Both the position numbers and the translations under genes were made by a program. A DNA stretch of 64,000 bases from Torpedo marmorata (lineage: Eukaryota). Positions 1 to 64,000 of the stretch are shown piece after piece. Positions within the stretch are counted from its first letter, which is position 1; each line of letters begins with the position of its first letter. The stretch spans positions 157,418,001 to 157,482,000 of the forward strand of contig OZ360221.1 of the NCBI GenBank assembly GCA_977017645.1, written 5' to 3'. The notes beneath the pieces are model-generated. The model saw nothing but the letters and a program-made list of their open reading frames with translations. It searched no databases and had not been told where the DNA came from.

Positions 1-47
1 AGCTTTGATGATCCACAGAATCATTTCCACTATTGTACTGCCACCTG

Positions 48-775
48 TGGCTCACTGGGAAGCACTCTTGTCTCGAAGTTGGAAATAAACTACTCAGCAT
101 GCCAGTGCAATACTGAGTTCAATGTTCAATCTGAGTTTATTATTATATATATAAGTACAATGTGTATATGCACCGAAATTCTGATTCACTGCCTAAAATA
201 TACCAACTAGAACACTAAATTACCCCAGTATAGAAAGAGATAATAAAAGTAAAGGATAGATGAATAAATAACCATTCACAATTATAGTTCGTGCAAGAAA
301 AAAAGTGGTGTTTTATTCATGCAGACAAGCCTTTTTGGTGGCCCCAGAATAGTTTATGGTTACAGTGGTAAGGGAAGGTTCAAGATGGCTGTTGGATAAA
401 CACTGTTCTTGAACCAGGAGGTGATGGACTTCAGGCTTCTGTACCTTTTGCCTGAAGGGAGCAGTGAGAAGAGATTGTGACCAGGCTGGTGTACTGTTGG
501 AGGTGCTCCCTTTTGGATGAGATGTTAAACTGTTGGTTCTCACAAATATGGCATGGAATCATTTACGTCCACCTGTGTTGGTTCTCACAGATGGATATAA
601 ATGATGCCCTGCCATATTTTGAAGAAGAGCAGGGCATGTTATCGCTGGTATCCTGGGCAATATTTATCGATCATTTTATCCCTTATCAAACATTATTCGA
701 AGAACAGATTGTTTGATTATTATTATGTCATGGAAGTTTGCCATGTGCACAATGGCTACTGAATTTTTGACATTA
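48..775 (+). mobile_element. Ancient Deu-domain SINE (SacSINE1/AmnSINE1-like), split by a Rex1-like fragment at 118-488
   Basis: tRNA-like head GGCTCACTGGGAAGCACTCTTG at ~49 and GCCAGTGCAATACTGAG. Resumes at ~489 with Deu-domain-like TGTTGGAGGTGC..TTTTGGATGAGATGTTAAAC and TTTGAAGAAGAGCAGGG..TCCTGGGCAATATTTATC. Confidence 0.6.
118..488 (-). mobile_element. 3' fragment of an older Rex1/Babar-like LINE subfamily
   Basis: Minus strand encodes PGHNLFSLLPSGKRYRSLKSITSWFKNSVYPTAI, matching the C-terminus of the Rex1 ORF at 1582-4206. The same 3' UTR recurs at 62455-62606. Confidence 0.7.
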
Positions 776-1039
776 TGGCAGTGGCGAGAGAAAAACACCT
801 TCATTGAAAAGCATAAAAAATGCCGAGACTGAAAGTCTGAAATAAAATCAGAAAATACTGGAAATACTCAACAGTAGGGGAAGCAGATTTACTTTTCATC
901 ACAACTAGGCCAAGTTAGAAATCAAACATATTTGAAGTTGCTGAGAATGGGGAGAGCTGGTGAATATCTTTTGAAGGATGGAGACTAAGAAGGATGAAAT
1001 GACACGAAGGTGATGCGCCTGATGAGAGAGGGTGTTGAA

Positions 1040-1265
1040 GGTTTGGACCAGAAAAGAGGCCGTGCAGCTACAGAGGTTACGGGAGCAAAGCAGCCAGCGG
1101 CATCGGAGGAGGTGGTGGGATCTCGAAACACTCAATGTCTCTGAAGGGATACTCCGTTGCTTCTCTTTCTCATCTTGATAGGGGTGCTGGACTAATGACG
1201 CCTCTTTGCATATCTCTGTAGGGAAAACAAAGGAAAACTAATTTTTTATATTCTGTATACATGAT
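1040..1265 (+). mobile_element. Degenerate copy of an unclassified non-coding repeat also at 17563-17870 and 25400-25990
   Basis: GGTTTGGACC..GCAGCTACAGAGGTTACGGGAG..ACACTCAATGTCTCTGAAGGGATACTC..TTGCTTCTCTTTCT aligns by eye with the reverse complement of 17563-17870. Confidence 0.45.
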
Positions 1266-1575
1266 CTTGAATGCTCCCCTGCTCCAAGGAAAAAAACCAA
1301 TTCAGCATATCCAGTCCCTCCTTGTAGCTGAAGTTGGGCTTTGTTGAAACAGTGTAAGAGGCAAAGGGGAGAGAGATCAGCAAGGGAGTAGGAAGGAAAA
1401 TAAAGCGGACAAGTAACTGAAAGTTTTAATTATGGAGTGTCTTTAGAAGGATGTGAAAATTACAATAAAAATCTAAGTCTTTCTTTCTTAGTTCATGTGA
1501 GCAATTCTCAGAGTGTGAAGCTTATGAATTCATAAAATATTCAGTCACTGATAACTTAGTATAGTTTGTTGTATA

Positions 1576-4357
1576 GTCAAGTTGAGACGGGGGGACCTGA
1601 AGCTTCCGCTCCCTACCATCCTCCTAGCCAACGTACAATCCTTGGAGAACAAATTTGATGAACTCCAAGCCAGACTTCAACATCAGAGAGTCATCAGGGA
1701 GTGCTGCGTGATGTGCTTCACAGAAACGTGGCTAAACAAGGACATTCCGGACACGGCGCTACAGCCCAAGGGCTACACACTCCATCGCGCTGACCGAACA
1801 CCGGCGTCTGGAAAAACCAGGGGAGGCGGCGTGTGTGTCATCATCAATTCATCGTGGTGCACAGACGTGATGGTCATGTCCCAGTCCTGCTCCCCCGACC
1901 TAGAACATCTGGCGATCAAGTGTCGCCCATTCTATCTGCCGAGGGAGTTCACCGCCATCATCCTGGTCGCAGTGTACATTCCGCCCCAGGCTAACGTCAG
2001 GCTGGCACTGGAGGGACTGAGCACAGTGATAAACAGCCATGAGACAGCGCATCCTGATGTCTTCCCGATCATTGTGGGAGATTTCAATCAGGCCAATCTG
2101 AAGAAGTCACTGACAAACTACCACCAACACATCACTTGCGAGACCAGGGGAACCAACACACTCGACCAATGCTACACCACCGTGAAGAACGCATACCGAG
2201 CCATACCACGACCGCACTTCGGCAAGTCTGATCACCTGGCTGTACTTCTACTCCCGGCGTACAAGCAGAGACTAAAGACCACAGCAACAGTGGAGAGGAC
2301 AGCGAAAGTGTGGTCAAGGGAGGCGGAGGAGCGTCTGCAGGACTGCTTTGACTCGGTGGACTGGAACATATTCAAGCACTCAGCCATAGACATAAATGAA
2401 TATGCAACAGGTGTCACCGACTTCATCAAGACCTGCGTGGATGAGTGTGTGCCCACGCGCAAATACCGGGTGTTCCCCAACCAGAAGCCCTGGATGAATC
2501 AAAGAATTCGCAACCTGCTGATGACGAGAACAAGGGCGTTTAAAGACGGGGACCGGGATCTTTACAAAAAGTCCAGGCACGACCTGCGGAAGGCCATCTC
2601 TGAAGGAAAGTGGCAATTCCGAAGGAAGCTAGAGACAGAGACAGATACACGCCAGCTATGGCAGGGAGTGCAGGCCATTACAGCCTACAAAACGAGGGCG
2701 AACACTATAGACGGCTGTGATGCTTCACTACCCGATGAGCTGAACACCTTCTATGCCCGCTTTGAGAAGAAGAACAAAACAGTGCCTCATAGAATCCCTG
2801 AGAGGGCAGAGGACCCTGTGATATCTGTCTCTGAGGGCGACGTCAGAACATCATTCAAGAGGGTGAACCCTCGCAAGGCGTCAGGCCCTGACGGCGTACC
2901 TGGCAGGGTATTGAAAATCTGCGCCAACCAACTAGCCGGAGTGTTCACGGACATTTTCAACCTCTCATTGCGGCAGTCAGAGGTTCCCACCTGCTTCAAA
3001 AGGGCATCAATCGTCCCGGTGCCCAAGAAGAGTAGTGTGAGCTGCCTCAACGACTATCGCCCAGTAGCACTAACTTCTACTGTGATGAAATGCTTTGAGA
3101 GGCTGGTCATGGCCAGAATTAACACATACCTAAGCAAAGATCTGGACCCACTGCAATTCGCCTATCGTCACAATCGCTCCACAGCAGATGCAATATCGCT
3201 GGCTCTCCACTCAGCTCTGGATCACCTCGAAAACAGCAATTCATACATACGGCTGCTCTTCATAGACTACAGCTCGGCCTTCAATACCATTATTCCCTCA
3301 GTGCTGGTCAAGAAGCTACAAACTCTAGGCCTCTGTAGCCCCCTCTGCAACTGGATCCTTGACTTTCTCATCGGAAGACCACAGTCAGTACGAATTGGAA
3401 ACAACGTCTCCTCCTCACTGATTATCAACACAGGCGCACCCCAAGGATGCGTGCTTAGTCCACTGCTCTACTCGTTATACACTCATGACTGTGTGGCCAG
3501 GCACAATTCCAATGCCATATACAAGTTTGCCGATGACACCACAGTTGTCGGCAGAATCACAAACGCCAATGAGGAAGCGTACAGGAGGGAGATAGATCAG
3601 CTCATTGAATGGTGTAATGACAACAACCTTGAGCTCAACGTCAGCAAAACCAAGGAGATGATTGTGGACTTCAGGAGGAAGTCAGGGGAACACAACCCAG
3701 TCCTCATCGAGGGCTCAGTCGTGGAGAGGGTCAAGAACTTCAAATTCCTGGGTGTCAACATCTCCGAGGATCTGTCCTGGAGCATCCACGTGGATGCAAT
3801 CACAAAGAAGGCTCGTCAGCGGCTATACTTTGTGAGGCGATTGCGGAGATTCGGTATGTCGCCAAAGTCTCTCGTGAACTTCTACAGGTGTACCGTGGAG
3901 AGCATTCTAGCTGGTTGCATCAATGCCTGGTATGGTGGCGCCAACTCCCAGGACAAGAGCAAACTCCAGAAGGTTGTTAACTCGGCCTGTGACATCACGG
4001 GCACCAAACTTCACTCCATCGAGGACATCTACATGAGGCGATGTCTTAATAAAGCAGCCTCTATCCTCAAGGACCCCCACCACCCAGGCCATGCCCTCTT
4101 CACGCTGCTTCCATCGGGGAAAAGGTACAGGAGCCTAAAGACGAGCACTCAACGGCACAAGGTCAGCTTCTTCCCCGCTGCCATCAGATTCCTGAACAAT
4201 CAATGAACCAAAGACACTAGTGCACTATTGTTTATAATTTTTTTTTATATAGTAATGTCGTTAGAATGGTTAATATTAATGTTAATTGCACTATGATGCT
4301 GCCGCAAAGCACCGAATTTCATGACTTGTTCATGACAATAAATTCTGATTCTGATTG
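1576..4357 (+). mobile_element. Rex1/Babar-clade non-LTR retrotransposon, slightly 5'-truncated, young
   Basis: Single uninterrupted EN+RT ORF and a short 3' UTR ending CATGACAATAAA(TTCTGA)n. Closely similar copies at 10829, 38144 and 62607. Confidence 0.92.
1582..4206 (+). CDS. Rex1/Babar AP-endonuclease + reverse transcriptase ORF (874 aa, no ATG start, N-terminus truncated)
   Basis: APE motifs LANVQSL, FTETWL, VGDFN, TLD, SDH. RT motifs [50 protein letters not shown]. Confidence 0.93.
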   Translation: MRRGDLKLPLPTILLANVQSLENKFDELQARLQHQRVIRECCVMCFTETWLNKDIPDTALQPKGYTLHRADRTPASGKTRGGGVCVIINSSWCTDVMVMSQSCSPDLEHLAIKCRPFYLPREFTAIILVAVYIPPQANVRLALEGLSTVINSHETAHPDVFPIIVGDFNQANLKKSLTNYHQHITCETRGTNTLDQCYTTVKNAYRAIPRPHFGKSDHLAVLLLPAYKQRLKTTATVERTAKVWSREAEERLQDCFDSVDWNIFKHSAIDINEYATGVTDFIKTCVDECVPTRKYRVFPNQKPWMNQRIRNLLMTRTRAFKDGDRDLYKKSRHDLRKAISEGKWQFRRKLETETDTRQLWQGVQAITAYKTRANTIDGCDASLPDELNTFYARFEKKNKTVPHRIPERAEDPVISVSEGDVRTSFKRVNPRKASGPDGVPGRVLKICANQLAGVFTDIFNLSLRQSEVPTCFKRASIVPVPKKSSVSCLNDYRPVALTSTVMKCFERLVMARINTYLSKDLDPLQFAYRHNRSTADAISLALHSALDHLENSNSYIRLLFIDYSSAFNTIIPSVLVKKLQTLGLCSPLCNWILDFLIGRPQSVRIGNNVSSSLIINTGAPQGCVLSPLLYSLYTHDCVARHNSNAIYKFADDTTVVGRITNANEEAYRREIDQLIEWCNDNNLELNVSKTKEMIVDFRRKSGEHNPVLIEGSVVERVKNFKFLGVNISEDLSWSIHVDAITKKARQRLYFVRRLRRFGMSPKSLVNFYRCTVESILAGCINAWYGGANSQDKSKLQKVVNSACDITGTKLHSIEDIYMRRCLNKAASILKDPHHPGHALFTLLPSGKRYRSLKTSTQRHKVSFFPAAIRFLNNQ

Positions 4358-5400
4358 CTTGTGATGAATAGTGTTTGTACAGGTACTGATGGTGAATCCA
4401 CAAATCAAGTTCATTTTTGAATTTCATTATTTTATTCATGAGAATAATGGAAGTTTTAACAGTAAAATAGTGTTCATTGATCAAGTTTTTTCACATTTAA
4501 TGATTAGATAACAAAATCCCAGTTCTGTGTTATGTTCTCTGAACTATAAATAAATAAATATGTTCATTTAATGTGAAGACTTTCAGCACATAAAGAGATA
4601 AAGTCAATTTAAATGACTAAGAATTTTAATGAAAGATTAACTGGAACTTCAGAGGAATTGGATCTCAACTTATGAGCAGTATATACCGGGTATTTAAAAA
4701 AATGAGGAGGCAATATAACTGGAGGTGAAACACTGTTATAGAATATACCTTCATTTACTTACTGATTGTGTAATTGATATCAGCTAGTCCATATAAGATT
4801 CCAGTAATGACATTAAGCCAATAAAAAACAAAACAGTAAGGTAATTAAAATTATGATTGTTAGAAATATGTGGATTCATGAGTGAAGCATTTGTTTGGTT
4901 TTGGGACAATCACATATTTCTGGTCTTGGAATGTTTTCTCTTGCATTCAGTTCTGGATTCCTTCCAGGAATTCCCAACAAGTAATAATTACAATGTCAAA
5001 AGGCAGGGATGAACTTCTACTCTTTAATTATCACATAACCTAAGCACTGATTTTAATTTAAAATTTTAAACTTTAGAACTGACAACACAAAAGGAGGATA
5101 TGATGTGTGCATTGTGGGATTCTGCAAGGAATAGAGTTATTTAAACAAGATGCAAAGGTGTTTAATATAATACATATGGTTCGATAGTGCTCAACCAACC
5201 GACTACTTTGTATAAGGCTACAGAATGTTAGTTTATTTAATATTTAATTAAAACTGTTTAATTGCAATGTTCCAGTGTGGATTGACTGGAGTATATTTTT
5301 CTAATCAAGTGCAGCCATTGCAGTTTGTCCAAATCATTTTAGTTACACATCTGAGAAACAGTTCTATATTATAACATATTTTTATGTTTTTCCATGTAGG

Positions 5401-6083
5401 TGTGGTGTGGATTGTGGAGGGTCATGTGACCTATACGTCTGGAACCTGATCAGAAGGTGGATTGTGGAGGGTCATGTGACCTCTCCAGCGAGCCTGGGAT
5501 CGGAAGTGACCTCACCTGCCAATCAAGGGTTAGATCTGCCTACCTGTGAGGCTGATGTGTGATTGGTCCTTGCAGATGACATGTGATTGGTCCTCTGGGT
5601 GTCAATCAGTTGTTAGATCTGCCCACATGTGAGGCTGACGCGCGATTGGTCTGAACATTGAAATGCCACATGTAGAGCCTACTTGTGCGCTTTTGCTGCT
5701 GAGACCATCACTGAAGTGCAGGATACGGGCTGACTGCGATGGGCCCGTCCCGGATCCCAAGCCGTGGTTGATGCTGGAAACTAGGTTATACTTGTTAGTT
5801 GTAATTAATTTATTTGTATGTGGTATACCGTGCCTGTGGGTGATGCGTGCTGAACAAGTTAAACCCTTGTTTCTCGGTATACTGTGCCTGTGGGAGGTGG
5901 GTACTGAATAAGTTAAACCCTTGTTTCTCGGTATACCATGCCTGTGGGCTGTGTACATCAGTCTGTGTGAGTGTGTGTCCTTTTTTGAATTCCCCTGTTT
6001 GTAAATAAAGACCACTGTTTGTTGATTACACGTATCCAGCCTTGATTCTCTTTGAACCCATCGAACCTATTCTGAACTCATCA
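5401..6083 (+). mobile_element. LTR (~680 bp, TG...CA) of an ERV- or Gypsy-type element, followed by a PBS and truncated leader
   Basis: Starts TGTGG and ends CATCA, with internal direct repeats, several ATTGG (CCAAT) boxes and AATAAA at ~6004. Followed by a TGG-starting PBS. Homologous to the solo LTR at 44395-45075. Confidence 0.8.
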
Positions 6084-6085
6084 TT

Positions 6086-6104
6086 TGGCGCTGCGAGCAG
6101 GGTT
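6086..6104 (+). promoter_or_regulatory. Primer-binding site, tRNA-Ser type
   Basis: TGGCGCTGCGAGCAGGGTT lies 2 nt after the LTR end and is near-complementary to the 3' end of vertebrate tRNA-Ser(CGA/TGA) as recalled. Confidence 0.75.
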
Positions 6105-6538
6105 CAAGGAGTTTCGACTGGACCTGTGTAGTTGCGATGTTTTTGGACAATACTAACCAATTTAACCTTTCCCTGTAACCATCATGCATGTGAGGACTCC
6201 CTGTTGTGTGTGTCCTGTGGTGCCCAAAAAATGTTAAATCTATTCAGTTTCCATGCTCCCCTATACACCTTGGGCCCCCTCTTATTAAGGATTTCAGTCC
6301 GTGGCCCCCCCTTAAATGTGGTGTGGCCCCCAGGGGTGGAGAGGGGGCGGCGTATGGCCTCGTTAGGATTGGCTGCCATAAAGTGATTCTTCTAGTAATA
6401 TGTCGATGGGATTTCTTTGCAATATTTTCATGGTTGTTAGAGCAAAAATTGATTGCACATGCAAAGACTACAATTGTGCATCCTATAATGGATCAGGGTA
6501 TTATTGATGATTACTTTCACATTGCTGCATAAGGGCGG

Positions 6539-6606
6539 GTGTGTGTGTTTGTGTGTGCGTGCGTTTGTGCGTGTGTGTGTGTGCGCACGTGTGTATGTGT
6601 GTGTAC
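6539..6606. repeat. (GT)n/(GCGT)n imperfect microsatellite
   Basis: Directly visible alternating purine-pyrimidine tract. Confidence 0.9.
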
Positions 6607-7254
6607 ACATCCTGACAATTTTGCCATAATTGCAATTGCAAATTAAGACTGACACTTTGAGGAATTAAGCTCAGCAACTGAGCAAAATTTATCTTGCATG
6701 AGTGACTGAAGGCTAATTATGAAAGAATTATTTTTGTTAAATGATACAGTTTATACAGTATCTGCGAATCTTAGATTTTTAAAATTAAACATCTTAGCAG
6801 ATACAATGTTACATTTTTATAACAACTTAAAATGCAGCTGCTAGTAATTTTATTTGCATTTGTGTACTTTTTCCAGAATCTATAGCAGAAAAAACTATAG
6901 ATGTTGGAAATCTGTAAAATAAACAGGGAGTTTATGCTCGAGCTTTATAAAACATTGGTCAGACATCAGCTGCAACACTGCATGCTGTTCTGGTCACCAC
7001 ACTGTAGAAAATGTGATGGCACTGGAGAGGGTGCAAAGGAGATGCACCAGGATGTTGCCTGGGATGGTACATGTCAGTTATGAGAAGAGACTGGAGAGGA
7101 CTTTAGTCTCTTTTCGCTCGAGTGGAGGTGGTTATGAGGGGTCACAATTGAGATTTATAAAATTTTGAAGGGCAAATATACTGTAGATTGCAGGAATCTC
7201 TTCCTCTTCTCAGCTTGTCAAGGGTGAATAAGACTAGAGGACATAGATTTAGAT

Positions 7255-9971
7255 CAGTGGTTTTCAAACTGCCCACCTAAACTCACATTCCACCTTAAGA
7301 ACAGATATTCAAAAGATAATATCGCTAGATTAATTAGTCTAATAAACGTGGCACAAAAAAGAGAAGAACTGTCATTAGTATTAACATTAGATGCCGAAAA
7401 GGCTTTTGATAGATTAGAGTGGAATTATTTATTTAAGGTACTGGAAAAATTTGCTTTTGGAAATACATTCATTAATTGGATTAAAACTATATATAAAGAA
7501 CCGTCTGCTAGAGTGGTCACAAATGGTCAAATATCTTTAAAATTTTCCTTAACCAGGTCTACTAGACAAGGTTGTCCTTTATCGCCAGCATTGTTTATTT
7601 TAGCAATAGAACCTTTAGCCGAATTAATTAGACAAGATAGTAAGATTGCAGGTATTAAAGTTGGTAAGGAAGAACACAAAATTAGTTTATTTGCAGATGA
7701 CGTATTGATATATATGACAAAACCTATTAATTCTCTAACACAATTGTCTGTTTTATTGAAGGAATTTGGGGAAATATCTGGTTACAAGATTAACTCGGAT
7801 AAAAGTGAAATTATGCCTTTAACACAAGGGGACTATAGTGATTGTAAAGAAATTACACAATTTAAATGGTCAAAGGAAGGAATTAAATATTTGGGAATAA
7901 AGATTGATACAAAATTATCCAATTTGTATAAATTAAATTATTTACCATTATTTGTGAATATAAAAAAAGATCTGGAGAGTTGGAAGGATTTACCTATAAC
8001 TCTAATGGGAAGGGTAAATTGTATTAAAATGAATGTTTTTCCGAGAATTCAATATCTTTTTCAATCAATTCCTTATGAAATCCCTCAGAAATTTTTTAAG
8101 GATTTAAATTTAATTATAAGGACATTTTTGTGGAAAGGAAAGTTGGCTAGAGTATGAATGGAGAAATTAACCTGGAATTATGAAATGGGTGGTCTAAAGC
8201 TTCCTAATTTTCAATATTATTATAAAGCAGCCCAACTAAAATTTATTAACGTATTGTTTGATTTAGGGAAGCTCTCTGCTTGGATGAGAATAGAATTAAA
8301 TAATATAGGAGAGGATTTGAAAGAAGAAGTCATTTATAAATGGAATTCTAAATTATTATTAAATAGAGGGAAAAATTCTCCTATTTTTAGGCATTTGTTA
8401 GAAATATGGAATAGAGTGGATAGAGAAATAGGAGCGAAAGGGTCAATTTCTCGAAGAATGCCTCTGTATCAAAATAAACTTATCCCATTTACTGTTGATA
8501 ATCAATTATTTAAAATCTGGTTCCAAAAGGGTATTAAGGAAATAAATGATTGTTTTGAAGCTGGTAAATTTATTACGTTTCAGAGAATGAAAGATAAGTT
8601 TAGTGTAGCAAATAATACAATCTTTGCTTACTATCAAATTAGGGCATTTTTAGTTGAAAGGTTGGGTCATGGTTTGACCTTACCAAGACAGACTGAATTG
8701 GAATTATTAGTTACTAATGGAGGTGTGCCTAAATTTATTTCTCAAATGTACAGATTGTTACAGAGGAAATTTCCTAAAACAGGAATTCATAAATCAAGAT
8801 TAATTGGGAAAAATATTTGAATGTAACAATAGATGAAGAACACTGGAAAAAATTATGTAAACAAAGTATGACGAAGATTATTAATGTTAGATATAGATTG
8901 GTGCAATATAATTTTTTTCATCAATTGTATTTAACGCCTAAAAGACTAAAGAAATTTAATCCGACGTTATCTGGTTTATGTTTTAGATGTAATAGTGAGG
9001 AAGGTTCTTTTGTACACTCCACATGGTTTTGTCCAAAAGTGTATGATTTTTGGTTGAAGGTTAAAAAGTTTTTGGATAGGGTATTGGGAGTTATACTCCC
9101 AATGGATCCTATGATATTTTTGTTTGGAGATATTGAAGGAACCAGTGTTAAAATGAAATTAAATATGTATCAGACAGAATTTTTACGTATTGCTTTAGCT
9201 GTTTCTAAGAAATGTATTGCCATTACATGGAAGTCGGATGTAGATTTAGGGTTGGAAAGATGGCATGCAGAATTGCGTTCATGTATACCACTCGAAAAAA
9301 TTACTTATAATTTACGTGATAAATATCATTTCTTTTTGAAAGTATGGAGCCCATATATAAAAACTGTTGGTTTAAGGATTTGAAGATCTCTGGATATCGG
9401 ATCTGATTGGCGAACCTGTGTTCCACAATTAAAATTAGTTTATAGTTGTTCTTTTTTAGATTGACATTCTCCTTACTTTATCTTTTTCTTCTTCTTTCTT
9501 TCTTTTCGGGAGGGTTAGGGAGGGGAGGGAGGGAGGGAGGGGGGGGGTGAAAATGTATCACATGTAATCTGATAAATTTGCATTTTAAACTATGTACTGT
9601 GTGATTTAAAAATTTTAAATAAAATATTTTTTTTTAAAAGAAATCCCTATGCCATAAGTGCTCTGTGATTAGTAAGGGATTGTTTAAGGTGGGATGTGAG
9701 TGGAAAGAAAAAGGTTTGAAAACCACTGTTTTAATCGTACCTAATTGACTCGTTATGTGCATGGTTTCATAACTCCAAAGGAAATGGGCCAATGACAATT
9801 TTTCTCAAGCAAAATATTTCAGTAACAATTGGGTCTTGAGCAGTGGTTCTCAACCTTCCCTTCCCACTCACATACCACCTTAAGCAATCCCTTACCAATC
9901 ACAGAGCACTTATGGCATAGGGATTGTTTAAGGTGGAATGTGAGTTTAGGGGGGCAGTTTGAATACCACTG
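7255..9971. mobile_element. Non-autonomous hAT element made of two inverted ~130-bp MITE arms and a 112-bp spacer; left arm interrupted by L1
   Basis: Termini CAGTGGTTTTCAAAC / GTTTGAATACCACTG, with a perfect 8-bp TSD ATTTAGAT at 7247-7254 and 9972-9979. Confidence 0.9.
7302..9637 (+). pseudogene. 5'-truncated L1-clade LINE: ORF2 RT and C-terminal zinc finger, with one stop (8155-8157) and one frameshift (~8803)
   Basis: LDAEKAFDR, TRQGCPLSP, LFADD, KYLG, GGLKLP, CFRC..H..W.C. G-rich 3' UTR and AATAAA tail. Probable TSD AAGAA (7297-7301 / 9638-9642) at a TT/AAGAA site. Confidence 0.92.
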
Positions 9972-10828
9972 ATTTAGATTAAGGGGTAAGAGATTTAGAG
10001 AGGATTTGAGGGGACAATTTTCACCCAAAGAGTGGTGAGTACTTCGAATGGACTGCCGGAGAGGGTGGTGGAAGCTGAGTTGCTGACAGCATTGAAGAGG
10101 TGTCAAGATAAACACTTGAATTGCTTTCGGCATTGAAAGCCCCAGGCCAAGTGCTGTAAGATGGCTTCAATACAGATGCTGACCTTCTGATCAGTGTGGA
10201 CATGCAAGGGGAACACCTTACTCGAACCCTAACCCTCCAAAGCTACACAGACTTGGTAAGAGATTGCTTGGGTGGTTTTCATTATATTACATGGGAACAG
10301 TCTCTCTAAACAGTTGTAAATTTGGGAAGGCTACAATGCTAGCAGACACCTGCACCTACTTTATCTACATATGGGCTGAATGAAAATAGATGAGTCTCTG
10401 CTTGAGTACAGACCTTCATTGACCTTTCTTGTATGATAGCGAGCAATAGTCTGTGGCTTGTGGCAGATATCAACAATAATGTCCTGGATTGATGCCAAGG
10501 GCAGGGAGCTGAAAGTGACCATGACTTTGACTTTGGCAACCAAAGAACCCCAGCCCTATACCTGAGACTGCATTTGATATTGATGGCAGCACAGATCTGA
10601 GTGAGGACAAAGAATGCATTTTGTGTGTTGGCCTTTTAAATCGCATGATTTTGAGAGAAATTTAATGAGGAAAGTTGGTTGTCAATAAATGAGAACTGTT
10701 GGCTTCAATCTATTGAGATTGAAAATCTCACTGCAGATGAAGTTACAATTTTGCACTGTTGTTGAAATCACTTGGTGGGGATTATTGCAAGAAAAACAGG
10801 TAAACAAAAATCCCATCAACAAGTCAGC

Positions 10829-11281
10829 CATTCTGGCTGGTTGCATCACTGTCTGGTATGGAGGCACCAAATCTCAGGACAACAAAAAACTCCAGAGGGT
10901 TGTTAACTCGGCCTGCGACATCACAGGCACCAGACTTCACTCCATCGAGGACATTTACATGAGGCGGTGTCTTAAAAAAGCAGTCTCTCTCCTCAAAGAC
11001 CCCCACCACACAGGCCATGCCCTCTTCACTCTGCTACCATCGGAAAAAAGGTACAGGAGCCTAAAGACGAGCACTCAACGGCACAAGGACAGCTTCTTCC
11101 CCGCTCCATCAGATTCCTGAATAACCAAAAAACCAAAGACACTGCCTTACTTTTCGTGCACTATTATTTTTTAAAATATTATTGTTGTAAGATGGTTTAT
11201 AATATGAATGTTTGCACTATGATGCTGCCGCAAAACACCGAATTTCATGACTTGTTCATGACAATAAATTCTGATTCTGAT
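10829..11281 (+). mobile_element. Rex1/Babar 3' fragment
   Basis: Aligns to 3904-4357 and ends AATAAATTCTGATTCTGAT. Confidence 0.9.
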
Positions 11282-12437
11282 CACTTCTTGACTCAAATCA
11301 GTACAATGTTTTTTTTCATTCTTAACTTTATTTATTCTAGAACATGTTCATGGCTGCAAAATTCTTTGATGTTCCCTTAAATATATTTTGGTGGAATTCA
11401 GGTTGAATTCTAACAATTTTCTTCCAAATGACAAATCTACTAGGCAATGTTCCTAAATTGTTTCCATGACTTTCCATGAGTCATTGTTTTGTTTCTCCTT
11501 AATCATTTCTCTCTCATTGTTGCCTTAAGATTTGCCTGAACCAGGTTAAATTATGTTCTGAATCTTCAATGCACAAGTTACTCAGCAGGTATATTACATG
11601 TGGCAGCATTCTGTATTTTAGAAAACGGTTTGCTGATTGATATTGAGTCATACAGGATTGAAGCAGGCCCTTCAGCCCAACTTGCCCATGCTGAACAAAA
11701 TGTTCCTCCCACACCAGTCCCACCTGCCTACATTTGGCTCATATACCTCTAAACCTATCCTATTCATATATGTGTCCAAATGTTTCTTAAATGTTCCAAT
11801 AGTACCTGCCTCAACCACCTCCTTTAGGTTGTTCCATACATCCACCTCTCTTTGTGTAAAAAAATTACCTCTCAGGTTCCTGTTAAACCTCTCCCCCCTC
11901 ACCTTAAACCTATGTCTTCTGGTTATTGATTCTGGGAAAATGACTCTCTGTGTTCACCCAACCTATTCCTCATGATTTTGTACACTACTATGAGATCACC
12001 CCTCATCTTCCTGCACTCCAGGAACTAAAGCCTGGCCTGCTCAAACTCTCCCTATAGCTCAGGCCCCTGAGTCCTGGCATCATCCTTGTAAATCTTCTCT
12101 GAACCCTCTCAAGTTTGATAACATCTTTCCTCTCGCACGGTGACCAAAACGGAACACAATGCTCCAAATGGGGCTTCACCAATGTCTTATAGAACTGCAA
12201 CATGACATCCCAACTTCTATACCAAGGCCAATGTGGTGAAAGCCTTATGACTACCCTATTTACCTGTGATGCCACTTTCAAGGTACTATGTACCTGCACT
12301 CCTAGATACCTCTGCTCTACAACACTCCCCAGATGTAAACACGAAAATCTGTAGACACCGTGGTTGAAGTAAAAAACACAAAAGCTGGAGAACTCAGCAG
12401 GTCAAACAGTGTCTTTTATGTAGCAAAGATAGAAATA

Positions 12438-12478
12438 CATAACCGACGTTTCAGGCTTGAGCCCTTCTTCAAAGTATG
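12438..12478 (-). ncRNA. Minimal type-I hammerhead ribozyme motif in the PLE 3' tail
   Basis: Minus strand reads CATACT-TTGAAGA-AGGGC-TCAA-GCCT-GAAAC-GTC-GGTTATG: core variant, stem II, GAAA and GUC triplet. Confidence 0.7.
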
Positions 12479-12661
12479 AGAAAATGCCGGCAGACGTCCG
12501 AACAAAGGAGTGAGGGGGGAAGGGGGTGGGAAAGGCAGGAGATAATAGGTGGAGAAAGGAGGGAGGGGACAGCAGCAAAGAGGGGGAGGAGGGATGGCTG
12601 GTTGGGTGGAAAAAAACAGGAAGGACAGGTGAGCGGGAGGGGAAGGGAACAACAAGCAGGT

Positions 12662-15600
12662 TTAGTGGAAAGCAGAAAAGTCAATGTTAATTCCATCTGG
12701 CTGGAGAGTGCCGAGACGGAATATGAGATGTTGTTCCTCCAATTTGCGGGTAGTCTGGGTGGGATAGTACATGAGGCCATGGACAGACATGTGAGTGTGG
12801 GAGTGTGACCCAGAATTGAAATGGTTGGCTACTGGGAGGTCGCTGTTGTTGCGGACGGAGAGGAGGTGCTCAGCAAAGCGGTCTCCCAATCTACGACCGG
12901 TCTCTCCAATGTATAGAAAGCCACAAAGGGAGCACCGGATGCAGTAAATAAGTCCTCTGGATGTACAAGTGAAGTGTAGTTTCACTTGAAAGGCCTGTTT
13001 GGGGCCCTGGACCGTGGTGAGGGGGGAGGTGTGGGCGCAGGTGTTGCACCTCCTGCGGGCACAGGGGAAGGTTCCGGGGGTGCGATGGGTGGGGAGGGAC
13101 GAGTGCACGAGTGAATCACGGAGGGAGCGGTCCCTACGGAAGGACGAGAGGGGAGGAGAAGGAAATATGTGTCTGGTGGTGGGATCCTGCAGCAAGTGCC
13201 GGAAATTCCGGCGGATAATGTGTTGGATGCGGAGGCTGGTGGGGTGGTAGGTGAGGATGAGGGGTATTCTATGTTTGTTGCGTCTGGGGGCAGAGGGGGC
13301 CAGGGCAGATGAGCGGGAAATGGAGGAGATGCGGGTGAGGGCTGAGTTAATGGTGGTGGAGGGGAAGCCACGTTTGTGGAAAAAGGCAGACATTTCAGAA
13401 GATCTGGAGTGGAACACCTCATCTTGGGAACAGATGCGGCGGAGGCGGAGAAATTGAGAGAAGGGGATGGAGTCCTTGCAGGGGACAGGGTGTGAGGATG
13501 TGTAGTCCAGATAGTTGTGGGAGTTGGAGGGTTTGTAGTAAATGTCGGTGGAAAGCTTGTCTCCCGAGATGGAGACAGAGAGATCCAGGAAGGGGAGAGA
13601 GTTATCGGAGATGGACCAGGTGAGTTTGAGATCGTGGTGAAAGTTGGATGCGAAGTGGATGAAGTTGACAAGCTCATCTTGGGTGCATGAGGCAGCCCCG
13701 ATGTAGTCGTCGATATACCGGAGGAAGAGATGAGGGGTCTTGCCTGTGTAGGCTTGCAGCATGGATTGCTCCACAAAGCCCACAAACAGGCAGGCGTAGC
13801 TGGGACCCATGCGGGTACCCATGGCTACTCCTTTGATTTGGAGGAAGTGGGATGAGTTGAAGGAGAAGTTATTGAGAGTAAGGACAAGTTCTGCCAGGCG
13901 GAGGAGAGTGGTGGTAGAGGGTGACTGGTCGGGTCTTTGGTCCAGGAAGAAGCGAAGTGCTTTCAGACCTTCTGTGTGGGGGATAGAGGTATAAAGAGAT
14001 TGGACATCCATGGTGAAGATGATGCGGTCCGGTTCAGGGAATCTGAAGTCATCGAGGAGATGGAGGGCATGTGAGGTGTCGCGGATGTAGGTGGGGAGGG
14101 ATTGGACCAGGGGAGAAAAGATGGAGTCAAGGTAAGATGAAACTAGTTCGGTGGGGCAGGAGCAGGCAGAAACAATGGGTCTGCCCGGATGGTTGGGTTC
14201 GTGTATCTTGGGTAGAAGGTAGAAACGGGCAGTGCGGGGGTGGGGGAGAATGAGGTTGGTGGCCGTGGAGGGGAGGTGACCGTAGGTGATGAGGTCGGAG
14301 ATGGTGTTGGAGACAGTGGCTTGATGTGCTGTGGTGGGGTCCTGTGGGAGGGGTCGGTAGGAGGAGGTGTCTGAGAGTTGTCGACTGACCTCGGCAAGGT
14401 AGAGGTCAGTGCGCCAGACCACAACCGCACCGCCCTTGTCTGCGGGTTTGATGGTGAGGTTGGGATTGTTGCGGAGAGAGTGGAGGGCAGAGCGTTCTGA
14501 GAAGGTGAGGTTGGAATACGAGAGGGGGGTGGTGAAGTTAAGACGGTTGATGTCTCGGCGGCAGTTGGAAATAAAAAGGTCCAGAGCGGGCAGCTGGCCA
14601 GGGCGGGGTGTCCAGGAAGAGGAAGAAGGCTTGAAGCTGGAGAAAGGGTCTTGGGTGGGGGGTGGAGAATCATGGTCATGGAAGTGAGCACGGAGGCGGA
14701 GGCGACGGAAGAAGAGTTCGGCATCATGGCATGCGCGGAACTCGTTGAGGTGTGGGCGGAGGGGGACGAAGGTGAGGCCTCTACTGAGGACGGAGCGCTC
14801 CGTCTCAGAGAGGGGAAGGTCGGAGGGGATGGTAAAAACCAAGCAGGGGTTAGAGTGGGGATCGGTGTTGTGGAGGGTGTTGGGGGGAGGGGGAGGGTTG
14901 GGGAGGTCAGAGGGGGGAGGTGGAGGGTGGGGGAGGTTGGAGGGAGGGGGATGGGGGGTCGGAGGGGGGAGGTGGGGGGTTGGGGAGGTGGGAGGGTGGG
15001 AGAGGGGGGTAGGGAGGGTAGCCAGAGAGAGGGGGGGGATGGAGGGAAGGGAAGGGATGAGGTCTGAGGGTTGGGGAGGAGAGTGGGGCAGAGAGGGGGA
15101 GATGGGGGTGGAGTAGGGAGAGGTGTGGGAGGAGAAGGAAGGAGTAGTGAGGGGGATAGGTAAGTGGGATCTTGTTGCGAGATGAGGACTCCAGTGGCAG
15201 TCAGCGTGGGAGGCTCCAGCAGGTAACAGTCTGTGTCGGGAGTCGGCGGTGGAGGCATCGGGAACTCTGGTGAGTAGAGGCTCGGGGTCCGGGCTGGGGT
15301 TGGCGGCCGTAGCGTCGGGAGTACCGTCGTGTCGGCGCCCGGGGTGCGGGTAGGAGCAGGCGGCTGCGGCGTTGGGAGCTTCGGTGAGTCGGCGGCCGGC
15401 GCCCAGGGTCGGTTCGGCAGCCGTCGCGTTGGGAGCTCCGGTGAGTCGGCGGCCGGGACCAGGGATCGGGTCGGTGGCTGCGGCGTTGGGAGCTCCGTTG
15501 AGTCGGCAGCTGGGGTCCAGGGTCAGGTCGGCAGCCGTCGCGTTGGAAGCTCCGGTAAGTCGGCGGCCGGGGTCCAGGTTCGGGTCGGCGGCTGCGGCGT

Positions 15601-15703
15601 GGGGAGCTCCGGTGAGTCGGAGGCTGGGACCAGGGATTGGGTCTGCGGATGCGGCGTTGGGAGCTCCGGAGAGCAGGCGGCCGGGGCCGAGATGGGGATC
15701 CAC
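12662..15703 (-). CDS. Penelope-like RT with Cys linker and GIY-YIG endonuclease (frame stays open to the 5' junction at ~15755)
   Basis: IKPADKGGAVVV, FYLLPKIH, GRPIVS, MDVQSLYTSIP, GVAMGT, RYIDD, LPFLD. Linker CARRRCNTC (Neptune-type). LIYCIRC..YIGETGRRL..RFAEH and GIN. Confidence 0.93.
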   Translation of the reverse strand: MDPHLGPGRLLSGAPNAASADPIPGPSLRLTGAPHAAAADPNLDPGRRLTGASNATAADLTLDPSCRLNGAPNAAATDPIPGPGRRLTGAPNATAAEPTLGAGRRLTEAPNAAAACSYPHPGRRHDGTPDATAANPSPDPEPLLTRVPDASTADSRHRLLPAGASHADCHWSPHLATRSHLPIPLTTPSFSSHTSPYSTPISPSLPHSPPQPSDLIPSLPSIPPLSLATLPTPLSHPPTSPTPHLPPPTPHPPPSNLPHPPPPPSDLPNPPPPPNTLHNTDPHSNPCLVFTIPSDLPLSETERSVLSRGLTFVPLRPHLNEFRACHDAELFFRRLRLRAHFHDHDSPPPTQDPFSSFKPSSSSWTPRPGQLPALDLFISNCRRDINRLNFTTPLSYSNLTFSERSALHSLRNNPNLTIKPADKGGAVVVWRTDLYLAEVSRQLSDTSSYRPLPQDPTTAHQATVSNTISDLITYGHLPSTATNLILPHPRTARFYLLPKIHEPNHPGRPIVSACSCPTELVSSYLDSIFSPLVQSLPTYIRDTSHALHLLDDFRFPEPDRIIFTMDVQSLYTSIPHTEGLKALRFFLDQRPDQSPSTTTLLRLAELVLTLNNFSFNSSHFLQIKGVAMGTRMGPSYACLFVGFVEQSMLQAYTGKTPHLFLRYIDDYIGAASCTQDELVNFIHFASNFHHDLKLTWSISDNSLPFLDLSVSISGDKLSTDIYYKPSNSHNYLDYTSSHPVPCKDSIPFSQFLRLRRICSQDEVFHSRSSEMSAFFHKRGFPSTTINSALTRISSISRSSALAPSAPRRNKHRIPLILTYHPTSLRIQHIIRRNFRHLLQDPTTRHIFPSPPLSSFRRDRSLRDSLVHSSLPTHRTPGTFPCARRRCNTCAHTSPLTTVQGPKQAFQVKLHFTCTSRGLIYCIRCSLCGFLYIGETGRRLGDRFAEHLLSVRNNSDLPVANHFNSGSHSHTHMSVHGLMYYPTQTTRKLEEQHLIFRLGTLQPDGINIDFSAFH
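15290..15700 (-). repeat. ~63-bp GC-rich coding tandem repeat (about 6-7 units, 21-aa GAPNAAAADPxPGPGRRLT)
   Basis: Recurring GCGTTGGGAGCTCCGGTGAGTCGGCGGCCGG at 63-bp period; repeats visible in the translation. Confidence 0.9.
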
Positions 15704-17446
15704 GTGGAGGGTCGCAGAGGCTGCAGTTTCAAGGGAGGCAAGCTTACGGTTCCTACCCTACCGTTCACTGTGTAGATCCTACCCATTTTAAACTTCCCAA
15801 AATCCAACACTTCTTTCTGCATTAAATCCCATCAACCATTCCTCTATCCACCTCCCCGACCATCAAGTTCCTGCTGCAACCTTTGGCAACTGTCTTTACC
15901 ATCTACAATACCAGACACTTTCATTTCATCCGCAAATTTGCTAATCTCATTGTTAAACTTGAAGAGCCTTGTCACATTTGTTTCTTCGGTGCTTTTCTGA
16001 CAATTCCTACTCATCTCTGAGCTGTGATGATCTAGAGTAATAAGTGTGTAATTAATAGATTTTTGTTTCATAAACCACTCAAATGAAAACGAATAAAATT
16101 AAGAATCATGATCAGAGATTATTTCTTGCAGAAAGCCATGGTGTGAGAAAGTGGATCTCAGTTCTTTGATTGTGAATTTTTTAGCACTGCAGACCTCAAT
16201 ATAGTTCATTTTGTGTGGTAGAGTACAAAGAAGTTATCAATCTCCTTTTCAGAATACTCAATGTTTACTCTTTGGAAAGGTGTCATTGGCTATTTCTAAC
16301 ACTGCAAATGTGTTATCACTGGCTGTGTTCTGTATTTTTCACTTGTCCTTCATGCTTTTGAACTGTAAGGGCAGGCAGCCCATCCAGTTTTCCCCTTCCC
16401 AGCACAGAGGTGCTGAGGCAATAAGATAGTTCACAGAGAGATGGGATCAAACCTTTAAACTTTACTGGTCAAGTGGTTTCGTGCTATGCTGGGATGTATC
16501 TTTACAGTAAGCAATAACAGAAGTGTCTCTTAATTATGTTGCTTATTTTGGGTGAGACACTTTGATCGCTTGTATCTTCGTGCAATATGTTCCAAAACTA
16601 ACTAAATACAGCTGTATAAATGGGTGTGCAGGGCCATAACCTGGTGGTTTGTTTATACACAGTTGTATGCACTAACGACAGAACAGAAGCAGCCTAGGGT
16701 TAGGAACATGTTTTTGGAAAACATTCTCAGAATCTTACATTAATTATTTGTGTCTGTTCAGATTGGAATAGACTGCATTGGTGAATTAACTGTAGACAGT
16801 CATTTTGCTACATATAAATTTAGAGGCAACAAGCGGGCATGTCCTCTATATTGTAATTCAACCTCACTTTTTGCTCCCAAAGTTGTAACTTAAAATTCCA
16901 TTAAAATAATCAGTTTTGACATTATTCATGGGTTTGGAAATATTCTTTGCTTAGAGTAAGGGTATAACTATTCCTCAATGAACAGAACATTTCCTTCAAA
17001 ATATAACCTGTTCTATAAATTTTCATGTGTTGGTAAATACTCTTTGCTTAGAGTAAGGGAAATGCAAGTATTTCATAATGAAAGAAAATGTCCTTAAAAA
17101 AACAGCATAGCGAAGATAGAGTGCATGCATTGTTCAGGAACTATGTTCTGATTTTGTGAGCTTATTAATAAATTACACAGAACTGTACTACATGCTACAC
17201 CAGAAAAATACGCCAGGGTTTCAGAAGTGAAACATTCGCTCTCAAGGCCTTTCATGATTTTGTTTTTCAAATTTGACAACTACATTGTTCTCGTCTTCAT
17301 TCTGTAATTCCAATTTATGCACTTTACAAAGCTGATCTGCTGGTAGCAAAGGATTTATCAAAAAGTTTAAACTTCCCATTAAAGAACATTCTCTTAACTG
17401 GAATATTATTGCAAACTTACACTGAAAATGAAAATGATTTAATGAA

Positions 17447-18045
17447 CGGTTAGTGGAGTGGTTAGCACAATGCTATTACAGTGCCAGTGACCCAGGTTCA
17501 AATCCAGTGCTGTCTGTAAGGAGCTTGTAAGTTCCACCTTGTGGGTTTCCTCCGGGTGCTCTGGATTCAAGATTCAATTTATTGTCATAGTAATAAAACA
17601 GTGTCATCTTACATGAAATTTCTTTTTGCCTGCTGCAAGGCAGACAGATTCGCCACCGGCAGAAATTGCCTAAGCACCTCTAACACTCCCCACAGTCAGA
17701 GAAAGAGAAGCAAAAGAGAGTCCCCCCAGAGTCACCGAGTGTCCGTAGATTCGCCTCCAGCACTTCCGCAGCCTCTGCAGCTACACAGAGTCCAGTCCAA
17801 ACCATCGGCAACCCGAGCTCCAGATCCGAACCTCTGACACGGTCAGGAACCCTTCGACGCCCTCGGCGCCTTTCAGTTTGTCAAATGCTTCCTGACAAAT
17901 GACTGTCCACATAAACTTTTCACTTCCACCTACATTCCAAAAAGTAAGAGGTAAGTAGGTTAATTGGTCACATGGGTGTATTTGGGCGGCATGGGCTCGT
18001 GGGCCGGAAGAGCCTGTTACCGTGCTGTACCTCTAGATTTAAAAA
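17447..18045 (+). mobile_element. tRNA-derived V-SINE (HE1-like), interrupted by an insertion at 17563-17870
   Basis: A/B-box head GTGGTTAGC..GGTTCAAATCC, V-domain GTGGGTTTCCTCCGGGTGCTC, and CR1-like tail GTGGGCCGGAAGAGCCTGTTACCGTGCTGTA. Confidence 0.85.
17563..17870 (-). mobile_element. Unclassified non-coding retroposon with a Rex1-like 3' tail
   Basis: Minus strand ends ATGACAATAAATTGAATCTTGAATCC; body matches 25780-25900. Confidence 0.65.
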
Positions 18046-18059
18046 AAAAAATTAAAATT

Positions 18060-18320
18060 GAAAATGGAATTGTTTATTATCAAGTATTCCTAGATACAGT
18101 GAAAAACTTTGTTATTACGTGCTATGCAGGAAAGTCAATCTATGCATAGTACCACAGGCAGTGCAAGAATAAAAACAGAAGTGTGGAGTGTTGAAGAGAA
18201 AAGTTAAGTTAAACAGTGCAAAACATCATCTTTTACGAATAAGAAGTCTACTCAAGGGTCTGTTAACAGCAGGTAAGGGACTGTCCTTAAATCTTCAGGT
18301 GCCTGCTTTCAAACATAAAT
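18060..18320 (-). mobile_element. Old Rex1-like LINE 3' remnant
   Basis: Minus strand has TTTAAGGACAGTCCCTTACCTGCTGTTAACAGACCCTTGA (FKDS..PAV.R.L) followed by an AATAAA tail. Confidence 0.5.
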
Positions 18321-18512
18321 TGTTTTCTAGAGAAATAATTATTTCTGTTGGAGAAAAGCTTTCAGTCCTGTACAGTGGACTGTTTTCCTAACTTAACTTA
18401 CATCACAATGCAACACATTAACTGACTCAATCATATCATTACAGTACGTGTTTAAACAAGCAAGACATGCCATTTGGCTCCACTGTTTGAATGTAATTCA
18501 CACCTTCAGCCA

Positions 18513-19210
18513 CATTGGTCCATCAGTCTTTGAAGGTTGGAATGTGGGTACAGGAGGCAGTAAAGAAAGTAAATGACATGTTGGCTTTTATTGTAAGAGG
18601 TTTTGAATATAGAAGCAGGAAGATGTTGCTGCAGTTGTATAGGGCCTTGGAGAGGTCACATCTTGAATACTGTGTGCAGTTTGGTCTTTTAATCCAAGGA
18701 AGGATATTCTTGCTATTGAGGGAATGCAGCAAAGGTTCACCAGACTGATTACTGGGATGGTAGGGATGATGTATGGAAGAAAGACTGGATAGACGAGGGT
18801 TATACTCATTGGAATTTAGAAGAATGTGTGGGGATCTCAATGACACATAAAATTCTGACAGGACTAGACAGGTGAGATGCAGGAAAAATGTTCTTAATGT
18901 TGGGGAATTCCAGAATAAGGGGTCATATTCTAAGGGGTAAATCATTTAGGATTGAGATGACAAATTTCTTCACAGAGAGCTGTGAACTTGTGGAATTCCC
19001 TACTGCAGAAAGTTGTTGAGACCAGTTCATTAGGTTTATTTAAAAAGGAATTGGATGTGGTCCTTATGGTTTAATGGATCAAGGGAAGGGAGACAAAGCA
19101 GGAATAGGGTACTGAGATTGCATGATCAGCCATGACTGTATTGAACGATGGTGCAGGCTCGAAGGGCTGAATTGCCTACTCCTGCACCTGTTTTCTGTGT
19201 TACTATGTTT
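18513..19210 (+). mobile_element. CR1 LINE 3' fragment
   Basis: VHQSLKVG..V.EAVKK..LYRALERSHLEYCVQF; 3' tail GAAGGGCTGAATTGCCTACTCCTGCACCT. Confidence 0.85.
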
Positions 19211-19555
19211 TAATACAGTGTTCAACTTCCATGAAGAAACAGCCAACTAGGACCATTTAAAGGAATCATTGTATATATTGTGGTTCGTATAAGAGCATTG
19301 GTTCATGATAGAATTTCAAACTATAATCTAACCAATAAATTCACACAGGCCTAATCTCTGTTCCGATCAGAGTCAGGCAAGGCTACTGCTTTATCCCAAC
19401 ACTTTTTTCAATCGATCTTATCCACAATGAGCTTCTTGCTGGAATGAAAATGAACCAGGCGAGAACCAAGGTTACCCCAATCTTGGAAATCGAATGGGGT
19501 ATTCAGGATGTGTCCAGTGACAATCAGCAGATCCATGGTTATGTGTTATAAGCAA

Positions 19556-20461
19556 TAACCATATAACCATATAACAATTACAGCACGGAAACAGGCCATT
19601 AGGCCCTTCCAGTCCGCACCGAACCAAAACATTCCTATCTAGTCCCACCTACCTGCACCTTGCCCATAACCCTCCACTTCCCTCTCATCCATATACTTGT
19701 CCAACTTTTTCTTAAATACTAAAATTGACTCTGCCGCCACTACTTCTCCCGGAAGCTCATTCCACACCGCTACCACTCTCTGAGTAAAGAAGTTCCCCCT
19801 CATGTTACCTCTAAACCTCTGCCCCTTAACTCTTAGCTCATGTCCTCTTGTTTCAATCTCTCCTATTCTTAATGGAAATAGTCTATCCACATCCACTCTG
19901 TCTATCCCTTTCATAATTTTAAATACCTCTATCAAATCCCCTCTCAACCTTCCACGCTCCAAAGAATAAAGACCTAATCTGCTCAATCTCTCCTTGTACT
20001 CTAAATTCTTAAACCCAGGTAACATTCTGGTAAACCTTCTCTGCACTCTCTCCACTTTGTTGATATCCTTCCTATAATTTGGCGACCAGAACTGCACACA
20101 AAACTCTAAATTAGGCCGCACCAAAGCCTTATATAATCTCAACATCACTTCCCAACTCCTATATTCTATGCATTGATTGATGAAGGCCAGCATACTAAAA
20201 GCCTTCTTCACCACCCTATTCACATGAGTTTCCACCTTCAGGGAACGATGCACCATTATTCCTAAATCTTTCTGCTCTTCTGTATTCATCAATGCTCTCC
20301 CATTTACTACATATGTCCTGTTCTGATTCTTCTTTCCAAAATGAAGCACCTCACACTTATCAGCATTAAACTCCATCTGCCATTTTTCAGCCCACTTTTC
20401 TAAGCAGCCCAAATCCTTCTGCAATCCTTGAAAACCTTCTTCATTATCCACTATTCCACCT
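19556..20461 (-). mobile_element. Young CR1 LINE 3' fragment; ORF2 C-terminus still open (19639-~20460)
   Basis: WQMEFNADKCEVLHFG, KDLG, LVRPNLEFCVQFWSP, LRGDLIEVFKI, TRGH, FFTQRVV..WNELP; (ATATGGTT)n tail. Confidence 0.92.
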
Positions 20462-21101
20462 GCAAGGTAAACACTTGTAAGCAATTGTGGAGCTGATGGA
20501 GAAGGAGGAGGAGGAGGGGGCAAGAAATGTTGTGAGTTACTTTTTGGCTGGCCAGTTTGAGATCAACTAACCCAACTATAATATCAGTAAACAAAATCCC
20601 AATTCCCCCATCTAGACTTCCCACCTTGAGACACACATGAGATTGCAGATGCTAGAATCTGAAGTGAAACACAATCTGCTGGAGGAACCCAGCAGGTTGA
20701 GCAGCATCAGTGACTGATGTTTTGAGCCAAAACCCTTTATTGAGACTTGTTGAATGTAGGAGAAAAGCCAGTGTGAAGAGCCCACGGTGGGAGGTGTGGG
20801 AGAGGGGCCCCATGTGAACCAGGAAGAGGTGAAACATGATGGACAGAGGCATCACATTGACAGATACCAGACAAAGGGAGAGAGAAGCAAAATAATACAA
20901 AGGGGCCAGGTGTGAGAAGATAAGTCACACAATGTGGAGGTGATGAGAAGACAAAGGCTGCCAGGCCTGGAATCTGATAAGAAGAGTTGAGAATGTTGGT
21001 GTGAAGAGAGACCAGATGGAACAGAAAGGTGGGGAAGGGGGTAGGGGGTGGAGGGGGATTGAGCCAGAAGAGGGGGGGGGGTGGTGGTATGGGAATGGGT
21101 G

Positions 21102-24100
21102 GGAGCGGGGGGTGTCACGTGATGACGTGAGGTGGAGACGGGTTATTACACCTCTCCCATCGGATTTAATTAAAAATAGACGAAAAGAAAGTTAGAGTTA
21201 TTAAGATAAAGTTAAAGTGTGGAGGAAAGGTTCAGGGATGTCCAGTAAGAGAATGAAGGAAGGGAAATTAAAGAAATCAGTGTTAAGGGAAAGTTTAGGT
21301 CAGGAGAAAAATCGGCCTACCTTGGTGTTGGAGCCTCGGGAACAAGCTCCTCTCCCCCCGCGGAAGACACAGAAGAAGACGGCGAAGGTACCTGGAGCAC
21401 CAACGCCGCCCTCCCGTGGAACTGTGATTGTCGTGCATAATTCCAGAAAAAGAAAAAAATTATATATAAATGGAGGTTTAACTCTTCTTTACTAAAGAGA
21501 GTGGATTTTTGTAAATATATAAGAAGAGAAATCCAAGAATTTTTACAGATTAACACGGATTCCATGGAAAACAAATTTATTATTTTGGATGCTTTGAAGG
21601 CTTAGAGGTCAGATAATAAGTTACTCAGCAAAAGTTAAGAAGGAAAATATTCAGGAATTGGATAATTTGGAGAAGGATCTACAAAAGAAGAGATCAGAAG
21701 AAAAGAAGAAAGATTTAATTGGGAAAAAGTTATATTATAATACGTTACAAACATATAAATTGGAAAAACTCATTGAAAGGACTAAGCAAAGGTATTATGA
21801 ACTGGGAGAAAGAGCTCATAAAGTTTTAGCCTGGCAATTAAAGAAGGAACAAACCTCTAGAACTATAACGGCTATAAAAAAGAATTCTAAGAAAATAACT
21901 TATAAACCGCGAGAAATAAATGATTCTTTCAAAGATTTTTATTTGAATTTATATACATCTCAAGCCGATAAAGATGATTCTAAAATTAACAAATTTTTAT
22001 CCAAAATTAAGATGCCCAGGTTAGGTACACTTAGTAAAGAATCTTTAGATTCACCATTTACGATGAGGGAAGTCGATGGGGTTCTTAGTTCTTTGACAAG
22101 TGGGAAATCTCCGGGGGAGGATGGTTTCCCATCAGAGTTTTATAAGAAGTTTAAGGACTTATTGATTCCTCCTTATATGGAGGTGTTAAAACAAATAACG
22201 GAAACCCATTCTCTACCGGAATCCTTCACCAATGCATTAATAACAGTTATACCGAAAAAAGATAGAGACTTGTTGAGAACAGAATCATATAGACCAATAT
22301 CGTTGTTAAATGTGGATTATAAAATAATGGCAAAAATTTTAGCAAACAGAGTGGCTAAGTTCTTACCAGACTTAGTCCATAGAGATCAGGCAGGCTTTAT
22401 TAGAAACAGATATTCAAAAGATAATATCGCTAGATTAATTAGTCTAATAAACGTGGCACAAAAAAGAGAAGAACTGTCATTAGTATTAACATTAGATGCC
22501 GAAAAGGCTTTTGATAGATTAGAGTGGAATTATTTATTTAAGGTACTGGAAAAATTTGCTTTTGGAAATACATTCATTAATTGGATTAAAACTATATATA
22601 AAGAACCGTCTGCTAGAGTGGTCACAAATGGTCAAATATCTTTAAAATTTTCCTTAACCAGGTCTACTAGACAAGGTTGTCCTTTATCGCCAGCATTGTT
22701 TATTTTAGCAATAGAACCTTTAGCCAAATTAATTAGACAAGATAGTAAGATTGCAGGTATTAAAGTTGGTAAGGAAGAACACAAAATTAGTTTGTTTGCA
22801 GATGACGTATTGATATATATGACAAAACCTATTAATTCTCTAACACAATTGTCTGTTTTATTGAAGGAATTTGGGGAAATATCTGGTTACAAGATTAACT
22901 CGGATAAAAGTGAAATTATGCCTTTAACACAAGGGGACTATAGTGATTGTAAAGAAATTACACAATTTAAATGGTCAAAGGAAGGAATTAAATATTTGGG
23001 AACAAAGATTGATACAAAATTATCCAATTTGTATAAATTAAATTATTTACCATTATTTGTGAATATAAAAAAAGATCTGGAGAGTTGGAAGGATTTACCT
23101 ATAACTCTAATGGGAAGGGTAAATTGTATTAAAATGAATGTTTTTCCGAGAATTCAATATCTTTTTCAATCAATTCCTTATGAAATCCCTCAGAAATTTT
23201 TTAAGGATTTAAATTTAATTATAAGGACATTTTTGTGGAAAGGAAAGTTGGCTAGAGTAGGAATGGAGAAATTAACCTGGAATTATGAAATGGGTGGTCT
23301 AAAGCTTCCTAATTTTCAATATTATTATAAAGCAGCCCAACTAAAATTTATTAACGTATTGTTTGATTTAGGGAAGCTCTCTGCTTGGATGAGAATAGAA
23401 TTAAATAATATAGGAGAGGATTTGAAAGAAGAAGTCATTTATAAATGGAATTCTAAATTATTATTAACAAGAGGGAAAAATTCTCCTATTTTTAGGCACT
23501 TGTTAGAAATATGGAATAGAGTGGATAGAGAAGTAGGAGCGAAAGGATCAATTTCTCGAAGAATGCCTCTATATCAAAATGAACTTATTCCATTTACTGT
23601 CGATAATCAACTATTTAAAATTTGGTTCCAAAAGGGAATTAAGGAAATAAATGATTGTTTTGAAGCTGGTAAATTTATTACGTTTCAAAGAATGAAAGAT
23701 AAATTTAGTATAGAAAATAATACAATCTTTGCTTATTATCAAATGAGGGCTTTTTTAGGGGAAAGGTTGGGCCGCGGTTTGACCTTACCAAGACAGACTG
23801 AATTGGAATTATTAGTTACTAATGGAGGTGTGCCTAAATTTATTTCTCAAATGTACAGATTGTTACAGAGGAAACTTCCTAAAACAGGAATTCATAAATC
23901 AAGATTAAATTGGGAAAAAGATTTGAATGTAACAATAGATGAAGAACACTGGAAAAAATTATGTAAACAAAGTATGATGAAGATTATTAATTGTTAGATA
24001 TAGATTGGTGCAATATAATTTTTTTCATCAACTATATTTAACACCTAAAAGACTAAAGAAATTTAATCTGACATTATCTGGTTTATGTTTTAGATGTAAT

Positions 24101-24735
24101 AAAGAGGAAGGTTCTTTTGTACATTCTACATGGTTTTTTCCAAAAGTTTATGATTTTTGGTTGAAAGTTAAAAATTTTTTAGATAAAGTATTAGGAACTA
24201 CACTTCCAATGGATCCTATGATATTTTTGTTTGGAGATATTGAAGGAACCAGTGTTAAAGGGAAATTAAATATGTACCAGACAGAATTTTTACGTATTGC
24301 TTTAGCCGTTTCTAAGAAGTGTATTGCCACTACATGGAAGTCGGATGTAGACTTAGGGTTGGGAAGATGGCACGCAGAATTGCGTTCATGCATACCACTC
24401 GAAAAAATTACATATAATTTACGTGATAAGTATCATTTCTTTTTGGAAGTATGGAGCCCATATATAAAAATTGTGGGTTTAAGGATTTGAAGATCTCTGG
24501 ACATCGGTTCTGGCTGGCGAGCCTATCCTCCACAATAAGATCAGTTTATAGTTGTTCTTTTTAGATTGACATTCTCCTTACTCTATCCTTTTCTTCTTCT
24601 TTCTTTCTTTTCGGGAGGGTTAGGGAGGGGAGGGAGGGGGGGTGAAAATGTATCACATGTAATTTGAGAAATTTGCGTTTTAAACTGTGTATTGTGTGAT
24701 TTAAAAATTTAAAATAAAATATTTTAAAAAAAAGA
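21102..24735 (+). mobile_element. L1-clade LINE with both ends but a large internal deletion (most of ORF1 and the APE domain)
   Basis: 9-bp TSD GAATGGGTG (21093-21101 / 24736-24744). GC-rich 5' end and a putative ORF1 start MSSKRMKEG at 21238 join near 21425 to the post-endonuclease W-R-F-N-S-S-L-L region. Ends in AATAAA + A tail. Confidence 0.88.
21658..24490 (+). pseudogene. L1 ORF2 (RT 21658-23997, C-terminal zinc-finger region 24005-24490 after a frameshift)
   Basis: KSPGEDG, YRPISLLNVDYKI, DQAGFI, LDAEKAFDR, QGCPLSP, LFADD, CFRC. Confidence 0.92.
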
Positions 24736-25399
24736 GAATGGGTGCGGGCATGGTGGGTGAATGGAAAAGGGGACAAAAAAGGAAGAAAAGCCGAAGGGGG
24801 TACAGAAGAAGAGAGAAGGGACTCATTACCTGAAATTAGAAACCACTATGTTCATATTGTTGGGCTGTAGACTGCCCAGGCAGAATATGAGTTATTTTTC
24901 GAGTTTATGTTGGGCCTCACTCTGGCAGTGAAGAAGGCCCAGGATAGACATGTCGGTGTGGGAATGGGAAGGGGAATGGAAGTGGCTATAACTGGGAGCT
25001 CAGGATAGCCATTGCTGACAGAATGAAGATGCTCTGTGAAACAGTCCTCAAGTCTGCCCACCTTACCTTCTCCCTATTGTTATCTTCACATTTGCTTGAA
25101 TACAATGAGAGAATAAAAGCCAAATCATAAAGCAAAATTATGTTCATGCATCTAACTGCCAGAAATCATATAAACATGGAATGATCACCCTTGTGCATTC
25201 CATTTGCGACCACCTTCCACGTAGTTTTTTTCTTTTTGCAATGTTCCGCTGCCATGCTTTCTCTGTCGCTGCAGCATGGTTAGGGGGATATTACTAAATT
25301 AAATGTGCAAACAGTCAGCAGCTCTGGGGATAGCCATGTGCAGAGCCAGGCTGGTTTATTGACAAGCCACAGTATATACACTGTCATCCTGAGAGTGAC

Positions 25400-25990
25400 T
25401 GGAGCTTTGAAGGCCAGGATCCCTGCCATTTTAGTGACCAGTTGGAGAGCAATTTGCTGAAGTGCTGTGACAGCCTTTCAATCCCTCTGAAAACGTGCAG
25501 CCAGTGAAGCATGGGAGATGACCCCATAGGACAGTGACAACAACAGTGGATCAGTGAGGGGCTCAGCGGCTGAAGGCCCCACACAGGCTGAGGGCTGTTG
25601 CCAACTTGTGGTTGAAGGACTCACAAAGGCTGCGGGCTGCTACCGTCTTGAGGTCGAAGGGCCCTCACAGGCTGCAAACTGCTGGAGACTGGCTCGTGGA
25701 AACCAGGTACTGGAACCAGGATTCAAGAGGGTGCTGAGGACAAGAAGGGCTCCCGAAGGGCCTCAGATGCTGAAGGCTTCCTGATTGTATCGGAGGTTTG
25801 AATCAGGAGCTCGGGTTGCCGATGGTTTGAACTGGAGTCTGCATGGCTGCAGAGGCTGCGGGAGTGCTTGAGGCGAATCCATGGATGCTCAGTGACTTAT
25901 GGCAGACAAAAGTTGAAGTATGTATATTAAATTTTTAATGTATTATTATGTGATAATAAAAGGAATCTTTGAACCTCTTTGAACCTTTGT
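25400..25990 (+). mobile_element. Longer copy of the unclassified non-coding retroposon, with internal GAAGG.CCCACACAGGCTG repeats
   Basis: GGAGCTCGGGTTGCCGATGGTTTG..GCTGCAGAGGCTGCGG..GAGGCGAATC shared with 17563-17870; ends AATAAAAGGAATC(TTTGAACC)n. Confidence 0.6.
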
Positions 25991-28900
25991 TTTAGAGCTT
26001 CTATATATGCATGCTAAGCCTGCATGACACTTGTTTTGTTTCCACTGCAGCATTCAGAAGTAGGATTCTTTTTTTCTTGTGCAATGTGGGAAGGTGAGAC
26101 ATTGCCTGATCAATGCTCTTTGGTAGTTAGTTCCATTTGCAGAAATGAAACTGGTCATTTGATCCAAATTGAAAGAATAAACTCTTGGCTCTGCACAAAC
26201 TTTGGACTCCTCCACACTCCTTGAAATTGCATGCGTGCTTTCAGGCGCGTCTTGCAAAGAAACAAATATTTTATTGCATATGCCCTTTTAGAATCACATC
26301 AGTAGGTGTAATCAAGCTTTTTCTGTTGGCGCAATTGACTTTCTAATCCTTTTGCTGATATCGAGTAAGTTTCAGAGTTGTTAATCAATTTAGCATAATT
26401 TCAGATTTGCAACTGTTACAGATGTTGACATGATGCAAATCATTCTAATTTTCTAATATAAATAGTTAGTCGGTGATATCTTATTGGACTATCAATTTAT
26501 ATAACATTTCTATACAATTAAATTTAGCATGCAGTAAATAAATTCTTTTGACAGCAGCCAGAGCCCTGTTTTAATCAGTAAAGCAACAGTTTTGCTGCAG
26601 TTTCATTGTAAATTTAGAGATGATTTACAGTGTTAATTAGTGACAATTTCTGTATTTCCTCCCCCACCTTCTCACCACTTGTCCCCCCCTCCCCCTCAAC
26701 TATTCACCACCACCAATATGTAAAATATCAAAATATTCTGTCCTTGGGATGATAACAACACCAGAAGGTTTAAAACGTCATTCCATTTCATTAGTACAAG
26801 AGTTGCCTAAGTAGAAACCTCCAGGCTGTATCTCATCTCCAAGGGACAGTTTTGACAGCTATAAGAATCCTTGAAAAATAGGGCTGGCCATTGGAGCAAC
26901 AGCTCAGTGGGCAGAGACGGATGGATTTATTTCAACCGAACTTTGGATAGAAAACCCATGGGAGTAGTGGAGGCCGACCCAATATTAACTCTGTTGACTT
27001 CACCGGGCTGGGTGTAAAAGTAGCATCATATTCTATCCCATCAGGTTCCCAATGCATGGATTAGACTGAAATTGCCCCTTCCTTCTCACAGACTTAAGGC
27101 AGCTGTTCATGGAGAGGAAGTGAAAGTCTCAGTTAGAAATTATCTATAATTTGCACAGCTATCAGCCAAAAGGCTGATTGTGCTTTAATGCCTGAGCCAG
27201 CTTAGCCTCAAAGGATCAGGCTGGAGTAATTGGACTTCTGTCTCTGCACCCTGGCCATGATCCTGTCAATCTCCTGAGCTAAAGAGCTGATCCACAGAAA
27301 TTGCAAAGAACTGCTGGTTATCAGGAATCCAAGCTACTTGTCTGACCTGGCTCTTCACAGCGAGACCCAAAAGGCCTTTGAGATATTCTGTATACTGGCT
27401 GTTTACTTGTTAGGCCCCATAAAATCTGGTGTATGGAATCCCTGCACCTTCATTTATCCCATTTGCCTTTTAAGGAAGGGATAGATTTGCCTATTTAAAG
27501 AAATCGGAAAATGCTTGGAGGTAGAGATCTGGAGTAAAAGGTTTTTGCCATTTACTTAGGAGTTTCTGTAGCCACAAGTCAGAGTGAGGGGGTCAAGCCA
27601 ATGGTGGTAGTTTGAGGGAAGGTTTGCTGTTATTGATCTTTTTGAGTCTAGATAGGTGTGGATTGCTACTCCTGGATTGTGCTTCACTAGCTGCCTGAAG
27701 TGGCAGTAATTTCATACTATCAAGGAAGTAGCTTAAGAATTGGGATAAGTGATGTATCTGCTGAAGCCTTTCAGGAAAGAAGGGACATTTCAAGAAATAA
27801 AGAAATGAATTTTTAAGGGATATAGCAGGAAATTTCAGATCTTGTGAGTACCTCAGTAAAATGAGCCAGAAGATGAAATCTCATTTGGATATTTTATTAT
27901 CTGTTAAACGGATAACCAATTGTCAATCAATAAAGTTTTTCATGAAGCTGATAATGGCTTATAAAACAGCAACATAACAAATTTGTTTGATAATGCAATT
28001 TGAAAATATACTAATTGCCTTGAGATTAAGCCCTATTACCTTGTTAGAAAAAAAAACCTTTACAGTTTTACTAAAGGGAAGCAATGTTTGGTATAATTTT
28101 CACCTAAAAATGATATTATCAAAGCACACATTTTGTTGTCAATTTCTAGCATTTTGATAAGGAGCTAAATTAAGTGATATTCATTCATTAATTGAACAAA
28201 GCTCTTCAGACAACAGAAAAGAGTAAAAAGGAATGACTGCAGCAACATAATTTGGAAGGTGTTGGTCGGGACTAAGAAGTACCGTAAATGGGCTTTATCA
28301 CGGTTAAGTGGGACATTATCCACTGCAATTTGGGCTGCTTTACTCATCAGCTTCTTGTGTATTAGACTCAGGAACCCACCTTTTTATCTTGCACAGTTTC
28401 CATTTGAAAATTGAGGGCAGCCTCTGACTGGCCTCTAATTTCATGCCTTGCTCTTTCCCTTTGATTTAGCTTCTGTAACAGTGCAACCCTTAAGAGGCAA
28501 GGTCCGGTGATAGCATGACCAGCACTGGCTTACAGACACACTCCCCACTCAAAGCTGCACTTGTTCCAAAATGAGATGGACAAGTTCAGACTTTCGTTCT
28601 TTTTTGTTTATACAAATAGCAGCTTTTATGTGTCCAGGCTTAGCTCAGAAGGCCAGCTGGAATGTGCAGCTGTCGACAGGGTAGCAGGGCATGAGTATAA
28701 GAGAGGTTAATTGCTGTTCATCGTTACATCACAAAAAAAAACTTCTACCTTTTATTATTCAGACCTAGATTGAGCATTTTTTATTCATTAGTTAAACATA
28801 CAAACTTTATTTCTTAAAATAATAAAAAGAATAGTTTCATCTGCCAATTTTTTTTATTAAGATAATTTTTGAGTATGTAGCCTGGAGCTATTTGGTGAAA

Positions 28901-29539
28901 ACTTTTTTTCACATAAGCTTATTGTGGAGATACTGCTTTGCAGTTTCCTTGTGAACTGAGAAACCAGCGGATATGTGTTTCTTTGCAGGGTATGGAATTT
29001 TTATAAGAAGCATTTATTGTGATAAAACAATTAAGGAAAGCTGAAAAAGGGAACTGGCATTCTATATTTTAAGAACCAGTATTGTGCAAATCTATACTCA
29101 TTTGTTTATAAATACACAAACACTGACCCATTAAAATTTTAATCTGAATCTTACTATTTTCTTACCAGTATAAAAATAAGGAAAAATCTTTCAAACAAAA
29201 TTTGTTGAATCTTTTTCATGAAGGTAGAGTCCATTTAAAGTGAGATGGATTGACTGTTTATACAATTCAGCTGATAGTAGATCCAATATTTTTTATTTCT
29301 GTTTGTAAGTGATTTCTGCAATTTTATCTCATGTGCATTTTGCCAAAAACAATATGTGAGGCTGTTAAGTCATTAGCTTTCTTATTCTTTCTCAGGACAT
29401 GGGCTTTGCAGGCAAGTCAATACTCTTTGTTGCACTTAGAAGCTTGGCATATCTGGGGGACTAAATCATTTCGGTGGACATATACAAATTAGCAAGTGAT
29501 GGAGTTTACACCTACTTTGAACCAAGTGGGGACAATAGG

Positions 29540-29790
29540 GTCATAGAGCTATACAGCATAGAAACAGGACCTTCCTCCCAAATTGTCTATGCTGACTAGG
29601 TTGTCCATCTAAGATCATCCCTTTTGCCTGCATGTGGCCTGCTTCCCTCCAAACCTTTCCAAGCATCTGTCAAAATGTTTTCTAAACATCATAATTGTAC
29701 CCAATACTACAGCTTCCTCTGGCAGCTCGTTCCATATACCCACCACCCTCTGTGTGAAAAAGCTGCCCCTCAATTCCCACAAAAAATTCC
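29540..29790 (-). mobile_element. CR1 3' end fragment
   Basis: GTCATAGAGCTATACAGCATAGAAACAGG..CACCACCCTCTGTGTGAAAAAG, as in the other CR1 tails in this window. Confidence 0.7.
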
Positions 29791-30039
29791 CACAAATAAG
29801 CTAATTTGTTTTTGGTGTCTGAGAGATAAATATTGCTCAGGATATCAGGAATAATTCAGAGAAAATGAAATAGGCAGCAAAAAATCAGACTAATTCCCTT
29901 GCCAGCTTTTGAAATGGGATCTCTTACATCCAAGAGACCACAACACTTTTTAATCAAAAAAAGCATGCAAATGTTTATGTCCACCAGATCTTGGGTATAT
30001 TCGTTCATGAAACATAAACTGATAATATGCAGATACAGG

Positions 30040-30560
30040 AAGTAAGTAGGAAGTAAAATTTTATTGCAGGAGAGTTTGAATACAATTTAGGAAAGGTTTC
30101 TTCAAGTGGAATTTGGTTTTGTAAGACAGGCTGAGGAAGGAAATATTTGCCATGGAGGTGATACAGCGTTTCTGGGAAGATGGTGAGGAATATATAACAT
30201 TGGCTAATGCTCATTGGAGTTTAAAGGAATGAGAAATGATATCATGGAAAATAATGATATTAAAGGAAATAAACAGGGAAAATGCTGAGAGGTGTTTGGA
30301 CAGTCCAGAACCAGATGGTATAGACGAGATGAGTGATCAGCCAAATGGTACTGAGATGCAGAGAAAGTTAATTACTTGCAGCGTTGCAAATTGTTGGAAC
30401 TCACTGTTGCAGAATGTTCAGCAATAGAATATATTTGTCGCTGAGATCAATGAGCAATGAAGAGATGTGGGAATCAATGGATGTTGACTTGGAGCACGGG
30501 ACACAATATTTTCAATAAATGGTGAAAACATATTTGAGGCCATTAGACTGCTTCATTTTC
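30040..30560 (+). mobile_element. Highly degraded CR1 fragment
   Basis: GAGTTTGAATACAA, GAGGAAGGAAATATTTGCCATGGAGG, CATTGGAGTTTAAAGGAATGAGA, TGGAACTCACTG. Confidence 0.5.
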
Positions 30561-31009
30561 TTATATTCTTAATATTTGAGAATGATCATCATTTTAAGTA
30601 TATGGATATACAGTATACTGAATTATTCTCCTTTGTTCATATCCAGCTGCACAGAGTGAAAATTTACTCTTTGTCTTTACTCTTTTTTTACTCTTGACTT
30701 TAATGTTTACTTTTTGGTGGTGAATTATGTTAAGCGTCATTTGCTACTTGTGATCAAGGTTTGCTTTCTGATGAAGTGGATTTAGAAGATGGGGTGTATT
30801 AGGTTAGAATGCACAAAAGTAATTTAATTATCATTGTCACTCTGTTATTTTTATATGTTGGTTGTAGTACTTGTAAAGATAAAAGCTGAGGCTGAAAACT
30901 CTTAGAATAACACTACACAAGAATGTAAGAAGTCAAACCTGGTCTTAAATCGAACTTGATAATTATTCTGAATTGGTTAAAAAGAAAACATACCCAACAT
31001 GACCCATTT

Positions 31010-31255
31010 TATTATTTTTAATTTATTTTAACGCTACAGCATGGTAGAAGGTCCTTCTGGCCCATAAAACCCGTGCATCCCTATTACATCCAATTAATCT
31101 CCCAACCCTAAACATTTTAGAGGATGGGAGGAAACCGGAGCACCTGGAGAAAACCCACACAGGTCACGGGGAGAACGGACAAATTTGTTATTGACCGCGC
31201 CAGATTCGAACCTGAACCGCTGACGCTCTAATTGTGTTGCACTAACTGCTCCAGA
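31010..31255 (-). mobile_element. V-SINE (HE1-like)
   Basis: GGGAGGAAACCGGAGCACCTGGAGAAAACCCAC (reverse V-domain) and GATTCGAACC (reverse B box). Confidence 0.85.
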
Positions 31256-31892
31256 GAGGTGTCAGGGATGGTGTAAAATTGCGTGTACAGAACCATTATA
31301 GGATGTCAGGAGAGACAATTTATGATCACATGGTTGTTCTAAAAATACAATCACACCATTGCAACTCCAGTGTGTGACTTTGGGGGTGGACTCACACATG
31401 CAGTCTAATTTACTAAACATGCAAGCTCTAGCGTTTGAACATGCATGCATGAAGCAATAACTGAGGAAATAGCTTCTGAAATTGTGGTAGGATCTTGTTT
31501 GGAACAGAATATTAGTTTAAACATATTGTGGGGACCAATGACTGGGGCAAGGTAGTAGTTCTAATATTGAGTGTAGGTCATGTGAGTGCGGGTGACATTA
31601 AAAATGGGTCTGGTGGGAAACCTTACTATGTTGCACTGGGAATCAATCAGCACAAGTGTGTCAGAGCAGCAAGGTATTTTAATTTTGGGAAGCGAGAGTA
31701 CACAAAGGGTTGTATGCAGCATTAAAAAGAGTTTAATAAACTAAGGTAGTGAGAGTCCCAGTAGAAAATCCACTGAAGGGAGATTTCCGCAACATCAAGG
31801 AGCATGAGATACACAAACGGCACATTTTGCAGAGTGTAAACACCACTCACAATGTTTTAGCAAGAAGCATGTTAAAGTTGAGGGCACATTTT

Positions 31893-32370
31893 GGCAAGAT
31901 CCTGTGGTCTCCTCTACATCAGAGAGACTGGACGCAGACTGGGAGATCGCTTTGTTGAGCACTTCAGCTCTGTCCGCCGCAATAGCGTGGATCTCCCAGT
32001 GGCCACCCATTTCAATTCTCCATCCCATTCCCTTGCTGACATGTCTGTCCATGGTCTCATGTACTGCCAGACTGAGACCACCCGTAGATTGGAGGAGGAA
32101 CACCTCTTCTTCTGACTGGGCACCCTCCAACCGGATGGCATTAATATTGACTTCTCTGGCTTTCGTTAAACCCCACCCCCTTCTTCCCCTGTCGCCTCTC
32201 CATTGCCTGTCTCCTTTTGCACAGACATGATAAATTCTACCTAGTCCCTTATCATATCCAATTAACACCTTTTGTTGGTCTGGATTCCTCCCCCATTGAT
32301 TGAATTCTGAGACCTTCTGATATATCCTGTTTCTGCCTTTTCTGATTTTTCCTTGAAGAAGGGCTCAGGC
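31893..32370 (+). mobile_element. Penelope-like 3' fragment of a different subfamily, cut within its hammerhead motif
   Basis: CGLLYIRETGRRLGDRFVEH..RRLEEEHL; ends CCTTGAAGAAGGGCTCAGGCC. Confidence 0.85.
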
Positions 32371-32414
32371 CAGGGTGTGAGGAAGTGTAGTCCAGATAGT
32401 TGTGGGAGTTGGAG

Positions 32415-32597
32415 CTCCAACTCCCACAACTGTCTGGAAAATTTACTACAAACCCTCCAACTCCCACAACTATCTGGAAAACTTATTACAAACCCTCCAA
32501 CTCCCACAACTGTCTGGAAAATTTACTACAAACCCTCCAACTCCCACAACTATCTGGAAAACTTACTACAAACCCTCCAACTCCCACAACTATCTGG
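32415..32597 (+). repeat. 40-bp tandem repeat (4 units plus native copy), A-B-A-B variant pattern
   Basis: CTCCAACTCCCACAACT[G/A]TCTGGAAAA[T/C]TTA[C/T]TACAAACC at 32415, 32455, 32495 and 32535. Confidence 0.95.
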
Positions 32598-33626
32598 ACT
32601 ACACTTCCTCACACCCTATCCCCTGCAAGGATTCCATCCCCTTCTCTCAATTTCTCCGTCTCCGCCGCATCTGTTCCCAAGATGAGGTCTTCCAGTCCAG
32701 ATCTTCTGAAATGTCTGCCTTCTTCCACAAACGTGGCTTCCCCTCCACCACCATCAACTCAGCCCTCACTCGCATCTCCTCCATTTCCCGCTCATCTGCC
32801 CTGGCCCCCTCTGCCCCCAGACGCAACGAACATAGAATCCACCTCATCCTCACCTACCACCCCACCAGCCTCCGCATCTAACACATATCCGCCGAAATTT
32901 CCGGCACTTACTACAGGATCCCACCACCAGACACATTTTTCCTTCTCCTCCCCTCTCGGCCTTCCGCAGGGACCGCTCCCTCCGCGATTCCCTCGTGCAC
33001 TCATCCCTCCCCACCCATCGAACCCCCGGCACCTCCCCTGTGCCCGCTGGAGGTGCAACACCTGCGCCCACACCTCCCCCCTCACCATGGTCCGGGGCCC
33101 CAAACAGGCCTTTCAAGTGAAGGTACACTTCACTTGTACATCCAGAGAACTTATTTACTGCATCCGGTGCTCCCTTTGTGGCTTTCTTTACATCGGAGAG
33201 ACCGGTCATAGATTGGGAGATTGCTTTGCTGAGCACCTCCTCTCCATCCGCAACAACAGCAATCTCCCAGTAGTCAGCCATTTCAATTCCGAGTCACACT
33301 ACCACACTCACATGTCTGTCCATGGCGTTATGTACTATCCCACCCAGACTACCCGCAAATTGGAGGAACAACATCTCATTTTCCGTCTAGGCACTCTCCA
33401 GCCAGATGGCATTAACATTGACTTTTCTGCTTTCCACTAAACCTGCTGTCTTTTCCTTCCCCTCCCCCCTCACCTGTCTATCCTGTTTTTTTCCACCCAT
33501 CCAGCCATCCCTCCTCCCCCTCTTTGCTGCTGTCCCCTCCCTCCTTTCTCCACCTATCATCTCCTGCCTTTGCCACCCCCCCTTCCTCCCCTCACTCTTT
33601 TGTTCGGATGCCTGCCGGCATTATCT

Positions 33627-33667
33627 CATACTTTGATGAAGGGCTCAAGCCCGAAACGTCAGTTATG
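33627..33667 (+). ncRNA. Minimal hammerhead ribozyme motif
   Basis: CATACT-TTGATGA-AGGGC-TCAA-GCCC-GAAAC-GTC-AGTTATG. Confidence 0.75.
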
Positions 33668-34249
33668 TATTTCTACCTTTGCTACATAAAAGACACTGTT
33701 TGCCCTGCTGAGTTTCTCTAGCATTTGTGTTTTTTACTTCAACCACGGTGTCTACAGATTTTCGTGTTTTACCAGCCTTGTTATGGGGTTCATTCAGGAA
33801 ACTGATGGCTATGGGGAAGAAACTGTCTTTAAGCCTGTTGGTGCATGTTTTAGCAAGTTGAGTGAATAGGCAAATACATGCAGTATAGGATGGAAAAAAG
33901 TGATGATATCCATTTTGAAAGGAAAAACAAAGGATTATTTGAATGGTGGAACACACAAAATGCTGGAGGAACTCAACAGGTCAAGCAGCATCTATGGATG
34001 GTTAGGACTGGGAATAAAGAGGGCAGAAGCCTTATTTGTTTGTCGTCATTTAAATGGTGATAAATTGGGAAATGTTGGCGGATGCAGGACTGGACCTGGG
34101 TGTCCATGTGCATGAGTCAGTTAAAGTGAATTTATAGGTGCAATGATCAGTTAAGAGAGGAAATGCTGTGTTGGACTTTGTCACAAGGGGATTTGAATAC
34201 AGGAGCAAGGATGACTTCCTTCCATGACAGGGCCTTGGTGAGATCACAC

Positions 34250-36720
34250 CTTGTAGATCCAGATGGTCTGTCAACCTATAGTGCCATATATTAGTGTCCA
34301 GCAATGCCCTGCACTCACCGAGGTGATGTGGTTTCCGTCTGAACCGCCACATATCATTGCTCACGTCAGCTTACCCAGCACTTACCCATGAGCAGCTACC
34401 CCACACTGGACTGTGGGGAACAGACAGACCTATTTTTTTGTGCCAGCTCACACTCACGTGACCTATACTCAATGTCAGAGCAGCAAGTGTAGGGGTGGGG
34501 AGGTTGGGGGGGGGGGGAGGAGGTGTGAAGGGGGAAGAATGGAAGATGAGAGGAAAGTGAGAGATGGATGGGGGTGTCTGGATCAGAGAAGGTGATTGGA
34601 AGGGTGCAAGAGAGAGAGAAGGGTTTAGTGGGTGTAGGGTATGGCAACACTGAAAGAGAGGAGAGTTAGGAAAAGGGAGCATCAAAGGTGAGAGGGGTGA
34701 GGATAGGTGAGTGAGGGTGATGAAGGGAGGAGGCAGTGAGCAAAGGCATTAATGTCTGAGCCTACCTGTAAGAATTTGTGAGTGCAAGTACCAACAGCCC
34801 CTAGGAATATATTAATGCTCATTCCCGGGGTCTGGTCTCCAGTTGTCTCGGACCTCCTTGCCAACAGAAATGCATTTGCTTATAATTTCTGTGCAGTAGA
34901 TGGCATTTAACGGCATCAAAGTTTAAAGGAAGTCATGCATAGGCAACTTCCATACCTTCATATGAAATATGGGATTTGGAGCATGAGAAACCTATGGGCA
35001 GTCCTCACTGCCACAGACCTGAGCATTGCTCTGCTCTCATTGCCCAGGAACATTAACATTGCTACACTGAATAAGAAGAGATGGACAGATTACGACCAGC
35101 TCAAACAATGGAGGTGATGGGTGCACCTTCTTCTGGAAGGGACACCTTCATGGGTGAGACTTGCTGTCAAATATGAGCTAGCCTATCCTCTTATTGACTT
35201 CTGTGGGTGAAAGTTAGCATCTCACAATGCTCACTCTATCATAGAACCAATGTTAAGATCATCAGCGCATTTGCTGTAATGATGCTGTGGATAGATCAAA
35301 CAGGACTTATATTCTGATCTTGAAAGAATTCTGACTCTTGGTCACCCTGGATGACTTCAATACCAGGATTGGAAAGAATGGAGTCCTCCTAAAAGATGGG
35401 AATTCCAACAGAATCCTTCTCCTGGCAAAATGCCTGGAATAGGATATTGTCATAGGAAACACTTTGTTCTGTCAAGCACAAGCCTTCATAGCAATATCTT
35501 GATTCAGACCCAAGGCACCTGTTAGGATATATTTCCGTACAAATTAAAGGCCACAAGGAAGCCCACATCATTTTTCCTGACAGGTAGCAATGACTATTGG
35601 ACTGACCACCATCTAATAGTCTTTGTTACCTGCATTGGCCTGACCCTAAAATAACAGCAGAACAAAAACACTTCATAAAAAAATCAATGATGAAGGTCTA
35701 GATCTTTTCTGAAAATGCCTCTGAGACAACCTGATGACCCCAAAGCAAAAGGTGCTACAGAATGTCAGAACGTCGGAAGTCCTCCAGAGCAGTACCAAGG
35801 AAGAAACTCTGGGCTTCTTTAACGTGGGAACACTAAGACTGGTTTGATGAGAATGACCAGCAGATCCAGGTGATGATTACTAGAAATGCAGGGCATGCTT
35901 GGATTGAAAACTTCATCACAGTCAAAAGAAGAAAACAGCACTAGAGGTCCAGGAGAAAACCCAAAATCTAAAGAATGGTCAGTGAACAGAAAGCGAGCCA
36001 GAGAGATGAAGATCCACCAATTCACTGATAACCATGATGTGCACAGATTCTTCAGCACTATTAGGGCATTGATTCACTGAAATACTTATGTCACAACCCC
36101 TCTGAGAGCAAAGAAACACTGTATGCTTTTCAAGAATAGAGAGGTAGTCAATACCTGCTGAATGGCACACCTCAAACATCTCCTTAATCATAACTCTGTC
36201 CTTGATTGCAGCTCACAGCAAATCATTCAGTTCAGTCTCACTGCCAATGCAAACCAACAAGAGGTCATATGAGCCACATGTTAACTGAAAAACAGCAAGA
36301 TCTCAAGAAAAGGTGGCGTCTCATTTGATAACGTGGCAAAGGGAAAGTTCAGTATCAAATTCACAATTTCATCTTTGACATTTGTGCAAGATTCACCAAA
36401 TCAGATGACTAGATAAGCCTCCATGCCAAACCCACAGCACCTAAACAGTTGGCTCCAGTGGGGAGTGTAAAGACTTGAAACAGGCACTCAACTACAAACT
36501 CCATCACGACAAGAGCATCCTAGGTGGACATAGAAAATCAGTTAAAAGAAGTTTTCAAAGCCTCCTTGAAAAAAATGTAACTTCCCCACTGAGTCCGCGG
36601 AATCCCTTACTTATAACTGCTCAAAACAGAAAACGAGTGTTTGGAATGGCACTGAGAATCTTAAGTCCCCTTTCTGGGAGCATGGAAGACTAGTCTGAAA
36701 GGTGGAAGGATGGCAACAAC
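34250..36720 (+). mobile_element. Heavily degraded RTE-clade LINE remnants
   Basis: GACTGGTTTGATGAGAATGAC (DWFDEND), CTGGATGACTTCAATACCAGGATTGG (L.DFN.RIG), TGGACTGACCACC (WTDH); many stops and indels. Confidence 0.55.
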
Positions 36721-38143
36721 TCCCAAATCATTATAATTTATGGTGAGATATATGATGTTAAAACTCCATCTGGTTCACTAATAATCTTGAGAGTAGGAAA
36801 CCTGTTGCCTTTATCTTTCATGTGATAGCAAAACAACAGCAGTGTGGCTAACTCCTTGAAAACATCTGGCAAACCATTCATTTCATGAACAATTTGGGTG
36901 GACAATAAATATTAGTTCTCCAAATGGGAGCCACGTCTTGTGAAAGAATATGTAAAAAAAAGTGGTTAATTAGGAGCAATGAACAATCTGCTGGAGGAAC
37001 GCAATGGGTTGAGCACCTCAGAGGGAGAGAAAGAATTGTCGCTATTTTGGGCTGGACCCTGACATCAAAACTTCAAATAATTAGAGTTTTGAATCATGTT
37101 GGTTAAGTTAGTAATTGTTATTTTGATAATTATACTATATTAAACAGTGCATAATATGGACAAAATTTTGAAGCTGTTTAGTGGAAAATAATGTTTTGTT
37201 ATTTTCATTCTAATTAACTTATGAGAAAGAAAATGCTTTCCCAACCATCCTTGTTTAATTTTGTTCTTTTTAAATTTTAGATACAATAGAAGTTAATAGT
37301 CTAGTGTTTCACAATTTAAGAATGAAATCTAATCTGAATCAAACATGAGTAATCATTGTATTTTGTTTAGAATCTTTGCTTTGACCTTCATCTTTAAACT
37401 CTTCTGCTTTATTAATCATGTGTTTCCTGAATCAAGTGGGATATTTTGGAGCAAAGAAAATTGTTCTGGGACTGAAGGAGCGTTATGTGCACAGCAGACA
37501 TGACCAGATGACAAATAACCCAGCATGACAGCCAAGGTTCATCCAGCTGGTCTGGGCTGCACGAGGTGATTGATGGTGTTGATGTTCTAAATAGGCCTCA
37601 GATATGCTCTACCCAAGAATCATAATGCAGTCCTTCAGCTTAAACTACAGAGGCAGAGAAAGTAAGCATGTTCTCAGCATATGGTAGCACTGTGGATGGT
37701 GTCACCATAAGGGTTAGCGTTATTCTGGCTGTCTGGTTTGTTTCTGTCACACAAAAGGTATTTTCTCAGTAACAATGAACAGAATCATATGGTAGATGTT
37801 CATTCATACTGTAGGTTAATCATAATTCACGGTTCTGCAGATTATTTTCTCAGAAAAATAATGAACAACATTTGAAACTATGATATTAATAATTTCACAT
37901 CATTACATTTTAAAAATCTAGATTGAATATTTGAACAAAATTAAAGAGTGTTCTGCATGGAAGTTATATATAGAATTTTTGTGTGTATAGCTGTGTTTTA
38001 TCAGTGTGTCTCGATTTATTGCATTTAGTTTCATTTCCGATTTTGTGTATTTGGTGTATTCAGGTTGAAACAGATTTGCCAAGAGATATAGTCAAGTATG
38101 CCTCACTTAATGGTGTGGATGGAAAAGTCCTAGCTCTTTAATG

Positions 38144-39139
38144 CATCGGAAGACCACAGTCAGTACGAATTGGAAACAACGTCTCCTCCTCACTGATTAT
38201 CAACACAGGCGCACCCCAAGGATGCGTGCTTAGTCCACTGCTCTACTCGTTATACACCCATGACTGTGTGGCCAGGCACAATTCCAATGCCATCTACAAG
38301 TTTGCCGATGACACCACAGTTGTCGGCAGAATCACAAACGGCAATGAGGAAGTGTACAGGAGGGAGATAGATCAGCTCGTTGAATGGTGTAATGGCAACA
38401 ACCTTGAGCTCAACGTCAGCAAAACCAAGGAGATGATTGTGGACTTCAGGAGGAAGTCAGGGGAACATGACCCAGTCCTCATCGAGGGCTCAGTCGTGGA
38501 GAGGGTCAAGAACTTCAAATTCCTGGGTGTCAACATCTCCGAGGATCTGTCCTGGAGCATCCATGTTGATGCAATCACAAAGAAGGCTCGTCAGCGGCTA
38601 TACTTTGTGAGGTGTCTGCAGAGATTCGGTATGTCACCAAAGACTCTCGTAAACTTCTACAGGTGTACCGTGGAGAGCATTCTGACTGGTTGCATCACTG
38701 CCTGGTATGGAGGCGCCAACTCCCAGGACAAGACTAAACTCCAGAGGGTTGTTAACTCGGCCTGTGACATCACAGGCACCAAACTTCACTCCATCGAGGA
38801 CATCTACATGAGGCGGTGTCTTAAAAAAGCAGACTCTATCCTCAAAGACCCCCACCACCCAGGCCATGCCCTCTTCACTCTGCTTCCATCGGGAAAAATG
38901 TACAGGAGCCTAAAGACGAGCACTCAACGGCACAAGGACAGCTTCTTCCCCGCTGCCATCAGATTCCGAATAATCAATGAACCAAAGACACTGCCTTACT
39001 TTTTGTGCACTATTGTTTATAATTTTTTATAGTAATGTCGTAAGATGGTTAATATGAATGTTAATTGCACTATGATGCTGCCGCAAAACACCGAATTTCA
39101 TGACTTGTTCATGACAATAAATTCTGATTCTGATCCTGA
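38144..39139 (+). mobile_element. Rex1/Babar 5'-truncated copy (RT C-half, ORF 38226-39032)
   Basis: Closely similar to 3370-4357; (TTCTGA)n tail. Confidence 0.92.
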
Positions 39140-41574
39140 ATTATATTCCTGGAATAACATTAGGATTCTTGGCAATCATTTTTAGTTCATGGTCATCTCA
39201 AAGGAGGATAGGAAGAGGAGAGGAAGAAGTGGGGGATGAAGAGATCATTGTTCCTGCCATGCCCAATTTTCCATTGATTCCACTCTTTAATAAAAGAAGA
39301 GTATTAAGTTTTTGCTGAATATGTGCTATTAATTCTTAACCTTTTGATGTTTGTCTAATTGAGCACTTGTTCCACCTAGGGTTTATTGAGAAGTTTTCTT
39401 CTAATACCATGAATCACAGCTATTGGGTTAGTGACACACTTTTTTGATTCTATTTCCCTTTGAAGGTTAAAAAATGCACTTTCCATTTAATCTTCTCAAT
39501 GCATTGATTTCTCCCTTTTTTTGCTTGTTCTTTAATAGGATTTTGGCTTTGATATCTTTATAGCCATGCATAACCATGCATATCTTTGTAGAAAAATAGG
39601 CACAACTGTTGAATGGGTACTTGGATGCCATAATTTAATTTTCATGTGTTGCAATGTTGTTGATTGTGAATGCAATGTGCAACCCAACTATTTGGCACAG
39701 GGTTTTATTTTCTGTTATTGCAAAATACTAGACGTGATCTGTGTTGTTAGTTTTGTGTATCAAGGTCAACAGATGGGTCACTGCAGTTGATCTGAGTGCT
39801 CAAGTCCAGGGAAGGAAGAATCAACCACCATGCCTGTTCTTGATATTTATTCAGGACTACTTCCAGATAGCGTATGCATGTGGTTATTGGCTAAGACTAA
39901 GCTGAAATGCTATTGATCTATTGCTGATGGATTTTTTTACAAGTGAAAAGACATTTGTCCCCCTAAATTCTCTCTCATCTGACAATGTCAATTTTAAGAA
40001 TACTGAAAATTATTGTTTTGGCAGGTGAGCAGTAAGATTCACAAATTCCAAAGCAGCACTGAACCCAGGGTTAAATGAACTTTTCTTGCACCAATCATGA
40101 AAGAAGTGCGTTTTAATGTCACTCCAGCTCGCTTTCAACATTCAATTGGGTATTTTTTTTAGTTCCAGCATGATAGAAATGAAATGAACTCCCAAATAAT
40201 TTCTTCTCCCTGTTATCCTGGCAATTAATATTCAAAATCACAGCACAGTGGATGCACATAACACAGCACATAACAATAATGGTCCACTTCCAGGAGGCAA
40301 CAGCATTCTGCTGGCATCTGACAGAGAGTCTGCACCTTCAGGAGATGAAAGGAAGTAATGACTAAAGGAGAACCATTTGCAGCACAGTTCACTGTTGTTC
40401 CACCAGTCAATACTAATCTGATTCAAGTCATATCAGTTCATTCTTTCTGACTAGTCGAATATCGTGTGTAACTCAGCAGGTTGTTCACAAGACTTGGAGC
40501 AAAATACTTGATTTCCCAAGGAAAGTGAGAATGGTGGGTAAGCAATTGAAAGGAGGGAAAACTCAAGCAGAGAAGATTCAGAGGATTTTCATACTGATGC
40601 TTGTAGAGCATTCCACCTCCTTCTGAGCCAAATGAATATTTATCTGGATATCTACTAGCTTCAGGCTGATTATTGCCAGTTTTTTTTTTCTTGGCTCCCA
40701 ATCCTATTATTAAAATTGCAACATCAGCCAAATGATGTCACTATGTTCAAAATTTCCCATTGGGCAAAACTTGGCAGAGATAGGTAGCCCACACTATATT
40801 CAAATCCCAGTACTATATTAGAATGCTAGTAGTTAAAATGACATGGGACAGGTTCATATCAAGAAGGAAGCAAGGACCTATTGTGATACTATATACCTAA
40901 GCAACTTGTTCATACCAGGGTAAAATCAGGACATTACATACTCTTTATATGAATATGAGTACATTGACTCATGATTTGTAGTTAAATAAATGATGAACAC
41001 TATTAGTCTGCTTCTATGCAAAAACTACATTCCTTTAATGAGACAGGTGAATGATTAAATGCAGAATGATAAAATTCTTATCCAACTTGCATGGGTGTAT
41101 CCTTAGCTTCACAAAAATGTTCTCTCGGTCCCTCGTTCACTTTTAAACTGTATTGAAGAGCATGAAGTTGCTACACTTGCAGAGTATAGTAAAACTCCGA
41201 TAACTTGGCATGCTCAGAACACTGGGCTGCCAGACCAGCAATTTTTCTGGATGATTGGATGCTATTTCTTATTAATACCCCACAACATATTTTAGTTCGC
41301 GTGTTTTTTAGATGTTTTGCAGGATTGATATAAATTTGCCAGTGAACCCAGTAACTTTGAAGAGAACATGCTTGGTGAGTTAAATGGGAGCGTGGGAAGC
41401 AAGGCCCTGGGAGGTCGAATAGGAGCATGGGAACTGGGGCATCATTGAATTAGAAGAGAGTATGGGAACTGAGGCCTGTCTAGTTGGGAGGGAAGGCAGA
41501 AGGGGGGGCCTCAACAAGTCAGAAGGATGTGTGGGCCCCTGTGAGTTAAAGGGAGCACAGCAAATATCAGAGTT

Positions 41575-42100
41575 AAACAAGAAAATCTGCAGATGCTGGG
41601 GTCAAGTGCAATACACAAATGTACTGGAGAAACTCAACAGGTCACGCTGCATCCATAGGAAGTGAAGGGTAAGCAATGTTTTGGGCCTGAGCCCTTTGTC
41701 AGGAATGAACTAAAAGCACGCAGGCACCTGAATAAAAAGGAGAAGGGAGTGGGAGGAGAGGAGGAGAAAGGAGATGGGGGAGGAGCGCAGGCTAACAGGT
41801 AACAGGTTATAGCTGGATATAGATGAGAGGATAGAAAAGAAAAAGCTGAGGTGATGGGGAGATGGTAGGGGCCGAAGAAGAGGAGCTCTCTGATACGATA
41901 AGGAAGGGAAATGGCTGGAGAGCTGAAAGAAAGGAGACAGAGGGGCAGGGAAAGATACGGGGCAGGGTGTCATTGGAAATTGGAGAAGTTGATGTGAATG
42001 TTGTCTGGTTGGAGACTGCTGAGATGGAATATAAGGTATTATTCCTCCAGTTGGCGGGTGGCATCAGTTGGGCAGTACATGAAGCCGTGCATAGACAGAA
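41575..42100 (-). mobile_element. Old Penelope-like 3' fragment with CpG-decayed hammerhead (~41672-41710)
   Basis: Minus strand encodes the GIY-YIG end and reads CCTGACAAAGGGCTCAGGCCCAAAACATT. Confidence 0.75.
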
Positions 42101-42544
42101 AACATGATGTCTTGGATCCTTAACAACCAGAATTTCTAAATGATCATAAAGCAGATTATTGGAGTATTACTTCAGATCAAAACAAATCCGATCATAGATA
42201 TTCTTGTCCATTTCAATCCATGCCCCATTTAGTAACGTGATTCCTGACAGTCTCTTAATTAACTATTCCAAGTCTGAGTCTCATTTCTTCAATGCTTAAC
42301 TTATTGGAGTTTTCAAATATTAACATTTAAAACAACTTTAGCTAAAAATATCCCCAATTATTTTGTCATTAAGATTGCTTCATGAATCAGCCTCATGATG
42401 TTTACTAAATTCACATGAAGAGAGAGAACTTCATTGCAAAGTTCACAGATGATTGTTGTGGGCTTTCCCTTGTATATTCTTTCTTGTAGCTTCAGGTGAT
42501 TGCTGCTCCTGAATGAGTGGATGCTGCAATGATAGGGGTGGAGT

Positions 42545-43536
42545 TAGGGCCGGATTAACGTAGTAGCGAAAGTAGCAATGCTACGGGCCCCAGATTTTCA
42601 AGGGCCCCCGCGTTTATGTACTATGAATTATGAGAAACATTTTCGTTTTCATCTTTGTGCAGCGGCTATGAGATATCACACTGATAGTCTGTGTTAATAA
42701 CTCCATTTAAAGGTGATAATTGGCTAAAATCGCTAACCTTAAATTTAAGGGGGGCGCAACTGTCCTCGCCTCGCCCGACCGCCTAGCTCCTAGCCCCGGC
42801 TGTCCGTCGCTCCCCCCACCCCCCACATCTAACTCCTGACGCAGCAGCAGGGATGCAGTGCTGCCAGAGTTCACCAGAGCACCACTCTGGCATCTGATCG
42901 GGCAGCTTCGGGGCCACCCCGGCAGCTTGCTGCGACGGCTCAATGCGCGAGCAATGGCCGTCTTCGTTACCCATAATCCCCCACGCAGCTGGAACAGCTC
43001 TGCCAGCACCAGGGAAACGCAGAATGGTTCCAGCTTCATGGGGGATTATGGGTAACGAAGACGGCCATTGATCCCGCATTGAGCCAGCCGCCAGCCGCCG
43101 TAAGTTTTGTTTTAAAAAAAATGTGTAAGTAAGTTTTAACGGGAGGGGAGGGGAGGGGGGGGCGCAATTTCAGTGTAAGTGTAAGTGTAATTTCAGTGTA
43201 AGTGTAAGTGCAAAATGTGTAAGTAAGATTTAACAGGGGAGGGGGGGGGTCGCAATTTCAGTGCTTGCCATAGGCGCTATGTTCCCTAGATACGCCACTG
43301 GTAATCACTGAATATATAGTGATCTGAGAAAGCTAGCATCATTTTGTTAAGAATAATTAAGACTATTTCAAACTTACCAAAACCGACATGCAGGGTCAGC
43401 GTCAGAAACTCTCTCGGTAGGGGGGGGGGGGGGCCGCAGTCGCACTTCCCCCTCACTGCGCACGTGCCAGCCGGCACAATTTAGGGCCCCTTTAAAATAA
43501 ATGCTACAGGCCCCGCAATACCTTAATCCGGCACTG
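42545..43536. mobile_element. Non-autonomous hAT (Tip100-like) DNA transposon, 992 bp
   Basis: TIRs TAGGGCCGGATTAA / TTAATCCGGCACTG, subterminal GGGCCCC motifs, and an 8-bp TSD GGTGGAGT (42537-42544 / 43537-43544). Confidence 0.9.
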
Positions 43537-44182
43537 GGTGGAGTGGGGAGAAGGTGAGAATCTACGTCCAAGGAATCAGAGGTTGCTAAAGGGCAGTGTC
43601 CACTGGAGGCATGCTAATTCTTGTAAGGGTTACAAGGAGATTCTTCAAGGGTACTGGCTGGGCATGTGTAAACTTTTGGGGATTCTGCAAATTATGAGAC
43701 ATTGCATAAGCCTGGAATGACTCCGGCGAAAGGAAGCTGAGAATGGCCGTGGTCCTTACGTGCCTGGGAAACGAGGCTGGGCATAAATGAGTTTGCGTTT
43801 GAGATCGTAAATAGTCACAAAACACTGCAAGGAATAAGAATGCAGTTTGAGTGTTGCAGTTAAATAGCTTGGTTTCAGTGAAACGGAGTTAGTAAAACCC
43901 AATTGTTGCCCAAGTGAATAAGAACTGTCATTTTTCAGACCAGTGAGTTGTATATTTCATTGCAGATGAATTTTGTGTGTTGTACTATTATTGGCATCAT
44001 TAGTAGGAGTTTTATACTGAAAAAAAGTGCTAAGGAGATTGAAAATCTCACCAAACACTCAGGAGATGAATTTCAAGACAGCCAGCAATGTGCGCAAACT
44101 TACTCTAAGATGGGATAAGCCAATTTTCAACAGCCCATTGGCATTTTTCAGAGTTGTCTGAGTAAAAAATGTGAGTAATGAG

Positions 44183-45115
44183 TCGGGTGGTACGGTTAGC
44201 ATAGCAGTTAGCGCAATGCTATTACAGCACCAGCAACCTGGGTTCGAAACTGGCGCTGTCTGTAAGGAGATTGTACATTCATCCCCATGTCTGGGTGGGA
44301 TTCTTCTGGGCGCTCCAGTTTCCTCCCACCTTCCAAAAATGTATGGGGATTGCAGGTAGAATTGGTGTATTTGGGGAGCATGGGCTTGTGGGTCTGTTGT
44401 GTTTGGAAGAGTATCAAGTTCGGTGGGTTTACAGAGAGATGAGTCTGGACACAAGTGTTACAATCACAGGTAACTTTAATGAACACACAGGAGACAAACA
44501 GTGGAGAACGTTAAACGATACTCAATTACTATATTACTAAACAGCTATATAGACATTCACATCGGACCCAGGTTGGACTCTGATACCAGTGGCCGCCTAT
44601 ACTCTAAACACTCACACACGTGTACACACTCTACAGACAGGGACTTTCGCACACACTCCCAGTTCCCTGTACCAATGGGGGTGCAGCTCTCTACAAGCAC
44701 TGATCTATCACAGTACTATGGCTCAGCTTAAGTGTAGTGCACACCTTACCCGCGACACTTCCAGCGATGTCCACAGTAGCGGCCTGGCATGGAGCGATGT
44801 CCGGGGCTTGGACCATGAGGCAGAGAGCAAGAATATGCTATGCGTTGATGTTATATACAGTTCTGATCTGGGCGCCTAGCCAATAATGACCCTAGGTAAT
44901 TTAAACGAGCCAACGGCAAGGTGTGCACTAATGGGTGGCGGGAGTCCAACCTTGATTGACAGGTGATGTGACTTCCGAATAAGTTTCAGACAGGGAGGAC
45001 ACATGACCACCCGCAATCCACAATGTTCCAGACAGGCAGGGAGGCCACGTGTTTCTCCACAATCCACATATAACAGGGTCAGAAGGGCCTGTTACCATGC
45101 TGTATGTCTAAAAAA
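44183..45115 (+). mobile_element. V-SINE (HE1-like) interrupted by a solo LTR
   Basis: Head GGGTGGTACGGTTAGC..GGGTTCGAAAC; the tail AGAAGGGCCTGTTACCATGCTGTA resumes at 45081. Confidence 0.88.
44395..45075 (-). mobile_element. Solo LTR (681 bp), related to the LTR at 5401-6083
   Basis: TGTT...AACA termini and a 5-bp TSD GGGTC (44390-44394 / 45076-45080). Shares TGTGGATTGTGG, CGGAAGT.AC.TCACCTG.CAATCAAGG and CCCA.CGAAC with 5401-6083. Confidence 0.9.
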
Positions 45116-45194
45116 ATGAATTTAATTTCAAGCTCATCTTCCACTTTCCCTTTTGGACTCTTTTTCACTATCTTTCTCTTAAACCAATCTTTCT

Positions 45195-46515
45195 GAGAGC
45201 TGTGGAGTCATAAAGTCATACAGCATGTAAACAACCCATGCCGTCTAAAGTAAATCACCCACACGAGTCCCACCTGCCTATGTTTGGCCCATATCCCCCT
45301 AAACCTATCCTATCCATGTATCAGTCTATTTTTTTTTTCATAAGCATTGCAGTAGAATCTGCCTTAATCACCTCTTCTGGCAGCCAGTTCCATACACCCT
45401 CTGTGTAAAAAAAAGTTACCCTTCAGATTCCTAAATCTTTCCCCCCTCATCGTAAGCCTATGTCATCTGTTTACCGATTCCCCTCTAGGAAAAAAGACTG
45501 TGTGTTCACCTCATCTATTCCTCTCATGATTTTGTACATTTCTATGAGATCACCCCTCATCCTCCTGTGCTCCAAAGAATAAAGCCTGCTCAACCTCTCC
45601 CTATGCTCAGGCCCTCTAGTCCTGGCAATATCCTTATACATCTTCTTTGCATCCTCTCCAGCTTGACATCATCTTTCCTGCAGCATGGTGATCAAAACGG
45701 AACACAGTACTCCAAATGGGGCCTCTCCAATGTATTTTACAACTGCAATGTGACCTCCCAACTTCTACACTCAGTACTCTGACTGTTGAAGGCCAATTTG
45801 CTGAAAACCTGTTTTGGCCACCCTATCCACCTGTGACACCACTTTCAAGGTACTACCTATACTCCTAGATCCCTCTGCTCTACAACATTCCTCAGATCCC
45901 TACCATTCACTGTGTAGGTCCTACCCACATTAGACCTCCCAAAATACAACACCTCATGTTTCTCTGTATTAACCATTCCTCAGCCCACTTGCTCATCTGA
46001 TCAAGATTCTGCTGAAATCTTTGGCAATTATCTTCGCTATCTTCAATACCAAACACTTTAGTGTCATCTACAAATTTGATAATCATTGCTATGTACATTT
46101 TCATCTAAATCATTGATATAGATGACAAACAGCAATAGGCCCAGCACCAAACCCTGTGGCACACCACTAGTCACAGGCCTCCAGTCTTTGCACCATCACT
46201 CTCTGCTTTCATCCATAAACCCAATTTTCTATCCATTTGGCTATCTCACCTTGGATCTCATGTGATCTAACCTTCCAGAACAGCTTACTGTATGGAACCT
46301 TATCGAATGCCTTGTTGAAATCCATATGTACAACATCCACAGCTCTGCCCTTGTCAACCTGCTTGGTCACACCTTCAAAAAACTCAGATTTGTGAGGCAT
46401 GTCCTCTCACTTACAAAACAGTGCTGATCAGTACCTAATCAGCTTTTGTCCATCCAAATGTACAGTATGTATACCTTCTCTTTCAGAATACTCTAGTAAC
46501 TTACCAACCACAGAT
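45195..46515 (-). mobile_element. CR1 LINE 3' fragment, degraded
   Basis: [25 protein letters not shown] and a CR1 tail. Confidence 0.85.
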
Positions 46516-47169
46516 ATCATCATTCTCTATTCTTTATTCCTCTTTCTGTACTAATTCAAGATTATAAATCTTCTTTGCTCTTTACTTTCTTCTCAATTCC
46601 TGTGCTGTTATCTGCACTGTTCTTCAATCTGATTGATAAAAGATATAAGGAGCTGGTTGTTCTGTCCACTCAGGGCCCAGATGAGCTGTTTTCTTCAATG
46701 TGATGCTGTCAGTAAATCACGAAACAGAAGGAACAAAACTGAGCATGTTTAACTATGTTATGTAGTTCATTATTAGATTTCCTGCTGCAATAAATTATGG
46801 GCTGTTAATGTTAAGTATTATCATATTCATATTTCAGAAAAAAAACTATTCAATTAAATAATTTATTCACTACTTACATTGTCACTCAAACTTTAAACCC
46901 ACTGGGTTTTACTTGATTAATGGCATTGCTTTTATATTTCAGTTAGCAAAAAACAACATAGGTTAATGATAACCATTAAGTGATGACATCCAGTTAACTC
47001 TCTTTTATTTTTAACTCTTTCCTTGCACTTTCTCAAACATGGGATTGCAATACATATCTTGCCCCCACCACTTCCAGACACATCGAATTCTACTTCAGAC
47101 ATTGATCTTCCCTTTGGAAACTACGAATATTTCCCTCTCCATAATTTCCATCTACCCTTGCTAATCACC

Positions 47170-47545
47170 AGCATTATAATTTACCAGCAAAAATCAGGGG
47201 TTCACCAGTGATCAAAAACTCAATTGGACCAGCCAGAAAAATAAAGTGACTTTAAAAGCAGGTCAGAGATTGGGTATCTTGTGCCAAGTGACTCACTTCC
47301 TGACACCCCAAAGCCTTTCCATCTGCAGAGCCACAAGTCAGGACCATGATGCCTGGATGAACTTAGCTTTGATAACACCCCAGAAACTCAAAAGCACCCA
47401 AGGCAAAGCAACCCACTTGAATGGCACCCTGTCTACAACACAGTCATTTCTTCCACCACCAGCACACAGTGGCTGCAGTGTGAAACTTCAACGAAATGCA
47501 CTGCAGTTACTCACCCAGGCTAGTTCACTGGACCTCCCAAATCTA
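47170..47545 (+). mobile_element. Old CR1-like LINE fragment of another family
   Basis: GGGGTTCACCAGTGATCAAAAACTCAATTGGACC (G...D.KLNW), AGQRLGIL, CACAGTGGCTGCAGTGTG. Confidence 0.5.
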
Positions 47546-47916
47546 TGACAGCCTTGAGAGAAATATGTCTTGAAAAAAGTAATTACCTCCCACATGCAGG
47601 TAAGCCACCTTTACCTCTTTTGCCACCCCCTTCACACCCTGACCACCGCCCCTGCAGGCTCATGCCCTCAAATCATGCATCCACTTGTCTTGTCCAGCAC
47701 CTTTATCCGACTCCTGAAAGAACATGGATAAACAATTTGAACTGATAGATGTACTACACCTGAGCTTCAGTCTGGATGATTGCTGGGTGAGTTTCATAAA
47801 GAATTATGCTCTTTCTTTATTTCCTTCTTCATGTTGTGCTAGCACCAGTGCCAGACACGACTTTTCAAATGGGAGTGTGGGTAGTAGGCTTTCAGGCAAA
47901 TAACGCAAAAACAACA

Positions 47917-48150
47917 GGGTGGCACAGTTAGCGTAGCGGTTAGCGCAACGCTATTACAGCGCCAGCGACCCGGGTTCGAATCTGGCGCTGTCTGTAAGGA
48001 GTTTGTACGTTCTCCCCGTGTCTGTGTGGGTTTCCTCTGGGCGCTCCATTTTCCACCCACCTTTCAAAATGTGCAGGGGTTGTAGGTTAATTGGGGTATT
48101 TGGGTGGCAAGGGCTCGTGGGCCGGTAGGACCTATTATCGTGTTGTATAA
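47917..48150 (+). mobile_element. V-SINE (HE1-like), near full length
   Basis: GGGTGGCACAGTTAGCGTAGCGGTTAGCGC..CCCGGGTTCGAATC..GTGGGTTTCCTCTGGGCGCTCC, with CR1-like tail and A-rich end. Confidence 0.9.
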
Positions 48151-49549
48151 AAAAAAATTTTAATTAAAAATTTAAAAATTTTAATTTAAAATTTAAAAAC
48201 ATATACTTCTATTACTCTGATACTTCAATCTCTTCCTGGTTGGGAAACATTTCCAACTCATTATCTTTTCTGGATGAATATCTTAACCTTCCAATAAAAG
48301 AAAAACATTGTTTGCTGATAAAAAATGATCAATTTCATAAAATATCAGTACTGTTTGCAAGAAAGTACTTTATTCTAATTGCTAGTGTAGGATTATTAAA
48401 ACTAATAGCATAGGTCTGTGAAGAGCACCTGCCTGGAAAGGTCATCCTCTGTGATTATGCAGGACTGAGCTTCAAATGAGCATTCTTCCTTTGTATCCAC
48501 TGTTCAGGAAAATTCCAATTCCTCTTTAATATTTGTATAAGCTTTTAGTACCTCTCTGCTGATCTAAAATTGTTAAAAGCATTGTTTAAAATTGTGCATC
48601 ACTCATGCTGAACCCAGAATTCAGTTGAAGTGATTTCAGCCTGCATCCTCAAGGTGATCTCATTGTATTTGCTAAGATTTTAATTATTATCAGTTTGACA
48701 ACTTCAAAACACAGCAAAGCTCATTTGTACAACTTTCTTTGTATGGTTGCAAGCTGTAATATGACTTGCCATTTAGCTAAGGATGGATTAAGCGGGTGCT
48801 TAGTATATTCAGACTAGTAAAAAACCAAAAAGCTTCCTTTTCCATTGAAGTTCTATTTTTACCTCCCCCACCCAAGACTCTTTGAAACTGATTTCCCCCA
48901 TTCTCAGAGGCCCAAGAGCCAGACTTCAGACAAGTCATTACCTTTGTTATTACTTGACATGTGTGCAATTTTCACTATTTTTGTCCAGAAGTGACCTTTG
49001 AAATTCCTCAATAATTTTTCCCCTTTTCCTGGTGCCCCCACGTGACCTAGGAGCAAAACATCTGAGAGACCTCTAGGCATCTTCACATCTGCCAAATCTG
49101 GGGCTGAGACTCATTGTATAGTGTGGTTTTAACAGCAGGTGGTGGGTGTGGGGCAGGGAAGGGTGTGTTAGATATAAAGAGAAGGGCAAAATTATCTAGT
49201 TAACTCCTTCTTCCCAGGCAACGTGGGAACCATTTAGAGAGTTTCACAAACTCAGACAAAGGCAAAAGTCTAGAAAGCAAATTTCGCCCTGCATATAGTT
49301 CCTCTTTTACTATATAACTCCTCTCCAAACATGTAAAATCTTGACAAATTTTAAATATTGAAATGGCAATAACAAAAAGTGTATTTCCACATGTGACTGG
49401 GGAAATGCATTCCTCGTGAAAAAGTAGTTGCAGAAAATTAGAGTTTAAATTCAAATATGCTTCCTTGATCAAAATTGAGAGTGGTTTGATGAATAGGGAA
49501 TCATGTTATAGGAAGAGATAAAAACCTATTAATCCTGAATGTACATATT

Positions 49550-49955
49550 CAGGAGCGAAAAAGGATGAGAGGTGACTTAATAGAGGTATACAAGATTGTG
49601 AGAGGCATAGATAAGGTGAACAATCAGCACATTTTTCCTGGGGCGACAATAGCAAATACCAGAGGAATATAAGTATAAGGTGAGGAAAGTTTAGGGGAGA
49701 TGTCAGAGGTAAGTTTTTTACACAGAGAATAGTGGGTGCCTGGAATGCATTGTTGGGGTGGTGGTGGAGGCTGGTACAATAGGGACATTTAAAACATTTA
49801 AAAGACTCTAAAACAGGCACATAGATGCAAGAAAAATAGAGAATTATGGGTGTGAGGTAGGGATGGTTTAGATTGTTGAATAGATTTATATAGGTCCACC
49901 CAACATCGTGGGCCGAAGGGCCTGTGCTGCACTCTAATGTTTTATGTTCTATGAT
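49550..49955 (+). mobile_element. CR1 3' fragment
   Basis: GAGAGGTGACTTAATAGAGGTATACAAG (RGDLIEVYK), TTTTACACAGAGAATAGTG, GTGGGCCGAAGGGCCTGTGCTG. Confidence 0.85.
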
Positions 49956-50261
49956 CTATATATACAGTACATTTGACATTCCTTTTGTCTTGCTCCAGTT
50001 GTCCCACTCTACCAAGGGTGGTAACTCCACATATAAACAGCACTCTTCATTTCACCACCACACAACTCTCTCATCACCACATCCCTCCCTGCATCCTCGG
50101 ATATTCAACGTCAAGGTGGTGAATATGAAAAGGCAATTTTGATCTGCAGTTATGTATAGATGGAGTAAAATCCCTGCCTGACCTTTTTTTTTAACCTCCC
50201 CTTCCCAGCTTGGGGCCATTGTGGCAATTGGAATCTTCCCCTACTGCCACAGTTGATATAC

Positions 50262-50410
50262 TCATACTTTGATGAAGGGCTCAAGCCCGAAACGTCGGTT
50301 ATGTATTTCTACCTTTGCTACATAAAAGACACTGTTTGACCTGCTGAGTTTCTCCAGCATTTGTGTTTTTTACTTCAACCACGGTGTCTACAGATTTTCG
50401 TGTTTTACTT
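50262..50410 (+). mobile_element. 149-bp PLE tail-only insertion
   Basis: Matches 33626-33772 almost exactly; flanked by TTGATATAC (50253-50261 / 50411-50419). Confidence 0.9.
50263..50303 (+). ncRNA. Minimal hammerhead ribozyme motif
   Basis: CATACT-TTGATGA-AGGGC-TCAA-GCCC-GAAAC-GTC-GGTTATG. Confidence 0.75.
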
Positions 50411-51184
50411 TTGATATACACTAAAGCCAGGTTTTAAACTGAGCGCTGTCTGTAGGCTCAGGTCCTCTTAATTTATTGTAATTAAGCATTATGTCATTGG
50501 AGGAAACCCACATTTTTTTGAATGAGCTAAACAAAAACTAAATTTTTCCACTTGTTTACTTCAGAAATCTGACTGCAATTGGCATTCTGACTTTGGCCAC
50601 TGGATTTCTCTAGGAAGCAAGTTAATCACAATGAAACAGGAAACTGTTGAGGTTATAGAGCAAGTACATGCATTTAAATCTTTGAGTGGAACATATACAG
50701 CTTGTAAAAATGAGCATTCTCTCCATATAACAAATCCACCTCAGTCAAAATGAGTATTACATCATCCCTGTTCATCTGGGATAGTCCAAAGACTGTATAA
50801 CTAACTATGCTTTGGTGCCAAAGTATGATTTTATTAAGTTAGCAATGACATGGGATAATGGGCCTCTATTTACAATTTCATTCAAAACAAACCACCACGC
50901 AACTCCCTCACTAATGTAACCTTATAATTTTGTCCGCAGCATAAACCCTCTCGCTTCAGAATCAGAAGTAATGCTGCTGCCTCTTGAGCCATAATCAATG
51001 CTTAAGTGTATTATTTAAATTTAATTGTTGAAAAGATATAATAAACCCGATCAGCTACATTTATTAGATTAGAACCTGCAAATTATAGGTGTGATTACAA
51101 TATGATCTCCAACTTTTGATTTTCATGGGCAATAATGAACAACTGGTGCTGCTCTGACATATTCTAAACAGAAAAAATCATGTG

Positions 51185-51752
51185 TATATATATATGGTAC
51201 CTTTCATGTCCTCAGGTTATTCCAAAGTGCCTTATAGCCAATGAAATACTTATGAAATCCAGTCACATGTAGTATGATAGCTAAATTTCCGATGGGTTAA
51301 CAGGCAGCTTACCCGATTTTGACATGTTGGTTGAGGTATAAATGTCGGCTGGACAATGTGATTTCTTTGAACTATGCCGGGGGATCCTTTGCTTGCACGA
51401 GAGAGGCAAGTTTATTTAAAAACCTCATCTGAAGTAAGTCACCTCCAACAATACTCCATTCCCTGAATACTGAAAATGCCCTTCATCTTTAATCTGAAAT
51501 GTTTGCTCTGTTTCTCTTTTCAGAGATGCTATCTTACTTGCGAAGTGTTTCCGTTATCTTCTATTTTCTTTTAATTTCTGACTTCCTAAGTGTTTCTATT
51601 ATCTTCTGTTTTTTAAAATTTCAGATTTCCAAAATCTGCACCTTTTTTTATTTTCAAGTATTATCCCCCGAGATTTTTTGCTTAAGTTTCTGCAATGAAA
51701 TTTAGACCCACAACCATCTGAGTCAGAGATGAGAGTGCTACCAACATGAGCA
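51185..51752 (-). mobile_element. Ancient Deu-domain SINE with an old PLE tail inserted at ~51480-51660
   Basis: Reverse head GCTCATGTTGGTAGCACTCTCATCTCTGACTCAGATGGTTGTGGGT at 51705-51752. Deu-like TTGGTTGAGGTATAAAT and AACCTCATCTGAA..CACCTCCAACA. Confidence 0.6.
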
Positions 51753-52101
51753 GATGAGACTTCGATTCATTCATTAAATTAAATTAATTATTTATGATTA
51801 CTTGGATTAAAATCTGCAAACTGAGACAAATGTCAACTGCTGCTGGAAGATTATCAATTCAATGAAAGATGCACTATGATCTGCTCAGTACATGGGTCTT
51901 CCAATGTAAAAAGATTCCATCACTGAATGCTGTCAACTGACACATTCCAAGGTTCAATAATTTGTTGTGCTGAGGGATTCAATGAAAGTCAGTGCAGCTG
52001 CCACAGAGGTTTTGTCTGGAAGGACCATGGTGTAGGGTCCTGCCCCCACAGAATGCTGAGGAACTGGGACATGTGTAACAACGTCTAAAATCATTCATGG
52101 G

Positions 52102-52636
52102 TGTAAGAGCCAAAGGCTCGTGTCTTACCTTAATCGCGGCATTCCGATGGGCCCAGCGGGTTTCGGAAGAGTCACTGAGATTAGTAGGCCATGCTAGACC
52201 TATTGAGTACTGGTGCATGCGCAATGGGGAAGTGGGTGGAGTATGCGCGGTGGAGTATGCGCGGTGGAGTATGCGCGGTGGAGTATGCACGGTGGAGTAT
52301 GCGCGGTGGAGTATGCATGGTGGAGTATGCGCGTTAATCAGTGAAGAAGTATATAAGAATATGGCAACTTAGAGGAGGGTGAATGAGACCGTTTAAAGGA
52401 AGTTATAAAGAATCATTTTAAAGACGTTTTAAAGAATCGTTATTAAGCATCGTTATCAAGAATTGTTTATATTTTGTTAAAGAATATATTTAAGTCATTG
52501 AAGATTGCTACAAGTCATCGTGTGTAAATAAAGTTTTTGAACCTATTGGACTTGTTAGTAAATTAATTGAAACGTGTCATGAACAAGTGTCTCACTTCGC
52601 CTCCAAGTGACTATTTGTTGGATTGAAGTCACTATA
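52102..52636 (+). repeat. 5' LTR of the BEL-derived element (535 bp), with a 14-bp GGTGGAGTATGCGC minisatellite
   Basis: TGTAAG...ACTATA; TATA box at ~52350 and AATAAA at ~52527; direct repeat of 61803-62376. Confidence 0.92.
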
Positions 52637-53093
52637 TTTTAGTCAATGAAAGATTATTGTTTGGAACAGAAAATTGAAGGAAAGAAGATAGAATAAGCTC
52701 TCTGTGCTTTGGATTGATATTTAAAATAAAATGGTGGCCATCTTGGAGATGCCTCGAGTTTGGGGCAGTTTGTAATCCACATCCATCTGCCATGAGTAAC
52801 AGCCAGAAAGGGATTTAGAGCTTCTAATCTTATAGTAAAGTGTCCTATAAATACGTTGGAGAAACCATTTCTTGAAAATCAGCGGTATTAGTGACGAATT
52901 CTGTGGTGGAAACTTGTTTGTGAATAGCAGCACATTACAGTCATATAAAGTGGTAGGCATAAGTCTGTGGACTCCTTCTGTGTATCTTCGGCAAGTTTGA
53001 TCACAGATTGGATTTGCTGCCGCTAGTCCACTGGGACTGTTGATTTGGCTAGTGTTTTGTATGCTCGAAGGACGGTGGAACAAGACGAGTAAA

Positions 53094-53591
53094 ATAGCCG
53101 CAGCAGCCGCTGATGCAGCAGCCACTGATGTTGCTGTTGAGGAACAACATATTGAAGACATGAAGGTTGTGGAGCTCAAGGAAGAATTGAAGCGACTGAA
53201 ACTAGATAAAAGTGGAAATAAAAATGTTCTCATTGTAAGACTGAAGCTGGTAATGGAAGAACAGGCGGCTTCGGTTGATGGGAATGAAGAAATTGCAAAC
53301 TCATTGCAAAAGACAACGACTGAACATGAAGACAGCAACGTTGAAATGGCTGAAAATGTGTCACCAAATGATGAAGAAAACAAAGAGGATGAAGATGAAA
53401 AGGATGTACAATTCGAATTGGAGAAAGAGGTAAGTAAGAAGACAACATCTGACCTGCAAGATGAAATACAAGCATGTGACAGTGTCTCAAATGTTGAAAG
53501 CAGGAGCAGCAAACAAAGTTCTGATTCAAGCTCCAGAGTTTCTCGTACTTCAAGTTCTGCATCGTCACGTACAAAGGTTGAAGTTGACTTG
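53094..53591 (+). pseudogene. BEL gag N-terminus with SAP domain (~53151-53255), interrupted by Gypsy
   Basis: IEDMKVVELKEELKRLKLDKSGNKNVLIVRL fits the SAP consensus, followed by an acidic tract and DEIQACDSVSNV. Reads in frame into ATLLAQQK at 58322 once the Gypsy and one TSD are removed. Confidence 0.8.
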
Positions 53592-53839
53592 TGTGGTAAA
53601 CCACTTTATATGTATTGTGGCCTGAGGCAGGTATGACCATGACCTGTCTGTCTGTCCCGGTGACCCCTCCCCTTTTACCTGGAATAAAGGCCTTGAGCCC
53701 GCAACTCCTCCCCCAGTTCCGGGACAATCCAGCAGGGATCATCAGGTCAAGTCATAGTCAGCCCTGGCTTGATTCTGCTAATAAAAGCCTGTTAATTCCT
53801 GCACTTCTAGACTCGTGTTGGTTATTGATAGGTACGTCA
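53592..53839 (+). repeat. Gypsy 5' LTR
   Basis: TGTGGTAAAC...GGTACGTCA; direct repeat of 58069-58316. Confidence 0.96.
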
Positions 53840-53870
53840 ATTTTATTAGCAGTTTCAACGAAAACGATCA

Positions 53871-56800
53871 ATGGAAAATTTGTTGAAGCCAGACAAGCTG
53901 GACATCGACCCCCTGGCCCAAGACGCTGCCAGCGATTTTGAACTTTGGCAACGCTGCTTCTTAGCCTACATGAGATCGTCTGGAGCAACTACGGACGAGC
54001 AGAAACTTGATATCCTCATGTCCAGGGTAAGCAAGCGAGTGTATGGCGCCGTCAGAGACTGTAAGACTTTCGATGATGCCTCGGTCGCCCTCCAAACGCT
54101 GTACCTGACGCCTGCGAACGAGATTTTTGCAAGGCACCGGATATCGCAGCGGTACCAGCGACCCGGAGAGTCGGTCTCCGAGTATATCCAAGACGTGATG
54201 TTAATGGTGCGAGCGTGTGCATGTCGAGCCCTGACGGCTGAGCAACACTCCGAGATGCTGGCAAGGGACACTATTATAAAAGGGATCAGGTCAGGCTACA
54301 TCCGCCAGCGATTGCTGGAACACGCTGACCTGACCCTGAAATCGACTGTCCAGAACATTCTGAATCTGGACTCAGCCCTGAAGAACGCTGACGCTATGCA
54401 GGCTCAGCCTTGGATCGCCCCAGCCGTCAGCCCTACAAGCAACGCGACCGCCGCTGCCGTCTACCGGGACCCGCTTGCCGCCGCCTACGCTACCCGTGAG
54501 TTGGCCGCTGCCCGAGAGCCCACCGCTACCTGTGAGTTAACCGCTGCCGCTATCTCCCGGGAGCCCGAGAAGTGCTACTTCTGCGGGCTCGACAAGCACC
54601 CGCGCAAGCGCTGCCCGGCCCGAGACGCGACTTGTTCTAGCTGTGGCAAGAAAGGCCACTACGCTAAGGTCTGCCGCTCCAAGTCGCGCACGGGTCCGAG
54701 CAGCGCCGCGTGCGAGGTACGGGAGCGGCCATCTTCCTCGACTCCACTTCCGGCGGAGACCTCGTGCGAGGTCTGGAGGCGGCCATCACGGCGCACCGCA
54801 CGTCCGGTTCCTAGCGGCGCCACGTGCGACGGGAGGGGGCGGCCATCTTACATGACGTCACTTCCTGCGGGGACCTCGTGCGAGGACTGGAGGCGGCCAT
54901 TTCCGATCGCTACATTTCCGGCGCGGCCATTTTGTAATCTCACCGCAGCACTTCCAGCACTTCCAGCTCCACCCTTCCATAGCGACACATATGAGCTACG
55001 GGAACTACCAACGGATCAAGACGTCTCGTCGGATCAAGACTCCGTCTCGACCCTCTCGTCGGATCAAGACTCCGTTTCGACCCTGGCATCCGTGACGCTG
55101 GACCAGAGCGCGCCCCATCAACTGTCCAGGTCGATGATGGACATCTTCGTTGAGGGGCATAAGACCACCTGCCTGTTCGACACAGGCAGTACTGAAAGCT
55201 TTATTCATCCGGACACTGCCCAGCGCTGTGGCCTCACCATTGTTCCGGTAAGCCAGAGGGTGGCCATGGCGTCTGGAACGCACACAACAGACATCCGGGG
55301 GGGTTGTGTGACGAATATAGTGGTACAGGGCACGGAATACCGAGAATTTTCAATGTTAATCATGCCTCGTTTGTGTGCTCCTGTACTGCTGGGGTTGGAC
55401 TTCCAAAGCCACCTGCGTAGCGTCACCATGCACTACGATGGGCCCCACCCCCCGATCGTAGTGACTAACCCCCAATATACTAACACGCCCCAGACTACCT
55501 GTGGTCTCTCCACGCTAAAGACCCAACCCCCGCCACTCTTCGCCAACCTGACCCCTGACTGTAAGCCCATCGCAACTAAAAGCAGGCGATACAGTACAGG
55601 GGACAGGGCATTTATTAAGGCGGAGGTGCAGCGTTTACTGGGGGAAGGGATCATTGCACCCAGCAATAGCCCCTGGAGAGCTCAGGTAGTGGTGGTGAAG
55701 AACGGGGCTAAGAGCCGGATGGTGGTGGACTATAGTCAGACCATCAACCGGTTCACACAACTGGACGCCTATCCGCTGCCAAAGATCGCGGATATGGTCA
55801 ACCAGATTGCCCAATTTAAAGTGTTCTCCACCATCGACCTTAAGTCGGCGTACCATCAGCTCCCGACCCGCCGGGAGGACCGAGTATACACCGCTTTCGA
55901 GGCGGACGGCAGATTATTCCATTTTCTGCGCGTCCCCTTCGGGGTAACAAATGGGGTATCCGTGTTCCAAAGGGAGATGGACAGGATCATTGACCAGTTC
56001 AAGCTCACTGCCACCTTCCCGTACCTGGACGACATCACCATCTGTGGTCATGACCGCCAGGATCACGATAGGAACCTTCGGAAGTTCTTACAGGCGGCCG
56101 AGACGCTGAACCTCACTTATAACAAGGAGAAATGCGTGTTCGGGACTACCCGACTCGCTATCCTGGGGTGCGTCGTGGAGAACGGGGTGATTGGACCCGA
56201 CCCCGACCGCATGCGCCCCCTGTTGGAACTTCCGATCCCCGTTACCCCCAAAGCACTCAAACGATGCCTCGGGTTTTTCTCCTATTATGCGCAGTGGGTC
56301 CCCAACTACTCGGACAAAGCCCGACCCCTCGTCAAGTCCACCAAGTTTCCCCTGGCACCGGAGGCACGTGAGGCTTTCGACCTCATAAAAGGGGACATCG
56401 CCCGAGCAGCGATGCACGCGGTGGACGAGTCGGAACCTTTCCAGGTGGAGAGTGACGCCTCGGACTTCGCACTGGCTGCTACCCTCAACCAGGCGGGAAG
56501 ACCGGTAGCGTTTTTCTCCCGCACCCTTCAAGGCCCCGAAATTCGGCACTCCGCGGTAGAGAAAGAGGCCCAAGCCATTGTCGAGGCTGTTCGGCATTGG
56601 AGGCACTATCTCGCCGGGAAACATTTTACCCTGCTGACGGACCAGCGCTCCGTCGCGTTCATGTTTAACTGCCAGCAGCGGGGTAAAATTAAAAATGACA
56701 AGATCATGAGGTGGAGGATAGAACTCTCCACCTATAATTACGACATCATTTACCGGCCCGGGAAGCTCAACGAGCCCCCTGACGCTCTATCCCGGGATCA

Positions 56801-56930
56801 TGCGCCAGCGCGCAGATCGACCGATTATACTCCCTCCATAATGACCTCTGCCACCCAGGAGTTACCAGGCTGTTCCATTTCATTAAAGCACGGAACCTGC
56901 CTTTCTCCCTGGACGAGGTCAAGACCATGA
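53871..56930 (+). CDS. Gypsy Gag-protease-RT-RNase H polyprotein; true frame shifts at ~56795
   Basis: Two knuckles CYFCGLDKHPRKRC and CSSCGKKGHYAKVC; LFDTGS; SPW, DY, DAYPLP, DLKSAYHQ, PFG, YLDD; SDASD, EKEA, TDQ, DALSR. Confidence 0.94.
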   Translation: MENLLKPDKLDIDPLAQDAASDFELWQRCFLAYMRSSGATTDEQKLDILMSRVSKRVYGAVRDCKTFDDASVALQTLYLTPANEIFARHRISQRYQRPGESVSEYIQDVMLMVRACACRALTAEQHSEMLARDTIIKGIRSGYIRQRLLEHADLTLKSTVQNILNLDSALKNADAMQAQPWIAPAVSPTSNATAAAVYRDPLAAAYATRELAAAREPTATCELTAAAISREPEKCYFCGLDKHPRKRCPARDATCSSCGKKGHYAKVCRSKSRTGPSSAACEVRERPSSSTPLPAETSCEVWRRPSRRTARPVPSGATCDGRGRPSYMTSLPAGTSCEDWRRPFPIATFPARPFCNLTAALPALPAPPFHSDTYELRELPTDQDVSSDQDSVSTLSSDQDSVSTLASVTLDQSAPHQLSRSMMDIFVEGHKTTCLFDTGSTESFIHPDTAQRCGLTIVPVSQRVAMASGTHTTDIRGGCVTNIVVQGTEYREFSMLIMPRLCAPVLLGLDFQSHLRSVTMHYDGPHPPIVVTNPQYTNTPQTTCGLSTLKTQPPPLFANLTPDCKPIATKSRRYSTGDRAFIKAEVQRLLGEGIIAPSNSPWRAQVVVVKNGAKSRMVVDYSQTINRFTQLDAYPLPKIADMVNQIAQFKVFSTIDLKSAYHQLPTRREDRVYTAFEADGRLFHFLRVPFGVTNGVSVFQREMDRIIDQFKLTATFPYLDDITICGHDRQDHDRNLRKFLQAAETLNLTYNKEKCVFGTTRLAILGCVVENGVIGPDPDRMRPLLELPIPVTPKALKRCLGFFSYYAQWVPNYSDKARPLVKSTKFPLAPEAREAFDLIKGDIARAAMHAVDESEPFQVESDASDFALAATLNQAGRPVAFFSRTLQGPEIRHSAVEKEAQAIVEAVRHWRHYLAGKHFTLLTDQRSVAFMFNCQQRGKIKNDKIMRWRIELSTYNYDIIYRPGKLNEPPDALSRDHAPARRSTDYTPSIMTSATQELPGCSISLKHGTCLSPWTRSRP

Positions 56931-57967
56931 CCAGCAGCTGCCGAGTCTGTGCGGAATGCAAACCGCAGTACTACCGCCCCGACAGAGCACAGCTGGTCAA
57001 AGCCACTCGCCCGTTCGAACGTCTCAGTATAGACTTCAAGGGCCCCCTTCCATCCACGAACCGCAATGTGTACTTTCTTAATATCATCGATGAGTACTCG
57101 CGGTTCCCCTTTGCCAGCCCCTGCCCAGATACCTCGGCGGCGTCGGCTATCAAGGCTCTCCACCAGGTTTTCACCGTGTTCGGGTTCCCCAGCTACATCC
57201 ACAGCGACCGGGGGTCCGCGTTCATGAGTGGTGAGCTGCGACAGCACTTGCAGACCCGAGGCATCGCTACCAGCAGGACCACGGGGTACAACCCACGGGG
57301 GAACGGACAGGTGGAGAGGGAGAACGCCACAGTATGGACAGCGACACTACTGGCCCTCAAAGCAAAAGGGTGGCCAGTGGCTCGCTGGCAGGAGGTTCTC
57401 CCGGACGCCCTCCACTCTATACGATCCCTCTTATGTACCGCCACTAACACTACCCCTCACGAACGTATCTTTTCCTTCCCCAGGAAATCGACCACTGGAA
57501 CTACACTCCCTGCCTGGCTGACGTCCCCGGGGCCCGTGCTACTCCGCAAACATCTTCGGAGTAGCAAGTACGAGCCCTTAGTCGAGAGGGTGCAGCTGAT
57601 CCACGCGAACCCGCAATACGCGTTCGTTGTTCTCCCCGACGGGCGGGAGGACGCGGTGTCAATACGGGACCTGGCGCCTGCAGGAGCGTCTGAAGAGGTC
57701 CCCGACAGCGGAAACACCGGGTCGCAGCTGCCCCCTCCGGACCATCAGCCTCCCAGCACGACGTTGTCTCCGTCACAGCTGGTCTGGCCACTAGCCAGGC
57801 AGGAGGTGAACCACCCTACTGTACCTACTCCCACTCCACAGCCACTACCACCTCCGCAGGTACCACAATTTCCTACCCGTACCCTCATTCCACAACCATT
57901 ACCATCACCGCTGACGCTACGCAGGTCACGGCGGCACATCCGGCCGCCGGCGAAACTCGACCTGTAA
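56796..57967 (+). CDS. Gypsy integrase, frameshifted continuation (track ORF 56927-57967)
   Basis: HHCC: LHNDLCHPG..CRVCAEC; catalytic IDFKGP, HSDRG, NGQVEREN; C-terminal LRRSRR..RPP. Confidence 0.92.
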
Positions 57968-58068
57968 ACGAAGATAATTGTATATATTCTATGTATATGT
58001 GTTTTTTTTCTCTCCCTACGGTATCCACTTCACCCCCCCGTCGGACTTGTTCTAAAAGAAGGGGTGAA

Positions 58069-58316
58069 TGTGGTAAACCACTTTATATGTATTGTGGCCT
58101 GAGGCAGGTATGACCATGACCTGTCTGTCTGTCCCGGTGACCCCTCCCCTTTTACCTGGAATAAAGGCCTTGAGCCCGCAACTCCTCCCCCAGTTCCGGG
58201 ACAATCCAGCAGGGATCATCAGGTCAAGTCATAGTCAGCCCTGGCTTGATTCTGCTAATAAAAGCCTGTTAATTCCTGCACTTCTAGACTCGTGTTGGTT
58301 ATTGATAGGTACGTCA
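58069..58316 (+). repeat. Gypsy 3' LTR
   Basis: Preceded by the PPT and followed by TSD ACTTG. Confidence 0.96.
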
Positions 58317-58321
58317 ACTTG

Positions 58322-60545
58322 GCCACTCTTCTTGCGCAACAAAAAACGCTTAAGGATAAACATATTTTAGAAGGACAGGAGGAGCAGCTAAGGCAAAAGG
58401 AGGAGCAGCTAAAGCAGCAGCTAGAGCAGCAGCTAAGGCAAGAGAAGGAGCAGCAAAGGCAGAGAAAGGAGCAGAAGGAGCTGGAAGCAAACATTACTAT
58501 TGCCAGGGCAAAAAAAAGGTACCAGAAGGCTCAATGGTATCTGGTGCTCGGAGTAAATTATCTAAAGTGTGCGATGATAAGAAGTTATATTTTAAAAGGG
58601 AGCCACAAAAAAGGAAACCCACCAAAAAGGAAGATGTTTTAGTACCAAGGGTACAAGACTTGCAAATACAAGGACAAATCCTTCAAGAGCATAGTGTTAT
58701 CGAGTCACATGTACCAGTGGTAACATCTAAAGACAAAGCTGCGGCTTGGGTTCGGTCAAATGATGCAGCTCCCTTGGCATTCGAGTCAAGCATCAGAAAT
58801 ATGGAAGAAACTACACCAGTAAGGTTTCCAGATACATTACCTGTAACAAGAGGCGGTGAACAGAGCAATGTATTGTCATCCATAGGAAGACAAAATGAAA
58901 TTGCTGCATCATTGATTCAGTTACAGTCTCTCTCTTCTTTGCCCAAGAAAGAGATTCAAACTTTTGATGGAGATCCACTTTAGTACCAAGCGTTCATGAA
59001 ATCTTTTAGATGCAATATTGAAAATAAATGCCAAGACCCTGATGAATGTCTTTATTATTTGGAAATGTTCACAAAGGGACAGCCAAGAGAACTTGTAAAG
59101 AGTTGTCAACATATGTCCTCAGAAAGAGGATTAGACAGAGCTAAGTCTTTACTCGAACAACATTTTGGCAACAAGCATCGAATTGCTTTAGCTTATATGG
59201 ATAAAGCTCTTAAATGGACATCAATAAAACAGAATGATGTAAAGGCTCTACAAGCATATACTCTCTTTTTAAGAGGATGTTGTAATGCCATGGAAGATAT
59301 CGATAATATTCGTGAGCTTGACGTGCCTGATAATATGCGAATCATCTTAGATAAATGACCTTACAAGTTGTGGGATAGATGGAGAAATTTGGCTTGTGAT
59401 TTACAAGAAAATTACGGTCAAAGAGCTACCTTAAAGGACTTGGTAAATTTTCTTGAACGACAGGTGTACATTGAAACAGTTCCAATATATGGAAATACCA
59501 GAGACAATTCAATGGGGAAAAAGATGTAAGGAGGTCAAACTCACAGCCTAGTCTGAAATTGAAAAGGAGTACTTTTGCTACTAATGTGTCAGTTATAAAA
59601 AAAGAAAAAGATAAATTAAATAAGGAAAAAGAAAGTTTGACTAATGAGAAGAGTTGTTTGTTCTGTAAAGGTAGACATGCTTTGGAAATGTGTTTACGGT
59701 TGGAAAAGAAGGAACATAATGAGAAGATCACTTTCTTAAAGGAAAATGGAGTATGTTTTAGCTGTCTGTGTAAAGGGCACATCAGTAAAAACTGTGAGAA
59801 GTGAATTAACTGTAACGTATGCAATTTGAAGCATCCTAGAATGTTGCATATCCATTAAAGAAACAAGGAATTTAAAAATGAGCAAACAGAAACAAAGGAA
59901 ACAACAGAAAACAAGGTTATAATATCGGTTCAGACAAGTGGTCTTACCGGGGCTGGTGTGGATAACTGCAAACTTTCAATAGTGCCTGTACAAGTCAAGA
60001 CCAAGAACGGGAATGCAACAGTACATACATATGCATTTCTCGACCCAGGCAGTACTGCATCTTTTTGCACGGAAGGACTAATGAATAAACTTAATATTCA
60101 AGGAAGAAGGTCAAGAATTATGTTAAAAATGATGGGACAAGAAAAGGTCGTTGAAACCAGCATTGTTTCAGGCTTAGAGGTTGTTGAATTGGATGACAAA
60201 ACATTTTGTGATCTTCCAAGTTTATATACTCAGAAGACTATGCCTGTGCATGAAGGAAACATTCCGCATCAAAATGATTTCCATCATTTGTCTTATCTGT
60301 GGAAGGTTTATTTACCTGAAGTTAACACTGAGATAGAAATGCTGATTGGTTCAGATGTGCCAAAGGTTTTGGAACCACTAGAAGTAATACAGAGTAGAGG
60401 GAATGGACCTTACGCTGTTAGAACTAAGCTTGGTTGGACAATCAATGGACCATTGGAAAGAAATAATGATATTGCACAGGAACAGTTAGCGATAAAGATT
60501 AACAGGATTTTGGTTGTGAAAGTTGATGAGTTAAGGGAAGAGCAA
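58322..60545 (+). pseudogene. BEL/Pao gag core (DUF1759-like), three zinc knuckles and aspartic protease (DUF1758-like), with several stops and frameshifts
   Basis: LPKKEIQTFDGDPL*Y..F, LYYLEMFTKGQPRELVKSC; CLFCKGRHALEMC, CFSCLCKGHISKNC, CNVCNLKHPRMLH; TYAFLDPGSTASF, MLIGSD, GPYAVRTKLGW. Confidence 0.9.
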
Positions 60546-60570
60546 AAGATTGTGAATAAGAAGGTCACTT

Positions 60571-61488
60571 TTGAAGAAAAGAAAACAGATCAATGTGAAA
60601 ATAAATCAAGGGTATTTAAAACAACTGAAGGAATTATTTTCATCAGAATTGGATGAAAATGAAGTATTAGAAGATGTTGCAGATAATACTATTGATTATT
60701 CATGTGTAATTGAATCAGATACAGGAATAAAACAAGTGACTGAGAACAAAGTTGAATGTAGATTTTGTAGTTCAGAGGTTACAGCAGACAAAGTCAATGA
60801 AGAAATGTTGCAATGTGATGTAAAACTGGAGAACACAGAAAATTGTGCTGATGGAATAAAGAAGAATGTGAATGATCATTTAATGCAATTGAATTCAGAG
60901 AACAAAATGTTGAAAAGGGATTTGGAAATATTGGATAATCATGAAAAAAGTAAACAGAAAGATTTAATTGTAAATAAAATTCGCAAAGTCAGAAAGTGGA
61001 TGAAAAGAATAACTGCTGAAGAAATAAATATAGTTATTGAAGAAAGAGATTCAGCATTATTAAGATGTAAAAGGTTGGAGGAAGAGATTAATATTTTGAA
61101 AGAGAACAAGTTATTGCTTAATAACACAAAACAGTTGTTTATAGAAAACAATCAAGAATGTAAATTGAAGGTTCAGCTACTAACAATGCAGAAAGAAAGT
61201 GATATTGCATTGCAGCAATGTAACAAGCAAGATGAAGAAATTCAAAAATTTCAAGTTCATCACAGCAGGGTTGACAATAGAAGTACCAATGTATCACATG
61301 ATATTTTCACGTCAGATCAAGTTATTAATTTCTCGGAAGGAACTGAGACTGAATTGAAAGTTGCAAAATTGGATTTGGAATTGCAGGAAAAGGCAATAGA
61401 AACCAAGGTGGTTAAAGAGACTCGTTTATTAAAATCGAGAGGATCAGATAAATATTCAAAGTATTCAAAGTTCAAATTATTCCTATGA
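60571..61488 (+). CDS. Coiled-coil ORF replacing pol, containing a MIPOL1-like segment (~60961-61266)
   Basis: IVNKIRK..KRITAEEINIVIEERDSALLRCKRLEEEI..ENNQECKLKVQLLTMQ..ALQQCNKQDEEIQ resembles vertebrate MIPOL1 as recalled. It lies inside the LTR element, so it is not the host gene. Confidence 0.75.
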   Translation: MKKRKQINVKINQGYLKQLKELFSSELDENEVLEDVADNTIDYSCVIESDTGIKQVTENKVECRFCSSEVTADKVNEEMLQCDVKLENTENCADGIKKNVNDHLMQLNSENKMLKRDLEILDNHEKSKQKDLIVNKIRKVRKWMKRITAEEINIVIEERDSALLRCKRLEEEINILKENKLLLNNTKQLFIENNQECKLKVQLLTMQKESDIALQQCNKQDEEIQKFQVHHSRVDNRSTNVSHDIFTSDQVINFSEGTETELKVAKLDLELQEKAIETKVVKETRLLKSRGSDKYSKYSKFKLFL

Positions 61489-61802
61489 GAAACGACGTGC
61501 TGAAGAGGTACCTTGTGTTAAATTCAAAAAGAAAAACTGTATCTATTTTGTCTGAGGAAGAGTTGAGGTTTACTGGTCAACGTTCTAACTCAAAGATTCT
61601 GGAGATAAAAGAACTTTGATAAGTACAAACTGATTGTACATAGGTTACAGACTTTTATTGATCCAGAGTTATGGTAAACTCTGGTCTTGTGAAGAAAGAA
61701 GATTTGTATATTGTTTGACTGTTATATTGTTATTGTTATTTGTAATTGATTGTGTAATTATTATTTAAGACATTGTGCCTCATTATAATAATTAGGGGTC
61801 AG

Positions 61803-62376
61803 TGTAAGAGCCAAAGGCTCATGTCTTACCTTAATCGCGGTGTTCCGATGGGCCCAGCGGGTTTCGGAGGAGTCATTGAGATTAGTAGGCCGTGCTAGAC
61901 CTATTTAGTACTCTGTGCATGCGCGAGAGTGCCGACTGGTGCATGCGCAGTGGGGAAGTGGCTGGAGCATGTGCAATGGGGAAGTGGGTGGAGTATGCGC
62001 GGTGGAGCATGCGCGTTGGAGTATGCGCGGTGGAGTATGCGCGTTAATCAGAGAAGAAGTATATAAGATTATGGCGACTTAGAGGAGGGTGAGTGAGATT
62101 GCCATAGCTTTCATTGACCGTTGAAAGGAAGTTATAAAGAATCATTTTAAAGAAAGTTTAAAGACGTTTTAAAGAATCATTATTAAGCATCGTTATCAAG
62201 AATTGTTTATATTTCGTTAAGGAATATATTTAAGTCATTGAAGATTGCTACAAGTCATCGTGTGTAAATAAAGTTTTTGAACCTATTGGACTTGTTAGTA
62301 AATTAATTGAAACGCGTCATGAACAAGTGTCTCACCTAGCCTCCAAGTGACTATTTGTTGGATTGAAGTCAATATA
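61803..62376 (+). repeat. 3' LTR of the BEL-derived element (574 bp)
   Basis: Preceded by AATTAGGGGTCAG (PPT-like); TGTAAG...AATATA; followed by TSD ATGGG. Confidence 0.92.
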
Positions 62377-62454
62377 ATGGGTATATTGTTTAAGGAGGAA
62401 ACATGACACATTTAAGAAAATACATTGATTAATTAATGCGTTTAAGAAAATGTA

Positions 62455-62606
62455 ATGATGTTTATTGTCATACACATACTGTAAGTACAGTGTACAGAGA
62501 CACTGAAATTCTGACTTGCTGCAGCCCAGTAGGTACATAAAATGCACCAACTACAATAGTGTACATTAAATCAACCCGGTACAGAAAGAGATAATAAATA
62601 TAAAGG
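62455..62606 (-). mobile_element. 3' UTR of the older Rex1-like subfamily (as at 118-300), target of a younger Rex1
   Basis: TTTATTGTCAT..CACTGAAATTCTGA..AGAAAGAGATAATAAA.ATAAAGGAT shared with 138-257. Confidence 0.6.
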
Positions 62607-64000
62607 ATCAGAATCAGAATTTATTGTCATGAACAAGTCATGAAATTCGGTGTTTTGTGGCAGCATCATAGTGCAAACATTCATATTATTACCACCTTAC
62701 GACATTACTATAAAAAAATATAAATAATAGTGCACGAAAAGTAAGGCAGTGTCTTTGGTTCATTGATTATTCAGGAATCTGATGGCAGTGGGGAAGAAGC
62801 TGTCCTTGTGCCGTTGAGTGCTCGACTTCAGGCTCCTGCACCTTTTTCCCGATGGTAGCAGAGTGAAGAGGGCATGGCCTGGGTGGTGGGGGTCTTTGAG
62901 GACAGAGGCTGCTTTTTTAAGACACCGTCTTGTGTAGATGTCCTCGATGGAGTGAAGTCTGGTGCCTGTGATGTCACAGGTCGAGTTAACAACCCTCTGG
63001 AGTTTATTCTTCTCCTGAGAGTTGGCGCCTCCATAACAGGCAGTGATGCAACCAGCCAGAATGCTCTCCACGGTACACCTGTAGAAGTTTACGAGAGTCT
63101 TTGATGACATACCGAATCTCCTCAGACACCTGACAAAGTATAGCCGCTGGCAAGCCTTCTTTGTGATTGCATCAACCTGGAGGCTCCAGGACAGATCCTC
63201 GAAGATGTTGACACCCAGGAATTTGAAGTTCTTGACCCTCTCCACGACTGAGCCCTCGATGAGGACTGGGTCGTGTTCCCCTGACTTCTTCCTGAAGTCC
63301 ACAATCATCTCCTTGGTTTTGCTGATGTTGAGCACAAGGTTGTTGTCGTTACACCATTCAACGAGCTGATCTATCTCCCTCCGTTACGCTTCCTCATTGC
63401 CGTTTGTGATTCTGCCGACAACTGTGGTGTCATCGGCAAACTTGTAGATGGCATTGGAATTGTGCGTCGCCACACAGTCATGGGTGTATAACGAGTGGAG
63501 CAGTGGGCTAAGCAAGCATCCTTGGGGTGCGCCTGTGTTGATAATCAGTGAGGATGAGACGTTGTTTCCAATTCGTACTGACTGTGGTCTTCTGATGAGA
63601 AAGTCAAGGATCCAGTTGCAGAGGGGGATACAGAGGCCTAGAGTTTGTAGCTTCTTGACCAGCACTGAGGGAATAATGGTGTTGAAGGCCGAGCTGTAGT
63701 CAATGAAGAGCAGCCGTATGTATGAATTGCTGTTTTCGAGGTGATCCAGAGCTGAGTGGAGAGCCAGCGATATTGCATCTGCTGTGGAGTGATTGTGACG
63801 ATAGGCGAATTGCAGTGGGTCCAGATCTTTGCTTAGGTACTTGTTAATTCTGGCCATGACCAGCCTCTCAAAGCATTTCATCACAGTAGAAGTTAGTGCT
63901 ACTGGGCGGTAGTTGTTGAGGCAGCCCACGCTACTCTTCTTGGGTACCGGGATGAATGATGCCCTTTTGAAGCAGGTGGGAACCTTTGACTGCCGCAACG
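62607..64000 (-). mobile_element. Rex1/Babar copy (RT with a premature stop at 63384), running off the window
   Basis: Reverse complement aligns to ~2965-4357; (TTCTGA)n tail at 62607. Confidence 0.93.

Follow-up and report, generated by a model that had tools for sequence, protein, structure and literature searches.

The window, by which we mean the whole 64,000-nt stretch analysed and to whose positions all coordinates refer, holds a non-autonomous BEL/Pao element at 52102–62376, with all features on the forward strand. Its long terminal repeats (LTRs), defined by pairwise alignment, are fixed by a 5-bp target-site duplication (52097–52101, with identical bases at 62377–62381) at 52102–52636 (535 nt, TG...TA, with a 14-nt tandem array) and 61803–62376 (574 nt), and differ outside the array at 19 of 425 aligned sites. 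A motif scan places a putative TATA box at 52350–52356 in the 5' LTR and another (TATATAA) at 62060–62066 in the 3' LTR. The poly(A) signals are at 52527–52532, the sole AATAAA of the 5' LTR, and at 62267–62272 by motif scan, and the 3' LTR is preceded by a short polypurine tract (AGGGG) with four further bases (61794–61802), a motif common to relatives at the same site. Both LTRs terminate in TATA (52633–52636 and 62373–62376) instead of CA, and in this BEL lineage the integrase may have become less strict in recognizing element ends. TA in place of CA also closes the LTRs of the related loci L004, L019, L021, L034 and L068, and the L004 LTR likewise starts with TA.

The 5' part of gag (53001–53591) carries a SAP domain at its start (53151–53246; Pfam PF02037, E 1.3e-09) and is interrupted by a young Ty3/Gypsy element (53592–58316), recognized by its LTR pair and its protease, reverse transcriptase (RT), RNase H and integrase domains. 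The Gypsy LTRs (53592–53839 and 58069–58316) are 248 nt long and identical, a 5-bp duplication flanks them (53587–53591 and 58317–58321), and other copies of the BEL family have an empty site there (contig loose ends at 53585). Beyond the insertion, a three-frame reading recovers the remaining gag with three Cys-His boxes and the protease at 58322–60600, with stops and frame changes. This region is 54–63% identical to BEL/Pao polyproteins carrying PF03564/PF05380. The protease region has 71 homologues, at most 71% identical, most of which carry PF03564/PF05380/PF18701, and nearly all of the named ones come from bony fishes.

Where RT, RNase H and integrase would be expected, there is a 310-codon open frame (60556–61488) that has no Pfam match and no counterpart among the 71 BEL proteins; it is charged and coiled-coil-like. 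We class the element as non-autonomous because the part downstream of the protease shows no resemblance to RT, RNase H or integrase, nor any similarity to full-length relatives; RT and integrase were found in relatives of the element. What places it in BEL/Pao is the LTR pair with its target-site duplication and the triple Cys-His gag with a BEL-type protease, in an element that lacks RT, RNase H and integrase downstream of the protease as well as the 18-nt host-tRNA site of the ICTV description. It shares with ICTV Belpaoviridae the LTRs, the 5-bp duplication, the three Cys-His boxes, the protease and the short polypurine tract, and its relatives add PF03564, PF05380, RT and integrase. In contrast, the ICTV profile has host-tRNA priming from an 18-nt tRNA-Arg or tRNA-Gly site (PMC8742986) and the insect BEL element Achilles a tRNA-Tyr site (in the part of PMC4580426 available), and neither site is present here.

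The position just past the 5' LTR is instead complementary to the element's own LTR. After an unpaired 5-nt spacer (52637–52641, from the LTR alignment), an 11-mer starting with GT (52642–52652) is the exact reverse complement of a segment of the 3' LTR (62108–62118), as the first-pass annotation had stated and sequence comparison confirmed. It was also right that no TGG directly follows the 5' LTR, as a tRNA-type site would have it: the first TGG is at 52662, 26 nt downstream. The segment, a candidate self-primer, ends in AC and is followed by CG (62119–62120), as it is in all 13 contiguous-type families examined. It starts 48 nt past the first base of the 3' LTR TATA box, in agreement with the earlier placement just downstream of that box, and ends 148 nt before the AATAAA at 62267. 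Of 20,000 dinucleotide shuffles of the 3' LTR, 21 gave a match of at least 11 nt in the 20 nt that follow the LTR, and the duplex energy of segment and 11-mer is −13.0 kcal/mol.

The annotation had further described the segment as deleted from the 5' LTR of this copy, which is true in part. A 19-nt gap between 52386 and 52387, equivalent to 62097–62115 of the 3' LTR, does hit the segment, but removes only 8 of its 11 bases. We infer that this difference reflects loss from the 5' LTR and not gain by the 3' LTR, because a segment of this kind precedes the same ACCG motif in all relatives and because a contig of another copy carries a one-letter variant of it. This copy is thus defective both in its enzymes and in most of its 5' primer bases, so the family would rely on the enzymes of a helper. 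The family is abundant, with 47,861 contigs from one sequencing run aligned to the element. None of the 40 best-supported differences from other copies that were listed falls in 52632–52656, which we do not count as evidence, and we give no weight to the low contig depth over 52330–52415. At the edge of the gap (52386/52387) there is a 2-nt microhomology, and the gap ends 3 nt short of the predicted cut site, which could be fortuitous or a remnant of processing. A short inverted repeat (62071–62076/62101–62106) sits downstream of the TATA box and ahead of the primer segment, and hairpins resembling it are seemingly present in L010, L016, L020 and L069 as judged by eye. An Rfam search of 51500–62600 gave no match.

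To compare relatives, we drew 75 BEL loci from a scan of metagenome contigs and four more from a later scan of genome contigs; scans of viral contigs returned neither BEL nor Gypsy relatives. To place the LTR ends, we used repeats, a first pass guided by the complement, a motif list independent of complementarity, and inspection by eye. Left out of the 75 were 9 near-duplicates, 8 loci with a boundary whose LTR part was missing or half present (L007, L019, L023, L048, L075, L038, L051 and L056, the last three with the donor half visible), and 36 without a located boundary, 17 of which had less than 60 nt upstream; 10 of these 36 were read by eye, and 9 were matches starting deep in the polyprotein that were not. 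Two of the four later loci lack a 5' end, and L076 and L078 were usable. The families testable for pairing, with the LTR covered, number 23 (this element and 22 relatives) and span 29–56% protease identity to the element. The boundary was set by motif in 15 of the 23, several of them first spotted through the complement itself, and is independent of motif and complement (repeats, target site or assembly break) in 8. L076–L079 are animal BEL elements in contigs filed as bacterial genome bins, that is, host contamination. In L026 (6541–6937), an LTR with a primer-like segment has a complementary word about 20 nt upstream, at a place with no recognizable boundary between LTR and leader.

The comparison of related BEL families that had been proposed as a check bore out the pairing. 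An exact own-LTR complement of 10–12 nt is kept in 21 of the 23 families, using 18 distinct 10-mers; the exceptions are L013, which reaches 9 nt, and L022, with one mismatch in 12. Among the independently bounded families, 7 of 8 reach at least 10 nt. When words and LTRs were crossed between families, at least 10 nt was reached in 9 of 506 pairs, all between near-identical words, and no permutation in 100,000 attained the observed sum of match lengths. Leader windows taken further downstream reached 10 nt in 6 of 3,450 cases. TGG is absent from the first 8 nt after the LTR in all 33 located boundaries. A word starting with GT lies 0–6 nt past the LTR in 33 of 33, a count biased by the many boundaries found with a motif that requires GT. 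The segment can be located without reference to the word, as the sole [GT]ACCG site, in 8 of 13 contiguous-type LTRs. L076 and L078 each show an 11-nt fit, with a word shared with L036, and so add no new words. The spacer is 0–6 nt in relatives, and other copies of the family carry insertions and deletions within it. Judged across these sequences, own-LTR complementarity is a trait of the lineage and not a quirk of one copy.

The helix itself has a defined shape. Positions 1–10 contain 228 Watson–Crick pairs out of 230 and no G-U pair, figures that are partly built in, as segments were chosen by exact match and frequent G-U would have shortened the runs. Positions 1 and 2 are invariant, each of positions 3–10 is filled by three or four types of pair, and by positions 13–14 no more than 3 of 23 families still pair. 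At the other end, no family extends the helix past the first G toward U5, such that the end is fixed at the same G in 23 of 23, which is what a defined primer end would predict. Paired at that first G, a primer with AC as its last bases would point into U5, the direction of minus-strand synthesis. The fixed helix end is also the sole pointer to a putative RNase H cut after the paired segment.

In 7 of the 23 families, the complement reaches 10–11 nt only when a GTAAG...AG intron of the LTR is taken out, at the GT-AG junction. The 3' LTR of L042 is the exact intronless form of the 5' LTR of L049 (over the 25 nt that flank a 536-nt intron on either side; L042 6912–6948, L049 137–672), and the 5' LTR of L042 holds the 3' part of the intron. 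L068 likewise matches the junction of L054, so in both cases one family has LTRs with the intron alongside LTRs that exactly lack it. Pairing at the junction only, together with intronless LTR copies, suggests that pairing is an RNA-level event in the region that is reverse transcribed. In a protease tree with 36 rows, each of the two labels was clustered, with two changes, and none of 500 shuffles gave so low a value; the tree was midpoint-rooted only and so gives no order of intron gain and loss, and L060 was too short to enter it. The element of the window falls among contiguous families with 2–6-nt spacers. A spliced origin of its own segment, which is preceded by AG, was tried and rejected, as the only donors found were weak GC sites that add 2 nt. 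A contiguous match in L041 was discarded because it sits in flanking DNA, and a TGG-like word in L036, L037 and L041 was rejected as a boundary because it lies inside the LTR intron.

The segment has the TATA box upstream of it and the poly(A) signal downstream. In 8 of 14 contiguous-type families a TATA-like box was found 41–64 nt upstream of the segment, and the usual spacing from TATA box to transcription start is about 30 nt. The predicted start would thus lie 10–35 nt upstream of the segment, which probably places the segment inside the transcript and would make the primer longer than the 11 bases of Tf1. In folds with the start 0–15 nt upstream, the helix had a mean pair probability of at least 0.78 in 8 of 12 natural 5' ends and of at most 0.04 in the other 4; with 25 nt upstream, it was at most 0.25 in 10 of 12.

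We consider it likely that minus-strand synthesis in this BEL/Pao lineage is primed by the element's own RNA, independently of tRNA. The first-pass annotation had read the locus in this way, and covariation over 21 of 23 families and 18 words now supports that reading at the level of sequence. A segment of 10–12 nt, located near the start of the LTR's transcribed portion, would pair with the word just past the LTR, the RNA folding back on itself before it is cut. Cleavage directly after the last bases of the segment (AC) would free a 3' end, whose extension would copy the spacer and U5 into a short DNA that could then jump to the 3' repeat. Plus-strand copying of the primer would rewrite the binding site in each cycle and so maintain exact complementarity. 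The cut, RNase H as its enzyme, the priming and the re-templating are all proposed by analogy with Tf1. A more specific scheme is possible, and we put it forward tentatively: a large aquatic branch of BEL/Pao would have a mechanism of its own, with a primer internal to the LTR, a site-specific cut after an invariant AC and a site re-templated in each cycle. In its deeper branches a host-spliced LTR intron would ensure that only spliced RNA is copied, and the contiguous form in the window would be an intron-lost state.

Self-priming has been described for Tf1/sushi elements and predicted for the plant elements Tcn1 and TAR (PMC6317226, PMC4600332, PMC5341516, PMC6934838 and PMC3601003, in the excerpts consulted). 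Tf1 and Tf2 of Schizosaccharomyces pombe, Tj1 and the Tf1/sushi group have no tRNA site and pair an approximately 11-nt post-LTR site with their own LTR-derived RNA (PMC4600332, PMC5341516, in part). In Tf1, the transcript's first 11 bases anneal to the site and RNase H cleaves between bases 11 and 12 (from the accessible portion of PMC7175516). The BEL families resemble this type in having a 10–12-nt own-LTR complement directly after the LTR and compensatory change in it, in a lineage outside that of Tf1, as BEL/Pao is a separate superfamily and not a Ty3/gypsy chromovirus. They probably also differ from Tf1 in primer location, since the segment seemingly lies 10–35 nt after the predicted start and not at it, and in sister families splicing builds the segment. 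Additionally, a simple ungapped test found no pairing of post-primer bases with the LTR end, another difference from Tf1. TAR (Ty1/copia) and Tcn1 were predicted to self-prime by the same criterion, an LTR complement of at least 10 nt located 0–5 nt after the LTR (PMC6317226, in part); unlike the BEL families, they belong to other superfamilies and kingdoms, and no splice-built primer is described for them in that part.

The explanations that compete with self-priming fare differently against these data. In favour of chance, ten of the 11 bases of the word recur at 51859 and 51979, with four matches in the window against 0.43 expected. Yet chance is scarcely credible given the rarity of such a match in shuffles of this copy's LTR (21/20,000), and it is refuted by the family comparison (0/100,000 permutations). 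The two 5'-flank occurrences (51859–51868 and 51979–51988) both encode F-N-E codons in one cysteine-rich frame and were taken as coincidental. A tRNA half or other small host RNA might instead prime, with the LTR match incidental; half-tRNA priming exists in Ty1/copia lineages (PMC6317226, in part), and a GTCA(A/G)AAA core is common to many of the words. However, 18 different 10-mers fit their own LTRs, some only across a splice junction, and since one host RNA cannot track 18 changing words we regard this as very improbable. No tRNA was found in the window or in the fetched loci.

A more serious contender is a long-range helix of structural or regulatory role, in strand transfer, packaging or translation control, with priming by another route. 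It would suit a segment that probably lies internal to the transcript and not at the cap, and as the segment is also present in the 3' repeat, 5'–3' pairing would be possible. Such a helix should nevertheless tolerate G-U pairs and ragged ends, which is not what the 0 of 230 G-U pairs and the end fixed in 23 of 23 families show, and it would not account for occupation of the exact primer position, 0–6 nt past the LTR, at 33 boundaries of 33 that lack TGG; we therefore think it unlikely. Within self-derived priming, the primer could also come in trans or from the 3' repeat, supplied by a partner RNA or by solo-LTR transcripts. The abundance of the family and the 4 of 12 natural 5' ends for which no foldback is predicted would be consistent with this sub-case, but strict family-specific covariation is most simply kept in cis and Tf1 works by foldback (PMC7175516, in part), which makes it quite improbable. 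Self-priming by foldback in cis remains our preferred account.

To our knowledge, BEL/Pao is the least studied of the LTR superfamilies. The open-access literature searched yielded no report of BEL self-priming; term searches of PMC554778, PMC3118150, PMC3286476, PMC9094657 and PMC8220671 returned nothing on it in the text covered, and within that text PMC554778 and PMC3118150 never mention PBS or tRNA. If self-priming held for a broad branch of BEL/Pao, tRNA-free priming would occur in all three superfamilies of LTR retrotransposons, whether invented repeatedly or retained from an old state. Such elements would evade regulation by tRNA fragments, and they would be missed or misplaced by annotation software that requires a tRNA site. 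The AC end, being fixed, amounts to a base-precise prediction of the RNA cut, making the priming step directly testable.

The nested Gypsy had been noted as showing a similar arrangement, and in sequence and logic it does. One spacer base after its LTR, and again with no TGG, a 12-mer (53841–53852) is complementary by sequence comparison to a segment of its own LTR (53775–53786); none of 20,000 shuffles reached 12 nt, and the helix has a mean pair probability of 0.94–0.99 in folds of the natural 5' end. Its position differs, as the segment covers the second AATAAA (53780), and the pairing would fit self-priming as well as a masked 5' poly(A) signal. Masking was rejected as a cause of the BEL pairing, where segment and signal are 148 nt apart. 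Relatives of this Gypsy were found neither in the 79 fetched loci nor in the viral-contig scans, and the Pfam search reported no chromodomain family on its integrase frame. Further RT frames, apparently of non-LTR elements, are present elsewhere in the window at 1555–4206, 7228–8157, 12662–15757, 21598–23997 and 38142–39032.
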